Shown here: in pieces, positions 1 through 64,000 of the stretch
How the letters are laid out: every line of letters begins with the position of its first letter
How positions within the stretch are numbered: position 1 is the first letter of the stretch
Origin: Candidatus Levyibacteriota bacterium
Lineage (GTDB): Bacteria > Patescibacteriota > Microgenomatia > Levybacterales > GWA1-39-11
Direction of reading: 5' to 3'
DNA length: 64,000 nt
Assembly (NCBI GenBank): GCA_050255815.1
Contig: JBLMVJ010000035.1
Coordinates: forward strand, 10,727-74,726
Notes under the pieces: model-generated
The model's input: the letters and a program-made list of their open reading frames with translations, nothing else
The model's database searches: none
What the model was told of the DNA's origin: nothing
Made by a program: the position numbers and the translations under genes

Positions 1-27
1 TTACCTGAGGCATCTGATTCTGCCTTT

Positions 28-1041
28 TTGATCAAAAATAAAGGTACGGGACAAAATGTTACACAGATAGACACGCATGGAAATATTACTACTCAGGGCA
101 GCCTGCAGGCTGCTGCTGCAAGTTTTAGCGGCCAGCTTACTGCCGGAGACGCCAGCTTTAGCGGAACGTTGCGGGCATCATCTATCCTGGCTGATGATAT
201 AAACGGACTGGACCAGAAAGTGGCTACCGTTGCCGCAGACCTTATTGCCCGGGTAAAACCGGTTCAGAACATCCCCTCTTCTTCTTTTGGTGAGCCCCTT
301 GCTGATGTAAGCCTGCAGGCAAAGTTTGGGACATTTTCTGAAGGCCTGCTTTCCCTGGGGGCTTCTACCTTTGGCAATATTTCCGTTATGGATATGCTTT
401 CCATAGGATCCGGAAGCACATTCACGCTTTCCCAGGGCGCAATCAATACCTTGGGGACAGACTTGCAGATCCAGCCATTACGCCAAGCCGGAGTCAGCTT
501 TATGGCCGGTGCGGTCATCATAACACCTGATGGACAACTGCAGGTAAATGAGGACGCACTGTTTAACAAAAATCTGGCAGTCAAAGGAACGGTATATACT
601 AACTTGGTTTCTCCATTACCCAATTCTGATTTGTCCGTACAACTGGGTTCGGAGTCTACTTCTTCTGCCGGCTTTGCAGTCAGAGGGGCATCATCTTCTG
701 CAGTCCTCCGGGTGAATAACACCGGAGATGTGGTGGCATCCGGATCAGGTACGTTTGCAAAGATTAATATAAGTATGGTAGGACAGGCACTGGCTGCAAA
801 TGAAAATGAAGCGGTTGCCACCGGGTCTGCCGGAACAGCGGTGCTAAAAGCAAACAAAACCCAGCTCACTATTTTAAACCCTTTGATTACTGACCACTCC
901 CTGATTTATATAACCCCTGCCCAAAACACCTATAACCAGGTGCTGTTTTTAATGCGACAGGACCCTAAGAAATCATTTACGGTTGGGGTATCCCAACCCA
1001 TTTCCCAGGATATAGAGTTCAATTGGCTCATCGTGAACTAA
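28..1041 (+). CDS. Hypothetical secreted or surface repeat protein (Gly/Ser/Ala/Thr-rich, fibre-like)
   Basis: 337-aa ORF in the six-frame track. Low-complexity repeats such as ASFSGQLTAGDASFSGTLRAS. No catalytic motif recognised. It may continue upstream of the window edge. Confidence 0.55.
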   Translation: MIKNKGTGQNVTQIDTHGNITTQGSLQAAAASFSGQLTAGDASFSGTLRASSILADDINGLDQKVATVAADLIARVKPVQNIPSSSFGEPLADVSLQAKFGTFSEGLLSLGASTFGNISVMDMLSIGSGSTFTLSQGAINTLGTDLQIQPLRQAGVSFMAGAVIITPDGQLQVNEDALFNKNLAVKGTVYTNLVSPLPNSDLSVQLGSESTSSAGFAVRGASSSAVLRVNNTGDVVASGSGTFAKINISMVGQALAANENEAVATGSAGTAVLKANKTQLTILNPLITDHSLIYITPAQNTYNQVLFLMRQDPKKSFTVGVSQPISQDIEFNWLIVN

Positions 1042-1090
1042 CGAAGTTAGTGAACGAGAGCGAAGCGACCTTGTGAACTAACGAAGTTAG
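1033..1090 (+). repeat. Direct repeat GTGAACTAACGAAGTTAG x2 flanking GTGAACGAGAGCGAAGCGACC, overlapping the stop of the upstream CDS
   Basis: Read directly: 18-nt units at 1033-1050 and 1073-1090. The GTGAACGAG core also occurs in the 22.7-kb and 44.8-kb elements. Confidence 0.6.
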
Positions 1091-1234
1091 CAGAATTGTT
1101 CCAAAAAAGTGAAAAAAAGAAAAACATTTCTTATAAAAGAATAAAATAATTTGTTAGAAGAGGGATTAAAAAAAGAAATTATGAGGCTAAATTTGACCAA
1201 TTGTTAGAAAAAGCCACAATAGTAGTTTTTATCC

Positions 1235-3373
1235 TTGACATTATACTTTTACACTGATAAATTTAGACACATGGGAAATAATTCAACCATTATTCTTCTT
1301 AAGAAAATATCTGTTTGGGTACTTTCTTTTGTACTATTCTTCTTCCCTCTTCTCTTTTTAGTAAACGCAACTGATCCATTCCTTTTGCCAAAACAGGTAT
1401 TCCTGGTTATGGCATCTGTAGTCCTGCTGATCCTTTGGAGCGTTATCATGGTCTTTGAAAAAAAGATTATGATCCGGACCAGTCCGTTTAATCTTCCGGC
1501 AGGACTCTTTACTTTAGCAGTACTTATTTCAGCATTCCTCTCCCGGAATATGTATGATTCACTTGCTCTTGCTATTCCGGTGTTGGCTTCTTTCATACTG
1601 TATTTTGTGGCACAAAACACCATATCAAATAAAAAGGATTTACTGTTTGTCTTATCTGCTCTTCTTTTGGGAGGAGCCGTGTCTTCCCTTATCTCAGTTT
1701 TGTACTACCTGAAGATTTACTTCCTTCCTATTCCGGCAATCCAAAGCCAGTACTTCACTACCTTTGGTTCTCCTATCCAGCACATTATTTATATAGTACC
1801 GCTTTTGATTGTTGCCGCCTACTTCCTGTCTAAAGAAGTGAGAGGGAGAAAACCTGAAGCAAACTACAATACTATATTATTTGGCGGACTTACCGGCACC
1901 CTTCTCATCTCTGCCGTCCTCTTAATAGTACAGGTAGTAACTGCACCACAAAAACCACTCTTACTGCCATACACATTTGGCTTCCAGATTGCTACCGCAG
2001 CTATTTCCCAGGACACCACACGCTTCTTAATTAGCCTGCCGTTTGGGTCCGGATTTGGCACATTCTTATCAGACTTTACCAGGTTTAAACTTCCTGATAT
2101 CAATAATGGCCAGCTTTGGGCTGCATCCTTTAGCACTTCTTCTTCTTTTGTCCTGGAGCTTTTAACCACCGTAGGAGTAGTAGGACTTTTAACCTACTTA
2201 TTTATGATTGCCAAGGTATTAAAGAATAGGACAAAAGACACCACCCCATTATTCTTTGCACTGTTAGTAGTGTTCTTAGTCTCATTCTTCCTGCCGCTTT
2301 CTATCATCTCCCTTACCCTTATCTTTATTTTAATGGCGCTGTTTACCAGCACTTTATTCCTGGACCACAGCAAAAATGTATATGATATAAGCCTTTCTAT
2401 AGTAGCTCTAAAACATGGCCTATTCTCTATAGAGGAAACGTCAGGCGCACCTAAGAAAGCTTCAGAATCTTCAAAGGTGCTTCCGATTATTGTAGCGCTG
2501 GTTATCATTCTGGTTGGCGGGTATACCGGGTATCTCTCATTCAAACTCTTGTCTGCAGACATGAAGATGGCAGACTCTTTGTCACAAAGCAAGAGGAACA
2601 ACGGCCAGGCTATTTATGACCTCCAGAGACAGGCGCTCATAGACTTCCCGTACCGCTCTGATTATTACAGGATCTTCTCCCAGATTAACCTGGCTCTTGC
2701 TAACTCTATAGCCGGTGCTGTCCCACAGGGATCTACCCCTTCCACTACGGCACAGGCAACTATTACGCAATTGCTGCAGCAAAGTATTGCAAACGGCAGG
2801 ACTGCAGTAGCCCTGGCTCCTATGAGCTCAGTAAACTGGGAAAACCTTTCCCAAATCTATAGGAGCTTAATAGGGGTAGGACAAAATGCGGGAGAATTTT
2901 CAGTGGCAACCATGAACCAGGCTATCATTTTAGATCCTTCCAACCCACTCCTGAGGGTAGAATTAGGGGGTATCTACTACCAGCTGCAGCAGTATGACGC
3001 AGCCCAAAACCAATTCCAGATTGCAATTAACCTGAAGCCTGACTTTGCAAATGCATACTACAACCTGGGCCATGCTCTTGAAGCAAAAGGAGATCTGAGA
3101 GGTGCAATAACCGCATACCAGGCAGCACAAAGCCTTACCACCAATGATAATGATAAAAAGAGGTTGGATTCTGAAATGGAAGTTATCCTGAAAAAAATTG
3201 GGACAGAGGTAAAACCGGGCACTCAGCCATCAGCAGCTGCTCCATCTGCAGACCAACCACCACTTGGAATAAGTACACCTTCAGCACAACTGCCTAGCCA
3301 AAAAGACCAGGTAAAATTACCTTCACCACCAACTGAAACTCAACCAACAGCCACACCTAAAACTACGAAATAA
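1235..3373 (+). CDS. Polytopic membrane protein, O-antigen ligase/polymerase-like (Wzy_C-like), with C-terminal TPR repeats and a Pro/Thr-rich tail
   Basis: 712 aa with more than 10 predicted TM helices. TPR-like AYYNLGHALEAKGDLRGAITAYQ near the C-terminus. Tandem paralog of 3376..5523. The true start may be the internal Met (MGNNS). Confidence 0.6.
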   Translation: MTLYFYTDKFRHMGNNSTIILLKKISVWVLSFVLFFFPLLFLVNATDPFLLPKQVFLVMASVVLLILWSVIMVFEKKIMIRTSPFNLPAGLFTLAVLISAFLSRNMYDSLALAIPVLASFILYFVAQNTISNKKDLLFVLSALLLGGAVSSLISVLYYLKIYFLPIPAIQSQYFTTFGSPIQHIIYIVPLLIVAAYFLSKEVRGRKPEANYNTILFGGLTGTLLISAVLLIVQVVTAPQKPLLLPYTFGFQIATAAISQDTTRFLISLPFGSGFGTFLSDFTRFKLPDINNGQLWAASFSTSSSFVLELLTTVGVVGLLTYLFMIAKVLKNRTKDTTPLFFALLVVFLVSFFLPLSIISLTLIFILMALFTSTLFLDHSKNVYDISLSIVALKHGLFSIEETSGAPKKASESSKVLPIIVALVIILVGGYTGYLSFKLLSADMKMADSLSQSKRNNGQAIYDLQRQALIDFPYRSDYYRIFSQINLALANSIAGAVPQGSTPSTTAQATITQLLQQSIANGRTAVALAPMSSVNWENLSQIYRSLIGVGQNAGEFSVATMNQAIILDPSNPLLRVELGGIYYQLQQYDAAQNQFQIAINLKPDFANAYYNLGHALEAKGDLRGAITAYQAAQSLTTNDNDKKRLDSEMEVILKKIGTEVKPGTQPSAAAPSADQPPLGISTPSAQLPSQKDQVKLPSPPTETQPTATPKTTK

Positions 3374-3375
3374 GT

Positions 3376-5523
3376 ATGGAAAGTAAAGATGTGCCGTCAA
3401 TAGTATCAAAGCTGCAGATAGGCGTGTTGTGCACCATGCTGGTATTATTCCCCTTAGCATTTATTCCTAACTCCACTGACTCATTTACCATGGGTAAGAG
3501 CCTAATCCTCATACTGGGGACTTCCCTTCTTATCCTGTTGTGGGCAATTGCATCTATATATAAGAAAGGCTTTGTCTATAAATCCAGCCCATTTAACCTT
3601 CCGGTTGCCCTTTTTGGCGTAGTGGTACTTATTTCCTCCCTGCTCTCCCGCAATATGTATGATTCTCTTGTTGCAGCTGTTCCCGTAGTCTTCTCTTGCG
3701 TATTGTACTTTACCATTTCTTATATGATAAGCAGCAGAAAAACACTTATTTTAGCTATTACCAGCCTTATTGCCGGCGGCGCACTGACTGCCCTTTTAAG
3801 TACCGCTTACTATCTGAAACTTTATTTCCTGCCTATTCCGGGTATTAATAACCAGTACTTTTCCCCGTTTGGGTCAGGCGTACAGGAAGCAATTTACCTG
3901 ATTGCCCTTCTCATGTTCCCGCTTTTCTCCCTATTAAGACAAACAAAGACCAGAAAGCTTACGGTTACGCAGGATTTCCTCATTGAAGCAGGTTTGGGAG
4001 GCGCACTTTTGATAGGGGTAATCTTTATTACCCTTTCCATCATTACTTCCCCAACCAAACCTATTATATTGCCATACACATATGGCTTGCAGATTGCAGC
4101 CGCTACTATTAGCCAGGATATCTCGCGCCTCTTTATCTCATTCCCATTTGGATCCGGCTTTGGCACGTTCTTAAATGACTTTGCCCGCTTCAGACTGCAG
4201 GAGCTGAACGCAAACACTACGTTTGCTACCGCCTACCCATCCTATTCATCATCTTTTGCCCTGGAGCTGATGACTACCACCGGCATCTTAGGCATCCTTT
4301 CTTACCTCTTTATAGTGTTTAAGGCCTTAAAAACCCGCATGAAAGACAGCAATCCATCTTACTTTGGCCTGGTTATCTTATTTATTGTCTCATTCTTCTT
4401 ACCGTTTGGCCTTCCAACTATTGCACTGGTCTTTATTCTTTTGGGAGTCTATTCATCATCCTTATTCCTGGCAAATGACAGGCGGGTACATAATACCAGC
4501 CTCTCACTGGTTGCCTTTGACCAGGGAATTATTTCTACAGAGGATGTGTTGAGGAATGAGCGGGTTAAGTCTGAGAGTATTATCCTGCCGGTTCTTATCA
4601 CTATCTTAGTGGTACTAATAGGAGGATTTGCTTCATTTATGATGGTACGCCTGGTAGATGCAGACACCAAAATGGTTTCCTCTTTGGTTGTACCTGCCGG
4701 TAAGAAGCTCACCATCCAGCAGCAATATGACTTGCAAAGAAATGCGGTAAATGAATTCCCTTATAAATCAGACTACCAGAGGACATTCTCCCAGCTTAAT
4801 ATGAACCTGGCTAACTCTATTGCTGCCAGCCTGCCAAAAGGCGCTACCCCATCAGCAGTTGTACAGCAAAGCGTCAACCAGCTCTTACAGCAATCAGTAA
4901 ATTCAGCCAGAAGCGCTGCTGATATAGCACCGCTTACTTCAACCAACTGGTCCAATCTGGCACAAATTTACCGGAACCTGATAGGCGTGGGCCAGGGAGC
5001 TGACCAGTTTGCCATTGCAGCCATGAACCAGGCAACACTGTTAGACCCAACCAATCCATTCTTAAGGCTGGACTACGGTGGTATTTATTACCAGTTAAGC
5101 CAGCTGGATGCAGCCCAAAACCAATTCCAGATTGCCATTAACCTGAAGCCTGACTTTGCTAATGCCTATTACAATCTGGGCCATGTGATAGAGTCCAAAG
5201 GAGACCTTTCTACCGCACTTTCTCTCTACCAGACTACCCTTTCCCTGGCCGGAAACAATCCAACAGATAAAAAGAAACTCAGTGATGAAATAGAAGCATT
5301 GAAGAAAAAGATTAATGAAACAGCAGCTACTCAACAGCAGCAGACACCGGTAAACCTGCAGACCAGCGCAGGCCAGCAGCAACCTATTGGCATTAACGCT
5401 CCTTCAGCTCAATTTCCAGCACCTAGCAGGCCGGTAAAACTTCCTCCACCTCCTGGTGCCAGCGCTTCTCCGGAACCGTCTCCTTCGGCTGCTCCCAGGC
5501 CTACGGCCACCCCCACACAATAA
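3376..5523 (+). CDS. Paralogous O-antigen ligase-like polytopic membrane protein with C-terminal TPR repeats and a Pro/Ala/Ser-rich tail
   Basis: 715 aa. Aligns by eye with the upstream gene (SPFNLP..LISxxLSRNMYDSL, FQIAINLKPDFANAYYNLGH). It starts 2 nt after the upstream stop. Confidence 0.6.
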   Translation: MESKDVPSIVSKLQIGVLCTMLVLFPLAFIPNSTDSFTMGKSLILILGTSLLILLWAIASIYKKGFVYKSSPFNLPVALFGVVVLISSLLSRNMYDSLVAAVPVVFSCVLYFTISYMISSRKTLILAITSLIAGGALTALLSTAYYLKLYFLPIPGINNQYFSPFGSGVQEAIYLIALLMFPLFSLLRQTKTRKLTVTQDFLIEAGLGGALLIGVIFITLSIITSPTKPIILPYTYGLQIAAATISQDISRLFISFPFGSGFGTFLNDFARFRLQELNANTTFATAYPSYSSSFALELMTTTGILGILSYLFIVFKALKTRMKDSNPSYFGLVILFIVSFFLPFGLPTIALVFILLGVYSSSLFLANDRRVHNTSLSLVAFDQGIISTEDVLRNERVKSESIILPVLITILVVLIGGFASFMMVRLVDADTKMVSSLVVPAGKKLTIQQQYDLQRNAVNEFPYKSDYQRTFSQLNMNLANSIAASLPKGATPSAVVQQSVNQLLQQSVNSARSAADIAPLTSTNWSNLAQIYRNLIGVGQGADQFAIAAMNQATLLDPTNPFLRLDYGGIYYQLSQLDAAQNQFQIAINLKPDFANAYYNLGHVIESKGDLSTALSLYQTTLSLAGNNPTDKKKLSDEIEALKKKINETAATQQQQTPVNLQTSAGQQQPIGINAPSAQFPAPSRPVKLPPPPGASASPEPSPSAAPRPTATPTQ

Positions 5524-5577
5524 GGGTTTAGGGTTTAGTTCACACAAAGAATCGAGCAATCAAAATAAACTCCCACC

Positions 5578-5626
5578 TTAATTTCATCTCTTGAATATGA
5601 AACCATGGAGAAACGAATGAGTGAAC
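5578..5626 (+). repeat. Conserved intergenic element, copy A (TTAATTTCATCTCTTGAATATGAAACCATGGAGAAACGAATGAGTGAAC)
   Basis: Near-identical to 44780-44834 and related to 22700-22752. It lies just downstream of a plus-strand CDS stop. Confidence 0.6.
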
Positions 5627-5827
5627 CACAGGACCCCAAATCAGACAGCTTCAAGCTTTTAGATTCATCCCAAGGGTAATAATTTTTAACTATACCCTAT
5701 ACCCTAAACGCTATTTCTCGAGCTCCTTTGAAATAAAAATATCAATCAAGTCCTTGAGCGAGAAAAATACCGGGAGTCTTTGGCAAGCAAGCAGGTCTAC
5801 GAGTGCGCCAAGAGTTAACGGTACACC

Positions 5828-6952
5828 CTATTGGAGGAAGGACAGAGGATTCTGGTTGCCGGAGGCTGAACGTACTTCAAAGTGTAAATGCGGTCCCGTA
5901 GTCCTACCGGTCACCCCTACCCATCCTACCACCGTCTTTCCGGCGGTTACCCTATCCCCTGCAGAAACACCCAAACCACTCATATGGGCATATAGCGTAG
6001 AATACCCATTATCACCGTGAATCACCACGTGGGTTCCATAGCCGTAATTCCAACCGCTGGGGTACGCAGCAGACACTACGCCGTTCTGTGCGGCTATAAT
6101 AGGCGTCCCAATAGGCGCGCCTAAGTCAACTCCCGGGTGGTACCAGTAGAATCCCTGGTTCAGGGTTCCTCTGATAGGCCAGGTAAACCCGGCGTCTGTT
6201 ACGGTAACCGGACCGCTTGCTATATACGTCTGCCTCACATACTGCGGACTTACCTGCTCTTCAGGCTTCACCCCATCAGGAACTATAATAATCTGACCGG
6301 TAACCAGTGAGAATGTCTGGGGATTTGCAAAATCGTTAAACGGAAAATCTACTATAGCCTGCGCGTTTACATTGTATTTTTTAGCTATGGAATAAATAGT
6401 ATCACCCTCTGCAACTTTATGGGAAATTCCGGTGACCGGCAGGATCTTGAGGTTATCGCCTATAGAAATGTCATCCCCGGAGAGGTCATTTGCCCACTTG
6501 ATAGTGTCTGAAGAAATTCCAAATTTAGAAGCTATAGTAGAAATGGTATCTCCTTTCTGCACGGTGTAGGTAATAACTTTGTCACGGACTCCTACCGTAT
6601 TTTGGGTTTGGAAGACGTTATCCTGGGAAAGCGTGAGGGAATCAGCCTGGGGGGACTGGGCAAAGGAAAGCATGCTTTTCTGGGTAGGCAGCAGCTGGGA
6701 ATCAGTAATAAACGGGGAAATCATAACCCCTACCGTCAAAATAACCATAATGCTGACATGCAGGAACATACGGTTTCTCCTGCCGCGCCTTATTAAAACG
6801 CCCTTTACTATATTGTTTTTCTGTTTTTCAAACTCATTGGAGATAAAAATAAACTTGTCCTGTATGTAAATTTTGAAGAAGATGGAGAAAGCTTTTGCTT
6901 CAGAAAGGATAAAACCAATACTTTTTCTAACCGTTTTCAACGTATTTCTCAT
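5828..6952 (-). CDS. LysM-domain M23 family metallopeptidase (peptidoglycan endopeptidase)
   Basis: Two LysM motifs (VQKGDTISTIASKFGIS and VAEGDTIYSIAKKYNV). C-terminal M23 signature HPGVDLGAP...GYGTHVVIHGDNGYSTLYAHM...GPHLHFEV. Confidence 0.85.
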   Translation of the reverse strand: MRNTLKTVRKSIGFILSEAKAFSIFFKIYIQDKFIFISNEFEKQKNNIVKGVLIRRGRRNRMFLHVSIMVILTVGVMISPFITDSQLLPTQKSMLSFAQSPQADSLTLSQDNVFQTQNTVGVRDKVITYTVQKGDTISTIASKFGISSDTIKWANDLSGDDISIGDNLKILPVTGISHKVAEGDTIYSIAKKYNVNAQAIVDFPFNDFANPQTFSLVTGQIIIVPDGVKPEEQVSPQYVRQTYIASGPVTVTDAGFTWPIRGTLNQGFYWYHPGVDLGAPIGTPIIAAQNGVVSAAYPSGWNYGYGTHVVIHGDNGYSTLYAHMSGLGVSAGDRVTAGKTVVGWVGVTGRTTGPHLHFEVRSASGNQNPLSFLQ

Positions 6953-7008
6953 AAGGGGAATGAAAGATACTGTACCAAAAAAGGGTTAACAAAACAAGGG
7001 TGCGGAGG

Positions 7009-8271
7009 CTAGTCCTTGCCTAAATTCATTAAGAATTCGTCATTAGTGTCTGTTTTGGCAAGCTTTTCAAGCAAAACCTCTGCCCGCTCATCCGGATTCA
7101 GGATGTCAATCATGCGGCGCATCATAACTACTTTCCTATACTTATCTTCAGGCATCAGAAGCTCTTCCTGACGTGTACCTGATTTTTCTACGTTTATAGC
7201 CGGGAAGATCCTGCGTTCAGCCAGCCTGCGGTCCAAATGCAGCTCCATATTACCGGTTCCTTTAAACTCTTCAAAAACCAGGTCATCCAGCCTGGATCCG
7301 GTCTCTACTAATGCGGTACCTATAATAGTAAGCGATCCTCCATCTTCACAGTTACGTGCGGCCCCAAAGAAACGCTTGGTTGGGTATAAAGCTGCCGGAT
7401 CATATCCTCCGGAAAGGGTACGACCTGAAGGCTCTATAGACAAGTTATAGGCACGGGCCAGCCTGGTAATAGAATCCAGAAGAATTACTACGTGTTTGCC
7501 GTTTTCTACTAAGCGTTTTGCTCTATCTAGGGCTATCTCAGCCACCCTGGTCTGGATCTCAGGAGACTCATCAAAATTGGAAGCTACCACGTCACCCTTC
7601 ACGGAACGCGCTATATCCGTCACCTCTTCAGGACGTTCTCCTATAAGAACCGCCATAAGATGAACATCCGGGAAGTTAGTGGTAATACCGGTGGCAACAT
7701 CCTTCAGGATAGTGGTTTTACCTGCTTTTGGCGGGGAAACTATCATACCGCGCTGTCCAAAACCAATAGGCGCCACCAGGTCAACTACACGGGTAGAAAG
7801 CGGATGTTTTTTAGTAGCCAAAGTAATTTGTGTATTAGGATAGATAGGAGTTAAGTCATCAAAGTAAGGGCGCTTGGTGGACTTTTCAGCCTCAATCCCG
7901 TTTACCTTGCTTATTTTAAGTAAACCATAATAGCGCTCATTATCCTTTGGCGGACGTCCCAGCCCCTCCACCAGGTCTCCCGGACGCAGCCAGAAGCGTC
8001 TGATCTGGGAAGCTGAGATGTAGATATCACGGTCTGATGGCCTGAATTTTGGCCTCAGGAAACCATGGCCTTCATGCTGGATATCTAAAATGCCGGAAAC
8101 TACCTCTCCGGACTCTTCACGCTCATAATCTGAACTGCCGTAGCCGCGCCTATCCTCAATAACCGGTTCTTCCCGGGCTGATACAGGCTCCCCTACCGGC
8201 TCTGAAGCTACAGGCTCTGCCTGACCCTCTTCAACAGGCTCCTTAATAGTTGTTTTACGTGCGACTGGCAT
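7009..8271 (-). CDS. rho: Transcription termination factor Rho
   Basis: Rho RNA-binding region (GFLRP...). Walker A GMIVSPPKAGKTTIL. Conserved C-terminal RecA-like domain. Confidence 0.9.
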   Translation of the reverse strand: MPVARKTTIKEPVEEGQAEPVASEPVGEPVSAREEPVIEDRRGYGSSDYEREESGEVVSGILDIQHEGHGFLRPKFRPSDRDIYISASQIRRFWLRPGDLVEGLGRPPKDNERYYGLLKISKVNGIEAEKSTKRPYFDDLTPIYPNTQITLATKKHPLSTRVVDLVAPIGFGQRGMIVSPPKAGKTTILKDVATGITTNFPDVHLMAVLIGERPEEVTDIARSVKGDVVASNFDESPEIQTRVAEIALDRAKRLVENGKHVVILLDSITRLARAYNLSIEPSGRTLSGGYDPAALYPTKRFFGAARNCEDGGSLTIIGTALVETGSRLDDLVFEEFKGTGNMELHLDRRLAERRIFPAINVEKSGTRQEELLMPEDKYRKVVMMRRMIDILNPDERAEVLLEKLAKTDTNDEFLMNLGKD

Positions 8272-8698
8272 AGTTAAATTGAAAAGATAGAGATATAGCT
8301 GTTACCCAAGATTCCGGAATGAAATGAACTAAATTTGTGTCTGTGTCATCTTGGAAAAAGAATTACGCGGTAATTTCTGAAGCTATGGTTGTATTAAAAC
8401 ATGAGACCCGCCATCTTGTCAAGAGACAAGACTCAAGCTACAAGCTAATAATTATCCTCTTCTCTTACCCTTTTACTGCCCAGCTCTTACATTATTATGG
8501 GAAAGCCACTCCAAAATGATTTATAGCGTTCGAGAAAACGAAGTGACTCGAGTTAATGCTATGAACTATAGACCATTAACCATGAACGTATCCCACTTTT
8601 TTACGAAGGAAAAAAGCAAGACCGGAGTGCCAACGAGGATCTTTACTTTTCGAAAGAAGTGAGAAAAACAAGGTCTAAAGATTAGACCCTATAGTATC

Positions 8699-8727
8699 TT
8701 GACAAAGCTCAGCTATTATGATATACT
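8699..8727 (+). promoter_or_regulatory. Sigma70-like promoter candidate (TTGACA-17-TATACT) for the downstream surface protein gene
   Basis: TTGACA at 8699-8704, 17-nt spacer, TATACT at 8722-8727, about 50 nt upstream of the ATG at 8779. Confidence 0.4.
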
Positions 8728-8778
8728 CCCTGGCGAGCCTGATTTTACAGGCAAATTTACATTTTCCGAAGAAAAAAT

Positions 8779-9450
8779 ATGAACTTTACTAAACTTTCTA
8801 AAATCGCTCTTACCGCCTCAGCTATCCTCATGGGATCCGCAAACCTTGCCTTTGCAGCAGGGTCTACTAATTGTGAAATAGTATACGGTGGCGGACAAGT
8901 TTGTACTCCTCAGATTAAATTTACTATAGATAAAAAGATCCAGAAGCCTACAAAAGGTGGAGGGTTTGTAGACAACCTGGGGGCAAATGATGACAAATTT
9001 AATCCCGGCCAAGACGTAGTCTTTCAAATCACTGTTCAAAATACCGGAGACCAGGCAGTAACATTAAACGTTGTTGACGTGCTTCCTTCTTATATAACTT
9101 TTGTTTCAGGCGGAAACTTTGATTCAGGATCTAATAAGGTTACCAACCAGGTCTCACTCAACCCGAATGATTCAAAAACCTTTACTATTGCAACCAGGGT
9201 GGTAAATGCCGGAGGTCTTCCTGCAAACCAATCAGTTACGTGTGTTACTAACGTTGCAAACGCTATGACCACTGACAACAACAACAGCGCGCAGGATACC
9301 GCACAATTCTGTATCCAGAATAATGTAACCGTACAGCCTCAGATTCCATCAAAATCTATCCCAAATACCGGTCCTGAAGCTTTAGCCTTACTTATTCTCC
9401 CTCCAGTAGGCGCAGCAGGTTTTTACTTAAGACGTAAAGCTGTCCTCTAA
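8779..9450 (+). CDS. Secreted DUF11-like repeat-domain surface protein with a C-terminal sortase-type sorting signal (IPNTG, hydrophobic stretch, RRK)
   Basis: N-terminal signal peptide (MNFTKLSKIALTASAILMGSANLAFA). DUF11-like VVFQITVQNTGDQAVTLNVVDVLP. C-terminal IPNTGPEALALLILPPVGAAGFYLRRKAVL. Confidence 0.75.
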   Translation: MNFTKLSKIALTASAILMGSANLAFAAGSTNCEIVYGGGQVCTPQIKFTIDKKIQKPTKGGGFVDNLGANDDKFNPGQDVVFQITVQNTGDQAVTLNVVDVLPSYITFVSGGNFDSGSNKVTNQVSLNPNDSKTFTIATRVVNAGGLPANQSVTCVTNVANAMTTDNNNSAQDTAQFCIQNNVTVQPQIPSKSIPNTGPEALALLILPPVGAAGFYLRRKAVL

Positions 9451-9881
9451 TAAATCTAGAACCAAAAGGTCGGAGAGAGCGGTTTTGTCTCTTCAAACAA
9501 AGCTATCCACCACTCCCAAACTTTCTAGACAATCCCAACGACCAAAAAAATAGAACCTCTCTCCCCTACCTTTTAAGGCTTTGCCTTGCGAAAGGCATTT
9601 GCTTGCCTGAAAAAGACGGGGTTAGGGCGTGTATTTTTTACACTCCCGAATGTGCGTTTAGCTCAACTGATGTATTAGCTTATGTCAGAAAGGCAAAAAC
9701 GTGTTCTTTAACAAAAGGCATGTAGAAAAATGAAGTTTCCATTGCATCCACTTATGTGGATTTAATGGATGCTCCGATAATATCGGAGCAAGGTACTGTA
9801 AGTACCGGGTTTTGCGCGCTATGAGGAGAGACATGGCGCGCGACATCCGGTACTTACCGAGAAAAAACGGAGAAGCAGAAC

Positions 9882-10040
9882 ATGACACAGCCCTCTACAC
9901 CCGAGACCAACACCCTCGCCCATGCGCTTGCGCAAGCTTTGGCTAACCGCCAAGGTAAAAATCCACGCAAGCTGCGGACAGCAAAGGACTTTGAGTTTCT
10001 GGGCCGCGAGGTACTGAAGGTCATAGGACAACAGGCATAG
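9882..10040 (+). CDS. Small hypothetical protein (52 aa), first gene of the island operon
   Basis: Translated by hand: MTQPSTPETNTLAHALAQALANRQGKNPRKLRTAKDFEFLGREVLKVIGQQA. GGAG-containing RBS upstream. It is below the 60-aa track cutoff. Confidence 0.35.
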   Translation: MTQPSTPETNTLAHALAQALANRQGKNPRKLRTAKDFEFLGREVLKVIGQQA

Positions 10041-10048
10041 GAGAACTC

Positions 10049-10333
10049 ATGAACCTACTTCTGGGATACGGATCACTTGCATTCACCTCTTGGTGGATCG
10101 CAGGTACTATCGTCTTTCTTCTGATGCGCAAGCACCGGAAGACCGTCCTCTGGAGAGTGGTTTACGGACCGCTCGTGTTTATCCTCGCGGACTTTATACC
10201 TGCCCTGGCGCAAGCTATGGGTATGCGTATTTGGTACGCTGAAGGAAACGTCAACATCGCCTTCTGCCGGCATGACCCGTCAGAATTCAAGGCGATCTGC
10301 AGAGACTGCGGACAAGAGGTTCACAAATCCTAG
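10049..10333 (+). CDS. Small membrane protein (2 TM helices) with a C-terminal Cys cluster (C-x10-C-x2-C)
   Basis: 94 aa. AGGAGA RBS 6 nt upstream. High-GC codon usage. Confidence 0.5.
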   Translation: MNLLLGYGSLAFTSWWIAGTIVFLLMRKHRKTVLWRVVYGPLVFILADFIPALAQAMGMRIWYAEGNVNIAFCRHDPSEFKAICRDCGQEVHKS

Positions 10334-10344
10334 GAGGACAGCGA

Positions 10345-10557
10345 TTGAAGACTAGACCGCCGCCGAAGGCACTTTCCTTGGGAAGCCCCAAAAAGGCAAG
10401 CCCAAAAAGCAAGGTAGTATCCCGCAAACGCGTAAGCGTGTTCGGAACTTGCTTTCTAATGCAGAAATGCACGGGAAGAAATTCCTGGATCCTTACCGGC
10501 CCTAGTTCATCCGAATTCTGGCTTTGCAAGCCAACAGCTCATGGAGAGATGCCATGA
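10345..10557 (+). CDS. Small highly basic hypothetical protein (70 aa) with a TTG start
   Basis: AGGAGG RBS 7 nt upstream of the TTG. Lys/Arg/Pro-rich. Its stop overlaps the next start (ATGA). Confidence 0.4.
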   Translation: MKTRPPPKALSLGSPKKASPKSKVVSRKRVSVFGTCFLMQKCTGRNSWILTGPSSSEFWLCKPTAHGEMP

Positions 10558-11990
10558 ATTGGACTGCGCTACTAGCGTGGGTGATGGACCCAGTCCGCAC
10601 CCTTGACGAACTTCGGCAGGCGCACCTTGCCCTGATCGGCCATCCCAACATGGGGAACCGCGTTCAGGTGCGTGCGCGCGTGAGGAACTACATCAATCTG
10701 ATGATCGCCACCCAAGGTGGAGGAGCTCCTGCTCCTTGGCACCCTGGCATGGGCGCTCCTGTGGTTCCTCCAACGCCAACACCTGGCCCTGCGCCCGTTC
10801 CTGGTCCTGGCCCTGCGCCCGTTCCTGGTCCTGGCCCTGCGCCCATCGTCCCGCTCGTTCCGGTTGTCGGCTATCGCCCACGCATGTGGACGTACCGCCG
10901 AATGATACGGAGAGCGCTAAACGAGGGCAACACCGCCTGGATGGATACCGAACTCACGGCATGGGGAGACCCTCCGGGAGTCGGCACTCCAGCACAGCGT
11001 GCGTACCGGCTCGAGAACTTCTCGAGGTCACGGCACGGGTGGAACCGCATCGGGCATGATATCCCGGAGCTTGTTCCGCCTGGCGCACCGGCACCGGCAC
11101 CCCGCCGACAGGTGGACTACGGTCCCCTTGGGTGGATCGCAGGTGCTCTGCTGATCGCAGCCGGCGCAGCCGTACTGTTCTTCGCCTTGATTCTGCCTCT
11201 CTCCAAGTGGGGATGGGACCAGAGCTTCGGCGACGACACGGCAGTGCAGCAGCCCGGCAACCAGCCTGGTAACCAGCCCGGCGGCAACAACGGCAACGGT
11301 AGCGGCAACGCGAACCAGCCTGGCAACAACGGCAACGGTAGCGGCAACGCGAACCAGCCCGGCAACCAGCCCGGCAATAGCGGCGTCATCAAGAACTTGG
11401 CCGACGGCCAGTTCCCCTGGACACCGCCCACACCGGGTACCGACCTTGGGAACGACAAGCAGTTCACCAGCACCATCATCGAGCAGGCCAAGCAGGGAGA
11501 CTGGATTCACAGGCTCTTCAACCCTGGCTTGTTCAACGCAGCCAATAACTACGGCGGAGCCGATTCTTGGGCTATTAGCCTGAACGTCGGTCCGAACGCT
11601 GGTGGCAGCTGGAAGGGCGAGGGAGTCTCGGGACGCTTCGTCTACCGTGCTGTGCAGAATCAGGTGGGTTGGTGCCTTGGCATCCTCACCTCGAAGACGT
11701 GGAACAACATCGACCTGAAGAGTCAACTCCTCAGCGGTTCAGACCCCAGTTTGCCGATCGGATTCAACGTCCGCATCGAACCAGGGTCTACCGTGATGGT
11801 GAAGACGAACTCAGGCGAGATCAAGTCCGGCGTCACAAGCGACATGGGTGATATCCAAGTCGTTCTGCCAGACAGCGGGCTGACCACCATCTGCACTGCG
11901 TTCAGCACTGCAGCACCTACGGGTGAAAGCCAGCTTTGGGTGGGACCTCGGGACCGCTCCAAGGACATCAACACGATCGACGCGCGGTAA
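10553..11990 (+). CDS. Single-pass membrane protein with Pro-rich (PGPAPVPG x3) and NGNGSGNANQPGN tandem repeats and a C-terminal beta-rich extracytoplasmic domain. Function unknown.
   Basis: The track gives 10524..11990. I prefer the ATG at 10553, which has a GGAGAG RBS and an ATGA overlap with the upstream stop. TM helix WIAGALLIAAGAAVLFFALILPL. GC about 63%. Confidence 0.6.
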
Positions 11991-12410
11991 CGCACGGCGA
12001 TCCCAGACTCCTCGGAGTTGCCGATGGAGAGTACCTTAACGTCACGAGCACCGCCTAACCGCTGTGATGATCGTGGTCCGCCTGGAAAAGGAGGTTGACG
12101 ATAACCCTCTGGGTTGTCAGGATCCTGAGCGCAAGCTTGAGGATCTCCTCCACTACGGCGGACAGACTGGACAGTTTATGTGTTTCACGCTCCTTTGAGT
12201 TTTGCATTCAAAGAAAGTCGTGTCACGGCAAAAACTGGTTCCAGTCAGGGTGAGAGACTCATTTATTGAGAATTGATTGGATTTTTTCCATCAAGTCTCT
12301 TTTGAGACTTTCTCCCACCTACATGCCTTTGCGTCTCCCTCACCATTATGGTGAGGGACTGATGAGTATTCTTTCGGAGAAATCTGAGGGAAACGAAACG
12401 CAAAAAAAAC

Positions 12411-13211
12411 ATGAGCATATTAAAATCTGTCCTTTTCTTTATCTTATTTTTGGCTGTTGCAGCCGGGGCTTTCTATGGGGTAGCTGAGCCCCAAAACACC
12501 CTTATTTCTTCCGTAGGCCCTATGCAGCTGACTGCCGGAGGTGCAGGACTCAGCCTGTTCCAGGGAAGCACCGGGCAGTATTATGATTTCTCACCATTTA
12601 AAGATACGGTAACCTTCCAGAACACTACCACTAACGCGCTGGTTACTGCCCAGGATATCCAGTCAACCGGTTATAAAACTTCCCTAAAAGTACCGTTCAT
12701 ACAGAATCTATGGGAAACCTTTCTCTTTTACACAGGAGCAGACACCCCTTCCATGAGGTTTCTGACCGGCAAAAACATCACCTACTCCTCTACCATTAAA
12801 GCCAACAAATTAATAGTCACCAGGACTATTCAGGGGGAGAAAAATCCTATTACAAAAACTGATATGACCATTACCTTTCATGCTATGGATTTTGTGTTTG
12901 ACCGGACAGGAAATTTATATAATTATGTAGACCCTGGAACACAGTCATTCTTTGAGCAGACTTATAACAAAACCTTGACACCTCAGCTGAATGACACTTC
13001 TATCACTGTTATGGGAAATATTGTTTTTATTTATAACCCTAAAATTGCCGCCGTTATGGCTATCCAAACCGTAGGGAACCAGACTATTACGGTGGACCGG
13101 AATGAGAAAGTAATCAGGATTTCTGAAACACCAAAGGTAAAAAACAATATCTACCAGGATTCTCTGCAGGTAACCGTTTTAAACACGCCAAAGGAGGCTT
13201 TTAACCTATGA
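12411..13211 (+). CDS. Hypothetical exported or membrane-anchored protein
   Basis: 266 aa. N-terminal hydrophobic signal/anchor (MSILKSVLFFILFLAVAAGAFYG). Coupled by a 4-nt overlap to the downstream polytopic membrane protein. Confidence 0.6.
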   Translation: MSILKSVLFFILFLAVAAGAFYGVAEPQNTLISSVGPMQLTAGGAGLSLFQGSTGQYYDFSPFKDTVTFQNTTTNALVTAQDIQSTGYKTSLKVPFIQNLWETFLFYTGADTPSMRFLTGKNITYSSTIKANKLIVTRTIQGEKNPITKTDMTITFHAMDFVFDRTGNLYNYVDPGTQSFFEQTYNKTLTPQLNDTSITVMGNIVFIYNPKIAAVMAIQTVGNQTITVDRNEKVIRISETPKVKNNIYQDSLQVTVLNTPKEAFNL

Positions 13212-15049
13212 TAAACGCTATTTTAGCCGCTTTAGCCCTCTACTTGTTGCCTATTATCTTAGGCCGCCCATTGGTAAGGTTTTTCTATAAAAAAGAACTA
13301 GCCTATCCGTTTATTAGCTATTTTACGGCTGGATCTATGCTTTTATATGCCGGGATGCTTCTTTCCTATGCATTAAAACCTTACATCCCTCTGTTCTCAA
13401 GCTTTACTTTGCTGCAGGAAACTATCCTGGCGCTCTCATTTATCATGCTCCCGTTAAACCTGCTGGTAAAAAGGGATGATATTGACCTGGAACCGTTTAC
13501 ATTTCCTGCACTTCTTTCAGCAGGAATTGGCCTTATTTCCTATCTCATATGGCAATATAAATCCCCGTACTCATTTAACTGGGATATGTTTGAGCACCAA
13601 ACACTGGTAAACCAGATTTTGGGTGGACACCTGAGCGTTATTCCATCTCAGCTTACCGATACCTTTGGGTTTAACGGTTACTCTACCCTGTTCCATAGCC
13701 TGGTTGCAGCTTCCCAAACGTTTTTTAGCCCCCAAATACTGCAATACTGGACGGTTATCTCAGGTTTCCATTTAGTAATTGCTGCATTTGCATCATACCT
13801 GTTAACCCGTGAGATCACTGACAATAAACTTGCCGCATCTCTTGCTGCTCTGGTAACCGGTATGGTTTTTGATTCCAGCATTTCATTTACCACCATGTTT
13901 TTTATCCCGCAAACATTTACGGCAGTCCTGTTTGCTTTCCTGTTTACCCAGCTATTATCAGAGGCTAAATCCGGCCGTATTACCAGCCTGCCATTGGCAA
14001 TTTTCCAAGGCCTATTTCTGCTTATCAACCATTATATTGTAGGCCTGGCAGCGGCTGTTTTTTACCTGGGTTCTTATGTCTATATTAAGTTTTCAGCGCT
14101 ACTGGAACGTAGGTTTGGCGCGCGCCATATGGTAATGGCAGTCCTGTTTTTGGCTTTGTTAGGGATCATCTTCTCTCCCGCCCTGCCGTTAGGATTTATT
14201 AACAGCGGAGAGGCTCAGGACTATACCTTAACTATGGTAGATAAATTCAATATTATGAAACAGACATACGGTTACCTGATGCTGCTTTTATTACCGTTAG
14301 GGATCTGGTCAGCAGTAGGAAGTAAAAAACGCATACCACTCTTTTCCTTAATTATTACGGTACTGTTACTTTCTATTGTAATTGCACAACTTCCTTATAC
14401 GGTAAAATTCTTTACCCTGGCCCGCTTTTTTATTGATGCATTTATTGCCATAGGAATTTATTATGTTCTAAAGCCTATGAACACGTTTTTTAAAGGCTTA
14501 TCCTTGGGGGTCTTGGTGCTTGCACTAGGCGGACTTCTGGTAATAAATGCGGCTAACTGGAAAGGGATCTTGCGCTACCAGAACAGCTATACACAAATAT
14601 CCCCGTTTGAGCTGCAGGCAGCAAGCTTTTTGAAAAACGCTTATGGAGGATCTTCCGTCCTTATGGTTTCTGATCCGGCAACCCAGAACATGATGGAGCC
14701 TATTTCAGGCGTAAATTCCCAGGGAGGGGCTTATATGAGCACGTATTCCCGGGAAACTCTGGCTGAGGCAGGTACCACAGATAATCCAGTGCGGGCAGCC
14801 ACAGACCTCTACAAGATTCAGGATAAAATTATACCTGAAGATAAAAGGATTTTAGTCCTTTCAGGGCGCTACTTTGCCTGGCAGAGCGCTTCTATTGGCC
14901 TCAAGAAGGCATTTTCTTACAACGTTTGGAACCCTTCAGGACTTACTCTGGAAGATATAGGGAAAATTGACCACATGCTCTCTGATACAACCCATTTTAA
15001 GTTGGTTTACCAAAACCCTGAAGTGGCTATTCTAGAGGTAACAAAGTAG
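13208..15049 (+). CDS. Polytopic membrane protein, putative GT-C fold glycosyltransferase (PMT/ArnT/YfhO-like)
   Basis: 613 aa. At least 12 TM helices followed by a soluble C-terminal domain. In an operon with GT2 and GT4 genes. Confidence 0.45.
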   Translation: MINAILAALALYLLPIILGRPLVRFFYKKELAYPFISYFTAGSMLLYAGMLLSYALKPYIPLFSSFTLLQETILALSFIMLPLNLLVKRDDIDLEPFTFPALLSAGIGLISYLIWQYKSPYSFNWDMFEHQTLVNQILGGHLSVIPSQLTDTFGFNGYSTLFHSLVAASQTFFSPQILQYWTVISGFHLVIAAFASYLLTREITDNKLAASLAALVTGMVFDSSISFTTMFFIPQTFTAVLFAFLFTQLLSEAKSGRITSLPLAIFQGLFLLINHYIVGLAAAVFYLGSYVYIKFSALLERRFGARHMVMAVLFLALLGIIFSPALPLGFINSGEAQDYTLTMVDKFNIMKQTYGYLMLLLLPLGIWSAVGSKKRIPLFSLIITVLLLSIVIAQLPYTVKFFTLARFFIDAFIAIGIYYVLKPMNTFFKGLSLGVLVLALGGLLVINAANWKGILRYQNSYTQISPFELQAASFLKNAYGGSSVLMVSDPATQNMMEPISGVNSQGGAYMSTYSRETLAEAGTTDNPVRAATDLYKIQDKIIPEDKRILVLSGRYFAWQSASIGLKKAFSYNVWNPSGLTLEDIGKIDHMLSDTTHFKLVYQNPEVAILEVTK

Positions 15050-15194
15050 TTTTAATGAAAGCTGGGCAGTTTGACTTAGCCCTATAGTTTTTGATACAAT
15101 ACACATATGTTTCAGAGTGAACTGTTCCACTTAGATAGTGGAGCATCCCTTCGGGCAAGTTCTTCTGAACCAATTTTAGTTTAAAAATTAAAGT

Positions 15195-15956
15195 ATGTTT
15201 CAGAATAAAAAAGTTTCAGTCATTATTCCATGCAGAAATGAGGAGGCTGCGCTCTATTCCATGCTGCAAAATATCCCCTCTATAGTAGATGAAGTTATTG
15301 TGGTTGATAACGGATCTACTGATAATACGGCCTTTATTGCTACCACCTTAGGGGCAAAAGTCATCAAAGAAAAAAAACAAGTTGACGGTGTAGGTTATGG
15401 ATTTGCCCACCAGACCGGAATGAAACATGCAAAAGGTGATTTCATAGTTGCCCTAGATGGGGATAATACTTACCCTATAGAAAAGATCCCGGAAATCCTG
15501 GCTTATATGGAAAAAGCGCGGGTGGATTTTGTGTCCTGCGCTCGCTTCCCGCTTTCTAACACTGCTGCCATTTCCAAACTACGGCAGTTGGGTGTTAAAA
15601 TTTTAAATTTAGAGGCTTCCCTTTTGTTTGGGTACCATATGAAAGACGTGTTAAGCGGCATGTGGGTTATGAGAAAAGAATGTGTAAGAAAATTGAACGC
15701 AAAATCAGGAGAATGGAATTTCTCCCCTGAAATCAAACTTACCGCATTAATGCATCCTGAGATCAGGTTCTCTGAATACCATATTTCCCACTCTATCCGT
15801 TATAACGGCGTCTCAAAACAGCAGATCTGGAAAACAGGATTAAACCACATGTTTTATATTCTGGAGCTCCGGACAAAATACGCTAAGATGCACCTGCCCA
15901 GACTTAACGTACAGTTTAGCTTTTATAAAGCTGCCTGGGCAAAACTGACTGCCTAA
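15195..15956 (+). CDS. Glycosyltransferase family 2 (polyprenol-phosphate sugar transferase-like, DPM1/GtrB-like)
   Basis: VSVIIPCRNEEA...VVDNGSTDNT and a DxD-type region (ALDGDNTYP). Confidence 0.75.
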   Translation: MFQNKKVSVIIPCRNEEAALYSMLQNIPSIVDEVIVVDNGSTDNTAFIATTLGAKVIKEKKQVDGVGYGFAHQTGMKHAKGDFIVALDGDNTYPIEKIPEILAYMEKARVDFVSCARFPLSNTAAISKLRQLGVKILNLEASLLFGYHMKDVLSGMWVMRKECVRKLNAKSGEWNFSPEIKLTALMHPEIRFSEYHISHSIRYNGVSKQQIWKTGLNHMFYILELRTKYAKMHLPRLNVQFSFYKAAWAKLTA

Positions 15957-15961
15957 TATCC

Positions 15962-17170
15962 ATGAGAATTCTTTTAATCACCCCATATTTCTATCCCCAT
16001 AAAGGGGGAAGCCAGCAGTATGCGCTGGAGCTCTATAAAACCATCATGAAGCAGAATAAAGATATTCAAGTTGATGTCCTCACCTATAACACAGACCAGT
16101 CAAAAAGTGTGGAAGAATATGAAGGGTTTACCATCTACCGTGTGCCTTGTGTCCAACTCCTGAAGGGACAATTTGCTATTCCTCATTATTGGGAGCTGAG
16201 AAAAACACTGAATAAACTATTCAGGGAAAACCGCTATACGTTTGTGAATAGCCATACGCGGTTTTTTGAAAGTTCCTGGTGGGCGCCGTATGTTGCTTCA
16301 CATTTCCATACCAAATCTATCCTGACTGACCATTGCGCAGCACATCCCACCCATAAAACTAAACTGGTTACCGGCGTGTCATACGTAATAGATAAATTCA
16401 TAGCGCCCCTGTTTTTGCAAAAATATGACTATATTACCGTGACTAATAAAGCCACCCAGGATTTCTTAAGCTCACTTATTTCAAAAGAGTCAGAGGTTAT
16501 TTATGGCGGCGTAGATACAAAACTCTTTAAACCCAGGACAAACAGGAGCAAAGAAAGAAAAATTTTAGGGATCAAAAAAAGATTTTCAAAGAATGATGTG
16601 GTGGTAGCATTTGTAGGCCGCATGATCTATTCCAAGGGTCCGCAAATACTTTTGGAAGCAGCCAAAAAAATTACAAAAAAATACCCGCGGGCATACTTTA
16701 TTTTTGGAGGAAACGGTAGCCTGTACCCTGAGCTTTCTGCCTTCCAAAATGACCATATTTTCTTTACCGGAGAGCTCACAAAAGAAGAAATATCTGACCT
16801 GTTAGCCAAGTCCGATGTCCTGGTTCATCCTTCTTTACACCATGAAGGCTTTCCAAATGTTATTTTAGAAGCAGGAGCAGCAGGCTGTGCAGTTATTGCA
16901 ACAAATATGGGCGGAACGTATGAAATTATTACCCCCAGAACCGGGATCATGGTAAAACCAACAGTTTCAGCAGTAAGCTCAAAACTGGAGCTCCTAATAA
17001 AAAATGGCTTGCAAAGACGTAAATTGGGAAACAGCCTGCATAAATGGGTAGCTGATAATTACGACTGGAAAAGGATTGCGAAGGTATACCAAAAATCCAT
17101 GCAGGAAAAGATCCGGGAAAATACGTTACTGTTCCCAACCATGCGGATGCGCTCTATACCACGTCACTAA
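15962..17170 (+). CDS. Glycosyltransferase family 4 (GT-B fold, GT1 clan)
   Basis: C-terminal EGFPNVILEAGAAGCAVIATNMGG motif typical of GT4. Confidence 0.75.
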   Translation: MRILLITPYFYPHKGGSQQYALELYKTIMKQNKDIQVDVLTYNTDQSKSVEEYEGFTIYRVPCVQLLKGQFAIPHYWELRKTLNKLFRENRYTFVNSHTRFFESSWWAPYVASHFHTKSILTDHCAAHPTHKTKLVTGVSYVIDKFIAPLFLQKYDYITVTNKATQDFLSSLISKESEVIYGGVDTKLFKPRTNRSKERKILGIKKRFSKNDVVVAFVGRMIYSKGPQILLEAAKKITKKYPRAYFIFGGNGSLYPELSAFQNDHIFFTGELTKEEISDLLAKSDVLVHPSLHHEGFPNVILEAGAAGCAVIATNMGGTYEIITPRTGIMVKPTVSAVSSKLELLIKNGLQRRKLGNSLHKWVADNYDWKRIAKVYQKSMQEKIRENTLLFPTMRMRSIPRH

Positions 17171-18133
17171 CGAGTCAATACTCTGCTCCAGCGTATGTTC
17201 CGGGCTCCATTTTAAAAGCTCTTTTGCACGCGTTATATCTGCAACCATTTTGGCATATTCACCCTGGCGCGTTTGTGATTTTTCCAAAGGCAACTGAGCA
17301 CCTGTTTTTTGCTCTACAGCTTTTATAATTTCTAGAACCGAGTTTCCGGATTCTGTCCCTATGTTCATAATTTCACTATTGCCACCATTTAAAAGATACT
17401 CAAGAGCGAGAATATGGGCATTGTTTAGGTCTACTACGTTCACATAATCCCGGATAGGTGTCTTGTCCGGTGTGTCTACCTCAGGACAGGTCAGATAGAA
17501 CGGCTCTATCCCTAAAGCACCGCGTACGGCATTCTGCATGAGGTGTACAGAAGGTTTTTTGCTGTCACCTATCATTCCGTCATCTGTTGCCCCGCAGACG
17601 TTAAAATACCGCAAAATAACGTAATTTAGGCCCTTTAATTTTCCGTACCACTCAATCATTTTCTCTGTCATACGTTTTGACTCCCCATACGGATTACTGG
17701 GGTTGGTGGGATGTTTCTCATCTATGGGAACGTACTGGGCTTCCCCATACACGGCGCAGGTGGAGGAAAAAATAATGTTTTTAATGTTACGGGAAAGCAT
17801 GGCTGCCAGAAGGACCTGGGCGGACGTAGTGTTGTTCCCAAAATATTTCTCCGGGCTTTGCATAGATTCATTTACTGAGCAATTGGCTGCATAATGGATA
17901 ACTGCCTCTATGTCCGGATTTGAATCAAGCACGTGTTCTATGTCTTTTTTGATTTCACCTTCATAGATATTCAGGTTATCGCCAAATTTTTCTTGTAATG
18001 CCTGCATTGCACCATGGAATCCCGTGGAAAAGTTATCCAGGGCCACCACCTGGTAGCCTTTTTGGAGGAATAAGTAGGCGGCTACTGACCCTATATACCC
18101 TGCTGCACCGGTAATTAATATTTTCTTTGCCAT
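17126..18133 (-). CDS. galE: UDP-glucose 4-epimerase, NAD-dependent epimerase/dehydratase family
   Basis: N-terminal Rossmann ILITGAAGYIGS. YxxxK and overall GalE-like length. Convergent 45-nt overlap with the GT4 gene. Confidence 0.8.
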   Translation of the reverse strand: MAKKILITGAAGYIGSVAAYLFLQKGYQVVALDNFSTGFHGAMQALQEKFGDNLNIYEGEIKKDIEHVLDSNPDIEAVIHYAANCSVNESMQSPEKYFGNNTTSAQVLLAAMLSRNIKNIIFSSTCAVYGEAQYVPIDEKHPTNPSNPYGESKRMTEKMIEWYGKLKGLNYVILRYFNVCGATDDGMIGDSKKPSVHLMQNAVRGALGIEPFYLTCPEVDTPDKTPIRDYVNVVDLNNAHILALEYLLNGGNSEIMNIGTESGNSVLEIIKAVEQKTGAQLPLEKSQTRQGEYAKMVADITRAKELLKWSPEHTLEQSIDSLVTWYRAHPHGWEQ

Positions 18134-18167
18134 TTGGGGTTAATTGTAGCAAATTACCACAAAAAAA

Positions 18168-18348
18168 GCTTCCGGGTTTAACGGAGAGGGATGTTCTCCG
18201 TAAAGCCATAAAAAAACTCCTGACCCTTACGGAGAATAAGAATCCCTGCCCAAGACTCCTACTCTCCGTAACGATCAGGAGCAATGGGACATGCCCAAGA
18301 CTCCTGCTCCGATTTATCGGAGTGACTTTCTCCCTTTAAACCGGAAGC
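18168..18348. other. Structured non-coding region closed by a 13-14-bp long-range inverted repeat (GCTTCCGGGTTTAA / TTAAACCGGAAGC), with internal hairpins and a tandem TGCCCAAGACTCCT motif. Candidate cis-regulatory or ncRNA element next to galE.
   Basis: Read directly. Hairpins include CGGAGAGGGATGTTCTCCG and CTCCGATTTATCGGAG. There is no ORF. Confidence 0.35.
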
Positions 18349-18483
18349 TTCAAAAAGCCCAGTATATTGGGAAAAACGGAAATATATTTTCGTGAAAATA
18401 GTTGTAAAAACAATCTATTTTCATCAAAATAGCTTCATCAATTTTCCTTGACAGGAAAATATATTTTTGCTAATTTTATCTCA

Positions 18484-18598
18484 AAGTACTAGTCTCACCC
18501 TGCCTAGAGACTATGTACTTATAAATTTTCTAAAAGAGCATTGCTTTTCGTACTTAAGAATTTATACAACTAGTAGCGAAAGCGATGCTCTTTTTTTT
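18484..18598 (+). ncRNA. Candidate small RNA of about 115 nt, bounded by a sigma70-like promoter (TTGACA 18448-18453, 17-nt spacer, TAATTT 18471-18476) and a strong intrinsic terminator (about 14-bp imperfect stem plus T8 at 18591-18598)
   Basis: Nested inverted repeats TAGTCTC..GAGACTA and GAGCATTGCTTTTCG..CGAAAGCGATGCTC followed by TTTTTTTT. No ORF. Identity unknown; I saw no SRP, tmRNA or RNase P motifs. Confidence 0.3.
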
Positions 18599-19054
18599 GG
18601 TAAAGTACTGCTCTCAGAGCAAGACTACCGGAATATGTAACCCTTTTTTCAAAAGCTCCTTCAATTGCTCTTTTCCCACCTTGTCCACGGTTATCTGATA
18701 TAAATCCGTCTCAAAATTCTGCTTCTTTTTTTCTTTGGTAAACAATTTAAAGAGCTTCATAACAGATAAAGTATACCACTTCTTGTCAACTCTTTCAACC
18801 TATAGATAAACAGTCTACACCCTAGAGTTTTTAGGCATACAAAAAGGATTGTTAAATCAATGAAAAAAAATCACAGAAAAAAATGTGGATAACTTTAGGG
18901 AAAATATTTTACCTCTTGACAGAGAATGTTAACGGGTTAAAAGGTTAAGAAAATTAAAGGGTTTTAAAAAAAACGGAAAGAGTTTGGGGATAAGAAAAAT
19001 TTGAGCAAACATCCAACTCGTTAACACGTGAACACGTTAACCGGTTAATAGTTT

Positions 19055-19885
19055 TTACTCTACCATGCGGCCAAAGAAGATGCGGCCGGCATCAGTGGCT
19101 ATGACGCGGGAAACTACTACCTTTATAGTCTTATCTATGAGGTTTTCACCGTTTTCTACTACTATCATGGTACCATCAGGCAAGTACCCTACCCCCTGGT
19201 TAGGGCCTTTTCCACGTTGCACTATCTTCACAAAAAACTCTTCACCCGGAACCGCCGTAGTCTTTAAGATATTTGCCATTTCAAACAAATCTATAGACGT
19301 GGCACCGGTTATCCGGGCTTTTTTAGAGAGGTTGTAGTCACATGTAATAATCCGTCCACGGGTCTTTCTGGCATAGCCAATAATCCGTTCATCTACCGGC
19401 TTTTTTCCGTCCTCATCATCTACGTTTAGCATCTTTACCCCGCGCATCTTCCGGAAATCCTCCAGGCTCTTTAAAGCGTTCCTGCCACGTTCTTTTTTAA
19501 CGTCATCTTTAGAATCCGCAATGTTCTTTAATTCATCTAAAACACCGGAAAGGATGACGAAATTACCAATAAATACGCCAATTTTTACCAGGTCAAACAC
19601 GCGGCCGTCTATAATAGCGGATGTATCCAGAATAAAACCGGGATCTTCTTTTTCTTTACTTGACCGTTTTCTGGAAGCAGGCCTGGGGACACTCTGGACT
19701 ACCCGCTTTGCTACTTCTTCAGCAATCTGGGCAACTACTTTAGGCGGAAGTAAAATGCCCTGCACTGCCTGGCGCGCTATCCCACGCGCATTTTTATTAG
19801 ACACTATCACTTCTGGGATCTCCTCCGTGCTTTTACGAGGTTTTTTTACTGCTGTTTTTTTTGTGGATGATTTCTTAACTGCCAT
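19055..19885 (-). CDS. PIN-TRAM domain protein (YacL-like) with a Lys-rich N-terminal extension
   Basis: PIN-like core (FILDTSAIIDGRV...) and C-terminal TRAM-like beta domain (VKIVQRGKGPNQGVGYLPDGTMIVVENG). Confidence 0.6.
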   Translation of the reverse strand: MAVKKSSTKKTAVKKPRKSTEEIPEVIVSNKNARGIARQAVQGILLPPKVVAQIAEEVAKRVVQSVPRPASRKRSSKEKEDPGFILDTSAIIDGRVFDLVKIGVFIGNFVILSGVLDELKNIADSKDDVKKERGRNALKSLEDFRKMRGVKMLNVDDEDGKKPVDERIIGYARKTRGRIITCDYNLSKKARITGATSIDLFEMANILKTTAVPGEEFFVKIVQRGKGPNQGVGYLPDGTMIVVENGENLIDKTIKVVVSRVIATDAGRIFFGRMVE

Positions 19886-20039
19886 ATGTAATTCAGCTTC
19901 AATTATAACACGTAACGTGATATATCGGAATTCAGAATTGAATCCCGTTATACCACGTAGTGGTACAGAAGCAATGCGATTCTATCATAGCTCAAACAAC
20001 GTTAGATTACGTTCTAGTCCTGAGAAGATTCTGAGAATA

Positions 20040-21434
20040 TTAGGAAAGTTTGCTAACCAGAGGTAATAATCCCTTTGCAGTTTCCATGGTCACGGCTTTA
20101 AACCCAAACTTCTTTGCCTCCTTGATACGTTTTTCCAGGTTCATAACCTTCTTAATCTCTCCCAACAGGCCTACCTCTGCTATGGCAGCAGTTTTAGCAA
20201 GCGATTTTCCTTTCAGGGAGCTTATGATAGACAGGCACACTGCCAGGTCTGAAGCCGGCTCTGATATCTTAAAGCCACCTACTACATTTACGTACACATC
20301 ATACTTATCCAGCGGCAGCTTTCCATGTTTCTGCAGGATAGCCAGCAAGAGTTCCAGGCGTTTCTCTGAAACACCGTTTGCAACGCGGCGGGGAAAAGCC
20401 AGGCTGGAATGGATTACTAATGCTTGTATCTCTACTAAAATAGGTCTGCTCCCCTCCATGATAACTGCTACACAAGAACCGGGGGAAGCAACAGAGTCAC
20501 CCATGAACAATTCAGACAAGTCTGTAATTTGTTTAAGGCCATATTCTTCCATACCAAATATTCCCACCTCTGAGGTATCCCCAAACCTGTTTTTAAATGC
20601 CCGTAGAATACGCACTCCGGTCATTTTCTCTCCTTCCAGGTATAACACGGTATCAACCATATGGGACAACATCATAGGGCCTGCCACCATCCCTTCCTTA
20701 GTCACATGGCCTATGAGAAAAACCGGGGTGTGAGTAGTCTTTGCAAAAGCTACAAGCCTACCCGTAGCATGGCGCACCTGGGGAATAGAACCTGCATAAC
20801 CGGGGACGTCCCCACTCTCCATAGTCTGGATTGAGTCAATGATCAGCAGGTCAAAGTGTTCTTGCTGTGCCTGCTCCAGGGCTAAATCTATGTCTGAGGT
20901 AGCTAAGATAAATAAATTTTCCGAGTTAGTTTTCCTGTCTTTTTGCAGCCTTTGTGCCCGGAGAGTAACTTGCGCTTCAGATTCTTCACCGGTAACATAC
21001 AGTATCTTGCGGGTGGCGGGTAGCGAGTGGCTTGTAGTTTTCTCACCACCTGCTACGTGCCCTTTGCTATCTGCCAGGTTAAGCGCCGTCTGTAAAAGTA
21101 TTGTTGACTTACCAACCCCCGGATCTCCTGAAAGTAAGACTACGGAACCGGGGACAATCCCGGCTCTGGCCTCCTCCCCCAAAACTCTATCAAACTCTGA
21201 GAACCCCGTAGAAAACCGCTCTACCAAATTTACTTTCACATCACTTATCCTGGTCGGCTTTGCTGAGGAAACGAATTTGGAACTGTGACTCTTTGCCCCT
21301 CTGCCCCTCTGACTCTCAGAAGTCTTAAACTCTTTCATGGTATTCCATTCCCCACACTCCGGGCATTTTCCGTACCATTTTTGCGAGTCGTATCCGCAAC
21401 TACTGCAGACGAATGAAATATTAGTTTTAGACAT
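20040..21434 (-). CDS. radA: DNA repair protein RadA/Sms
   Basis: N-terminal C4 zinc finger (CSSCGYDSQKWYGKCPECGEW). Walker A GDPGVGKST. KNRFG motif. Lon-like C-terminal domain. Confidence 0.9.
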   Translation of the reverse strand: MSKTNISFVCSSCGYDSQKWYGKCPECGEWNTMKEFKTSESQRGRGAKSHSSKFVSSAKPTRISDVKVNLVERFSTGFSEFDRVLGEEARAGIVPGSVVLLSGDPGVGKSTILLQTALNLADSKGHVAGGEKTTSHSLPATRKILYVTGEESEAQVTLRAQRLQKDRKTNSENLFILATSDIDLALEQAQQEHFDLLIIDSIQTMESGDVPGYAGSIPQVRHATGRLVAFAKTTHTPVFLIGHVTKEGMVAGPMMLSHMVDTVLYLEGEKMTGVRILRAFKNRFGDTSEVGIFGMEEYGLKQITDLSELFMGDSVASPGSCVAVIMEGSRPILVEIQALVIHSSLAFPRRVANGVSEKRLELLLAILQKHGKLPLDKYDVYVNVVGGFKISEPASDLAVCLSIISSLKGKSLAKTAAIAEVGLLGEIKKVMNLEKRIKEAKKFGFKAVTMETAKGLLPLVSKLS

Positions 21435-21439
21435 ATTTC

Positions 21440-21510
21440 CGAGGGAATTTAGAGTCTAGAATTCAGATTTCAGAATTAAATTTTGAATTCTAAATTTTGA
21501 ATTCTAAATT
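21440..21510. repeat. AT-rich GAATTC/AATTCTAAATT repeat tract between radA and the S1 gene
   Basis: TTTGAATTCTAAATT x2 plus GAATTCAGATTTCAGAATT. Similar tracts at 42785-42840 and inside the 23S insertion at 34490-34560. Confidence 0.6.
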
Positions 21511-22596
21511 CTACCGGTATCCTACGAAGGTCTTCGTAACAATAGGAGATAATACAACTACTCTCTTTTTGGTATCAACTTCTACCACTTCTGCACTTAC
21601 AGACTGTCCTGGTTCATAGGTGGTACCTGCAGGAATCTTGCTGGAAGAAATAAATCCATTTACACCGTCTCCCAGTTTAACAGTCACACCCTTTGACCTT
21701 ACATCTGAAACGGTCCCGGTTACTTTCTCTTCCGGCTTAAACTTCTCTGCTGCTTTAGCAAATGAGTCGTTGAGCAGAGATTTTACTGAAAGGTTTACCC
21801 TCCTGTTCTCTGCGTCTACGCTTAACACTACCGCCTCAAATGCATCACCTTTTTTATATAAATCATTTAAGTTCTCTACCCTCTCATGGGAAATCTCAGA
21901 AATATGGATAAAACCTTCGGTAAGTTTTCCTTCTGTTGCCTGCGTAGTCACATACACACCATATGATGCAACCTGGGAAACAGTTACCGGCACTTTTTTA
22001 TCTTTGGGGAAAAGTTTGCGCAAAATCTCTGCATCAGTTACATATGAAACAGCTTTCTGGGAAAAAATAGCCCTCTTTTTTGTTTTGTCAGACTCAATAA
22101 TTTTTACTTCTATAGTTTTGCCGCTTAGGTTCTCTCCGTCAAGCACCTGTGAGTTAGGAAGAAAACCGCGGATGCCATTTTCTGCTTCAACAAAAAATCC
22201 GCCGCGGGTAGGTTCTAAAACTTTCACGCTTACGGTCAGGTTATCTGCCAGTGCCTTGTCTAAATTAGAGAAAATGAGGTTGCCCAGCGTACGGCGCAGA
22301 GAAACAACAGGAAAACCCTCTTCTGCTTCAGGAGAAATAACAACAGCTTTTACTTTTTCTCCTACTTTCAGCATGGAAAGCAGGTGGTTGAGGTTATTTT
22401 TATCAACTTCCAGAACTAATGCATCTGATTTTGCACCAATATCTAAAAGGATTTCTTGGGGAGTGAGTTTTTTAACGGTTCCTTCTACTTCCTCACCTTT
22501 TTTAAACACCTTAAAACTTGAGGATGACCTGGCCATGAGCTCAGCCATGGAAGAAGCATGTCCTGGATTAGATGCGTTTTTGCTTGAAGTTGGCAC
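21511..22596 (-). CDS. rpsA: S1 RNA-binding domain protein (ribosomal protein S1-like, four S1 repeats)
   Basis: Repeated S1 folds (GTVKKLTPQEILLDIG..., GKTIEVKIIESD..., GFIHISEISHERV..., GTVSDVRSKGVTVKLGDGVNGFI). Confidence 0.7.
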   Translation of the reverse strand: MPTSSKNASNPGHASSMAELMARSSSSFKVFKKGEEVEGTVKKLTPQEILLDIGAKSDALVLEVDKNNLNHLLSMLKVGEKVKAVVISPEAEEGFPVVSLRRTLGNLIFSNLDKALADNLTVSVKVLEPTRGGFFVEAENGIRGFLPNSQVLDGENLSGKTIEVKIIESDKTKKRAIFSQKAVSYVTDAEILRKLFPKDKKVPVTVSQVASYGVYVTTQATEGKLTEGFIHISEISHERVENLNDLYKKGDAFEAVVLSVDAENRRVNLSVKSLLNDSFAKAAEKFKPEEKVTGTVSDVRSKGVTVKLGDGVNGFISSSKIPAGTTYEPGQSVSAEVVEVDTKKRVVVLSPIVTKTFVGYR

Positions 22597-22699
22597 TTAG
22601 TAATTCCCCTTTCATAATTAGAATGATACATTCTACCACAGGAAGAACCTATCCGCAAGGAAATTCCAAAGCTCTTATTTCCCTTCTGATCGATCCCTT

Positions 22700-22752
22700 C
22701 CAATTCCATCACTTGAAACAGAACCCATGAGAAACGAGTGAACGAGCGCCCG
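22700..22752 (+). repeat. Conserved intergenic element, copy C (diverged): CCAATTCCATCACTTGAAACAGAACCCATGAGAAACGAGTGAACGAGCGCCCG
   Basis: Aligns with copies A and B. Followed by a second GTGAGTGAACGAG at about 22793-22806. Confidence 0.5.
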
Positions 22753-22881
22753 GAAAGAACACACATGAGGGACTGTTGCGAAGCGGTTCTTTCAGTGAGT
22801 GAACGAGTTTTGAATGGATGAATGGTTCATCGTGATGGCAGTTTTTGCTCAACTTTTTGCTGCCAAAAAGTTGAAAGAAAC

Positions 22882-23343
22882 CTAAATGAACCTAAAAAGA
22901 ATCACGTAGAGGATAAAAACTGTGGCCACTTGTGTCACTATGCCCCACGGCTGGTCCAGGCGGGAATTAATAAGATGCTGCACTTTATACATCCATTTGG
23001 ACCATTGGGAGAATACATTATTAGTCCGCAAAATAAGGTACGGTGCCGTAATCCAGTCAGGCAGCTGGGCGGCAATAACAGAAGCAAACAAAAGTATACT
23101 GTCTGTCCCCCCTAAAACCCCATGGTACAGTACATAAGCTGACAGAAAGCTAATCCCCACGTCTATACCGGATTCTATGACAAGCGCCTGCTTAGTCTTA
23201 TCCCGGTGGTGGAGTCCGGTATCCCAGTGGGGAATTAAATCTAGCGCAAAATGGGAAACAAAAGAGGCTGGGATTGCTACATATGGGTTGTGGAATTTTG
23301 CGGCAATAAGTGCTGCAACTAACGCGTGTCCGGTGGCTGTCAT
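22882..23343 (-). CDS. Hypothetical integral membrane protein (possibly a DUF457/YdjM-like membrane-bound metal-dependent hydrolase)
   Basis: 153 aa, 3-4 TM helices, conserved His/Asp (HFALDLIPHWD). The assignment is tentative. Confidence 0.45.
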   Translation of the reverse strand: MTATGHALVAALIAAKFHNPYVAIPASFVSHFALDLIPHWDTGLHHRDKTKQALVIESGIDVGISFLSAYVLYHGVLGGTDSILLFASVIAAQLPDWITAPYLILRTNNVFSQWSKWMYKVQHLINSRLDQPWGIVTQVATVFILYVILFRFI

Positions 23344-23641
23344 GCGATCAATTATATCAGATTTCAGATAACACTGGTCTTCTTCCCGTCATAATTCTGT
23401 CAAGATTTAATAACTTCAATAAGGCAAAATAATCTTCTATGAACAGCTATGAATTAGGGAAAAACATTGGACAAGCACAGGATAAAGGTATTGAACATAG
23501 GCTTTCTCCACCCAGGCCAGGCATAGAAACAAGAAGAATGACGACAAGGGCTGTAATAGATGTACTATTACTCAGAGAAAGAGGGATTACTCTTGGGAAA
23601 CCTTCTGCCAAGAGGGTTAAATAATCTGCTAAAATATCCTC

Positions 23642-24241
23642 ATGGATCTTTTGATAGGGGTTGTCATCCTCATTTTCTCTGCTATTTTACATGAGGTTAT
23701 GCACGGATGGGTAGCTGATAAGTTAGGCGACCCTACGGCCCGGCTCATGGGGCGCTTGACCCTCAATCCCATCCCCCACATAGACCCGCTCATGAGCGTT
23801 GTCATTCCCATTATTCTGATTCTGGCACACTCCCCTATTATTTTTGGGGCTGCAAAACCGGTCCCGGTAAATCCTATGCATTTGCATGACGGGAAAAAAG
23901 ATTTTGCACTGGTAGGACTAGCGGGTCCGTTAACTAATGCAGTTATTGCAATTATTGCAGCCGGCCTTTTACACATAGTTCCTGCTGATAACTTCATTGC
24001 CTATATATTATCCCTGGTAGTCCTCTATAACCTCATCCTGGCTTTTATCAACCTAATCCCTATCCCGCCACTAGATGGATCACGGGTCATCACATTCTTG
24101 CTCCCTGACGATCTGGCACGCAAGTACCTTTCTATAGAGTCTTTTGGTATTGTCATCTTATTCCTTCTTCTGTCGTTTACTAATCTGGGAGCTGTCCTTT
24201 TCAACCTCATCACCTTCTCCATGCACTTATTAGGTTTGTAG
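23642..24241 (+). CDS. Peptidase M50 family site-2-protease-like zinc metalloprotease
   Basis: HExxH in a TM helix (ILHEVMHGW) and a downstream NxxPxxxLDG-like motif (NLIPIPPLDGSRV). Confidence 0.75.
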   Translation: MDLLIGVVILIFSAILHEVMHGWVADKLGDPTARLMGRLTLNPIPHIDPLMSVVIPIILILAHSPIIFGAAKPVPVNPMHLHDGKKDFALVGLAGPLTNAVIAIIAAGLLHIVPADNFIAYILSLVVLYNLILAFINLIPIPPLDGSRVITFLLPDDLARKYLSIESFGIVILFLLLSFTNLGAVLFNLITFSMHLLGL

Positions 24242-24278
24242 TTGCAAGAAAATACACAGTCTTGTACCATTAGTTCAG

Positions 24279-25529
24279 ATGAAAATTACTGATATCAAAG
24301 CGCTTGAAATCCTTGACTCCCGCGGCAACCCCACCGTACGCACTTTTTTGCAAACTGAGGATAACTCCTGGCATGTTGGATCTGTCCCTTCCGGCGCCTC
24401 TACCGGATCTAATGAAGTCTTGGAGCTGCGTGACAATGATGAGAAGCGGTATGGCGGGAAAGGTGTCCAGAAAGCCGTAGAGAACGTAAATACAAAGATC
24501 AAAGACCTGGTCAAAGACCAGGAAACAGACCCTAAAGAGATAGACAAAAAAATGCTGGAGCTCGATGGTACCGGGGATAAATCAAACCTGGGTGCAAATG
24601 CAATACTGTCAGTTTCCATGGCAGTGACCCACGCTGCCGCACACTCTTCCCACCTGCCTCTTTGGCAATATGTAAGGCAATACTTCTTCCCCAACCTGAA
24701 TAACCTGGAAGCAAATAAATTTCCCCAGCTTATGGTGAACATAGTAAACGGTGGCAAGCATGCAGGCTGGAACTTTGACCTGCAGGAATTTATGGTAGTA
24801 CCGGTCTCCGCTACTCCCTCTGAGAGTATCAGGGTTGCCTCTGAAGTCTTCCATTCACTTGGGAAATTACTGAAGGAGAAAAATCTTTCCACTTTAGTGG
24901 GTGATGAAGGCGGCTATTCCCCTGCTTTAGGTTCTAATGAAGAAGTATTGGATACCATAACAGAAGCAGCAAAACGCGCTGGATATGAAAGAGGAAAAGA
25001 CTACCGCCTTTCTCTAGACTGTGCTGCATCCGAGTTTTTTGAGGACGGCAAATATATATTTAAGAAGGCAAATAAAACGTTAAACGGGGAAGAACTCAGG
25101 AATTATTATAAGGAGCTGGGGCAAAAATATGGAATACTTTCTTTTGAAGACCCCTTTGATGAAGATGACTGGGATTCTTGGAAGGCATTCCAGGAAACTT
25201 CTGGCTCGGAATTCACCTTAATAGGAGATGACCTGTTTACTACAAATCCTGAGCGAATTAAACACGGAATAGAAATGAAAGCCGCAAACGGGGTTTTAAT
25301 CAAGTTAAACCAGATAGGCACGGTGTCTGAAACCGCAGAAGCAATACGGCTAGGAAAAGATGCGGGCTGGAAGATAGCCGTCTCCCACCGGTCAGGAGAA
25401 ACAGAAGATAATTTTATTGCAGATTTAGCTTATGCCAGCAACGCTGACTTTATCAAATCCGGCTCCATGAGCAGATCTGAAAGACTTTCCAAATACAACC
25501 GCCTCCTGGAAATAGAAAAAGGTATCTAG
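24279..25529 (+). CDS. eno: Enolase (phosphopyruvate hydratase)
   Basis: N-terminal ILDSRGNPTV, enolase signature, 416 aa. Confidence 0.92.
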   Translation: MKITDIKALEILDSRGNPTVRTFLQTEDNSWHVGSVPSGASTGSNEVLELRDNDEKRYGGKGVQKAVENVNTKIKDLVKDQETDPKEIDKKMLELDGTGDKSNLGANAILSVSMAVTHAAAHSSHLPLWQYVRQYFFPNLNNLEANKFPQLMVNIVNGGKHAGWNFDLQEFMVVPVSATPSESIRVASEVFHSLGKLLKEKNLSTLVGDEGGYSPALGSNEEVLDTITEAAKRAGYERGKDYRLSLDCAASEFFEDGKYIFKKANKTLNGEELRNYYKELGQKYGILSFEDPFDEDDWDSWKAFQETSGSEFTLIGDDLFTTNPERIKHGIEMKAANGVLIKLNQIGTVSETAEAIRLGKDAGWKIAVSHRSGETEDNFIADLAYASNADFIKSGSMSRSERLSKYNRLLEIEKGI

Positions 25530-25573
25530 ATCCCTTGCTTTATACTTAATACATACTACATAATACTTAATAC

Positions 25574-26203
25574 ATGTCTTACCTGGTTTTAGTCCGTCAT
25601 GGATTATCTGAGTACAATAAAAAGGGCTTATGGACCGGATGGACTGATGTATCACTGGCGCCGGAAGGGATTGAACAGGCTAAAAAAACCGGCGAAGAAT
25701 TAAAAGACATCCGCATAGATTACGCTTACACCTCTGATTTAAAAAGGACCCAGGAAACGTTACACGAAATTCTACAGGTTATCGGCCAGTTTCCGGAAAT
25801 AACTTCAGATAAAGCCTTTAATGAGCGTAATTACGGAATCTACACTGGACGCAACAAATGGGATGTAAAAAAAGAGGTTGGGGAGGAAAAGTTTTTAGAT
25901 ATCAGAAGAGTTTATGATTACTCCATTCCTGAAGGGGAATCTTTAAAGCAGGTTTATGAACGCGAAGTGCCATATTATAAAGCGGAGATTGAACCAAAAC
26001 TCATGGCAGGTAAAAATGTTGTGATTGCATCCTCCGGAAATCCATTGCGGGCGTTGGTTAAATACCTGGAAAATATTTCAGACGAGGACATAGACAAGCT
26101 TGAAATAGGAACAGGCGAAGCATATGTTTACCAGATAGATTCCAATGGCAAAGTAATTAATAAGGAAATCAGAGGTAAAAATCCCATGGCAGGAAAGGTA
26201 TAG
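25574..26203 (+). CDS. gpmA: 2,3-bisphosphoglycerate-dependent phosphoglycerate mutase
   Basis: LVRHGLSEYNKKGLWTGWTD, the His-phosphatase RHG motif; dPGM-like. Confidence 0.8.
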   Translation: MSYLVLVRHGLSEYNKKGLWTGWTDVSLAPEGIEQAKKTGEELKDIRIDYAYTSDLKRTQETLHEILQVIGQFPEITSDKAFNERNYGIYTGRNKWDVKKEVGEEKFLDIRRVYDYSIPEGESLKQVYEREVPYYKAEIEPKLMAGKNVVIASSGNPLRALVKYLENISDEDIDKLEIGTGEAYVYQIDSNGKVINKEIRGKNPMAGKV

Positions 26204-26944
26204 TTACTTCTGAGGTACTGCGGCTTGAATCTCCGGCTTCACCATAGTGTATGGAAGCGTTATGAGTTTATTGTCTGCCTTAATCCGCAGCTCATCCTGC
26301 TTATTAAACTTCACAAATTTCTCAGCAACAAAAACGTTCACATCCCTACCCTCCTTATTAGTACCGGTAACTTTTACCCACTCCTTCTTTCCGTCCTGAT
26401 CATATAATCCTCCATAAACCTCTACCATTTTTAAATCATCAAGCTTAATACCCAGCTTCTCAACATCCTGTTGGGACATAACTGAACCATCCACTCTTGG
26501 CTCTAAATGGAATATAGGAGCTTGGTACTCTGCTTTCGTAGTAATATTTCCGCTAATAGGAATCTCTCCTATGGATCCTCCTCTATAAACTATTCCATCT
26601 CTTCCTGTATTTGGATCCGTAGCTATGGCTTCCGGCCTAGGATCCCCAAATTTATGGCCTTCTGACGCTAGGCTTTCTGCAAGGGCATTAGTATCTGCTT
26701 CCTGCTGTGTAGTGAGTCCTATTTGGGTAATATGGGAGGCTGCAGAATCTATGGTGCCCGCAGCGTCCCCTATAGGTCCTGAGGCAACCTTTACCCCGCC
26801 TATTCCGAGCGCTGCAATAAAAGCTGCTACGGTTAACTTTGCTTTTTCTGAAAAACGAGGTTTCCGGGGGCTTGAAATGTCCCGGGCATTCTCCATTTTA
26901 AAGCTGGGGCGCCTATCCCCTACTGTGTCTACCATACCTACCAT
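26204..26944 (-). CDS. Hypothetical membrane-anchored or secreted protein
   Basis: 246 aa. TM/signal anchor LTVAAFIAALGIGGVKVA. No recognised domain. The true start may be an internal Met. Confidence 0.5.
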   Translation of the reverse strand: MVGMVDTVGDRRPSFKMENARDISSPRKPRFSEKAKLTVAAFIAALGIGGVKVASGPIGDAAGTIDSAASHITQIGLTTQQEADTNALAESLASEGHKFGDPRPEAIATDPNTGRDGIVYRGGSIGEIPISGNITTKAEYQAPIFHLEPRVDGSVMSQQDVEKLGIKLDDLKMVEVYGGLYDQDGKKEWVKVTGTNKEGRDVNVFVAEKFVKFNKQDELRIKADNKLITLPYTMVKPEIQAAVPQK

Positions 26945-26984
26945 CCTACCTTTTTAGCTCTTCCGGTGTCAAGCTGGTAGATAA

Positions 26985-27983
26985 ATGCAGTATAATATTC
27001 CCATGTCTCCCATCATTTCAGTTGACCATCTAGTAAAAACATATAAAGTCCACAAGAAAGACCCGGGGTTTATGGGATCCGTAAAGTCTTTAGTAAACAG
27101 AAAATATGAACAGGTCCATGCGGTAAAAGATATTTCTTTTGAGATAAATCCCGGAGAGCTGGTAGGCTTTATAGGGCCTAATGGTGCAGGAAAAACTACC
27201 ACGCTGAAATGTCTGTCCGGTTTGCTTTTTCCCAGTGCCGGAAAGGTTGAAGTATTAGGATATGAACCTTTCCAAAGAAAAACCCCTTTTCTGAAGCAGA
27301 TTGCCCTGGTCATGGGACAGAAAAACCAGCTCTGGTGGGACCTTCCCCCTACAGAAACTTTTATCTTAAATAAGGAAATATATGAGGTGCCGGAGAAGCG
27401 GTTCAAAGAAACACTGAATGATTTAGTGGAACTCTTAGATGTAAAGGACGTGTTGAATATTCAGGTCCGGAAGTTATCTCTAGGGCAACGCATGAAATGT
27501 GAGCTAATTGCTGCCCTTCTCCACTCCCCTAAGGTTTTATTTTTAGACGAGCCAACCATAGGACTGGATGTAGTAATGCAGAAAAAACTCCGCGACTTTA
27601 TTAAACAATACAATGAAAAATACAACGCCACTATTATTTTGACCAGTCATTATATGGAGGATGTGCGGCAGCTATGTGAGCGAGTCATAGTCATAGACCA
27701 TGGAATGCTGCTGTTTGACGGAAGATTAGACGCGCTGGTGAAAGAATACACCCAGCACAAACTGATCTCTATAGTGTTTGAGAAAAAAGTGGAACGAAAG
27801 GATCTGGAAAAGTTAGGAACAGTACTGGAATATGACTTTCCAAAGGTTATCCTTTCCGTAAACCGCAAAGATTCCAACCAGGCTACTTCAAAACTCCTGA
27901 AAGACTTCCCCGTTGCGGATTTAAATATCCAGGAACCGGATATAGAAGACATCATTAGAGAGGTCTTTTCAAGAAAGAAATAA
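26985..27983 (+). CDS. ABC transporter ATP-binding protein
   Basis: Walker A GPNGAGKTT, ABC signature LSLGQRMK, Walker B LFLDEPT. Confidence 0.9.
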   Translation: MQYNIPMSPIISVDHLVKTYKVHKKDPGFMGSVKSLVNRKYEQVHAVKDISFEINPGELVGFIGPNGAGKTTTLKCLSGLLFPSAGKVEVLGYEPFQRKTPFLKQIALVMGQKNQLWWDLPPTETFILNKEIYEVPEKRFKETLNDLVELLDVKDVLNIQVRKLSLGQRMKCELIAALLHSPKVLFLDEPTIGLDVVMQKKLRDFIKQYNEKYNATIILTSHYMEDVRQLCERVIVIDHGMLLFDGRLDALVKEYTQHKLISIVFEKKVERKDLEKLGTVLEYDFPKVILSVNRKDSNQATSKLLKDFPVADLNIQEPDIEDIIREVFSRKK

Positions 27984-28093
27984 ACCAAGAAATTCAGTAG
28001 AAATAGATAGAAATTCATAGAAACTAAATTGTATTTATTGCTGCACTTCAGTTTCTACCAATTTCAACTAATAGCTACCATTTTCTATGCCTT

Positions 28094-28894
28094 ATGTTGC
28101 GCAGTCTGAAATTATTTTTAGTAGAATGCCAGCTGGTGATTGAGGTAAAAAGCCTCTCCGTAGTGTGGTTTTTAGCCTCCATTTCAGGATCTATCCTTAT
28201 GATTATCTTCTGGACCGGTGTTACCAGCGCAAACGGCGGCTCCATTTCCGGCTGGAACACGGGAAGTTTTGCCACGTACTACCTCCTGGTTGCTCTGGCG
28301 GGGTCTCTCTTTATAGCCCATATAGAAGAAAATGTTTCCTTTCAAGATATCCAAAGAGGTGAGCTCTCTATGTATCTTTTGAAACCCTTCCCTTATTTTA
28401 GGTTTAAGCTGCTGATTGAGCTCCCCTGGCGCTTCATGCAAGGTGCTTTTGCCATTATAAGCATGATTTTAGTATTTCTGCTGGTTCCTCACCTGATCCA
28501 GATCACCCTTTCCCCGGTCCTGCTTCCTATGGCAATTTTATTAGTTTTCAGCGCCTTTTTATTGTCATTTACTTTCAAAATGTGCCTGGGGCTTCTGGCT
28601 TTCTGGTTTACAGAAATCAACTCACTCCTGCAGCTGACTGAAATTATTCTTACCCTCTGCGCAGGCTTCATAGTGCCATTGGTGTTCCTCCCAAATTATT
28701 TGCAAACCCTTTTTAATATCCTTCCGTTCTCTTACATGGTCTACTACCCTATCCTGGCACTTTTAGGAAAACTTAACCCAGACCAAGAAATACGAGTGTT
28801 TGGTATACAAATGTTGTGGACCTTTTTATTCTATCTACTCTATAAATTTCTCTGGAGGAAAGGAAGGCTGAAATTTACTGCCGTAGGACACTAA
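28094..28894 (+). CDS. ABC-2 family transporter permease (paralog 1 of 4)
   Basis: 266 aa, about 6 TM helices, directly downstream of the ABC ATPase. Confidence 0.65.
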   Translation: MLRSLKLFLVECQLVIEVKSLSVVWFLASISGSILMIIFWTGVTSANGGSISGWNTGSFATYYLLVALAGSLFIAHIEENVSFQDIQRGELSMYLLKPFPYFRFKLLIELPWRFMQGAFAIISMILVFLLVPHLIQITLSPVLLPMAILLVFSAFLLSFTFKMCLGLLAFWFTEINSLLQLTEIILTLCAGFIVPLVFLPNYLQTLFNILPFSYMVYYPILALLGKLNPDQEIRVFGIQMLWTFLFYLLYKFLWRKGRLKFTAVGH

Positions 28895-28895
28895 T

Positions 28896-29681
28896 ATGCA
28901 TTACCTAAAGATCTTAAAAGCGCTGATAGTCATTAACACCGCATACGCGTTAGAGTACAAGGCGCATTTTGTGGCCCAGGTTTTTGCAAGCCTGGCCTGG
29001 GGCGTATTTTCCGTGGTCAACATGATCCTTTTGACGTACCGCGTCCACTCTGCTTTTGGCTGGAGCAGGAATGAGCTCATCCTTCTTTCCGTTATGGTTA
29101 ATGTAGTCTATGGCATCCACCGTATGTTGTTTGATGTAAACTTCTGGAGATTCTCCCGGATTATCCATTATGGAGAAATGGACATGGTGCTGTTAAAGCC
29201 CGTGGACTCCCAGTTCCAAATGAGCATGTGGATCATAGATATTAGCGGTATCTTCAGATTTTTAGTTGCCCTAGCGCTCACCTTTATCCTGGTTTTTGCC
29301 ATGCACTTTCCTATTTCTCTGACAAGTGTGTTGATTGCCACTATTTTAAGCCTGGCCGGTGTGGTCCTTCTCTATGCTTTCACCTATATCTTCCTAACCC
29401 TCACCATCTGGTTCTCTAACCTCTCTAACCTGATGGGACTGGTGAATAATATCCTTTCTATGTCCCGGTATCCAAAAGAAATGTATGAAGGATTAGGCAC
29501 CTACTTTTTCTTTTTTCTCTTGCCTTTAATTGTTATAATAAGCACTCCTACAAAAGCTCTCATCCAAAAGGGGAACCTGTTAGATAGTCTGCTTTTAGTA
29601 CTCTTTACTATCCTATTTTTTGCAATCTCAAGGGTGTTCTGGAAATTCGCCCTGCGGTTCTATGTCAGTGCTTCAGGATAA
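28896..29681 (+). CDS. ABC-2 family transporter permease (paralog 2 of 4)
   Basis: 261 aa polytopic membrane protein. 1-nt gap from the upstream gene. Confidence 0.65.
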   Translation: MHYLKILKALIVINTAYALEYKAHFVAQVFASLAWGVFSVVNMILLTYRVHSAFGWSRNELILLSVMVNVVYGIHRMLFDVNFWRFSRIIHYGEMDMVLLKPVDSQFQMSMWIIDISGIFRFLVALALTFILVFAMHFPISLTSVLIATILSLAGVVLLYAFTYIFLTLTIWFSNLSNLMGLVNNILSMSRYPKEMYEGLGTYFFFFLLPLIVIISTPTKALIQKGNLLDSLLLVLFTILFFAISRVFWKFALRFYVSASG

Positions 29682-29717
29682 ACAGGAAATTAATAGATAT
29701 TCATAGAAATTAAGAAA

Positions 29718-30587
29718 TTGATTGTAATTACACAATTTAGTTTCCATGAATTTCGCGACCGTAGGGAGCTTATTTCCAAAAATTTCTTTCTTATGTATAA
29801 ATATTTCCGTATCTTCACCAATGTCTGGGGCAAAGCCCTTTCTTACCGGGTCAACTTTATCATGTGGCGTGTCCGTGTGGTGCTCCAACTTCTAACGTTA
29901 TTCTTTTTGTGGTCTACTATTCTCACCAACAGGACTGCTATCTTTGGCTACTCTACTTCCCAAATGCTCACGTACATTTTAGGCACTTCGCTCATTTCTT
30001 CTGTAGTTTTGTCCAGCCGCACTTTTGAAGTAGGAGACCAGATAAATGACGGTACGCTTTCTAATTTTCTGATCAAACCCATGTCCTACATAAAATACTG
30101 GTTCTTTTATGACCTGGGGGATAAAGCCAGCAACATATTTTTCTCTATAATCGAATTAACGATAATCATCTTTCTGTTCCGTCCGCCCCTTTATGTCCAA
30201 ACCAATCCCACCTATCTCATGTTTACCCTGGTTTCCGCGTTTTTAGCATTACTTTTATACTTTTACTTTGGCTTTTTACTGGGGCTTTTAGGATTCTGGA
30301 GCAATGAAGTGTGGGGACCACGCTTTATTTTCTTTATCATCATTAACTTTTTTGCCGGCGCTATGTTCCCGCTGGATGCGCTGCCAAAACAAGTGGTAAG
30401 CGTTCTCCAGCTTTTCCCATTCCCGTACCTTCTATACTTTCCGCTGAAGATTTATTTAGGAAAGATTTCTTTCCCGTTGATTATTCAAGGGCTCTTCATC
30501 TGTTCCGTGTGGATGGTAGGATTGTATTTTATTTGTAAATTTATCTGGTTAAAAGGATTGAAATTGTATGGGGCGCAAGGGAGATGA
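29718..30587 (+). CDS. ABC-2 family transporter permease (paralog 3 of 4)
   Basis: 289 aa polytopic membrane protein with architecture similar to its neighbours. Confidence 0.6.
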   Translation: MIVITQFSFHEFRDRRELISKNFFLMYKYFRIFTNVWGKALSYRVNFIMWRVRVVLQLLTLFFLWSTILTNRTAIFGYSTSQMLTYILGTSLISSVVLSSRTFEVGDQINDGTLSNFLIKPMSYIKYWFFYDLGDKASNIFFSIIELTIIIFLFRPPLYVQTNPTYLMFTLVSAFLALLLYFYFGFLLGLLGFWSNEVWGPRFIFFIIINFFAGAMFPLDALPKQVVSVLQLFPFPYLLYFPLKIYLGKISFPLIIQGLFICSVWMVGLYFICKFIWLKGLKLYGAQGR

Positions 30588-30655
30588 GAATGTATCAAGT
30601 GTTAAGTAGCAAGTAGTATGTATTTTCTTGTGTCTCTTTGACTCTTTTGTAACCT

Positions 30656-31453
30656 TTGACTCTCATAATTATGTCTAAATATTTTAAAATCTGGTTCACT
30701 TCTATGCTGCACCAGGCGCAGACTGCGTTTGCGTCCCGCCTGGGGGTGGTAGTGTTTTTAGTGGGAAAGCTCTTGCGCTTCTACTTTTTCCTCCTCTTCC
30801 TCTTTTTAATAGTCCATCAAACAAAAAGCATAGCGGGATATTCTCTATGGGAAGTAATTTTTTTCTATGCAACGTTTAATTTAATAGATTCTTTTCCCCA
30901 AATGGTCCTCCGATCTGTCTATGGATTTAGGAATTATGTAGTGTCAGGATTTTTTGATTTTTATATGGTCCAACCAGTCTCCCCCCTATTTAGGTCACTT
31001 TTTGGCGGTTCTGATATTCTTGATATCCCAATGCTATTTTTATCTATTGGATATATTATTTATTCTTCATTTATGCTACCCCATTTTTCAATCACCGGCG
31101 TCTTTTTATACATCTTACTGATCTTAAATGCCTTTATTATCTCTTTAGCATTCCATATTCTGGTCTTATCTATTGGGGTTATAAGCACGGAGGTGGATAA
31201 TACGGTAATGCTCTACCGGGACCTGACACAAATGGGAAGGCTGCCTATAGATATTTATAAACAAGCAGTAAGTTTTATCCTGACGTTTGTAATTCCCGTG
31301 GGAGTTATGATCACGTTTCCCGTAAAAGCGCTTCTGGGCGCACTTTCTCTCCAATTCATAGGATACTCTGTGGTATTTTCCGTGGTATTTCTTACGCTCT
31401 CACTCTTTCTCTGGACAAAGTCATTGAAAAATTACACCAGTGCCAGCAGCTAA
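30656..31453 (+). CDS. ABC-2 family transporter permease (paralog 4 of 4)
   Basis: 265 aa polytopic membrane protein. Confidence 0.6.
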   Translation: MTLIIMSKYFKIWFTSMLHQAQTAFASRLGVVVFLVGKLLRFYFFLLFLFLIVHQTKSIAGYSLWEVIFFYATFNLIDSFPQMVLRSVYGFRNYVVSGFFDFYMVQPVSPLFRSLFGGSDILDIPMLFLSIGYIIYSSFMLPHFSITGVFLYILLILNAFIISLAFHILVLSIGVISTEVDNTVMLYRDLTQMGRLPIDIYKQAVSFILTFVIPVGVMITFPVKALLGALSLQFIGYSVVFSVVFLTLSLFLWTKSLKNYTSASS

Positions 31454-31456
31454 TGA

Positions 31457-32062
31457 CTATTTGTTGTACTTGCTCATATAGAGGTCTATGCCGTGTTTTA
31501 CAATAAGCGCTACATCTTTCACCGTCTGGTTCACCATAGTCCTGGTTTTACTCTTATCTGCTGCGGTAAATGCTGCCAGAACATAGCCGCCAACCACCTC
31601 TGAAGTTTGGTTTTTTCCGCGTACTTGGCCTGTTCTACCCGGATGGCCAATACCCAACCGGATCCTGAGGAATTTATCCGTACCCAAGCGTTCTAAAATA
31701 GACTCTACTCCATTATGGCCACCTGATGCCCCGCCAAACCTAATCCTGATTTTCCCCAGGGGTAAATCCAGGTCATCATGGACTATGCAAATATCTTCAG
31801 GTTTTATTTTAAAATAAGAAGAATATAATTGGATTGCTTCACCGGAATTATTCATGAAAGTGGTAGGCTTGAGAAGCACTATTTTCTCCCCTTCTATTTC
31901 TACTTCTGCGGTTAGTGATTTAAACTTTTTCTCTTCACTCCATTCCGTCTTTTTCAATTTTGTATACTTCTTGAGGATAGTGTCCAACGCAATAAATCCC
32001 ACATTATGGCGGGTATTTTCATACTTCTCACCGGGATTTCCAAGACCTACTATTAGCTTCAC
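31457..32062 (-). CDS. pth: Peptidyl-tRNA hydrolase
   Basis: MKLIVGLGNPGEKYENTRHNVGF, the canonical Pth N-terminus. Confidence 0.9.
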   Translation of the reverse strand: MKLIVGLGNPGEKYENTRHNVGFIALDTILKKYTKLKKTEWSEEKKFKSLTAEVEIEGEKIVLLKPTTFMNNSGEAIQLYSSYFKIKPEDICIVHDDLDLPLGKIRIRFGGASGGHNGVESILERLGTDKFLRIRLGIGHPGRTGQVRGKNQTSEVVGGYVLAAFTAADKSKTRTMVNQTVKDVALIVKHGIDLYMSKYNK

Positions 32063-32195
32063 GAATCAATTATATCACGCAAAATTAAGAAAAATGTGAT
32101 GTTTGTCACAGAAAACTAACAGGGAATGAAATATTCGAGTTAATAAGACCTTTCCGCGCTAAAACGTGGACTTCGCCTGCTTTTTGAAAAAAGTT

Positions 32196-33350
32196 TTAAT
32201 AATTTTTGCCGGGGTTGGTGATGAGGACTTCATGGGGGTGGGATTCCGTAAGGGAGGCCTGGGTAATCTGGATGAAACGGACCTTTTTCTGCAATTCAGG
32301 AATAGTCTTTGCTCCTACATAAAACATGCCGGACTTCATACCACCTATTGCCTGGCTCAGAATGTCTTGTAGGTTTCCTTTTACCGGTACCAGTCCCTCT
32401 ACCCCTTCAGCAACTAGTACTTTATCTTTATAAGATTTACCGTGGTACTCATCCTCACTCTTTATTTTTGCCCCGTGCTGCATAGCGCCAACAGACCCCA
32501 TTCCCCGGTAAGATTTAAAGCGGTAAACTTTCTGATCTTTCTTCCAGATACTCTTAAAACGGGTCGGGACATTTTCCGCAGTTAATTCTATTACCTCTCC
32601 CGGCGCTTCTTCTGTGGAAGCAAAAAAGGAACCCATCATAACCGTTTCAGCGCCTGCTGCAAGGGCTTTCACCATGTCACCTGAGTACTTGATACCCCCG
32701 TCTGCAATAACCGGCACCCCATGCTTTTTAGCGGCCCTTACGGTTTCCATAATGGCAGTTATCTGAGGAACTCCCATCCCTGAGATAATCCGGGTAGTAC
32801 AAATGGCACCAGGACCCATCCCTACTCTCAATGAATCTGCTCCTGCTTTACATAAATCTTCTGCTGCGTCATATGTAGCAATATTTCCTATAATAAGCTC
32901 TACTTTTGGATAATTCTTTTTGATAAATTTGGTGGCTTCTATGAATTTATTAGTCCACCCGTGTGCTGAGTCTAGCACTATAACATCTGCGCCTGCTTTC
33001 AGAAGTGCTTCCAAACGTTCTTTGTAACCGTCCGAAACACCAATAGCAGCACCTACTAAAAGCTTCTCTTTCTTTACCTGATAAACTTCTTCTGCTTGTC
33101 TTATAGGAGTGAGATTTCTATGGATAATTCCTATACCACCTAATTTTGCCAGCCCTATGGCCAGCTCAGATTCAGTTACGGTATCCATGGGAGCGGAAAC
33201 AAAGGGAGATTGTAAAGAGATTTTTTTAGTTAAACGGGTGGAAAGGTCTATATCAGAACGGGAAAAATCAGAATAACCGGGGGTAAGCAAAACATCATCA
33301 AAGGTGAGACCTACGGGAAGTTGATTTAGGGTACCAGAAGTAGCTGCCAT
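32196..33350 (-). CDS. guaB: IMP dehydrogenase/GMP reductase family protein (short form lacking the CBS pair)
   Basis: TIM-barrel IMPDH motifs: GIGIIHRN, catalytic loop [19 protein letters not shown]. Confidence 0.8.
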
Positions 33351-33430
33351 GATTAATGATACAGCACGCTCCCTGTATTGTCAATAATAGTAGATGAAAG
33401 GGAAATCGCAGGGAAAGTGGAGGTAAAACA

Positions 33431-33446
33431 CTTCACTCGCTAATAA
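33431..33446. repeat. Left arm (TAATAATTGGAAGAAT) of a perfect 16-bp inverted repeat bracketing the 23S-5S unit. Its partner is at 38079-38094.
   Basis: Exact reverse complements read directly. Likely the long-range leader/trailer processing stem of the pre-rRNA. Confidence 0.7.
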
Positions 33447-33450
33447 TTGG

Positions 33451-33484
33451 AAGAATAACTAAACCGATTTTGCTCCTCAGTCCT
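33451..33484 (-). repeat. Partial duplicate of the 5S rRNA 3' end plus its downstream flank (about 34 nt)
   Basis: AAACCGATTTTGCTCCTCAGTCCTGGCCTTGACC at 33451-33484 versus AAACCGGCTTTGCCCTTCAGTCCTGGCCTTGACC at 33581-33614. Confidence 0.6.
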
Positions 33485-33523
33485 GGCCTTGACCTTAGGC
33501 GCGCAGTCCCAAAGGGGGACGAG
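33485..33523. repeat. Motif TTAGGCGCGCAGT-hairpin(GTCCCAAAGGGGGAC)-CGAGCACCGCAAGT. A second copy is at 44883-44923.
   Basis: Conserved 13-nt and 12-nt flanks around different hairpins in the two copies. CGAGCACCGC also occurs at 12044-12053. Confidence 0.6.
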
Positions 33524-33596
33524 CACCGCAAGTCAAGCAACTGGAATGGAAACAAAACAGTACAAATGTAGTAGATGATAAACCGGCTTTGCCCTT

Positions 33597-33719
33597 CAGT
33601 CCTGGCCTTGACCTATCTTCCCATGTTGTGTAACAACAAAGTATTGTGAGCGCTGACGTGTTTCACTTCTCTGTTCGGAATGGGAAGAGGTGGGACCACA
33701 TCGCTCTAAAGACCAAGAC
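33597..33719 (-). rRNA. rrf: 5S ribosomal RNA
   Basis: The reverse complement contains GTGGTCCCACC..CCCATTCCGAACAGAGAAGTGAAAC..GCCAGGAC, matching conserved 5S blocks. Ends are approximate. Confidence 0.8.
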
Positions 33720-34000
33720 TCAAGAGCAAAACCGGTAAGATCCGAATCTACTCGAATAGTTTGGGGTAACTTCTAGGCTACCCCATTCTTCTCGAATATT
33801 TCGAATTAACATTAACAAACACTAGCGCATTCGAATTGATTCGATTTAAATTCGAACCATTCGAGAATGATTTCTTAGAATCCACGCTATTTGGATCGAC
33901 CTATTAGTACAACTTCGCTGAAACAGTTACCTGTCTTACACGTGTTGCCTATCAACCTGATGGTCTCTCAGGGGTCTAAAAGAGATCTTATCTTAGGGTG

Positions 34001-34033
<33 letters not shown>

Positions 34034-34268
34034 CATGGAAATCTAGCTACCCAGCAGTGCACTTGTAAGTACAACTGGCACACCAGGGATTTCCTCACCC
34101 CAGTCCTCTCGTACTAGGGGCGACTCCCTTCAAATCTCAAACGGTTGTCCTGGATAGAGTCCGAACTGTCTTACGACGTTCTTAACCCAGCTCGCGTACC
34201 TTTTTAACTGGCGAACAGCCAGACGCTTGGGAGCTTCTCCACCCCCGCGCTAAGATGAGCCGACATCG

Positions 34269-34699
34269 CTGTCAATCCAATCAGTAATTAAGAAAGACTT
34301 AAAAACTTAAAACTGATGGTGATACTCTTGTTACCAAGAGCCTCTGACTATACCTTCATCCGCCAACTGGCGGAGCTAGTCGTATGATACAGATTATAAA
34401 TTTCTCTTTATGAGATGAATCCATATCTCACCCTCTCACCTATGCTGGTGAGGGGTTCAGTCGATAGGGTCCAAAAGAAATTTAAAATTCAGAAGTTAAA
34501 ATTCAGAATTAAATTCTTAATTCTGAAATCTGAATTCTTAACTCTATTTGAACCTCGGTATTACCCTCTTGTGTTCAGAAAGTAGGGTTTCACCGATTTG
34601 GACTAGTTATTTAAATTATTAGTACCTTGTTTTTTGACTCAAATACTAATAAATACAGGCAAGAGTATTACTACTCAGGCGCCCCGATATTTTCATATA
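34269..34699 (-). other. Group-I-intron-like insertion of 431 nt with no ORF in 23S, at the E. coli position equivalent to about 2500 (GGCACCU^CGAUGUCGGC)
   Basis: Exon junctions inferred by alignment to the recalled E. coli 23S. The 5' exon ends in U and the insert ends in G. It contains a GAATTC-rich AT tract and a CTCACC..GGTGAG hairpin. Confidence 0.5.
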
Positions 34700-34742
34700 A
34701 GGTGCCAAACCGCATCGTCGCTGTGGACGCTTGGATGCGATC

Positions 34743-34775
<33 letters not shown>

Positions 34776-35229
34776 AAGCTACGTCCCAACCACTAAGGAA
34801 CGCAGGATCACTAACACCTGCTTTCGCACCTGCTCGACTTGTAGGTCTCGCAGTCAAGCTGGCTTGTGCGTTTGCACAATACGCTCCGATTTCCGTCCGG
34901 AGTTAGCCAACCTTTGTACGCCTCCGTTGCACTTTAGGAGGCAACCTCCCCAGTTAAACTGCCCACCAGACACTGTCTTTTAGCCGTATTTTTATGCGGC
35001 ATTAAAGTAATGCTCACTCATCTTAAAGAGAGGTATTTCATTGATGACCGAAGTCTCCCTCCTATACTAAACAGTTAAAATAAGCTTGCAAATGTCAAGC
35101 TACAGTAAAGCTCCCGGGGTCTTTTTGTCCTAGGACAACCAGGCCGCGTCTTCACAGCCATCTCAATTTCGCCGTGTAAATGTTCAAGACAGTTACTCAG
35201 TCGTTCTACCTTTCGTGCGGGTCGGAACT

Positions 35230-35547
35230 CCATTGTTTTAATGTTCCAACATGGAACCTCACAGTCGCCTGTGAGATCGGACTATATCTTTCCCTTACCA
35301 AATTGGTGAGGGATCTAGCGTCTAGTCTCTGAGGGTTTTCCGATAAATCGGAATCTTCCCTGCTGATTGGCTCCACCAAGCAGATTTTTACTCTTACGAG
35401 TACTGTTGGATACTGAGCTGTTCCAGCAAATAGCTAGATTTTACACTCATTTAGGTTAACGATTGTGTTCTTACGTGACTGTTTTGCTTGTTCCTGATGT
35501 GTATCCCGATTAGATCGGGACTCGGGCAAGTTGATTTGACCCAAACC
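35230..35547 (-). other. Group-I-intron-like insertion of 318 nt with no ORF in 23S, at the E. coli position equivalent to about 1917 (GUCGGGU^AGUUCCGAC)
   Basis: Flanking exon sequence CCTTGTCGGGTT | AGTTCCGACC. The insert ends in G. It contains TCCCGATTAGATCGGGACT and TTCCGATAAATCGGAA hairpins. Confidence 0.5.
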
Positions 35548-37360
35548 AACCCGACAAGGAACTTCGCTACCATAGAACAGTTATAGTTACTGCTGCCGTT
35601 CACCGGAGCTTTAGAAAGCGGCTCCACCTTGCGGTTTCACCACCCACTATTGACTTACCGGCACTGGGCAGGTGTCAGCCCCTATACGTTACCTTTCGGT
35701 TTTGCAGGGACCTGTGTTTTAGATAAACAGTCGCTAAGTAATCTTTTGCTTAACCTGGATGTTACTCCAGGCAGGGCATCTCCCATAGGTTACGCCCAGC
35801 TTTTGTTGCCGAGTTCCTTGAACATTTGTCTCACGGTCGCCTTAGTCTACTCGACCAATCCACCTGTGTCGGTTATGCGGTACGGCAAAATATAGCACTC
35901 CTCACGAATCTTTTCCTGAAGACTGAAACTTACGATCCTCACCCTACTTTCTTGCGATTTCAGATTTGCATTCGCCACTTAATTAAACACTTTGACGGAT
36001 TTGCCCATCAAAACTATCTTATGGCTTGGACCCTGTTTACAGGGCGATCCTTTCCACTCTTGTCCATCCTTGAGTAATAACGCACTATACTCTGTAGCAG
36101 AATATTAACTGCTTGTCCATCCGGCTACCCCGCGCTTTATGACGGGCCACCGTTAGGAGCCGACTAACGCTGCGCTGACTTACATTGCGCAGCAAACCTT
36201 GGATTTTCGGCGGACGCCGTTCTCAGGCGTCATTCGCTACTCATGCCGGCATTCTCACTTGTAAACGCTCCACCATACCTTACAGTACAGCTTCGCTGCA
36301 TTTACGACGCTCCCCTACCACTTGCTCCGATAAATCGGAGTCAAATCTCCATCGTCGGTATTAAGCTTAATCCTCGATCATTTCCGGCGCCATTCTCCAA
36401 TGTCGACTAGTGAGCTGTTACGCTTTCTTTAAAGGATGGCTGCTTCTGAGCCAACCTCCTAGCTGTCTATGGAAAATGACTTCCTTATCAACTTAGCTTA
36501 AATTTAGAGACCTTAGATGGGAGTCTGGGCTGTTTCCCTTTAGACCCACGAGCTTAGCCCCGCAAGTCTGACTCTCTATTAAGTTTTTACGGTATTCGGA
36601 GTTTGATTGATCCTGAAAAGTTGCCTCTCCAGAGACCATTCAGTGCTCTACCCCCGTAAAAACATACAAAAGGCTATACCAAAATATATTTCGGGGAGAA
36701 CCAGCTATCTCCAGGTTCGTTTAGTATGTCACCCCTTACCACAAGTCGTCTCAGATCATTGCTGCGATCACGAGTTCGGGCCTTCCTCATCCTTTCGAAC
36801 AAGTTCACCCTGCTCATGGTAAGCTCACCTGGTTTCGGGTCTTTTGCAATGCGCATTTAGGTATCCCAGTTAGAGATCGCTTTCACTATGCCTCCCCCCT
36901 CACCTTTCCAACGAAAATTCCAACCTTTGTTTTAAATCGAGCTTGTTTCGATAATATTTCAAAGTGGTAATCCTCATTAGAATGGTGAGGGGTTAGACTG
37001 CGCAATACAAAAACTCACCGGCTCATTCTTCAATAGGCACGACGTTATACCCTTGCGGGCACTTCGTCTGCTTGTTAGCTAATAGTTTCAGTAACTCTTT
37101 CATTCCCCTCCCGGGGTGCTTTTCACCTTTCCCTCGCGGTACTAGTTCACTATCGGTAGATGTTGATATTTAGCTTTGGAGCGTGGTCGCCCCGGCTTCC
37201 CACAGGGTTTAATCGTACCCCATGGTACTCAGGAACAGGCAAGAAGTGAAAATCATTTCAAATACGGGACTATCACCCTCTTTGGTCTCTTTTTCCAAAA
37301 CGTTCTTCTATGATTTCCATTTGTGACTTCTTTTGCATTTAAGCAAGCCGTCCTACAACC

Positions 37361-37660
37361 CCCCTCACCTTTTTATCACTAACCTTTTTAAAAGTTCTTG
37401 CCAAGCTTTTGCGCGCTTCTTAAGCGCCTGCTCTCTTCTAAAAGCTAATTTATAAGAAGTATATGCTTCATAATAAATAAGCTCCCATGGCAAAAACTTT
37501 TTAGTATATATAGACTTTCCTTTATTATGGTCCGTAAATCGAGTTTTAAGATCTTTTGTTGAACCAATATAAAACTGGTCGAACTTTACACTCTTAAGAA
37601 TATACGTGTAGAACATAAGTCTATTATAGTTATTTAAGTTAGGAACAAAAAGGTGAGGGG
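37361..37660 (-). mobile_element. 300-nt insertion in 23S domain I, bounded by a perfect 14-bp inverted repeat (CCCCTCACCTTTTT / AAAAAGGTGAGGGG), encoding a GIY-YIG nuclease. An IVS-like or mini mobile element.
   Basis: Located between the conserved 23S blocks AGTAGCGGCGAGCGAACG and GGGTGATAGTCCCGTA. The terminal inverted repeats were read directly. Confidence 0.6.
37365..37616 (-). CDS. Standalone GIY-YIG nuclease domain protein (YhbQ/UPF0213-like, 83 aa) embedded in the 23S rRNA insertion
   Basis: YTYILKS..FYIGSTKDLKTRFTDHNKG..E has the GIY-YIG layout. Same strand as the rRNA. The stop codon lies inside the left inverted-repeat arm. Confidence 0.7.
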   Translation of the reverse strand: MFYTYILKSVKFDQFYIGSTKDLKTRFTDHNKGKSIYTKKFLPWELIYYEAYTSYKLAFRREQALKKRAKAWQELLKRLVIKR

Positions 37661-38078
37661 TTTGAGCTGTTCCGCGTTCGCTCGCCGCTACTGACGGAAT
37701 CTCTGTGATTTCTTTTCCTCGGACTACTTAGATGTTTCAGTTGGTCCGGTATCCCGCCGACTACTAATATATTAATCTTGCGACTAATAACTTCATAGCA
37801 GGCTCCCAGTTAAACTGGGGGGTTTCCCCATTCGGACACCACCGGATCATAATGTCTTCGGCCATTCCCCGGTGATTTTCGCGAGCCAGATGCGTCCTTC
37901 TTCGGTCAACACCTCCTAGGCATCCACTATTAGCATGAATCAAATAGCGTAGATTCTAAAAAACCAATTCATTAAAAACCATGCCTCGGCTTGAAACATG
38001 GAAAATCCGCCACCCGGCGGATTTTTTTAATCCTCCGTCCCGATTAGATCGGGACTTCGGCCTAGTTGTTTGTTTGTA

Positions 38079-38094
38079 ATTCTTCCAATTATTA
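38079..38094. repeat. Right arm (ATTCTTCCAATTATTA) of the 16-bp inverted repeat bracketing the rRNA unit
   Basis: Perfect reverse complement of 33431-33446. It lies in the 23S leader between tRNA-Ala and the 23S 5' end. Confidence 0.7.
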
Positions 38095-38222
38095 ATGAGC
38101 AAAACGCTTTTTGCGTTGCCCTCGGATGTAATCCGAGGCCATATCTCTCCTGTACTCGTTTCTCGCCGGGAAGTATATTGCCCTTCCACCAGCGAGGAAC
38201 CAATACAAGAAAACTAAAAAAG

Positions 38223-38295
38223 TGGACCCAAGGAGATTTGAACTCCTGACCTCGTCATTGCAAATGACGCGCTCTACCAGCTAAGCTATGGGCCC
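38223..38295 (-). tRNA. tRNA-Ala (anticodon UGC)
   Basis: Reverse complement GGGCCCATAGCTTAGCTGGTAGAGCGCGTCATTTGCAATGACGAGGTCAGGAGTTCAAATCTCCTTGGGTCCA. G3:U70 Ala identity pair. Anticodon loop TTTGCAA. TTCAAAT T-loop. No encoded CCA. Confidence 0.9.
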
Positions 38296-38560
38296 CGAGT
38301 GTAACGAGGGGCACACAAGGTTCTGATTTCGCAGAAATCAGGTTCTTATGGGCCCTTGAGATATATTGCAATCACTCAAACCTGCTTACCTAAGCATGAA
38401 GCTTGGCAAAGCGGTCCACAAAAAAGACATTTTCAAACCAAAACAGGGAATCAAAAAAAATAGAAACGCGAGCAACAGGGATCGAGATTACTCGATGTAT
38501 TGAGGTTAAATTACGTTTTTCGTCATAAAATAGGCTTGATTTCCCGTAAAGGTAAAGACT

Positions 38561-38589
38561 ATTCTAGCTTTATTTGAGGCTCTTGTCAA
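38561..38589 (-). promoter_or_regulatory. Near-consensus sigma70-type promoter (TTGACA-17-TAGAAT) for the tRNA-Ala-23S-5S unit
   Basis: On the minus strand the -35 lies within a CTCTTGACAAGAG palindrome (plus 38584-38589) and the -10 is TAGAAT (plus 38561-38566), about 260 nt upstream of the tRNA. Confidence 0.45.
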
Positions 38590-38604
38590 GAGTCAAGAAA
38601 ATAC

Positions 38605-40068
38605 TCAGGATGCAATCTTTTCTTCACTTTCCGGAGCAGCAAAAACAGTACTGGGTTTTAAAAGCATGCTGGTAGCATAATACACCATGCCTGCAGTCCA
38701 AGCTTGATCCAAAGCGCTTGTCTGTCCTGAAAACCTGTCCCGCCAGCGCACATAGGCTCCGGTTTCATCCCGTTTAAACATCTCTATATTAGAACCAAAC
38801 TCACGGATCCGCTCCAGTGATGCTTCTAAAACTTCTTCTGCTTCCCGCCGGTATCCCCTTTTATCCAGTCCTATCGCGGCAAGACCGGACATAAATGGCC
38901 AGTATGTCTCCGGACCATTATGATACCCGTCAGGGTCATGCACTTTTGTATATTTCCCATATGTCCTAAAGCCAGCCTCAGGGTTAAACAGGTCTTCCAT
39001 AAACCCCCGCTTTACCAGATCATGGATATATTGCTCTTCTACTACACTCTCCCCTTTGTGGGTTGCCCACAGGGCAAGTATTGGATCAACCGTAATATTG
39101 GTCACTCTTCTATTGTCTTCATCCAGCGCTTCCGCAAAATACCAAAGATCGGCTTTTTGATCCCGCATAAGAAATCCCCCTTCCGCAGAGTTGAACCGGG
39201 CCTTTAGCTCTGCAGCTTCTTGCCGCAATGTTTCAGCGTAGGCAGGATCTACTCCTTCAAAAAAATCAGCTCCATACCTAAGCGCTCCCCACACAAAAAT
39301 ATTTACCTCAACCGGCTTCCTCCCGAATGGCTTACGGGGATCCCTTCCCTTTTCTTCTGTCACATCATTCTCATGAAGCATGCTGTATGCACTATCTTTC
39401 CAGTTTTGGTTTAAAAGGCCGCCAAATTTCCGGTTAGGATTATAGGAAAAGCCCGCAAATCCGTTGTATTCCCGGATATTTCTCCTGCACCATTCCAGCT
39501 CTTGCTTCATAACCGCCCGCTGCTCAGGGGTAGGATCAAATATCTTCTCCTGGTATAGTTCTCCTTTCAGGATGACGTCTAAAGGAGTTGCATCAGCGCT
39601 GTCCCAGTTTTTCATAATCCCGTCTTTATCTACAAACCATGGACGCTCTCCCCGCGCCAACTGTTCATCAGTCCTGGTTATTAAATGCTCATACCCGGTT
39701 TTTCTGGCTTCATGGATGCTCTGTCCTGCCCAAACACCCAGCTCAGGGTCATCTGCAGGTGCAATATAATAATCCATAGCAAAAAATCCGTTAATAGCAC
39801 GGTTAAACAAAGATCTTTCTGCGGGACTCAGGGTTGTTTTATCCTTAAACGTTTCCAGAAGATAACTAAACGTAATGTAGGTATCGCGCCCAAAATGGGC
39901 ATGATACATTCCTTCAGACCCTTTTGAAGATGAGGCAAAATAGCCTTCATCTGTAATAAGTTCATCTAAATTCTCAAGGGCACGCGCCTGAAGCTTTACG
40001 AGGTCTCTTGTGCTCAACCTATGTTCTGAAGGAATGGATCTTGTCCTACTCTCTAAGTAGTTGTTCAT
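38605..40068 (-). CDS. Six-hairpin (alpha/alpha)6 glycoside hydrolase, glycogen-debranching/GH63/GH100-like
   Basis: 487 aa. The HAHFGRDT motif and overall (alpha/alpha)6-barrel-like conservation. The exact family was not resolved. Confidence 0.5.
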   Translation of the reverse strand: MNNYLESRTRSIPSEHRLSTRDLVKLQARALENLDELITDEGYFASSSKGSEGMYHAHFGRDTYITFSYLLETFKDKTTLSPAERSLFNRAINGFFAMDYYIAPADDPELGVWAGQSIHEARKTGYEHLITRTDEQLARGERPWFVDKDGIMKNWDSADATPLDVILKGELYQEKIFDPTPEQRAVMKQELEWCRRNIREYNGFAGFSYNPNRKFGGLLNQNWKDSAYSMLHENDVTEEKGRDPRKPFGRKPVEVNIFVWGALRYGADFFEGVDPAYAETLRQEAAELKARFNSAEGGFLMRDQKADLWYFAEALDEDNRRVTNITVDPILALWATHKGESVVEEQYIHDLVKRGFMEDLFNPEAGFRTYGKYTKVHDPDGYHNGPETYWPFMSGLAAIGLDKRGYRREAEEVLEASLERIREFGSNIEMFKRDETGAYVRWRDRFSGQTSALDQAWTAGMVYYATSMLLKPSTVFAAPESEEKIAS

Positions 40069-40139
40069 AACGCCGAGAATAGGATATACCTACGGGAAAA
40101 AATCTGCAAGCTGGGCAAAAGATTAAAGTAATCTATTGT

Positions 40140-41138
40140 TTAGAAAACAAGCGCCAGTAACCGGTAGGCTATGAATGCTAGCCCGGCACATATGGGAATG
40201 GTAAATATCCACGCCCTCACTATACTTCCGGCCACGTTCCAACGGACGGCTGAAGCACGCTTGCTTGCCCCTACTCCTAAAATAGTGGAAGAAATAACGT
40301 GTGTAGTAGACAGGGGAAACCCAAACCGGGAGGCTACTTCTATGATAACCCCTGCAGACGTTTCTGCCCCAAAACCATAGACCGGAGTAAGTCTTACCAG
40401 TTTAGAACCCATGGTGTTGATAATCCGCCACCCTCCTCCGGCAGTCCCTAAAGCCATGGCAATGGCTGACATGATAATAACCCAGAGCGGCACCCTAAAC
40501 GGTTCGGCAGGAATCAAATGGGAAGAAATAAGAGATAAGGTAATAATACCCATGGTCTTTTGGGCATCATTGCTGCCATGGGAAAAGGCCATAAATGCTG
40601 AGGACAGGATTTGTGCCCGCCGGAAAAATCCGTTCACTAACCCCAGCCTTACATTAGCAAATAAAACAAAGATGATTTTCATAAAAATGAATCCGGCAAA
40701 TAGTCCCGCCACCGGAGAAGCCAGGAATGGCACCACTACTTTTTGAAGGAGAGCCTGCCATTGGACCTGGTTCACTCCCGCAAATGCAATGCCCGCCCCC
40801 ACCAACCCTCCTATTAAGGCATGTGAGGAACTGGAAGGAATACCTTTCCGCCACGTAATTAAATTCCAAATGATTGCCGCGATAAGCGCTGCAATAATTA
40901 CCTGCTCGGGTACGTTTGTCCCTACAATCCCACTCCCAATAGTTTTAGCAACCGCTGTTCCGGAAATAGCCCCTAAGAAATTGAGCCCGGCTGCCATAAT
41001 TATGGCCCAAAAGGGAGATAAAACCCTGGTTGAGACTACTGTTGCTATAGCATTTGCCGTATCATGGAAGCCGTTTATAAAGTCAAAAATAACTGATAAA
41101 AGCAGTATTATGATGAGGATGAGGTGTAGGTCACTCAT
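40140..41138 (-). CDS. pit: Inorganic phosphate transporter, PiT family
   Basis: N-terminal FDFINGFHDTANAIATVVST and a repeated GSND motif in the second half (FSHGSNDAQK). Confidence 0.9.
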   Translation of the reverse strand: MSDLHLILIIILLLSVIFDFINGFHDTANAIATVVSTRVLSPFWAIIMAAGLNFLGAISGTAVAKTIGSGIVGTNVPEQVIIAALIAAIIWNLITWRKGIPSSSSHALIGGLVGAGIAFAGVNQVQWQALLQKVVVPFLASPVAGLFAGFIFMKIIFVLFANVRLGLVNGFFRRAQILSSAFMAFSHGSNDAQKTMGIITLSLISSHLIPAEPFRVPLWVIIMSAIAMALGTAGGGWRIINTMGSKLVRLTPVYGFGAETSAGVIIEVASRFGFPLSTTHVISSTILGVGASKRASAVRWNVAGSIVRAWIFTIPICAGLAFIAYRLLALVF

Positions 41139-41760
41139 ACTTAGTTATGAGGCTGGAGAGAATATCTGCAATATCCTCTAAAGAATCCGTTGCTTGCTCC
41201 ATGGTTTCGTAGATGTCTTTCAGGATGATTATTTTTTTTATGTCCCGGCTCTTAAAAAGCGACCGAAGTCCTTCTTTTAAGAGGACGTCTGCTTCATTTT
41301 CTTTATTATTAATTTCTACCACCAATTTGTGTACTTTAGAGAAATTCTTGCGTGAGCGAATAAGCGGCAAAGCTTTTGAAACAAGTTGGCTGGCCTCTAA
41401 AATAATTTGGGCAAAATGAATGATAGTTTCATCTTTTTTCTTAAGGGGATATACTTCCAGCCTGTTTCCTGAAAGATGAATCAGATCAATGACATCATCC
41501 AGTGCCCGGGTGAGGAACATGATATCTTCCCTATCCATGGGAGGCACAAAGGCTTTGCTGACTTCTTCATAGAGCTGGTGTGCTATTTCATCCCCTGCCT
41601 GCTCCAGATTATGAATTTTCTTGGCAATTTTTGCTGAATTCCGGGGATTTTTTGCAAGAGAAAGAAGTTCCAAAGCAGCTTTCACATTGTTCTCTGCTGC
41701 TTCCTCAAATGATTGATAAAAAATACCTGATCTGGTTTGGAAAACCGATAATAATTTCAC
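41131..41760 (-). CDS. DUF47 (PhoU-like) protein associated with the PiT transporter
   Basis: 209 aa. Typical DUF47 start (KAALELLSLAKNP...) and 8-nt overlap with pit. A classical pit partner. Confidence 0.75.
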   Translation of the reverse strand: MKLLSVFQTRSGIFYQSFEEAAENNVKAALELLSLAKNPRNSAKIAKKIHNLEQAGDEIAHQLYEEVSKAFVPPMDREDIMFLTRALDDVIDLIHLSGNRLEVYPLKKKDETIIHFAQIILEASQLVSKALPLIRSRKNFSKVHKLVVEINNKENEADVLLKEGLRSLFKSRDIKKIIILKDIYETMEQATDSLEDIADILSSLITKYE

Positions 41761-41853
41761 TGAATATACTTAAAGATCCTACAATATTATACTATCCGGG
41801 GCAAGGGGAGAAATTTATTGGGTAGCTTTGAAAAGAGTTGATGCAACAGGAAT

Positions 41854-42789
41854 TTATGCTTTTTGCATGGTGAGCCAGCGCTCTATATCTAGTGCTGCCA
41901 TGCAGCCAAATCCTGCGGCAGTTACTGCCTGGCGGTACCTATCATCCTGGACATCCCCGGAAACAAAAACACCTTCTATATTAGTCCTCACCCGTTCTTT
42001 TGCGCTTACATACCCGCTTTGCGTCAAATCTACCCCTTTAAAGATAGATGAATTTGGCGTATGGCCAATAGCCACAAATATACCGTCTATAGGCATTTCT
42101 GTTACTTCCTGGGAGACGGTATTCTGGATTTTAACCTTCTCTACTTTGTTCCCCCCCAGTACTTCAACAATTTGAGAGTTAAGCATAACTTTAATTTTTG
42201 GGTTATTTTTTACTTTATCCTGCATAATCTGGGATGCCCTAAAGCTGTCCCTTCTATGGAGCAAGGTAACTTCTGCAAAATTGGTGAGGAAGTTTGCTTC
42301 CTCCATAGCAGAATCCCCTCCGCCTACAACTATGATCTTTTTTCCCCTAAAAAATGCCCCGTCACAGGTTGCACAGTATGAAATACCGCGCCCGGTCAGC
42401 TCTTTTTCACCCGGTACGCCCAGTGTTTTTGAATTCTCACCGGTAGCCAGGAGAAGGGCTTTGCCTTTATAGGTCTTCCCGTCCGCTGTTATAGAAAACG
42501 GAGAGGATGCCCCTGTCAAATCTGTAGGATCAGCATCCGCATTCACGAACGTTACTCCAAAACGCTCTGCCTGGCTTCTCATTTCCATCATAAGCTGGGG
42601 TCCCTGTATTCCTTTGGGAAAGCCCGGGAAGTTTTCAACCTCCGTAGTAAGCATGAGCTGGCCACCCCAAGTCTTCCCTGCAATGATAAGAGTTTTAAGT
42701 CCGGCTCTGGAGGTATAAATTCCTGCAGTGAGGCCGGAAGGACCGGATCCTATGATGATTACATCAAAAATGGGTAATTCAGAATTCAT
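41854..42789 (-). CDS. trxB: Thioredoxin-disulfide reductase
   Basis: FAD site IIGSGPSGLTAG, redox-active CATCDG, NADPH site VVGGGDSAMEEA. Confidence 0.9.
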   Translation of the reverse strand: MNSELPIFDVIIIGSGPSGLTAGIYTSRAGLKTLIIAGKTWGGQLMLTTEVENFPGFPKGIQGPQLMMEMRSQAERFGVTFVNADADPTDLTGASSPFSITADGKTYKGKALLLATGENSKTLGVPGEKELTGRGISYCATCDGAFFRGKKIIVVGGGDSAMEEANFLTNFAEVTLLHRRDSFRASQIMQDKVKNNPKIKVMLNSQIVEVLGGNKVEKVKIQNTVSQEVTEMPIDGIFVAIGHTPNSSIFKGVDLTQSGYVSAKERVRTNIEGVFVSGDVQDDRYRQAVTAAGFGCMAALDIERWLTMQKA

Positions 42790-42840
42790 AATTCAGAGTT
42801 AATAATTAAATTTAGAGTTTAGAATTTTATATTCTAAATT
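42785..42840. repeat. AT-rich GAATTC/TAGAATT repeat tract between trxA and trxB
   Basis: CAGAATTCATAATTCAGAGTTAATAATTAAATTTAGAGTTTAGAATTTTATATTCTAAATTC. Related to the tract at 21440-21510. Confidence 0.55.
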
Positions 42841-42841
42841 C

Positions 42842-43168
42842 TTACGAGGAGAGGGCTTCGTCCAGTGCTTTCTTAAATACGTCTTTTGGCTGGACTCCCA
42901 CGGTAGTTGCTACCGGCTTTCCCTTCTGGAAAATAATAACCGTGGGGATAGACATGATCCCAAAACTGGAAGGGGTTTTTACGTTCTCATCTACGTTCAT
43001 CTTCCCTACCTTTACCTTCCCCTCATACTCTTTCTCCAATTCTTCAATAATAGGAGTGAGCATATGGCAGGGAGTGCACCACTCTGCCCAAAAATCCACC
43101 ACAAAAGGAACGTCTGACTTTAAAACGTCTTGCTCAAATGTATCATCAGAAAGTTTTACAACTGACAT
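42842..43168 (-). CDS. trxA: Thioredoxin with a variant WCTPC active site
   Basis: 108 aa. FWAEWCTPCHMLTP; the canonical motif is WCGPC. Confidence 0.85.
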   Translation of the reverse strand: MSVVKLSDDTFEQDVLKSDVPFVVDFWAEWCTPCHMLTPIIEELEKEYEGKVKVGKMNVDENVKTPSSFGIMSIPTVIIFQKGKPVATTVGVQPKDVFKKALDEALSS

Positions 43169-43305
43169 ATTTGTATACCGGGAATCCTTAAAAGAAGAAT
43201 GCAGAACTAACGGTACGGAAACCAGTATAATCTCCCGACCGGCTTAAAGTCAAGAAAGAGTTTTCACAGCCTCGGAATTTGAAAATAGACCCCTAAAAGC
43301 ATATA

Positions 43306-44736
43306 ATGAGTGTCCCAGAGAGATTATTATTATTAGGGGAGGGTTGCTTTATGAAAGTAAGTTCTGCCCGAGAGGACATATTTATTGTTTTTTTGTCCTT
43401 CTGGAGCACAATTTTATTAACGCGTTATCTAACGTTTGAATTTATTAAGGTGTTCCACCAGTATCCTGTCCTGTACCTTTCAGGTGTGCCTATCCATCAC
43501 TTTTTAGTTGGCCTCATTCTAGTTTCTTTTGTCCTGGTAGTACGCATATTCAGGAATAGTTTTTCCCTGATTAATTTGATTCTCTTAGGCATGGGGTTGG
43601 GCTTTATTACTGATGAATTCTGGCTCATAACCACCGGGGATTTCACTACAAATAATATCTACTGGGCAGGGGAAAATCTCACGGCTATCGTTGTTTTGGG
43701 CCTCCTCTCTTTTTTGTTTGTGAAGTTTCTGGAAAGGCGGTCCAGTATGAAGCTGGATAAAGGAAACCGTCCGCTGCATGTAAACCCAAAAAATCCGCTG
43801 GTCTCCGTGGTTATCCCCGCTTTAAATGAAGAGAAGTTCCTGGAAAATAACCTATATAGCATCATCCAGCAAAAATTTAAGGATTTTGAGCTGATTGTAG
43901 TAGACAACAATTCTACTGACAGGACTGCTGAAATAGCCCGGTCTTTTGGTGCAAAAGTCATTTTCAACGCAGTAAAAGGCGTGGGCGCAGCGCGCCAGGC
44001 CGGATTCATGGCGGCAAAAGGCAAAATTATAGCTACCACAGACGCTGACAATATTTTACCCAGGGATTGGTTGGAAACCATAGTGAAACGGTTTGAAAAA
44101 GACCCTGAACTGGTAGCTTTTGGGGGCCTTTTCCGCCTCTACTCCGGACCGCTTTCAGCACGTATTGCCGTAAAGTACCTTTCCTATCATATGTTCAAGC
44201 TGGATAAGCTGTTTGCGCATAACTGGAGTTTAATTGCCCAGAACATGGCGGTGAAGAAAAGCGCATTCCTGAAAGTAGGTGGCTTTAAGCATGTCCAAAT
44301 GGGAGAAGACGCGGACCTGGCACAACGGCTGGGCAATATTGGAAAGGTTGAACTGGACCCCAACTTTTTAGTATATGCATCCGGAAGGCGCGTGCGGCAC
44401 GGCCTGTGGTATGGCATCTGGTCTTATGGCCCCAATGCGTTTAGCCGAATGTTTTTTAAAAAGCATAAATTTGACCGCCTACCCACGGTGAGGAAAGAAA
44501 AATCTATCATCAACAACTTCTCTTTTATTCCGCTTTTAGCTTCAGTTATTTACCTTATTATCCTGTTTACCTCTATGAATGCGTCTTTAAACCATGCAAA
44601 ACAGGATTTGTTGCATAAAACGTCTATCAGCATCTCTAAGATGAAGCTTAAAAAGATTGCGTCAGAACTGGGCCCAACCCTCCCCTGGAGTGAACTGATT
44701 AAGAAAACTCGCGACCTCCACTTCCTGGAGAATTAG
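43306..44736 (+). CDS. Membrane-embedded glycosyltransferase family 2 (N- and C-terminal TM segments flanking a GT-A domain)
   Basis: VSVVIPALNEEKFLENNLYSIIQQKFKDFELIVVDNNSTDRTAEIA, DxD (TTDADN), and TM helices at both ends. Confidence 0.75.
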   Translation: MSVPERLLLLGEGCFMKVSSAREDIFIVFLSFWSTILLTRYLTFEFIKVFHQYPVLYLSGVPIHHFLVGLILVSFVLVVRIFRNSFSLINLILLGMGLGFITDEFWLITTGDFTTNNIYWAGENLTAIVVLGLLSFLFVKFLERRSSMKLDKGNRPLHVNPKNPLVSVVIPALNEEKFLENNLYSIIQQKFKDFELIVVDNNSTDRTAEIARSFGAKVIFNAVKGVGAARQAGFMAAKGKIIATTDADNILPRDWLETIVKRFEKDPELVAFGGLFRLYSGPLSARIAVKYLSYHMFKLDKLFAHNWSLIAQNMAVKKSAFLKVGGFKHVQMGEDADLAQRLGNIGKVELDPNFLVYASGRRVRHGLWYGIWSYGPNAFSRMFFKKHKFDRLPTVRKEKSIINNFSFIPLLASVIYLIILFTSMNASLNHAKQDLLHKTSISISKMKLKKIASELGPTLPWSELIKKTRDLHFLEN

Positions 44737-44779
44737 GTGCTATTCTCTTCAACTCTGCGAAATCATATAAACAACTTCC

Positions 44780-44834
44780 TTAATTTCATCACTTGGAATA
44801 TAAAACCATGGAGGAATGAATGAGTGAGCGCCCG
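44780..44834 (+). repeat. Conserved intergenic element, copy B (TTAATTTCATCACTTGGAATATAAAACCATGGAGGAATGAATGAGTGAGCGCCCG)
   Basis: About 85-90% identical to copy A at 5578-5626. Confidence 0.6.
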
Positions 44835-44842
44835 AAAAAAAT

Positions 44843-44884
44843 CACAGACCCGCACGTGCGATTGGGTCTGTGACTTCTTATTTT
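44843..44884 (+). terminator. Intrinsic terminator: hairpin CACAGACCC-N12-GGGTCTGTG followed by ACTTCTTATTTT
   Basis: 9-bp perfect stem read directly, followed by a T-rich tract, downstream of the GT2 gene. Confidence 0.55.
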
Positions 44885-44923
44885 AGGCGCGCAGTTCCGA
44901 TTTATCGGAACGAGCACCGCAAA
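44883..44923. repeat. Second copy of the TTAGGCGCGCAGT-hairpin(GTTCCGATTTATCGGAAC)-CGAGCACCGCAAAG motif
   Basis: Flanks identical to 33485-33523. The internal hairpin belongs to the CCGAT..ATCGG family. Confidence 0.6.
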
Positions 44924-44951
44924 GCTTAATACATTTTGAATATAATCAAAA

Positions 44952-45596
44952 TTAAGCTTTATAATACCGTTTGATTTGGAATAATAGGTAAAAACCTACT
45001 AAATCAAACACAACTCCGGAGATAGAAATAGCAAGAACAGATGAAACAAGTGTTACTACTTCTGACCAGAACATCATGTTCCACCCATTCATCTTGCCGC
45101 TTTTAAGTCCGGGGAAGGCTGCAAGCATTAATCCTGAAGAAGCAATTAACAAAACTGCTGCTAATATGCCGCTTCCGGCTGCTCTTACGCCTCCTACTCC
45201 TCCTAAGGCAGCAAGCGGAGAAAGTGTTGCCATGATTCCCAAACCTGCAATTCCTGCAAGCAATCCTAATATTCCAAAGATTAAAGCAACCCATGGAGCA
45301 AGTTTAACTAATACTTCCTGGAAGTTTTTAGGCAGGGAAGGAACTGCGGAATACCACTTCTCTACTGTCTCTATGATTGAATCAGTTGATGATTTTGCCA
45401 TATATACAAAGTCACCTCCTTTAGAAGCTCTTGCTTGTTGAGAAGCAAAAAGCTTAGAGATTCTTAAGCCCCTCGGAAAACGCTCCGTGAGGCGTGAACG
45501 AATAGTTCTGAAAAGCCGAACGGTAAGTTCAGTGGGGCTAAACAGACTATCTATAATTATTGTGTATGAAAATTTCCTTTGATGCAAGAGGACCAA
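44952..45596 (-). CDS. Hypothetical integral membrane protein (4 TM helices)
   Basis: 214 aa with hydrophobic segments rich in Gly/Ala. No motif recognised. Confidence 0.55.
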   Translation of the reverse strand: MVLLHQRKFSYTIIIDSLFSPTELTVRLFRTIRSRLTERFPRGLRISKLFASQQARASKGGDFVYMAKSSTDSIIETVEKWYSAVPSLPKNFQEVLVKLAPWVALIFGILGLLAGIAGLGIMATLSPLAALGGVGGVRAAGSGILAAVLLIASSGLMLAAFPGLKSGKMNGWNMMFWSEVVTLVSSVLAISISGVVFDLVGFYLLFQIKRYYKA

Positions 45597-45613
45597 TACT
45601 ATATGATAGGATG

Positions 45614-47032
45614 CTAGAGCTCCAGACCCATCTGCGGGCTTGTCTTCTTCTTATCTATATGCAATATTCCATCTTCTGCATTCCATATTGCTACTTTTCC
45701 GTATTCTCCGTCAAATCCCGGGATTATTGAAATATTCCTGGACCTTACCTTCTCTACTCCTTCCGCTACGTCATTTCCCACCAGTTTTCTTATTTCATCA
45801 AGAGAGGTCCTTAAAAGGATTTCATGTTCTGTGCTAAACTTCTGCACTAAAGAGTCAAATACGGCCAAGACCTTTTGGGATGATGGCATGGAATGTATAG
45901 CCTCTGCAATGACCTCCAATAATGGGACCAGATTTACAGATGGAGGCCTGATTGCTTTAACGTCCTGTATCCATACCACCCCATTTCCGTCTTGTTTCAG
46001 GGTAAAATTCTGGGAAGGGTTTGAAGCCAGGTCCTCTACCCTATGCATTACTCCTACCGTTAAAGGCCTGCGGCATACCGGACATAATTTATCTTTTGGT
46101 GTTTCATCAGGTGAATAGGAGACTTTACAATTCCGGTGGCCGGTATAATGGTACTTACCCTCTTCAGGATAGAACTCTATGGTATAGCCCAGCTCAAACA
46201 CCTTTTCTTTTCCCCGTACCAGCCCATTCATGATGTTGCTATACGTAATATCCTCATCTTTAATTCTTGATTCCTGATTCTTGCTTCTTAACACTGTTGC
46301 TTCCCGGCCCATTTTCTCCAAAGAATGCGCATCAGAAAAAGAAACAATAGAGCGGGTGTCCAGTTCTTTAATCCGCCAATTCATAGATGGATCTGAAGAA
46401 AGCCCGGTCTCTATGGCAAAAATGTATTTAGCATACTCTCCAAAACAGTCTGTAATATGGTCATACCCTGATTTAGACCCATATAAAGAAAACCATGGTG
46501 TCCAGACATGGCATGGGATCAAAACTATACGGGGATTAATTTCAAAAAGCATTTCAGCCAGGTTTCTGGAACTGATCCCTAAAATTGGCCTACCATCAGA
46601 GGACAAGTTTATTCCCCGGCTTACCAGGCCTTTATTAACCTTCTCTGCCGTCTCAAAATCAGGAGACAGGATAAGGTTATGGATACGGTGGACTTTTCCG
46701 TTTTCTGAATAGATAGCTGCCACCTCTACTGAAAGCATAAAATAAGGACCTAAGAAAGGCTGGGGAGGCAATGCATTTGCAGGAATAAACCGGTCTTTTA
46801 ACTTGAATATACCCGGCTGGAATTCCTCAAGCTGGGAAAAGACTTCCTTAAACCAGACAGGATGGGTAAAGTCAGCCACTGAAAGGATATTAATCCCCTT
46901 CTTTCTGCCCCACAAATACATATTGGGGAGGTTCATGCGGGGAGAAACTGCACGTGAGAATCTGGAATGAAGATGTAGGTCTAAGACTAGTTCCATGCAC
47001 CTCATTAAAGCATGGAAAATTCTAAGATTCAA
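45614..47032 (-). CDS. PHP-domain protein, endonuclease Q-like (TIGR00375 family)
   Basis: N-terminal PHP motif DLHLHSRFSRA and ADFTHPVW resemble the archaeal EndoQ N-terminus. C-terminal Zn-finger-like CPVCRRPLTVGVMHRVEDL. Confidence 0.55.
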   Translation of the reverse strand: MNLRIFHALMRCMELVLDLHLHSRFSRAVSPRMNLPNMYLWGRKKGINILSVADFTHPVWFKEVFSQLEEFQPGIFKLKDRFIPANALPPQPFLGPYFMLSVEVAAIYSENGKVHRIHNLILSPDFETAEKVNKGLVSRGINLSSDGRPILGISSRNLAEMLFEINPRIVLIPCHVWTPWFSLYGSKSGYDHITDCFGEYAKYIFAIETGLSSDPSMNWRIKELDTRSIVSFSDAHSLEKMGREATVLRSKNQESRIKDEDITYSNIMNGLVRGKEKVFELGYTIEFYPEEGKYHYTGHRNCKVSYSPDETPKDKLCPVCRRPLTVGVMHRVEDLASNPSQNFTLKQDGNGVVWIQDVKAIRPPSVNLVPLLEVIAEAIHSMPSSQKVLAVFDSLVQKFSTEHEILLRTSLDEIRKLVGNDVAEGVEKVRSRNISIIPGFDGEYGKVAIWNAEDGILHIDKKKTSPQMGLEL

Positions 47033-47307
47033 TCTGCTATTTATGCTGCCGGTTGGAATGAGGGACGGATTTTGCGCGGTTTTCTTGGTCTTCCCGGCTG
47101 GGGAGGAACCTCTCCGGCTGTCGCTTTTAATACCGGCCTATTTACCGGCTGCAACACCCGTTCTATCCCCTGACCTTCTCTATGAAAGGGTTCAGGAAGA
47201 GGCGCAAAACTTCTGCGTTCAATAGAGTCTGCCATATGAAAAAGATAATACTGCGAAATTAAAAAGAATGCAAGCTGAGCTTGTAAGGATTTGGGGGGTA
47301 CTATATA

Positions 47308-47604
47308 ATGGGTTACATGCAAAAGGTAGGTACTATTTTAGATAAATTTAACCCCGTAGCTGATAAATATATCTCACGCGAGTTTCAATCTTTTGGTATC
47401 TACATGTCAGAAGAATTAAACGATTATAAGCACAAATCCCTCTATATAAAGTTGGCAAAAACTACCAATAGGGCACTTTTAGAGAAGGCGCTCTCCTTTG
47501 TTAAAGACGCAAAAACCACTACCCCTAATAAAGGCGCCCTGTTTATGTGGAAGCTAAAACAACTCCGGGATGCAGCTGAGGGGAAAGAAGAGAAAAGCAC
47601 GTAG
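47308..47604 (+). CDS. Small hypothetical protein (98 aa)
   Basis: Clean ORF directly upstream of the MGMT gene. No recognisable domain. Confidence 0.4.
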   Translation: MGYMQKVGTILDKFNPVADKYISREFQSFGIYMSEELNDYKHKSLYIKLAKTTNRALLEKALSFVKDAKTTTPNKGALFMWKLKQLRDAAEGKEEKST

Positions 47605-47630
47605 CACGTAGTTTCTAGCAAAAAAAGACT

Positions 47631-47924
47631 ATGAATTCTTCTTATGAAAAAGTTTACATGGCAACAAGGCAAATCCCAAAAGGGAAAGTTACTACCTATG
47701 GAGCCATAGGCAAGAAGCTTAATATGTCTCCCCGGGTAGTAGGACATGCGCTTCACGCCAATCCTTATGAAGGTGACGTTCCCTGCCACCGGGTGGTAAA
47801 CCGTGACGGACGAGTAGCGCCTAACTTTGCCTTTGGAGGGAAAGATATCCAAAAAAAACTACTTGAAGCGGAAGGAGTTATTTTTCAAGACCAACTTCAC
47901 GTGAAGCCGGAATTCATTATCTGA
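47631..47924 (+). CDS. ogt: Methylated-DNA-protein-cysteine methyltransferase, DNA-binding/active-site domain only (97 aa) with the active Cys retained
   Basis: TTYGAIGKKL...VPCHRVVNRDGRV: the PCHRV active-site motif and HTH of the MGMT C-terminal domain. The N-terminal domain is absent. Confidence 0.75.
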   Translation: MNSSYEKVYMATRQIPKGKVTTYGAIGKKLNMSPRVVGHALHANPYEGDVPCHRVVNRDGRVAPNFAFGGKDIQKKLLEAEGVIFQDQLHVKPEFII

Positions 47925-48485
47925 CTACCACGTCTGGCACGCAGCGTCTCCCATACAGACTTTCCATGATATGCTGTTTCTAGGCCCATACTGGTCAAAC
48001 ATGCTATCCTTTGGATTATTAAGGTACTGGGTTACCTCTACTCCGCAGGCAATAAGCGCATATTGGATTCCGTCAGACCGGTAAAGAAAAGCTTTCTTTG
48101 TCCCGTTCCCGGCAGGAGTAGGACAAGAAGTATCCCCACCGGTAGGGTCTGCCGGCAGCGCTTGTATGTACTTAGGGGCCAGGTTGGGTATCCATCCCCC
48201 TGCTCCACCATTATTACTAAACGTATCCCCTCCGTCAGAGGAATAATAAGCGTCACCTGTTGAAGGATAATTTCCGTTATCGTTGTAATATTGTTCCAGC
48301 GCTCCCTGCAGCTGCTTCAGGATGGTACGCCTCTGGGAATCCCGTGCTTTTGCAAATTGGGTAAGGGGGTTTAGAACAGAGAGGAGGACTACAGCAAGAA
48401 CTCCTAAAATTCCTATAACGGTAATCAGCTCAATGAGAGTGAATCCGGCACGAGTTTCTATAAGCTTTGGGGCAGAAAACCTCAT
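47925..48485 (-). CDS. Type IV pilin/pseudopilin with a prepilin-type N-terminal cleavage-methylation domain
   Basis: AGFTLIELITVIGILGVLAVVLL N-terminal motif (G|FTLIE). Confidence 0.8.
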   Translation of the reverse strand: MRFSAPKLIETRAGFTLIELITVIGILGVLAVVLLSVLNPLTQFAKARDSQRRTILKQLQGALEQYYNDNGNYPSTGDAYYSSDGGDTFSNNGGAGGWIPNLAPKYIQALPADPTGGDTSCPTPAGNGTKKAFLYRSDGIQYALIACGVEVTQYLNNPKDSMFDQYGPRNSISWKVCMGDAACQTW

Positions 48486-48626
48486 ATCTTAAGTTAACCA
48501 CAGGAAAATTGACTAGTCAATGAAAAGGAAATTAATAGATATTAATAGAAATTAAGAAATTGATTGTAATTGCACAATTAATTTCCATGAATTTCGCGAA
48601 GCAAGTTTCTATCAGTTTCTAAGGTG

Positions 48627-50399
48627 TTATTTCTTTTGCGCTTTGAAGATTTCTTCTACTTCTTGCAGGGTGGTTGCGTCTTCCGGCTTTTTGTCATCCC
48701 TAAATTTTTCTAACCTGGGAAACCGCAAAGCATAGCCCGGCACATCTACGTCAAATGCTGACCCTGATTTGGAAGGCTTCATACTGCGTCCTGCGGTATG
48801 CACGGGGGATCGGGTCAACTCATCAGCCTTAATTTCTACCACTATTTCCGGGTTTACCCACACATCCGGCTCCAGCCATTTATCTACTTCAAACAGTACT
48901 GGCTTGTGGCTTGCCTTAATCCTCTCTGCCCTCCTGTGCAGCTCTTTCCATTCTTCATCAGTCAGTCCGGTTCCCACCTTTGCTATAGTTTCAAATTTAT
49001 CCTGTTTCTCATTGTAAATCCCTATCAAAAACGCTCCTATCCCAAAAGACGTCCGCTTTCCCCGTCCTGAATAATACCCCATGACTACACAGTCCACCGT
49101 GTCTTCCAGTTTTGACTGGTATGACCGTTTCAGCTTTATCCAATTCCAGCCCCTGGCGCCCGCCTGATACGTACCGTCTAGTTTTTTAGCCAGGATTCCC
49201 TCCAACCCCCGGGAAATGGCATCATCAAAAAAGTTTTCTATTTCTTTTGCATCCCCCAGAACCTGCTCTTCTGCCTGATAGATAGTCTTTCCTTCTTTAA
49301 TGATTCTAGAAACTGCCTTCCTGCGGTCTTTATATGCTTCAGGGATATAATTTTTTCCATTCAGGTACAGCAGGTCAAAAACCATCAGCTTCAGGGGAAT
49401 CTTTTTTGCCATTTCTTCTATGTCATACTTCCGCTTTCTTTGGGCGGTCAGCTGGAACGGAAGATATTCATTTGTTTCCGGATTGTAGGCAATTGCTTCC
49501 CCCTCCAGAATCACTTCATCCGCATCTATTTGGGAGACCAGCCCTTCCTCTACATCCGGGTACATAAAGGTAACCTCTTCAAGATTTCGCGTGAATAGCT
49601 TTACTCTAAACCCTTTCCCCTTTTCCCTCTTCAGGTGCGCCTGTAGCCTAAATCCGTCAAATTTTGGCTCTATAGCGCATTCCCCTATCTTATCTACAAT
49701 TTCCTGCCCTGAAGAAAGACGCTCTGCGCGGGCCATAAGGATGGGGGTAAAAACTGATGGCTTTATATGTGATAAGCCCTTCAAGCCATCCTCTTTTATA
49801 GTTTTTCCTATTATTCCCAAATCAGGCCGGATGTTATATGCCCGCTCAATTTCCGGTCTGGCTTTCTTATCTTTCCCCAGCATCCAGGATAAAGAATCCA
49901 GAACGGTCATATCAGAAAAGCCCAGGCGGAGCTTTGCCACCGGAATCCTGGAAACAAATCTGCGGGATAACGGATCTAAATCCTGCAAAAGCTCTGCCAT
50001 AAGACCTATTTTTTTCTCTACAGAACCCGCTCCTCCACTTTCTGCAACCTGCCTCAACACTTCAAACACCTGGGAAACCGTACCATCTCTTCCCATTTTT
50101 GTTCCCCCCAGGCTTTGGGCTATCTCACCCAAATCCCCAACTTTTTTATATTCTGCTGCAGCTTTTTCATCTGAAACAGCAAAAGCCTGGGCTATAGCTC
50201 TTACCATCATCTTGTCAGCCATCCCAAACTCTAACGGTTCAAAAAGCGGCGCTACCCTTCCCTGCAAAAGATACATTACTTTATCAAAAACGTCCGCCGG
50301 CACTTTTTCAAAAAGTTCTGAGAGAATGAGAATCATGTCATTGCGGGAAGCAGTGTTTTCCAGTTTTTCTAAATGGATTGATAGCTCTGAGAATTTCAT
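48627..50399 (-). CDS. lig: ATP-dependent DNA ligase
   Basis: Adenylation motif I KFDGFR (AIEPKFDGFRLQAHL), nucleotidyltransferase and OB-fold domain layout, 590 aa. Confidence 0.85.
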   Translation of the reverse strand: MKFSELSIHLEKLENTASRNDMILILSELFEKVPADVFDKVMYLLQGRVAPLFEPLEFGMADKMMVRAIAQAFAVSDEKAAAEYKKVGDLGEIAQSLGGTKMGRDGTVSQVFEVLRQVAESGGAGSVEKKIGLMAELLQDLDPLSRRFVSRIPVAKLRLGFSDMTVLDSLSWMLGKDKKARPEIERAYNIRPDLGIIGKTIKEDGLKGLSHIKPSVFTPILMARAERLSSGQEIVDKIGECAIEPKFDGFRLQAHLKREKGKGFRVKLFTRNLEEVTFMYPDVEEGLVSQIDADEVILEGEAIAYNPETNEYLPFQLTAQRKRKYDIEEMAKKIPLKLMVFDLLYLNGKNYIPEAYKDRRKAVSRIIKEGKTIYQAEEQVLGDAKEIENFFDDAISRGLEGILAKKLDGTYQAGARGWNWIKLKRSYQSKLEDTVDCVVMGYYSGRGKRTSFGIGAFLIGIYNEKQDKFETIAKVGTGLTDEEWKELHRRAERIKASHKPVLFEVDKWLEPDVWVNPEIVVEIKADELTRSPVHTAGRSMKPSKSGSAFDVDVPGYALRFPRLEKFRDDKKPEDATTLQEVEEIFKAQKK

Positions 50400-50968
50400 T
50401 TTTTAACGGGAGGTTTTACTCTAAATACCATGGTTCCACTTTTTTCTAACCTTAATGGTTCGAGAATTGTTGACCATGTGGGAGTTAATTTCCATTTATC
50501 TGCACCAATCTCTTCAGGTCTTATTTGTCTACCTTTTATAGAAAAAAATACATTCAGTACTTCCGCACGTGATCTATTATTTGTGTTTGCTAATATTATC
50601 CCTGTTTCTGTACCTTGCATACTTGCAAGTGCTCCTTCAATGCCAAAAATGCCGATTGTGCCTCTCACCTTTTTTCCAGCCCTAATACCGGTTAATAGTT
50701 TTGCTTCTCCTGGGGTTGGGTTTAAAATAAAACCTTTAGAGGTAAGCATCATGTCAGGATCGATATTATAAGCATCTTTTACGTCCATAGAATTTCCTTC
50801 AAGCTCAGTTGCACCATCTACAATATTTACCTCGCGGTCTTTAATAAGAATCTTTACCCCACTCCCAATAGCGGCATGCTCGATTGCATTGAGTGCAGTT
50901 TCCCTATCTCTCCAATCAAGTTCCTGCAAATGTGCAAAGTCTAATTCTTCTTGTAATACATCTACCAT
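50396..50968 (-). CDS. Hypothetical protein (190 aa) translationally coupled upstream of the DNA ligase
   Basis: ATGA start/stop overlap with the ligase. No recognised motifs. GTIGIFGIEGALA segment. Confidence 0.55.
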   Translation of the reverse strand: MVDVLQEELDFAHLQELDWRDRETALNAIEHAAIGSGVKILIKDREVNIVDGATELEGNSMDVKDAYNIDPDMMLTSKGFILNPTPGEAKLLTGIRAGKKVRGTIGIFGIEGALASMQGTETGIILANTNNRSRAEVLNVFFSIKGRQIRPEEIGADKWKLTPTWSTILEPLRLEKSGTMVFRVKPPVKK

Positions 50969-51013
50969 ACTGTGTTTGTATTGTACACTTTTTTGTGGCT
51001 ATACACCTCTGGA

Positions 51014-52045
51014 TTAAGCCATGACGTATTTCACGCCTTTTGTCACGCCTTTCTTCTTCAGTATCCCTTTTTTCACCAAATCCTGCACTTCCCTTAACAC
51101 CGTATCCTCAGATACCATAGGAAACAAAGAACTGTATGCCTTATTCTCTATATAGCCGTTTTGTTTTATATACTCTATAACTTTTAATTGCCTATCAGAA
51201 AGCATAATAGGCCCGCCCAGCTTTTTGCGCAATCCTAAATCTGCAGAAATAGACTCAATTTTTGCTTTTATTTTAGACAGTTCTGAAGACAAGCATTCGG
51301 TGAAATATGCAAGCCATACCGTCTGGTCTCCCTTAAACTTCTCCACACTCTGGAGCGCGTCATAATATTCTTTGGGATTATTATCAAAGTGTTCTTCCAG
51401 GGAGAAAAACTGGCGGATGTCATACCCTTCTTTAAACAAAACCAGGGTAGAGAGCGCGCGCCCTACCCTGCCATTCCCGTCTAAAAATGGATGGATCCGG
51501 ACAAATTCATAATGCACTACACCGGCCTTTAATACCGGATGCATATCTGATTCTTCCTGAATAAAGGACACCAGTTCTTTTACCTGCCAGGGAACCTCTA
51601 TCACTTTTGGCGGGCGGAAAGAAACCTCTCCGGTTATAGAATTTTTAATGACTACATCTTTATCCCGGTAGTCCCCTGATTTATCCAGAGGTAAAATGTT
51701 TGCCACCACTATCTTATGCAGCTGGCGAATTGTGTCCTCATCTATGCGCTTGCCCATAGTCCGCCCCATATATTCCATGACCTTCCGGTAGTTAATGACT
51801 TCCTGTACGTCCCTATTCCGCGCCGCAATAGTTTCACCGTCTAAGATTTTTTGGACCTGGATAAGGGACAATTCATTCCCTTCTATATGGGTACCAAAAT
51901 GGACTGAGCGGACCACTGCCTCTTCCTGGAACTTTTTCTCCCAATAGGGAAGCAATGGGGCATTTTCTATAACTTCCTTTGCCGCCTCTGTACTACCAAT
52001 ATTTTTAAGGATTGCGTTGGTGATAGAAAACGTGGGTGCGTACAT
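51014..52045 (-). CDS. Fic family protein (AMPylator/Fido domain) with a C-terminal winged-helix domain
   Basis: Canonical Fic motif HPFLDGNGRVGRAL. The N-terminal region has THIEGN, a near-match to the inhibitory (S/T)xxxE(G/N) helix motif. Confidence 0.85.
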   Translation of the reverse strand: MYAPTFSITNAILKNIGSTEAAKEVIENAPLLPYWEKKFQEEAVVRSVHFGTHIEGNELSLIQVQKILDGETIAARNRDVQEVINYRKVMEYMGRTMGKRIDEDTIRQLHKIVVANILPLDKSGDYRDKDVVIKNSITGEVSFRPPKVIEVPWQVKELVSFIQEESDMHPVLKAGVVHYEFVRIHPFLDGNGRVGRALSTLVLFKEGYDIRQFFSLEEHFDNNPKEYYDALQSVEKFKGDQTVWLAYFTECLSSELSKIKAKIESISADLGLRKKLGGPIMLSDRQLKVIEYIKQNGYIENKAYSSLFPMVSEDTVLREVQDLVKKGILKKKGVTKGVKYVMA

Positions 52046-52075
52046 GCTAAAAACGAATGGTATTAGTGTGAATAT

Positions 52076-52342
52076 TTACGAACGCTTTTCTTCAAGTCGT
52101 CTGAGAAGACCTGAGAGCTGGTAGGTCACAAAGACCGCAATAATAGTAACAATAATGGCATAGAGAAGTAGCGAGATGAGTCCTGCATTTCCGGGAAGAT
52201 ATTTCTTCACATAACTATTTACAACTTCCTGAATAAGACTATTCCAGGCAAGAGCTGAAACCAGCCCAAAACCTGCAGTTGCCAGAGTCAGCATCTGGCG
52301 GACAATCTCTATGTGAAGCTTTTGCTTTTTTTCACTTGCCAT
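52076..52342 (-). CDS. Small membrane protein (88 aa, 2 TM helices) immediately upstream of fic
   Basis: Hydrophobic segments LTLATAGFGLVSALAW and LISLLLYAIIVTIIAVFV. Confidence 0.5.
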   Translation of the reverse strand: MASEKKQKLHIEIVRQMLTLATAGFGLVSALAWNSLIQEVVNSYVKKYLPGNAGLISLLLYAIIVTIIAVFVTYQLSGLLRRLEEKRS

Positions 52343-52486
52343 AGGACTATGCTCAAGAATACTCTCTTTTGCAATTTGCTTTTGAGCACATACTCAGAAA
52401 GTGAGGATTGCAAATTCGAGCTTGATGAGTATATTCTAACACACTTGTAAATTTACGGAGGGTTAAAGTACAATACAGGCAACTCC

Positions 52487-53533
52487 ATGACGGTTACACA
52501 TCTCACTCTTCAACACCTGAGGAATCATCTGAAACGCTCATTTGAATTCAAAGATATCACTATTATCATAGGCCGGAACACTGCGGGCAAAACAAATATC
52601 CTGGAGGCGCTCTCTATCCTCTCCCATGGTACTTCCTTCCGGGCAGTACGGGATGCAGATGTAATCCAGGAGGGACGTGATTTTGCAAAAATAGAAGCAG
52701 ATGTTTCAACTACTGATGACAAAGCCAGGCTACATGCTATTTTTGCATTACACGGAACTTATTTATCTAAAAAGTACCAGGTGAACGGCGTTGCCCGGTC
52801 TCTACGTACATTTTCCGAATATTTCTACACAGTCCTTTTTACCCCCCAGGATATAGAAATAGTTACTGATACGCCTTCCCTGCGCCGCCGCTACATAGAT
52901 TCTATCCTAACCAAATCCCACAAAGAATACCGTTCTGCCCTCTCTAAATATGAAAAAGCGCTGCGCCAAAGAAACCGCATGCTGCATGATGCAAAGATAG
53001 GCCGGAAAGAATACAGACGTGCGGATTATGAATTCTGGGAGAACCTACTCATAGAACATGGAACAATAATTCATCGGTTCCGAGAGGTATTTGTAGACTA
53101 TGTTAATAATTTCAAAAAGGAAGTTTTCCAATTTGAAATGTTTTATGACCACAGTATCATATCTACTGAGCGCCTGTTTAAGTATCATTTTGAAGAAGCT
53201 GCTGCAGGTGTGACGTTAGTGGGACCACAGAGGGATGACTTTAAATTCTTCTTCCCGGGTACCAAGAAGGAAATCAAGGAGTTCGGTTCCCGCGGTGAAC
53301 AGCGGCTCACCATCCTTCAGCTCAAACTAATAGAAATTAGCTACTTGCTACACGCTACCGGCCAAAGGCCTATCTTACTTTTAGATGACATATTCTCAGA
53401 GTTGGATGCGGAGAACATAGATATGATTTACCATTTTATTGAGGACCAGCAAACCATTATCACTACCACGCACCGGGAATTTGTCCCCAAAAAAATCCTC
53501 AAGCAAGAGAATTTAGCGATAATTGAACTTTAG
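52487..53533 (+). CDS. recF: DNA replication and repair protein RecF
   Basis: Walker A GRNTAGKTNILEA. SMC-like signature near the C-terminus. Walker B LLLDDIFSELD. Confidence 0.85.
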   Translation: MTVTHLTLQHLRNHLKRSFEFKDITIIIGRNTAGKTNILEALSILSHGTSFRAVRDADVIQEGRDFAKIEADVSTTDDKARLHAIFALHGTYLSKKYQVNGVARSLRTFSEYFYTVLFTPQDIEIVTDTPSLRRRYIDSILTKSHKEYRSALSKYEKALRQRNRMLHDAKIGRKEYRRADYEFWENLLIEHGTIIHRFREVFVDYVNNFKKEVFQFEMFYDHSIISTERLFKYHFEEAAAGVTLVGPQRDDFKFFFPGTKKEIKEFGSRGEQRLTILQLKLIEISYLLHATGQRPILLLDDIFSELDAENIDMIYHFIEDQQTIITTTHREFVPKKILKQENLAIIEL

Positions 53534-54056
53534 AAAGTTCGCCTTTTGAAATATAGAAAAATGTATTGTGGGGAGCGGAAACCAGATAGAATCCCGCCAA
53601 AGGCAACAGTACTTTCATAACAGCCGAATGGGAAACAATAAGAATATTGGCACCATTTTCTTTTGCCTTGATTTCACTATACGCAGCAGCAACCCTGGCC
53701 CTCAGTTCTGTCTTTGGCTCACCATAATCTTCATGCCCCAATGCCCTCACCTCAGAGAATGTCCTTCCTTCCATATCCCCTGCGCTCCGCTCATTAAACC
53801 CTGCTACTTTAACCAGATCAGCTATTCCCAACTCTTCCTGCAGAATTTCCCCGGTCTCTATGGTCCTGAGGTATTCAGAAGTATACACCGTTGAAAAAAC
53901 AAAACCTCTTTGTTTAAGTTTTCTTCCTAATGCCCTCGTCTCATCTTTGGAAGATTCCAGGAGGGGAATATGAGGAGTGCTTCCCTGGATCCGGTATTCC
54001 AGATTCCACTGGGTTTTCCCATGCCTTACAAAACCCTCAATCTGCTCTTTTCCCAT
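53499..54056 (-). CDS. Histidine phosphatase family protein (phosphoglycerate mutase-like)
   Basis: FVRHGKTQWN RHG motif, 185 aa. Convergent 35-nt overlap with recF. Confidence 0.7.
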   Translation of the reverse strand: MGKEQIEGFVRHGKTQWNLEYRIQGSTPHIPLLESSKDETRALGRKLKQRGFVFSTVYTSEYLRTIETGEILQEELGIADLVKVAGFNERSAGDMEGRTFSEVRALGHEDYGEPKTELRARVAAAYSEIKAKENGANILIVSHSAVMKVLLPLAGFYLVSAPHNTFFYISKGELSKVQLSLNSLA

Positions 54057-54096
54057 GAAGGGAATGTATCAAGAAAAGCTAGAAAAATCAATCCGT

Positions 54097-54972
54097 TTAT
54101 GTGGTTTTGACAAAGTTAGTAAAAAGCTCTTTAATGTCTTTTGATTCCGAAGTATGGGTAATCTCATAAACAAAATGCGCAAGAGGAAGTTTTACTCCGG
54201 TTTCTTTCTCAAAATACGGGATAGACTCCACCGTGTAATACCCTTCTACAGTTCCCCTGGTTAATTCCAGACTTTTTTCCGGTGAGTGAAAGGCCAGATG
54301 CTTCCCAAAAGTAAAATTTCTGGATTCTTCACTGCTGCAGGTTAAAATAAGATCCCCTACGGTTGCCGGCATAGCCTTCTCATCTATAGGGTAATCAAGT
54401 TTTTTACGCAGGTTATTAAATTCTTCCATAGCCAAAAGCATGATTTTTACACGGGTATTCATCTCATACCCCAATCCGTCAGTAACCCCGCATGCTATGG
54501 CATAGATATTTTTAAACGCTGCTGCTAACTCCAATGACCGCACTCCGCGGGTTACTTTTACCCTAAAAAAGTCTGTCTGGAATAGTTTTTTTACCTCTTC
54601 CGCTTTTTCCTCATTGTCTTTGAATCCCAGGTTAACCAGCGTTGGCATTTTTTTCACTACTTCTTCAGCAAAACTGGGACCCATGAGGGTGAAATATGAA
54701 GGATCATCCAATGTCTTTGAAACTATTTGGAAAGGCAGGTCATGAGTATGCCGCTCTATTCCTTTTGCGCAGTTAATGTAGGTTATACCTTTTACACCCC
54801 GGCTGGGCTCCAATACTTCCCGGATTGCCTGGGTAGGAATGGCACCCACTACCGTAGACCCTTCTCCCAAAACCTCCCCATCCTGCCATATAGAAACCTG
54901 GTGGCTATTTGCATCCAAAACTGACTTCATGGCGGTTCCAAAAGCACCCGCTCCCATGAGTGTAATGTTCAT
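54097..54972 (-). CDS. gpsA: NAD(P)H-dependent glycerol-3-phosphate dehydrogenase-like
   Basis: N-terminal Rossmann ITLMGAGAFGTAM. 291 aa, shorter than the canonical GpsA. Confidence 0.55.
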   Translation of the reverse strand: MNITLMGAGAFGTAMKSVLDANSHQVSIWQDGEVLGEGSTVVGAIPTQAIREVLEPSRGVKGITYINCAKGIERHTHDLPFQIVSKTLDDPSYFTLMGPSFAEEVVKKMPTLVNLGFKDNEEKAEEVKKLFQTDFFRVKVTRGVRSLELAAAFKNIYAIACGVTDGLGYEMNTRVKIMLLAMEEFNNLRKKLDYPIDEKAMPATVGDLILTCSSEESRNFTFGKHLAFHSPEKSLELTRGTVEGYYTVESIPYFEKETGVKLPLAHFVYEITHTSESKDIKELFTNFVKTT

Positions 54973-55032
54973 ATTTATTTGAGATATTCGAGAAATAAAA
55001 TAATCTTCATTGATATTTGAGTTGATTCGAGC

Positions 55033-55845
55033 TTATTGTAGTCCTTTCATCACATAAGGGATTTCATTTGCCAGGTCTGAAGCATTGAAGGCAAGCCCTA
55101 CCTTCTTTTCCAGTGACTCCCCTGCTTTTTTATTAATGTATGAAGCTGCACAAGCTGCCAAAAATGCCTCATTTTTGCAGTATAATGATGCTGCCAGCCC
55201 TGCCAGCACATCCCCGGTCCCGCCTTTTGTCATGCCGGCATTTCCTCCTGAAACAGTAACGGTTTGGTCAGGTGATGCTATCACGTCCTCTACCCCCTTT
55301 TTCAAGATCACACAATGGTATGTATTTGCTGCTTCTGAAATATCCCTACCGTCCAGCAGGGTTTCATATTCTTTTTGATGGGGAGTAAGAATTGGCATCT
55401 GGTTCAAACCCAGTAGTATTTCCGGTTCTATAGTCTGCAGGCTACCGCCATCCAAAACCCAGCGCTTATCAGGATACGAAATCAAAAGTCGTTCAGTAAG
55501 AAGTTTTGTATCCTCTTCTCCCGGCTCCTGCCCTTCGGGACGGGGCAAACCGGGACCAATGAGAATAACATCTGCTTCTCTTATGTAGTCATCCAGTTTT
55601 TCCCTGGGTACCACAATGCCATTTTTAAAATCTTCTTTTGCTTTTTGGATAAGTTCATTGTTTTGGGGGACTGAGGAATAAAAAACCATGTCTACTATCC
55701 GTGATGCAACAGTTAGCGGCCAGATAGAGGCGGCGTGGAAAAGTGTAGAACCCGCAATGATAAGGATTTTTCCATTCTGCCCTTTGTGGGAATCAGCCGG
55801 CGGCACATAGAGACTCTTCAGAACTGATGGATCAAACTCATGCAT
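55033..55845 (-). CDS. nnrD: ADP-dependent (S)-NAD(P)H-hydrate dehydratase (YjeF C-terminal domain, carbohydrate kinase-like)
   Basis: GKILIIAGS..., GPGL, TPHxKE, and the C-terminal GGTGDVLAGL motif. Confidence 0.8.
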   Translation of the reverse strand: MHEFDPSVLKSLYVPPADSHKGQNGKILIIAGSTLFHAASIWPLTVASRIVDMVFYSSVPQNNELIQKAKEDFKNGIVVPREKLDDYIREADVILIGPGLPRPEGQEPGEEDTKLLTERLLISYPDKRWVLDGGSLQTIEPEILLGLNQMPILTPHQKEYETLLDGRDISEAANTYHCVILKKGVEDVIASPDQTVTVSGGNAGMTKGGTGDVLAGLAASLYCKNEAFLAACAASYINKKAGESLEKKVGLAFNASDLANEIPYVMKGLQ

Positions 55846-55964
55846 GGGGATATTGTATCATCTTAAGAGTATCAGGAGCATCATGGGTATCACGTGTATC
55901 AAGGGGAATTTGGAAAAAGCTCTTGGTACCCTTGGTACTTTTGGTACGCTTGCTACCCTTTTCT

Positions 55965-56675
55965 CTATTCACCTTCTATGGTTGTGCCATGAAAATCGCG
56001 CCCTTCCAGCGCGTTTTTAATGTTGTCAAAGTCATCACCCTTAAGGATAATAACCTTAAGCCCTAGCTCCTGTGCCTTTTGTGAGGCAATAGGATCAAAG
56101 GGCAAATTCATACCCGGAACCCATTCATCTCCGGTTAATTTCCGGAAGCCGCTCCAGGTGATTTTCTCTAACGGTTTTGCTTTGGGGTCTATTCGGGGGT
56201 CTGCGGTGTATACCTGGGGAATGTTAGTAAGGTTGAGGACTGTCTTTACGTTGTAGTCTTCACAGATCATGGTGGCGCAAAAATCCGTGCTCCAGCCCGG
56301 CTTCCACCCTGCAGCAATCACTACCGGCTCCTCTACCTTACGGATAATTTCATAATGCTTAATCACATAGGGGTGCGCAATGTCCCGGAAAATAGTCCTG
56401 ACCAAATGGGCATTTAATTTAGTTGCATGGATCCCAAGCCAATCCAAATCATCAGAAGTAAGCTCATGACCTACTACATTACGTCCGGCATCCCGGTATT
56501 TGCGTGCAATAGTACCTCCTCCAACCACTAAAAAAAATTGAAGGTTTGGGTCTGCCTTCAATTCTTTTCTGATAAATGCATTGAGGTTAGAGAGGAATTC
56601 CGTAGATACTCCACCATCAGGGACAAGAAGTGATCCTCCCACAGAGAGTACAATTTTGTGTTTACCGTTTGCCAT
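55965..56675 (-). CDS. pyrH: UMP kinase, archaeal type (amino-acid kinase family)
   Basis: IVLSVGGSLLVP, VVGGGTIARKY, PGWSTD, VYTADP and GTTIEGE mirror the archaeal UMP kinase blocks. Confidence 0.65.
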   Translation of the reverse strand: MANGKHKIVLSVGGSLLVPDGGVSTEFLSNLNAFIRKELKADPNLQFFLVVGGGTIARKYRDAGRNVVGHELTSDDLDWLGIHATKLNAHLVRTIFRDIAHPYVIKHYEIIRKVEEPVVIAAGWKPGWSTDFCATMICEDYNVKTVLNLTNIPQVYTADPRIDPKAKPLEKITWSGFRKLTGDEWVPGMNLPFDPIASQKAQELGLKVIILKGDDFDNIKNALEGRDFHGTTIEGE

Positions 56676-56774
56676 ACCAAAAAGAGCGAATCAGGTATCA
56701 TGTAGGATAACAAATACGCCTGTGGAAATCAAGGCTGATTGAATATAACCGGCATTAAGCTTATTATGTAAAAG

Positions 56775-56909
56775 ATGCCTGAAAATACTTTTCCTGAAAA
56801 AATTCCTGTCCAGTCCTGCCCCCAATGTGGTGAAACCATAGGGGCTATACCCGGTGGACGGGATGCTACCTGCCATAATTGTGGATTCAAAGATCCCTGT
56901 TGTGAGTAA
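56775..56909 (+). CDS. Small zinc-ribbon protein (44 aa; CPQCG...CHNCGF..PCC)
   Basis: Translated by hand: MPENTFPEKIPVQSCPQCGETIGAIPGGRDATCHNCGFKDPCCE. Two CxxC pairs. Below the track's 60-aa cutoff. Weak RBS. Confidence 0.35.
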   Translation: MPENTFPEKIPVQSCPQCGETIGAIPGGRDATCHNCGFKDPCCE

Positions 56910-56947
56910 AAGTTCCGCCTTGTTGACATGAGGAGTATACTAGAAGT

Positions 56948-57529
56948 ATGAGTTGGATTTTCAGGCTGTACATTTTCTTTGTTGCCATTATACTCACTAC
57001 AACCACCGGTTTTGGCATAGCTGCTTTTTATCCCCAACCCATCTCTCCCAGGTACCCTATCTCCAACCCTACGGTTATAGTTCCAAAAAGCTGCTACGCT
57101 ACTCCGCAGGAAGCTGCTACTCCTGAGTGCCAAAAAATTTATGCACAGTTAGAATCAGGACAAACGCAAAACATACAAGCCCAACAGGATTTTGAAAATA
57201 AAATGGAAGCTTACAATAATATAAATGCCGGATACACCAGGACCGCAATCTTTTTAGGCATTTCAGTAGGTGCTTTATTTGCCATTTTAGGGATTGGGAT
57301 TATCAGGTTTTCTCCGCTGGTTGCAAACGGGGTTATCCTGGCCGGAGTTTTGACTGCTATCTTAACGCGCTTTCTGATCATGCTGGCCTCATTGGGCTCA
57401 TCCGCTACCGGAAGTTCCAGTGCTGACGCCCTTTCCTATGTTGAGTTCACTATTCTCCTGATGCTGTCAGCAGCTGTCCTTTTTGTAGGCTTTACCACGC
57501 TGCGCTCACTGCAGGTAAAAACAAAATAA
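56948..57529 (+). CDS. Hypothetical membrane protein (193 aa)
   Basis: An N-terminal and two C-terminal TM segments. GAGGAG RBS 12 nt upstream. Confidence 0.55.
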   Translation: MSWIFRLYIFFVAIILTTTTGFGIAAFYPQPISPRYPISNPTVIVPKSCYATPQEAATPECQKIYAQLESGQTQNIQAQQDFENKMEAYNNINAGYTRTAIFLGISVGALFAILGIGIIRFSPLVANGVILAGVLTAILTRFLIMLASLGSSATGSSSADALSYVEFTILLMLSAAVLFVGFTTLRSLQVKTK

Positions 57530-58387
57530 CTACCGGAGTTTAAAGTATTTAAGGATTTCTAAAAAGCCGTTTTCATCTACTGAGGGTGCCAGGAAATAGT
57601 TGCCATCCCCTTTTGTTTTCGCCTCTTCCTGTAATGCAAGGCTGGTATTTCCTACTACCGCTACGTTTCCGCATTCCTTCATAAAAACCCAATCTCCTGT
57701 AGTGTCCCCTACCCCCAAAATTTCAGGAAATGAAAGCCCCATGGAATCAACTACTTCCCGGACAGCGGAAAGTTTTGTAATTCCTTTCAGGGTAACCAGG
57801 GCATACCGCCAATCCCCGGTCATGGGATGGGACGTCCATAACAAGTTTATCCGGTCTAGGTAAGGCCCTATGATTTTTTTAATTTCCTCTATTTCCTCTG
57901 CTGTCCTGACGGTTGCCAGCATTTTTATCACCTCTAATTCTTCCACATGTTTTTCTAAAGATGGTGAAACCAGGATTTGTTTTTCCATAACGCCTGACCT
58001 TTTCTCCGTGATTTCCGGATTATGTGATGCATCCACAAATGTGTCAGTAAGCGTGTTTACACTAATATGGATCTTTTTTTCAACACAAGCCTTAATTATT
58101 TCTTGTACCAGTTTAGTTTCCAGGGTATGCTTCCTGATAATTTCTTTTTTTATAGGGTTAAAGATGAGGGTACCGCCGTCACCTATATGGGGGTTATCCA
58201 GGTGAGCTTCCCAAATGATATTTTCTATAACGTAAGATGCTTTACCGGTACACAATATAACAGGAATTCCCTTCTGATTGAGGGTTTTGAGGGCATGCAT
58301 CACCTCAGGGTTAGGTTTAGGAAAATTAAACCCTTTCTTATTTCCTATAATAACCCCATCAATATCTGAAATTATTGCGCGAATCAT
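57530..58387 (-). CDS. HAD-superfamily hydrolase, Cof-like (subfamily IIB)
   Basis: N-terminal ISDIDGVI (DxDG motif) and C-terminal GDTTGDW (motif IV). Confidence 0.65.
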   Translation of the reverse strand: MIRAIISDIDGVIIGNKKGFNFPKPNPEVMHALKTLNQKGIPVILCTGKASYVIENIIWEAHLDNPHIGDGGTLIFNPIKKEIIRKHTLETKLVQEIIKACVEKKIHISVNTLTDTFVDASHNPEITEKRSGVMEKQILVSPSLEKHVEELEVIKMLATVRTAEEIEEIKKIIGPYLDRINLLWTSHPMTGDWRYALVTLKGITKLSAVREVVDSMGLSFPEILGVGDTTGDWVFMKECGNVAVVGNTSLALQEEAKTKGDGNYFLAPSVDENGFLEILKYFKLR

Positions 58388-58424
58388 TACGTAATTCTAA
58401 CATTTCCAATGATAGACTTATACT

Positions 58425-58979
58425 ATGGATCAAAAACTGGAGGCGGCAACACTTGCCGGGGGGTGTTTTTGGTGTACGGAGGCTATCTTTAAACGGCTAA
58501 AAGGCGTTGAAAAAGTAACCTCAGGTTACTCCGGCGGCAAACAGGAAAACCCGAGTTACGAGGAAGTGTCCTCCGGTGACACTGGCCACGCGGAAAGCAT
58601 CCAAATAGAATTTGACCCTAGCATAATTCCTTATGAGAAAATTCTGGAGATTTTCTTCCATTTACATGACCCTACCACAAAAAACCGGCAGGGAAATGAC
58701 GTGGGAGAACAATATAGATCTATGATCTTCTATCACTCTCTATATCAAAAGTCAGCTGCAGAAAAGGTAAAACAGGAAGTAGAAAAAGAAGGAAAATACA
58801 AAGACCCAATAGTAACTGAGATAATCCCCTATGACGCCTTCTACTCTGCTGAAGGCTACCACCAGAATTATTATGAGAATAACCAGAACCAGGGATACTG
58901 CAGTTTTATCATTACCCCAAAAATCCAGAAACTCCTACGGGAATATACAAAAGAAGTGAAAGAGGAATACCTTTCTTAA
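58425..58979 (+). CDS. msrA: Peptide methionine sulfoxide reductase MsrA
   Basis: GGCFWCTEAIF active-site motif, 184 aa. Confidence 0.9.
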   Translation: MDQKLEAATLAGGCFWCTEAIFKRLKGVEKVTSGYSGGKQENPSYEEVSSGDTGHAESIQIEFDPSIIPYEKILEIFFHLHDPTTKNRQGNDVGEQYRSMIFYHSLYQKSAAEKVKQEVEKEGKYKDPIVTEIIPYDAFYSAEGYHQNYYENNQNQGYCSFIITPKIQKLLREYTKEVKEEYLS

Positions 58980-59518
58980 GCCCTTTTCTTAGAAGTTCTT
59001 AACACAAAGAGTTTTGCAATAAAAACTACCACCATAGTTGCTGCCCAGCCAAAGAAGACCTGCCAGAGAAGTTTATTTTCCCGTATCTCCACCTCTTTTA
59101 AGGAACGCCCTACCAGCACGTATCCATTCTTATACTTTTCTACCACTGCTGCGGAACGCACACCTGCCTGGGGCTGCCAGGTAAAGCGTACTTCTTGTTT
59201 TTGGGAGACGGTATCAAAAACTCCGACAGGAAGTTCCGGAACCTTACCGCCAATTTCCCCCGTTGAAATAGTCAATTTCTTATTTGCGTCAAAAATCATG
59301 ATAAAAACCGCCAGGCTTTTACCCATATCTATGCGGGAAGGCGGGATAATGGTGTCAGCAGGAGTGCCCTGGGCCAGGCTGTTTGCTATGTCCTGGGCAA
59401 ACTGGATCTGGGGGTCATTTGCGTTCATACGCAAATTCTGCTGTTCTACAAAATACATAAGTCCGCACAAAAGTGTAACCGCGAGCCCCAGAGGAATAAA
59501 TTTTCTCAAGCCTCCCAT
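58976..59518 (-). CDS. Hypothetical membrane-anchored protein
   Basis: 180 aa. N-terminal TM (IPLGLAVTLLCGLMYFV) and C-terminal TM. Confidence 0.5.
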   Translation of the reverse strand: MGGLRKFIPLGLAVTLLCGLMYFVEQQNLRMNANDPQIQFAQDIANSLAQGTPADTIIPPSRIDMGKSLAVFIMIFDANKKLTISTGEIGGKVPELPVGVFDTVSQKQEVRFTWQPQAGVRSAAVVEKYKNGYVLVGRSLKEVEIRENKLLWQVFFGWAATMVVVFIAKLFVLRTSKKRA

Positions 59519-59591
59519 ACCTCCATTATAACGTCAGAATTTTAAAAAAAACAAGTTCCCTTTAAAATTTAGCTTTCTTCCTTTATAATCA

Positions 59592-60194
59592 ATGTTTATG
59601 GCCACCCTCCCAACTAACTACCAAAAACATATGTCCGCTGACCCATCCCGCAAATTCTTCCTGCGCCGTTTTAACAAGACATTGGTTAAAAACATAAAAA
59701 ACCTGAATGTTTCCTCTATTCTAGACGCGGGGTGCGGGGAAGGATTTACCCTTAACCAGCTATATGAGGCAAAAGCGGCAAAACACCTGGAAGGGGTGGA
59801 TTTTTCAAAACAGGCAGTAAGCCTGGGAAATAAACAGTTTCCCAAGCTGAAACTAAAACAGGGTGACATTTACAAACTACCCTACAAAAAAGATGAATTT
59901 GAGCTGGTTATATGTTCTGAGGTTTTAGAGCATTTGGAACACCCGGAAAAGGCTGTTAGAGAAGTACTTCGCGTTTCCAAAAAGTATGTGCTCTTCAGCG
60001 TACCCAATGAGCCCTTTTTTATGGGATCCAGACTTTTAAAAGGCATGAATATCAAACAGCTGGGCAACCACCCGGAACACATTAACCATTGGAACGTTTT
60101 TTCCTTCCCGCAAATGCTACAGAAAAACGGGGTAAAAGTGAAAAAAGTCCTCTACCCATTCCCGTGGATTTTAGTATTAGGGAAAAAAGAATAA
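59592..60194 (+). CDS. Class I SAM-dependent methyltransferase
   Basis: Motif I ILDAGCGEGF and acidic motif II (LEGVDFS). Confidence 0.75.
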   Translation: MFMATLPTNYQKHMSADPSRKFFLRRFNKTLVKNIKNLNVSSILDAGCGEGFTLNQLYEAKAAKHLEGVDFSKQAVSLGNKQFPKLKLKQGDIYKLPYKKDEFELVICSEVLEHLEHPEKAVREVLRVSKKYVLFSVPNEPFFMGSRLLKGMNIKQLGNHPEHINHWNVFSFPQMLQKNGVKVKKVLYPFPWILVLGKKE

Positions 60195-60197
60195 CTT

Positions 60198-61142
60198 CTA
60201 TTCTTCAGAGGAATATTTGAGACGGCCCAGAAATTTCTCCCCATTCTCCTGGCGGTCATTTAAGTGGACCAGAAGGTCTGCAAGAAAACCGGTGAAAAAT
60301 GCCTGGATACCGGACAGGACCAACATCACCCCTAAGAATAATAACGGACGAGTCCCTATAGTCTCTCCTGCAAAATGGAGAAATGACAAATATCCAAGCA
60401 CAAGTATACCCAAAAGAAATAGGATCTCTCCAACTATTCCAAAGAAATGCAAGGGCCGTTCTTTGTATCTGCTTAAAAAGATCATGGTTAACATATCCGG
60501 CATGTCTTTCCAGAGTTTTGAAAACCCGTACTTGGAAACGCCAAATTTCCGCTTAGCATGTTCTACCGGCACTTCCATGACGGTAAATCCATGCTGATAC
60601 GCCAAAAGGGGGATAAACCGGTGGAATCCTCCATACAGCTTTAAGGACTTTGCTGCCTGCGCGGTATATCCTTTTAAACCGCAGTTATAATCATGCAGTT
60701 TTAGTCCCCAAAAACGGTTTGCCAAAGAATTAAAGAACTTGGAAGATAATTTTTTCTTGAAAGAATCCTGCCTGTTTTTCCTCCATCCGCACACTACCTC
60801 TGCCCCGTTTGGGTCTTCCAGTGCGTCCAATATTTTTTTTATCTCAGACGGCTTATCCTGTAAATCTGCGTCTAACGTAACAATATATTCACCTTTTGCC
60901 TGGGAAAACCCTACGCTCAGCGCCTCAGATTTCCCCACATTTTTGCGGAAAGAAAAGATCTTCACATCCTTATCCTTTTTATGGAAAGCTTTCAGTAAAC
61001 GGAGGGTTGCATCTGTGGACCCGTCATCAATGAACAAAATCTCATAAGGCTTTTTTAGCTTGGATAGCTCTTTTACCAGCACTTCATAGAACGCTTCCAG
61101 AGACTCCTCTTCATTGTAAACCGGAACTACAATACTAATCAT
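60198..61142 (-). CDS. Glycosyltransferase family 2, polyprenol-phosphate sugar transferase-like, with C-terminal TM helices
   Basis: ISIVVPVYNEEESL..ILFIDDGSTDAT, DxD (TLDADLQD), and two C-terminal TM helices. Confidence 0.8.
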   Translation of the reverse strand: MISIVVPVYNEEESLEAFYEVLVKELSKLKKPYEILFIDDGSTDATLRLLKAFHKKDKDVKIFSFRKNVGKSEALSVGFSQAKGEYIVTLDADLQDKPSEIKKILDALEDPNGAEVVCGWRKNRQDSFKKKLSSKFFNSLANRFWGLKLHDYNCGLKGYTAQAAKSLKLYGGFHRFIPLLAYQHGFTVMEVPVEHAKRKFGVSKYGFSKLWKDMPDMLTMIFLSRYKERPLHFFGIVGEILFLLGILVLGYLSFLHFAGETIGTRPLLFLGVMLVLSGIQAFFTGFLADLLVHLNDRQENGEKFLGRLKYSSEE

Positions 61143-61267
61143 TTTGGATATTATAGCATCTTCCAGGATGGAAGATGATATATCGAAAGATTCATTAGTT
61201 ATAAATCTCCCAAAGGGATATGGTATATGAGGGTTCTTTTTAGTTATACCAAAACTGAGGCTAATTA

Positions 61268-63682
61268 CTAAATTTTAGAGAATGCTATGAAGTCTCCGGT
61301 CTCATATAAAATTTTGTAGGAAGGGTTTTTTCTGAGGTTTTCAACCATTTGTTTCTGCGCAGGAAGAGACGGCTGTGCATAGGTATCATTAAGAAGAAAA
61401 ACAATTACATCAGCCTCATCTAATCCATTGGGAATGGTGTAAATCTTCTCCCTCTGGGATAGATGAGAACCAACATTATTACTGGCTGCTACACTATATT
61501 TTTCATCTATGGTCATAAGAAACTGTGAAATTTCCTTACGGTTTGAAAGCTGCCTGGTAAACATATCTATGTTAGGATGCAGGCTTCCCGGAAGAGGCCC
61601 TAAAACATATGCGGAGAACAGGGAGGATCCCAGCAGGACTGCTATTAAAACAGTGTCATTTAAAAGCCTTATCCTTTTTTGTGCAATCTTTATTCCATAC
61701 ACTGCTGAAGTAAAGATAAACGGGGTGATAGTTGCCGTGTACTGGTAATAAATTTCATGCAGCTGCCCGTTATTGCTTAAGACATTAATAGCTAAATCAG
61801 GAATGGCAAAGATAAGTGACGGGATTGCAAAGAGCGGTAAAAAAGCAACCGGAGACATAATCTCAAGAATATAATTAATCCGTGCGGGGGATGCTAACAA
61901 CTGGACCCATTTCTGGGGGGCAATAAACAGGGACAGGAAAATTTCCCCGGGAGAAGACCCCAAATGGGAAAAGTAAGAAAGTGCAAAATGGACATCTCCT
62001 CTTTGTCCCGGTATCACATGGGAAACCAAAACGTAAAACATGCCTAAAGAGATAAAAAAGGTAAGAATACCCGTTACTGCAACGCCTAGCCGGGTTATGT
62101 GCAGGCTTTTCTTCTTCCACTCTATGCCATCCATGGCAAGGCGTATCCCTAAAAACGCTGCAACAATCCACACTTCTTCTTTCGTCAATGCTGACAATAC
62201 GATAAACAGGAAAAACAAAAACCTCTTTTTTTTCAAAAGAAAATAATAAGCGGCCAGCAAAAATCCGGTGGCTAAAACAACCGGATGGAAATCATATAAA
62301 ACTGAGTACGAAAGGCCGGGATTTAAAAGATAGGCGCAGGAAACTGCAAGGGCAAGAAGCGGTTTTTTTAAAACGGATTTTGCAATAAGAAAGATAAAAA
62401 CAGCGCCCATTGCAACGGTAAATGCCTGTAAAAAGATAAGGACCCGGGGGTCAGACCAAAAAGCATACAGCGGCGCAAAAAAGACCAGGATCACATCAGC
62501 GTGAAAGGCAAGACGGGAAATAACCTTAGTCCCATTAGGGTCAGTAAATTGGAAAACGTTCCCGTGCAAGGTATTCCATACCGTCTGGTCCATATTTCCC
62601 AGGTCAAATCTGCCGGTAAAAAAATTGTCATAACGCAAAAATCCTGCAATGGTGTAATACAGGGTAAATAAGGAAACCATAACCCCCAGGAAAAGTTCTG
62701 TACCATACTCTTGCACCATGAATATAACCCTTTGGATAGTTTTGCTTCTATACCAAAGCACTACAAAACATACAAAAAGAACTTCCCCTGCAACTTGTAA
62801 GATGCGTGCTAAAATAGATGCAAAAACTGCCACTCCCACACCCAAAAACGGGGCCAGTCCTACAGACATCATCCCTTCCCTCACACCCAAACCCATAGGG
62901 GTTAAAATAGTAATATATCCAAAAAAGAGGCTGAATATAAAAAATGAGATAAATGCCAGGAGCATAAAAGGGGTCAAAAACGTCACGGATAAAACAGCAA
63001 AAAATGTCCCCAAACCAAATAGGGAAAGGTAACAGATGGTAAGAAACAGCAACTGAAGTGTCTGCACAGCGGTAAAACCGGGCAGCAAAGGCCGTAAGCG
63101 CTTTGCAAACGGAGCGGGTACCTTAGTCAAAAACCAGGAATGAAATAAGAAAATGCTTCCCATTAAAACTCCTCCTGCCTCTAAAAGGAACATGAGAATT
63201 GAAGAAAGTGGATTGTTGTAGAACACGTATTGGTTAAGAAGCGGCAAGGCAGGTATGCTAGCCAGAACACACCCGGCAGCAAAAAATTCAGCTTCTATAA
63301 GCAGGAGGTGGAAGATTTCTTTCTTTTTTGCCCCATGTGCAGAAAGCAGTATTCCCTTGCCTAAAAAAGACCAAAAGTTGCCCGGAATATAACGCTTCAA
63401 TTCTGAAATTGACCATATATATGTTGCGCGCTCACGGGGAATTGTAATATTTTTATTGCACAGCAGGATGTACCAGATGATGCTTCTAATTAAAAAGTAG
63501 AAAAAGTAACATGCTACGGAAAAGAATAAAAATGAAAAAGAAACGTGGGAAAAAACCCGGGAGAAAGAAATGTTTTGCTTTGATAAGGTGTACAGGAGAA
63601 AGACAAAAGCAAGTGCGGCCAGCGGCCAGCTGAACAGAAATTTCAGCGTGTTGTAATACCGTGAGAACGGTGATAATTTCAT
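61268..63682 (-). CDS. Large polytopic membrane protein (804 aa): N-terminal flippase-like (UPF0104/LPG-synthase-TM-like) region fused to a GT-C-like glycosyltransferase region
   Basis: More than 20 predicted TM helices. Paired with the upstream polyprenol-phosphate GT2. The domain call is tentative. Confidence 0.45.
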   Translation of the reverse strand: MKLSPFSRYYNTLKFLFSWPLAALAFVFLLYTLSKQNISFSRVFSHVSFSFLFFSVACYFFYFLIRSIIWYILLCNKNITIPRERATYIWSISELKRYIPGNFWSFLGKGILLSAHGAKKKEIFHLLLIEAEFFAAGCVLASIPALPLLNQYVFYNNPLSSILMFLLEAGGVLMGSIFLFHSWFLTKVPAPFAKRLRPLLPGFTAVQTLQLLFLTICYLSLFGLGTFFAVLSVTFLTPFMLLAFISFFIFSLFFGYITILTPMGLGVREGMMSVGLAPFLGVGVAVFASILARILQVAGEVLFVCFVVLWYRSKTIQRVIFMVQEYGTELFLGVMVSLFTLYYTIAGFLRYDNFFTGRFDLGNMDQTVWNTLHGNVFQFTDPNGTKVISRLAFHADVILVFFAPLYAFWSDPRVLIFLQAFTVAMGAVFIFLIAKSVLKKPLLALAVSCAYLLNPGLSYSVLYDFHPVVLATGFLLAAYYFLLKKKRFLFFLFIVLSALTKEEVWIVAAFLGIRLAMDGIEWKKKSLHITRLGVAVTGILTFFISLGMFYVLVSHVIPGQRGDVHFALSYFSHLGSSPGEIFLSLFIAPQKWVQLLASPARINYILEIMSPVAFLPLFAIPSLIFAIPDLAINVLSNNGQLHEIYYQYTATITPFIFTSAVYGIKIAQKRIRLLNDTVLIAVLLGSSLFSAYVLGPLPGSLHPNIDMFTRQLSNRKEISQFLMTIDEKYSVAASNNVGSHLSQREKIYTIPNGLDEADVIVFLLNDTYAQPSLPAQKQMVENLRKNPSYKILYETGDFIAFSKI

Positions 63683-63782
63683 GCTTCATATTGTAGCACG
63701 GAACACGTTTACTCCATCTGAGAAAAATCTTAAGGATTAGGCTGTCTTGCAAAGGAAGCAGGAACGAGTATATATTAATAAT

Positions 63783-64000
63783 ATGTTTCCCAGGCTTTTT
63801 AGGATCCTCTTGTTGCTTTTGGTGCTCTACACTCTTCTCCCTTCTGTGGCATTAGGGCAACAAACCTCTACCGGAAGCGTCCAGGGAGCTGCAACACTGG
63901 GCGTGGCCCGGATAGTAGAAACGGCTGAGAAAAACCCGCAGGATGGCAGCATACTGACTGACACCCCCAAAGGTGCAGCACTTTCAAGCCTGGCCTATGA
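63783..64000 (+). CDS. Secreted hypothetical protein, truncated by the window end
   Basis: MFPRLFRILLLLLVLYTLLPSVALGQ signal peptide. The ORF runs off the window. Confidence 0.5.
   Translation, partial: MFPRLFRILLLLLVLYTLLPSVALGQQTSTGSVQGAATLGVARIVETAEKNPQDGSILTDTPKGAALSSLAY

What the first reader, a model, noticed from the sequence alone, without database searches (positions are those of the whole stretch)
45614..53533. DNA-repair neighbourhood with an ATP-dependent ligase coupled to an unknown 190-aa protein, beside a Fic module
Within 8 kb lie the following genes: an endonuclease Q-like PHP protein; a small unknown CDS plus a domain-only MGMT with the active Cys retained; a type IV pilin; an ATP-dependent DNA ligase (KFDGFR) whose start overlaps (ATGA) the stop of an uncharacterised 190-aa protein; a Fic protein preceded by an 88-aa two-TM protein; and recF.

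The ligase partner has no recognisable motifs. It is not Ku, LigD-PE or LigT by motif inspection. It is a candidate novel ligase accessory factor.

The Fic protein has a near-inhibitory motif (THIEGN), and its small TM neighbour does not look like a FicA antitoxin.
Basis: partly seen in the sequence, partly recalled or inferred. Interest (0 to 1): 0.5.

Follow-up and report, generated by a model that had tools for sequence, protein, structure and literature searches.

The report
Variable regulator slot in Fic–ligase operon
The unknown 190-aa protein is a real, fast-evolving orphan protein found only in Levyibacteria, always wedged between a Fic (AMP-transferase) gene and an archaeal-type DNA ligase gene; because it can be absent, duplicated, replaced by or fused to a signalling receiver domain, it looks like an optional regulator of a deeper, previously undescribed Fic–ligase gene pair rather than a core ligase cofactor.

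Summary
The 190-aa protein (X, 50396-50968, minus strand) has no Pfam, NCBIfam, PHROG, PADLOC or PDB match. It belongs to a tiny family: 9 true representatives among 1.84 billion clusters. A confident AlphaFold model (pLDDT 90) has no structural relative in the PDB or BFVD.

X is under purifying selection (dN/dS 0.08-0.17) but diverges 5-10 times faster than its neighbours. Every X with recoverable flanks lies between Fic and a Lig1-type ligase.

The deeper conserved unit is Fic→ligase: 49 of 49 informative loci, with Fic identity down to 44%, including Gottesmanbacteria that lack X. The space between the two genes is a variable slot:
- single X: 21
- tandem or fused X: 2
- truncated X: 1
- stand-alone CheY-like receiver: 9
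- X–receiver fusion: 1
- 65-aa membrane ORF: 3
- empty: 12

X is therefore dispensable and interchangeable with a signalling domain. It is best read as an optional regulatory adaptor of the Fic–ligase pair, plausibly acting on Fic (precedent: SoFic–AS1). The "Fic + two-TM module" is not: DUF5654 pairs with recF in 48 of 50 loci.

The parts
51014..52045 (-). Class II (FICD/SoFic-like) Fic protein, 343 aa. It has an N-terminal inhibitory helix (GTHIEGN), the catalytic motif HPFLDGNGRVGR, and a C-terminal winged-HTH-like region. It is the first gene of the conserved Fic→(slot)→ligase unit.
   Evidence: Pfam Fic E=1e-20. PADLOC SoFic model E=2.8e-55 over residues 39-332, and weak Csa3/CasR HTH hits at 276-340. 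It aligns to FICD and 4rgl across the inhibitory helix. Both motifs are invariant or near-invariant in 30 orthologues. It is 71-87% identical among Levyibacteria, more conserved than RecF.
50396..50968 (-). X: a 190-aa acidic, soluble orphan protein occupying the variable slot between Fic and the ligase. E30, G35 and R96 are nearly invariant across the superfamily.
48627..50399 (-). Archaeal/eukaryotic Lig1-type ATP-dependent DNA ligase, 590 aa (DBD + adenylation + OB domains, motif I KFDGFR). Its start overlaps X's stop (ATGA).
   Evidence: Pfam PF04675, PF01068 and PF04679; TIGR00574 at 419 bits. PDB 2hiv E=4.7e-121. Overlap read. It lies downstream of Fic on the same strand in 49 of 49 informative loci.
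52076..52342 (-). DUF5654 small two-TM protein. In this window it is locally inverted so that it sits co-directionally upstream of Fic; normally it is paired with recF.
   Evidence: PF18898 E=1e-19. It is on the opposite strand to Fic and next to recF in 48 of 50 loci, often overlapping recF by 1-4 nt. Only the window and L023 have it on the same strand as Fic.
52487..53533 (+). recF, divergently transcribed from the Fic operon. It is part of the conserved Levyibacteria synteny block.
   Evidence: TIGR00611 E=1e-78, above cut-off. Adjacent in most Levyibacteria loci.
47925..48485 (-). Type IV pilin/pseudopilin-like protein downstream of the ligase. This neighbour is not conserved outside the closest relatives.
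   Evidence: N_methyl and T2SSG hits. Present in L001. In L002, L004 and L048 other genes occupy this position.
47631..47924 (+). Single-domain MGMT/Ogt C-terminal domain (97 aa) with PCHRV.
   Evidence: PF01035 E=1e-25; TIGR00589 above cut-off. An MGMT gene is present near the ligase in most relatives.
47308..47604 (+). 98-aa unannotated ORF upstream of MGMT.
   Evidence: No family hits. A 102-aa ORF lies at the equivalent position in L001; their homology was not tested.
45614..47032 (-). Endonuclease Q homologue (PHP fold with a CPVC zinc motif).
   Evidence: PDB PfuEndoQ 5zb8 E=4.5e-37 over residues 18-449. TIGR00375 E=7e-42. The L001 orthologue carries PF27218 MJ0043_C.

Best explanation
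The conserved functional unit is a two-gene operon: a class II Fic enzyme (FICD/SoFic-like, inhibitory Glu retained, C-terminal wHTH) followed by a Lig1-type ATP-dependent DNA ligase. It is shared by Levyibacteria, Gottesmanbacteria and some other Patescibacteria.

In Levyibacteria the short space between the two genes has become a variable slot. X (the 190-aa protein) is one of several occupants of that slot. X is a lineage-restricted, acidic, soluble α/β domain with no detectable sequence or structural relatives. It evolves 5-10 times faster than its neighbours, but under purifying selection.

The slot can be empty. It can hold one or two X copies, an unrelated phosphorylatable CheY-type receiver, or an X–receiver fusion. 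For that reason X is most likely a non-enzymatic, protein-binding regulatory or signal-input adaptor for the pair, not an obligatory ligase subunit.

The most likely target (inferred, not shown) is the Fic enzyme. X would set the balance between AMPylation and deAMPylation, or affect oligomeric state or stability, in the way small downstream partners do for SoFic-type enzymes. Fic may in turn autoregulate the operon through its wHTH, or act on the ligase or another target.

Shown: gene content, linkage statistics, the slot states, the fusion, selection, and the orphan fold. Inferred: the regulatory role, Fic as the target, and any Fic–ligase biochemistry.
For: 1. Fic→ligase linkage. In 50 distinct Fic orthologues (44-100% identity), 49 have the ligase next downstream on the same strand; the remaining contig ends. 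In the distant ~50% clade the upstream synteny (recF, DUF5654) is mostly lost, yet Fic still abuts the ligase with gaps of 1-120 nt.

2. Slot states. Single X 21, two X genes 1, X–X fusion 1 (plus P0006), truncated X 1, receiver alone 9, X–receiver fusion 1, 65-aa TM ORF 3, none 12.

3. The fusion. L068 6039-6989 encodes X at residues 7-168 (E=3.6e-17; this sequence was not in the profile) plus PF00072 at 191-299 (E=1.6e-14).

4. Recent replacement. Within the clade closest to the window (Fic at least 85% identical), both X (window, L001, L007, L010) and the receiver (L006, L050, L051) occur.

5. The receivers look functional. They keep the invariant acidic-pocket Asp, the phospho-acceptor Asp and the Lys.

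6. Fast evolution under constraint. X is 24-48% identical where Fic is 71-85% and the ligase 66-74%. For L001-L010, dN is 0.31 for X against 0.03 for Fic and 0.06 for the ligase, with ω=0.17.

7. Non-enzymatic features. X is acidic (median pI 5.0). Only three positions are near-invariant (E30, G35, R96). E30 sits in an (S/T)-P-x-E stretch at the start of a predicted short helix, which could be structural.

8. Precedents. A 47-aa gene immediately downstream of E. coli Sofic neutralises its toxicity (PMC12249575). SoFic's AMPylation depends on dimerisation, its deAMPylation needs the inhibitory Glu, and its wHTH binds its own promoter (bioRxiv 10.64898/2026.07.09.737422).
Against: - No direct evidence of any physical interaction. 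Multimer modelling was not available.
- X is linked to the ligase exactly as tightly as to Fic, and its stop overlaps the ligase start. Genomic data therefore cannot decide which neighbour it acts on.
- All X-bearing genomes belong to one lineage with extensive synteny, so co-localisation could be inherited rather than selected.
- AS1 is 47 aa and could not be compared with X; the analogy is by position only.
- The X–receiver fusion was seen in a single metagenomic contig.
- A protein that evolves this fast while contacting two very conserved enzymes is somewhat unexpected.
- The AlphaFold database could not be searched, so 'orphan fold' holds only for the PDB and BFVD.
Confidence: 0.5

Rival explanations
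1. One reading: X is a dedicated accessory factor of the ATP-dependent ligase, for example a recruitment, clamp-like or end-binding partner. It would be co-translated with the ligase through the ATGA overlap and form a complex with it.
For: X's stop overlaps the ligase start, and the same -4 overlap is found in most X loci. Every X family member with recoverable downstream sequence is followed by the ligase. Tandem or fused X copies could suggest a dimeric or ring-like partner. Lig1-type ligases in archaea and eukaryotes normally use a protein partner (PCNA; established knowledge), which bacteria lack.
Against: Orthologous ligases (61-75% identical within Levyibacteria, 43-55% in the more distant clades) work without X in 12 loci and with a receiver domain instead in 9. 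The ATGA overlap is also used by receiver genes and by Fic itself (L012). X is acidic and shows no fold similarity to Ku, PCNA/β-clamp, XRCC-type or LigD domains. X diverges far faster than the ligase. No X–ligase fusion appeared in the exhaustive search.
Confidence: 0.2
2. X is a functionally unrelated passenger. The Fic–ligase intergenic space is a permissive insertion site in a well-expressed operon, and assorted small genes (X, receiver, small TM ORF) lodge there without acting on either neighbour.
For: At least three unrelated gene types, as well as nothing at all, occupy the slot. X and the receiver are not homologous (hhalign probability 0.3%). Turnover is rapid even among close relatives. 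X evolves fast.
Against: X has never been found anywhere else among 1.84 billion cluster representatives and is kept under purifying selection in this one position. The X–receiver fusion links the two main occupants functionally. Spacing on both sides is tight, which fits co-expression.
Confidence: 0.15
3. The Fic gene is a SoFic-type abortive-infection or toxin element, and X is its rapidly co-evolving immunity or sensor partner (an arms-race gene). The ligase is only a neighbour.
For: The PADLOC SoFic model hits Fic at E=2.8e-55 and phage PHROG Fic families at E=4e-56. The Sofic–AS1 toxin–antitoxin precedent has the antitoxin downstream (PMC12249575). X's fast evolution and copy-number variation resemble immunity genes.
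Against: Fic is a single-copy, highly conserved core gene (71-87% identity, ω≈0.02) in a fixed syntenic position across a whole class and beyond, not a patchy defence-island gene. There is no compositional anomaly at 48-52 kb. X has ω well below 1. No X relatives were found in phage collections. Twelve loci have no slot gene, yet Fic is intact with its inhibitory Glu.
Confidence: 0.1

Closest known systems
SoFic/EcSofic with its downstream small protein AS1 (class II Fic with C-terminal wHTH; PMC12249575; bioRxiv 10.64898/2026.07.09.737422)
   Same: The Fic here is class II, with an N-terminal inhibitory helix, a canonical HPFxDGNGR motif and a C-terminal HTH-like region. It matches the PADLOC SoFic model over 39-332. 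A small protein is encoded immediately downstream on the same strand.
   Different: AS1 is 47 aa; X is 190 aa with its own globular fold. Sequence relatedness could not be tested because the AS1 sequence is not in hand. Here Fic is a conserved core gene always followed by a DNA ligase, not a defence-island gene. The S/T of the inhibitory motif is Gly (GTHIEGN against SSEIEN in SoFic and TVAIEGN in FICD). The downstream partner is optional and can be swapped for a receiver domain.
Class I Fic toxin–antitoxin modules (VbhT–VbhA, FicT–FicA)
   Same: A Fic enzyme accompanied by a small, separately encoded protein. X has a conserved (S/T)-P-x-E-(H/N) stretch that superficially recalls (S/T)xxxE(G/N).
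   Different: From established knowledge, class I antitoxins are about 60-70 aa, are encoded upstream, and supply the only inhibitory Glu. Here Fic carries its own inhibitory helix (class II), and X is downstream and three times larger. The S/T-to-E spacing in X is one residue shorter than in the motif, so the resemblance may be no more than a helix-capping feature.
Bacterial ATP-dependent ligase partner systems (Ku–LigD NHEJ; the LigB/TIGR04120 'cisplatin damage response' operon with Lhr-like helicase, exonuclease and phosphoesterase)
   Same: An ATP-dependent ligase encoded in an operon with conserved partner genes, in a neighbourhood rich in repair genes (EndoQ, MGMT, RecF).
   Different: The ligase is an archaeal Lig1 type. 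It scores 419 bits on TIGR00574 but falls below the cut-offs of the LigD, LigC and TIGR04120 models. No Ku, PE, Pol, helicase or exonuclease partner is present. The conserved partner is a Fic enzyme, which to my knowledge and in the literature searched has not been described.
Single-domain (CheY-like) response regulators and response regulators with novel output domains
   Same: In 9 loci the slot holds a stand-alone receiver with all phospho-acceptor residues. In L068, X is fused to such a receiver, the arrangement expected if X is an output or partner-binding domain.
   Different: X sits N-terminal to the receiver; the usual order, from general knowledge, is receiver first. No cognate kinase was identified. 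The window's X is stand-alone with no receiver nearby.

Membership tests
Ku (bacterial NHEJ end-binding partner of LigD) | Ku core β-barrel domain detectable by sequence profile (Pfam Ku) | tested here: not met
   No Pfam or NCBIfam hit for X or its 48%-identical homologue, even at E up to 10. The 22-sequence profile gave no hit against PDB sequences.
Ku (bacterial NHEJ end-binding partner of LigD) | Ku-like fold | tested here: not met
LigD accessory domains (phosphoesterase PE, polymerase/primase) and LigT/2H phosphoesterase | Profile match to the PE, Pol or 2H domains | tested here: not met
   No Pfam or NCBIfam hits. No tandem HxT/S motifs appear among the conserved columns of alignment A3.
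Sliding clamp (PCNA/β-clamp), the usual Lig1 partner | Clamp-domain fold (pseudo-symmetric β-α-β-β-β repeats) | tested here: not met
Class I Fic antitoxin (FicA/VbhA) | Small protein (about 60-70 aa) encoded upstream of Fic, carrying (S/T)xxxE(G/N) | tested here: not met
   X is 190 aa and lies downstream of Fic. Its conserved stretch is (S/T)-P-x-E-(H/N), with one residue fewer between S/T and E. Fic has its own inhibitory helix.
AS1 (anti-Sofic1) | Small ORF immediately downstream of a SoFic-type Fic that neutralises its toxicity | not testable with these tools
   The position criterion is met. The size differs (47 aa against 190 aa, PMC12249575).
Response-regulator receiver domain (PF00072) | Profile match to the (βα)5 receiver with the phospho-acceptor Asp | tested here: not met
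   X has no PF00072 hit. Profile–profile comparison of X (A3) with the slot receivers (A5) gives probability 0.3%. The receivers are a different slot occupant.
Class II Fic AMP-transferase (the gene upstream of X) | Catalytic motif HxFx(D/E)GN(G/K)R | tested here: met
   HPFLDGNGRVGR in the window. HP[FY]xDGNGR in all 30 orthologues.
Class II Fic AMP-transferase (the gene upstream of X) | Inhibitory motif (S/T)xxxE(G/N) located N-terminal to the catalytic motif in the same chain | tested here: inconclusive
   GTHIEGN aligns column for column with FICD's TVAIEGN. E and G/N are retained, but the S/T position is Gly, with Thr one residue later. This holds in all 30 orthologues.
Lig1-type three-domain ATP-dependent DNA ligase (the gene downstream of X) | DNA-binding, adenylation (KxDGxR) and OB domains | tested here: met
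   PF04675, PF01068 and PF04679 all above cut-off. TIGR00574 at 419 bits against a cut-off of 217.8. KFDGFR is present. Full-length match to Sulfolobus ligase 2hiv.

The most novel reading that the evidence does not exclude
Fic, the slot protein (X or a phosphorylatable receiver) and the Lig1-type ligase form one signal-controlled system. In it, a Fic AMP-transferase/deAMPylase directly regulates an ATP-dependent DNA ligase or its adenylated intermediates. X, a new fold, would be the lineage-specific input domain that switches Fic between its two activities. This would be the first link between Fic-type AMPylation and DNA ligation, and a new response-regulator output domain.
Probability: 0.12. 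Interest if true: 0.8.

Novelty: new variant of a known kind. Interest (0 to 1): 0.5.

Why it matters
Two things would matter if confirmed.

1. **A conserved Fic–ligase pair.** A class II Fic enzyme and an archaeal-type ATP-dependent DNA ligase form a strictly conserved gene pair across Microgenomate CPR bacteria: 49 of 49 loci, persisting after the surrounding synteny has decayed. I found no description of this in the literature searched. Both enzymes do AMP-transfer chemistry, so the pairing yields concrete, testable hypotheses. Fic may AMPylate or deAMPylate the ligase. Fic's wHTH may regulate ligase expression. Fic may clear adenylated intermediates.

2. **A natural experiment in the slot.** The gene between them shows regulatory modules being exchanged: an orphan-fold domain (X), a CheY-type receiver, or their fusion. 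That points to X as a new output or adaptor domain of two-component-like signalling in organisms with very reduced regulatory repertoires.

The finding also corrects the simpler reading that X is a ligase cofactor, and shows that the DUF5654 'Fic partner' is really a recF partner.

Tried and rejected
- AlphaFold with only two sequences gave an unusable model (pLDDT 51). It was superseded by the 15-sequence model.
- The search for related loci with the divergent X alignment failed for lack of conserved stretches.
- The AFDB fold libraries were unavailable, so the 'no structural relative' statement covers only the PDB and BFVD.
- P0005, a 3442-aa hit with 14 stretches, was rejected as a low-complexity repeat artefact after reading the sequence.
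- The idea that X is a very divergent receiver was rejected by hhalign (probability 0.3%).
- A phage or mobile-element origin for X was rejected: no tblastn hits in 50,697 phage records and none in IMG/VR, and no GC anomaly at the locus.
- L014 first looked like an empty 402-nt gap or a decayed X. Translating it showed an intact receiver gene that my ORF filter had missed.
- Promoter and terminator scans were at chance level and uninformative.
- I considered X's (S/T)PxE motif as an in-trans Fic inhibitory motif. The spacing is off by one, and a helix-capping role could explain its conservation equally well, so it stays as speculation only.
- Literature searches for a Fic–ligase operon, ATP-dependent ligases in CPR bacteria, and a Fic–receiver link found nothing relevant.

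Full report
**1. Observation**

- 45614-47032(-) is an endonuclease Q homologue: PDB PfuEndoQ 5zb8 E=4.5e-37 over residues 18-449, and TIGR00375 E=7e-42.
- 47308-47604(+) is an unannotated 98-aa ORF.
- 47631-47924(+) is a single-domain MGMT (PF01035, E=1e-25) that keeps PCHRV.
- 47925-48485(-) is a prepilin.
- 48627-50399(-) is a three-domain Lig1-type ATP-dependent ligase: PF04675, PF01068 and PF04679, and TIGR00574 at 419 bits, with KFDGFR. Its best solved relative is the Sulfolobus ligase 2hiv (E=4.7e-121).
- 50396-50968(-) is the 190-aa ORF, here called X. Its TGA overlaps the ligase ATG.
- 51014-52045(-) is a Fic protein.
- 52076-52342(-) is a DUF5654 protein.
- 52487-53533(+) is RecF.

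The source is a Candidatus Levyibacteriota (CPR/Patescibacteria) MAG. Base composition at the locus is unremarkable.

**2. What X is at the sequence and structure level**

X has no hit in Pfam, NCBIfam, PHROGs, PADLOC or PDB sequences, even at permissive thresholds.

The indexed search of 5.8 billion proteins found one real homologue, at 48% identity. The exhaustive HMMER scan of 1.84 billion cluster representatives found 11 hits. One of them, P0005, is a low-complexity artefact, and P0001 is the window's own protein.

Members are 160-200 aa. Two are tandem X–X fusions of 345 and 375 aa. One genome has two adjacent X genes.

A 22-sequence superfamily alignment has only three near-invariant positions: E30, G35 and R96. 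E30 lies in an (S/T)-P-x-E stretch at the start of a predicted short helix.

With 15 sequences AlphaFold gives a confident α/β model: pLDDT 89.8, pTM 0.87, with all five models at 86.7 or above. That model has no significant structural neighbour:
- Foldseek against the PDB: E above 1.
- Foldseek against BFVD: E above 0.3.

The AFDB libraries were not available.

X proteins are uniformly acidic, with a median pI of 5.0, and soluble. X is not a cryptic receiver domain (hhalign probability 0.3%).

**3. X is a real gene but evolves fast**

| Gene | Identity between the window and three relatives |
|---|---|
| Fic | 85 / 78 / 71% |
| Ligase | 73 / 74 / 66% |
| RecF | 63 / 51% (two relatives) |
| X | 48 / 24 / 28% |

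In closer pairs, X has dN/dS of 0.08-0.17, which is purifying selection. Its dN, however, is 5-10 times that of Fic. For L001 against L010, dN is 0.314 for X, 0.032 for Fic and 0.062 for the ligase.

**4.

Every family representative from the unbiased search whose contig could be read lies between a 343-344-aa Fic gene and the ligase, on the same strand and with tight spacing. This holds for P0002, P0003, P0004, P0006, P0009, P0010, P0011 and P0012. So the linkage to the ligase is perfectly conserved, but so is the linkage to Fic.

I then asked the question the other way round. Forty ligase-centred loci from GTDB genomes and 32 Fic-centred loci from metagenomes were analysed with my own ORF calling, BLAST and HMM searches.

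Among 50 distinct Fic orthologues (44-100% identical to the window's), 49 have the Lig1-type ligase as the next conserved gene downstream on the same strand. The fiftieth contig ends first. This includes Gottesmanbacteria and other Patescibacteria, where Fic abuts the ligase directly (gaps of 1-120 nt) and the recF/DUF5654 synteny is largely gone.

More distant ligases lack Fic: Parcubacteria, Coprothermobacterota and archaea, at 49% identity or less. Fic proteins at 23-26% identity belong to other families and have no ligase nearby.

**5. The slot**

Between Fic and the ligase, the 49 loci show these states (with L014 corrected):

| Slot occupant | Loci |
|---|---|
| Single X | 21 |
| Two X genes | 1 |
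| X–X fusion | 1 |
| Truncated X (143 aa) | 1 |
| Stand-alone CheY-type receiver, PF00072 | 9 |
| X–receiver fusion | 1 |
| 65-aa two-TM ORF (Fic ~50% clade) | 3 |
| No gene | 12 |

The fusion is L068 6039-6989. X occupies residues 7-168 (E=3.6e-17, with a profile that did not include this sequence), and PF00072 occupies 191-299 (E=1.6e-14).

The receivers retain the invariant acidic-pocket Asp, the phospho-acceptor Asp and the Lys.

X occurs only where Fic is at least 68% identical to the window's, that is, within Levyibacteria. Within the clade closest to the window (Fic at least 85% identical), both X and the receiver occur, so replacement is recent.

The -4 ATGA overlap with the ligase start is also used by receiver genes (L006, L017) and by Fic itself (L012), so it is not specific to X.

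**6. The Fic protein and its supposed two-TM partner**

The Fic aligns to FICD and to 4rgl across the N-terminal inhibitory helix. GTHIEGN here lines up with TVAIEGN in FICD; SoFic has SSEIEN (bioRxiv 10.64898/2026.07.09.737422). The inhibitory Glu and the following G/N are kept, and the S/T position is Gly.

This motif and the catalytic HPFxDGNGR are conserved in all 30 orthologues examined.

The protein matches the PADLOC SoFic model over residues 39-332 (E=2.8e-55) and has weak HTH hits at its C-terminus.

DUF5654 is not its partner. In 48 of 50 loci DUF5654 is on the opposite strand, adjacent to recF and often overlapping it by 1-4 nt. Only the window and L023 carry a local inversion that puts it co-directionally upstream of Fic.

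**7. Interpretation**

The data show a conserved Fic→ligase operon with a variable middle position. X is dispensable. It can be exchanged for a signalling receiver and can be fused to one. It is acidic, has few invariant residues and has no enzyme-like signature.

The best-supported reading is therefore that X is an optional, lineage-specific regulatory or adaptor domain of this operon, not a core ligase cofactor.

Genomics cannot settle which neighbour X acts on. I favour Fic for three reasons:
- Fic enzymes are typically controlled by small partners or by their oligomeric state.
- A small gene immediately downstream of E. coli Sofic neutralises its toxicity (PMC12249575).
- SoFic's AMPylation depends on dimerisation, its deAMPylation needs the inhibitory Glu, and its wHTH binds its own promoter (bioRxiv 10.64898/2026.07.09.737422). 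The tandem and fused X copies would fit a dimeric target.

The rival readings are a ligase accessory factor, a passenger gene, and a defence-type immunity or sensor partner. They remain possible and are scored separately.

**8. Novelty**

X is a new, very small protein family with a fold unmatched in the PDB and BFVD. The strict Fic–Lig1-ligase pairing and its variable regulator slot were not found in the literature I could search.

Conceptually this is a new variant of a known kind: a regulated class II Fic with a small downstream partner. What is unusual is the constant ligase partner and the exchange between X and a receiver domain.

The most novel reading that the evidence does not exclude is that Fic-type AMP transfer directly controls DNA ligation. 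It is unproven, and I give it about 12%.

**9. Limits**

- There are no interaction data.
- The X–receiver fusion rests on a single contig.
- All X-bearing genomes are related.
- AFDB and ESM fold space was not searched.
- Whether these genomes also carry NAD-dependent LigA is unknown.

Noticed in passing
window 33883-37949 (-), 35258-35526 (-), 33600-33717 (-), 38223-38295 (-): The 23S rRNA gene spans 4067 nt against a 2925-nt model, so it carries about 1.1 kb of insertions. These include a group I intron (RF00028, 80.5 bits). A 5S rRNA lies downstream and a tRNA upstream. No 16S rRNA was detected in the window.
   Followed up: partly
window ~9800-12200; ORF 10524-11990 (+): A roughly 2.4-kb island of 53-66% GC sits in a 43% GC genome. 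It encodes a 488-aa Pro/Gly/Asn-rich low-complexity protein with one hydrophobic segment and no Pfam hit. It could be foreign DNA, a surface protein or an assembly chimera.
   Followed up: partly
window 52046-52486; L023: The DUF5654 gene is inverted relative to its orientation in 48 of 50 related loci, where it is co-directional with recF and often overlaps it. The DUF5654–recF pairing is itself an unexplained conserved linkage. I did not look for flanking inverted repeats.
   Followed up: partly
L072 6120-6317, L073 4130-4327, L074 1259-1456: In the clade whose Fic is about 50% identical to the window's, the Fic–ligase slot holds a conserved 65-aa two-TM ORF that overlaps the Fic stop by 4 nt in two loci. 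It has no Pfam hit. This is a third, unrelated slot occupant.
   Followed up: partly
L004 4826-6391 (also L060, L063): A 521-aa ORF with no precomputed Pfam hit is inserted between DUF5654 and Fic in some Levyibacteria, pushing DUF5654 about 1.7 kb upstream.
   Followed up: no
window 47308-47604 (+); L001 5017-5325: A 98-aa helical-looking ORF with no family hit lies directly upstream of the single-domain MGMT. A 102-aa ORF sits at the same position in L001, but other Levyibacteria have DUF2207 and VTT-domain genes next to MGMT instead. I did not test whether it substitutes for the missing MGMT N-terminal domain.
   Followed up: no
window 48627-50399 (-): The bacterial (CPR) ligase is much closer to the Sulfolobus ligase (2hiv, E=4.7e-121) than to the other archaeal or eukaryotic solved ligases (E of about 1e-84 or weaker). 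Related ligases at 30-39% identity occur in DPANN and other archaeal MAGs. This suggests an archaeal origin by transfer.
   Followed up: no
window 44952-45596 (-): A 214-aa ORF with a Gly/Ala-rich multi-TM C-terminal half and no significant family hit sits next to EndoQ. The only match is a sub-threshold one to the PycTM/Pycsar effector family (E=1.1).
   Followed up: no
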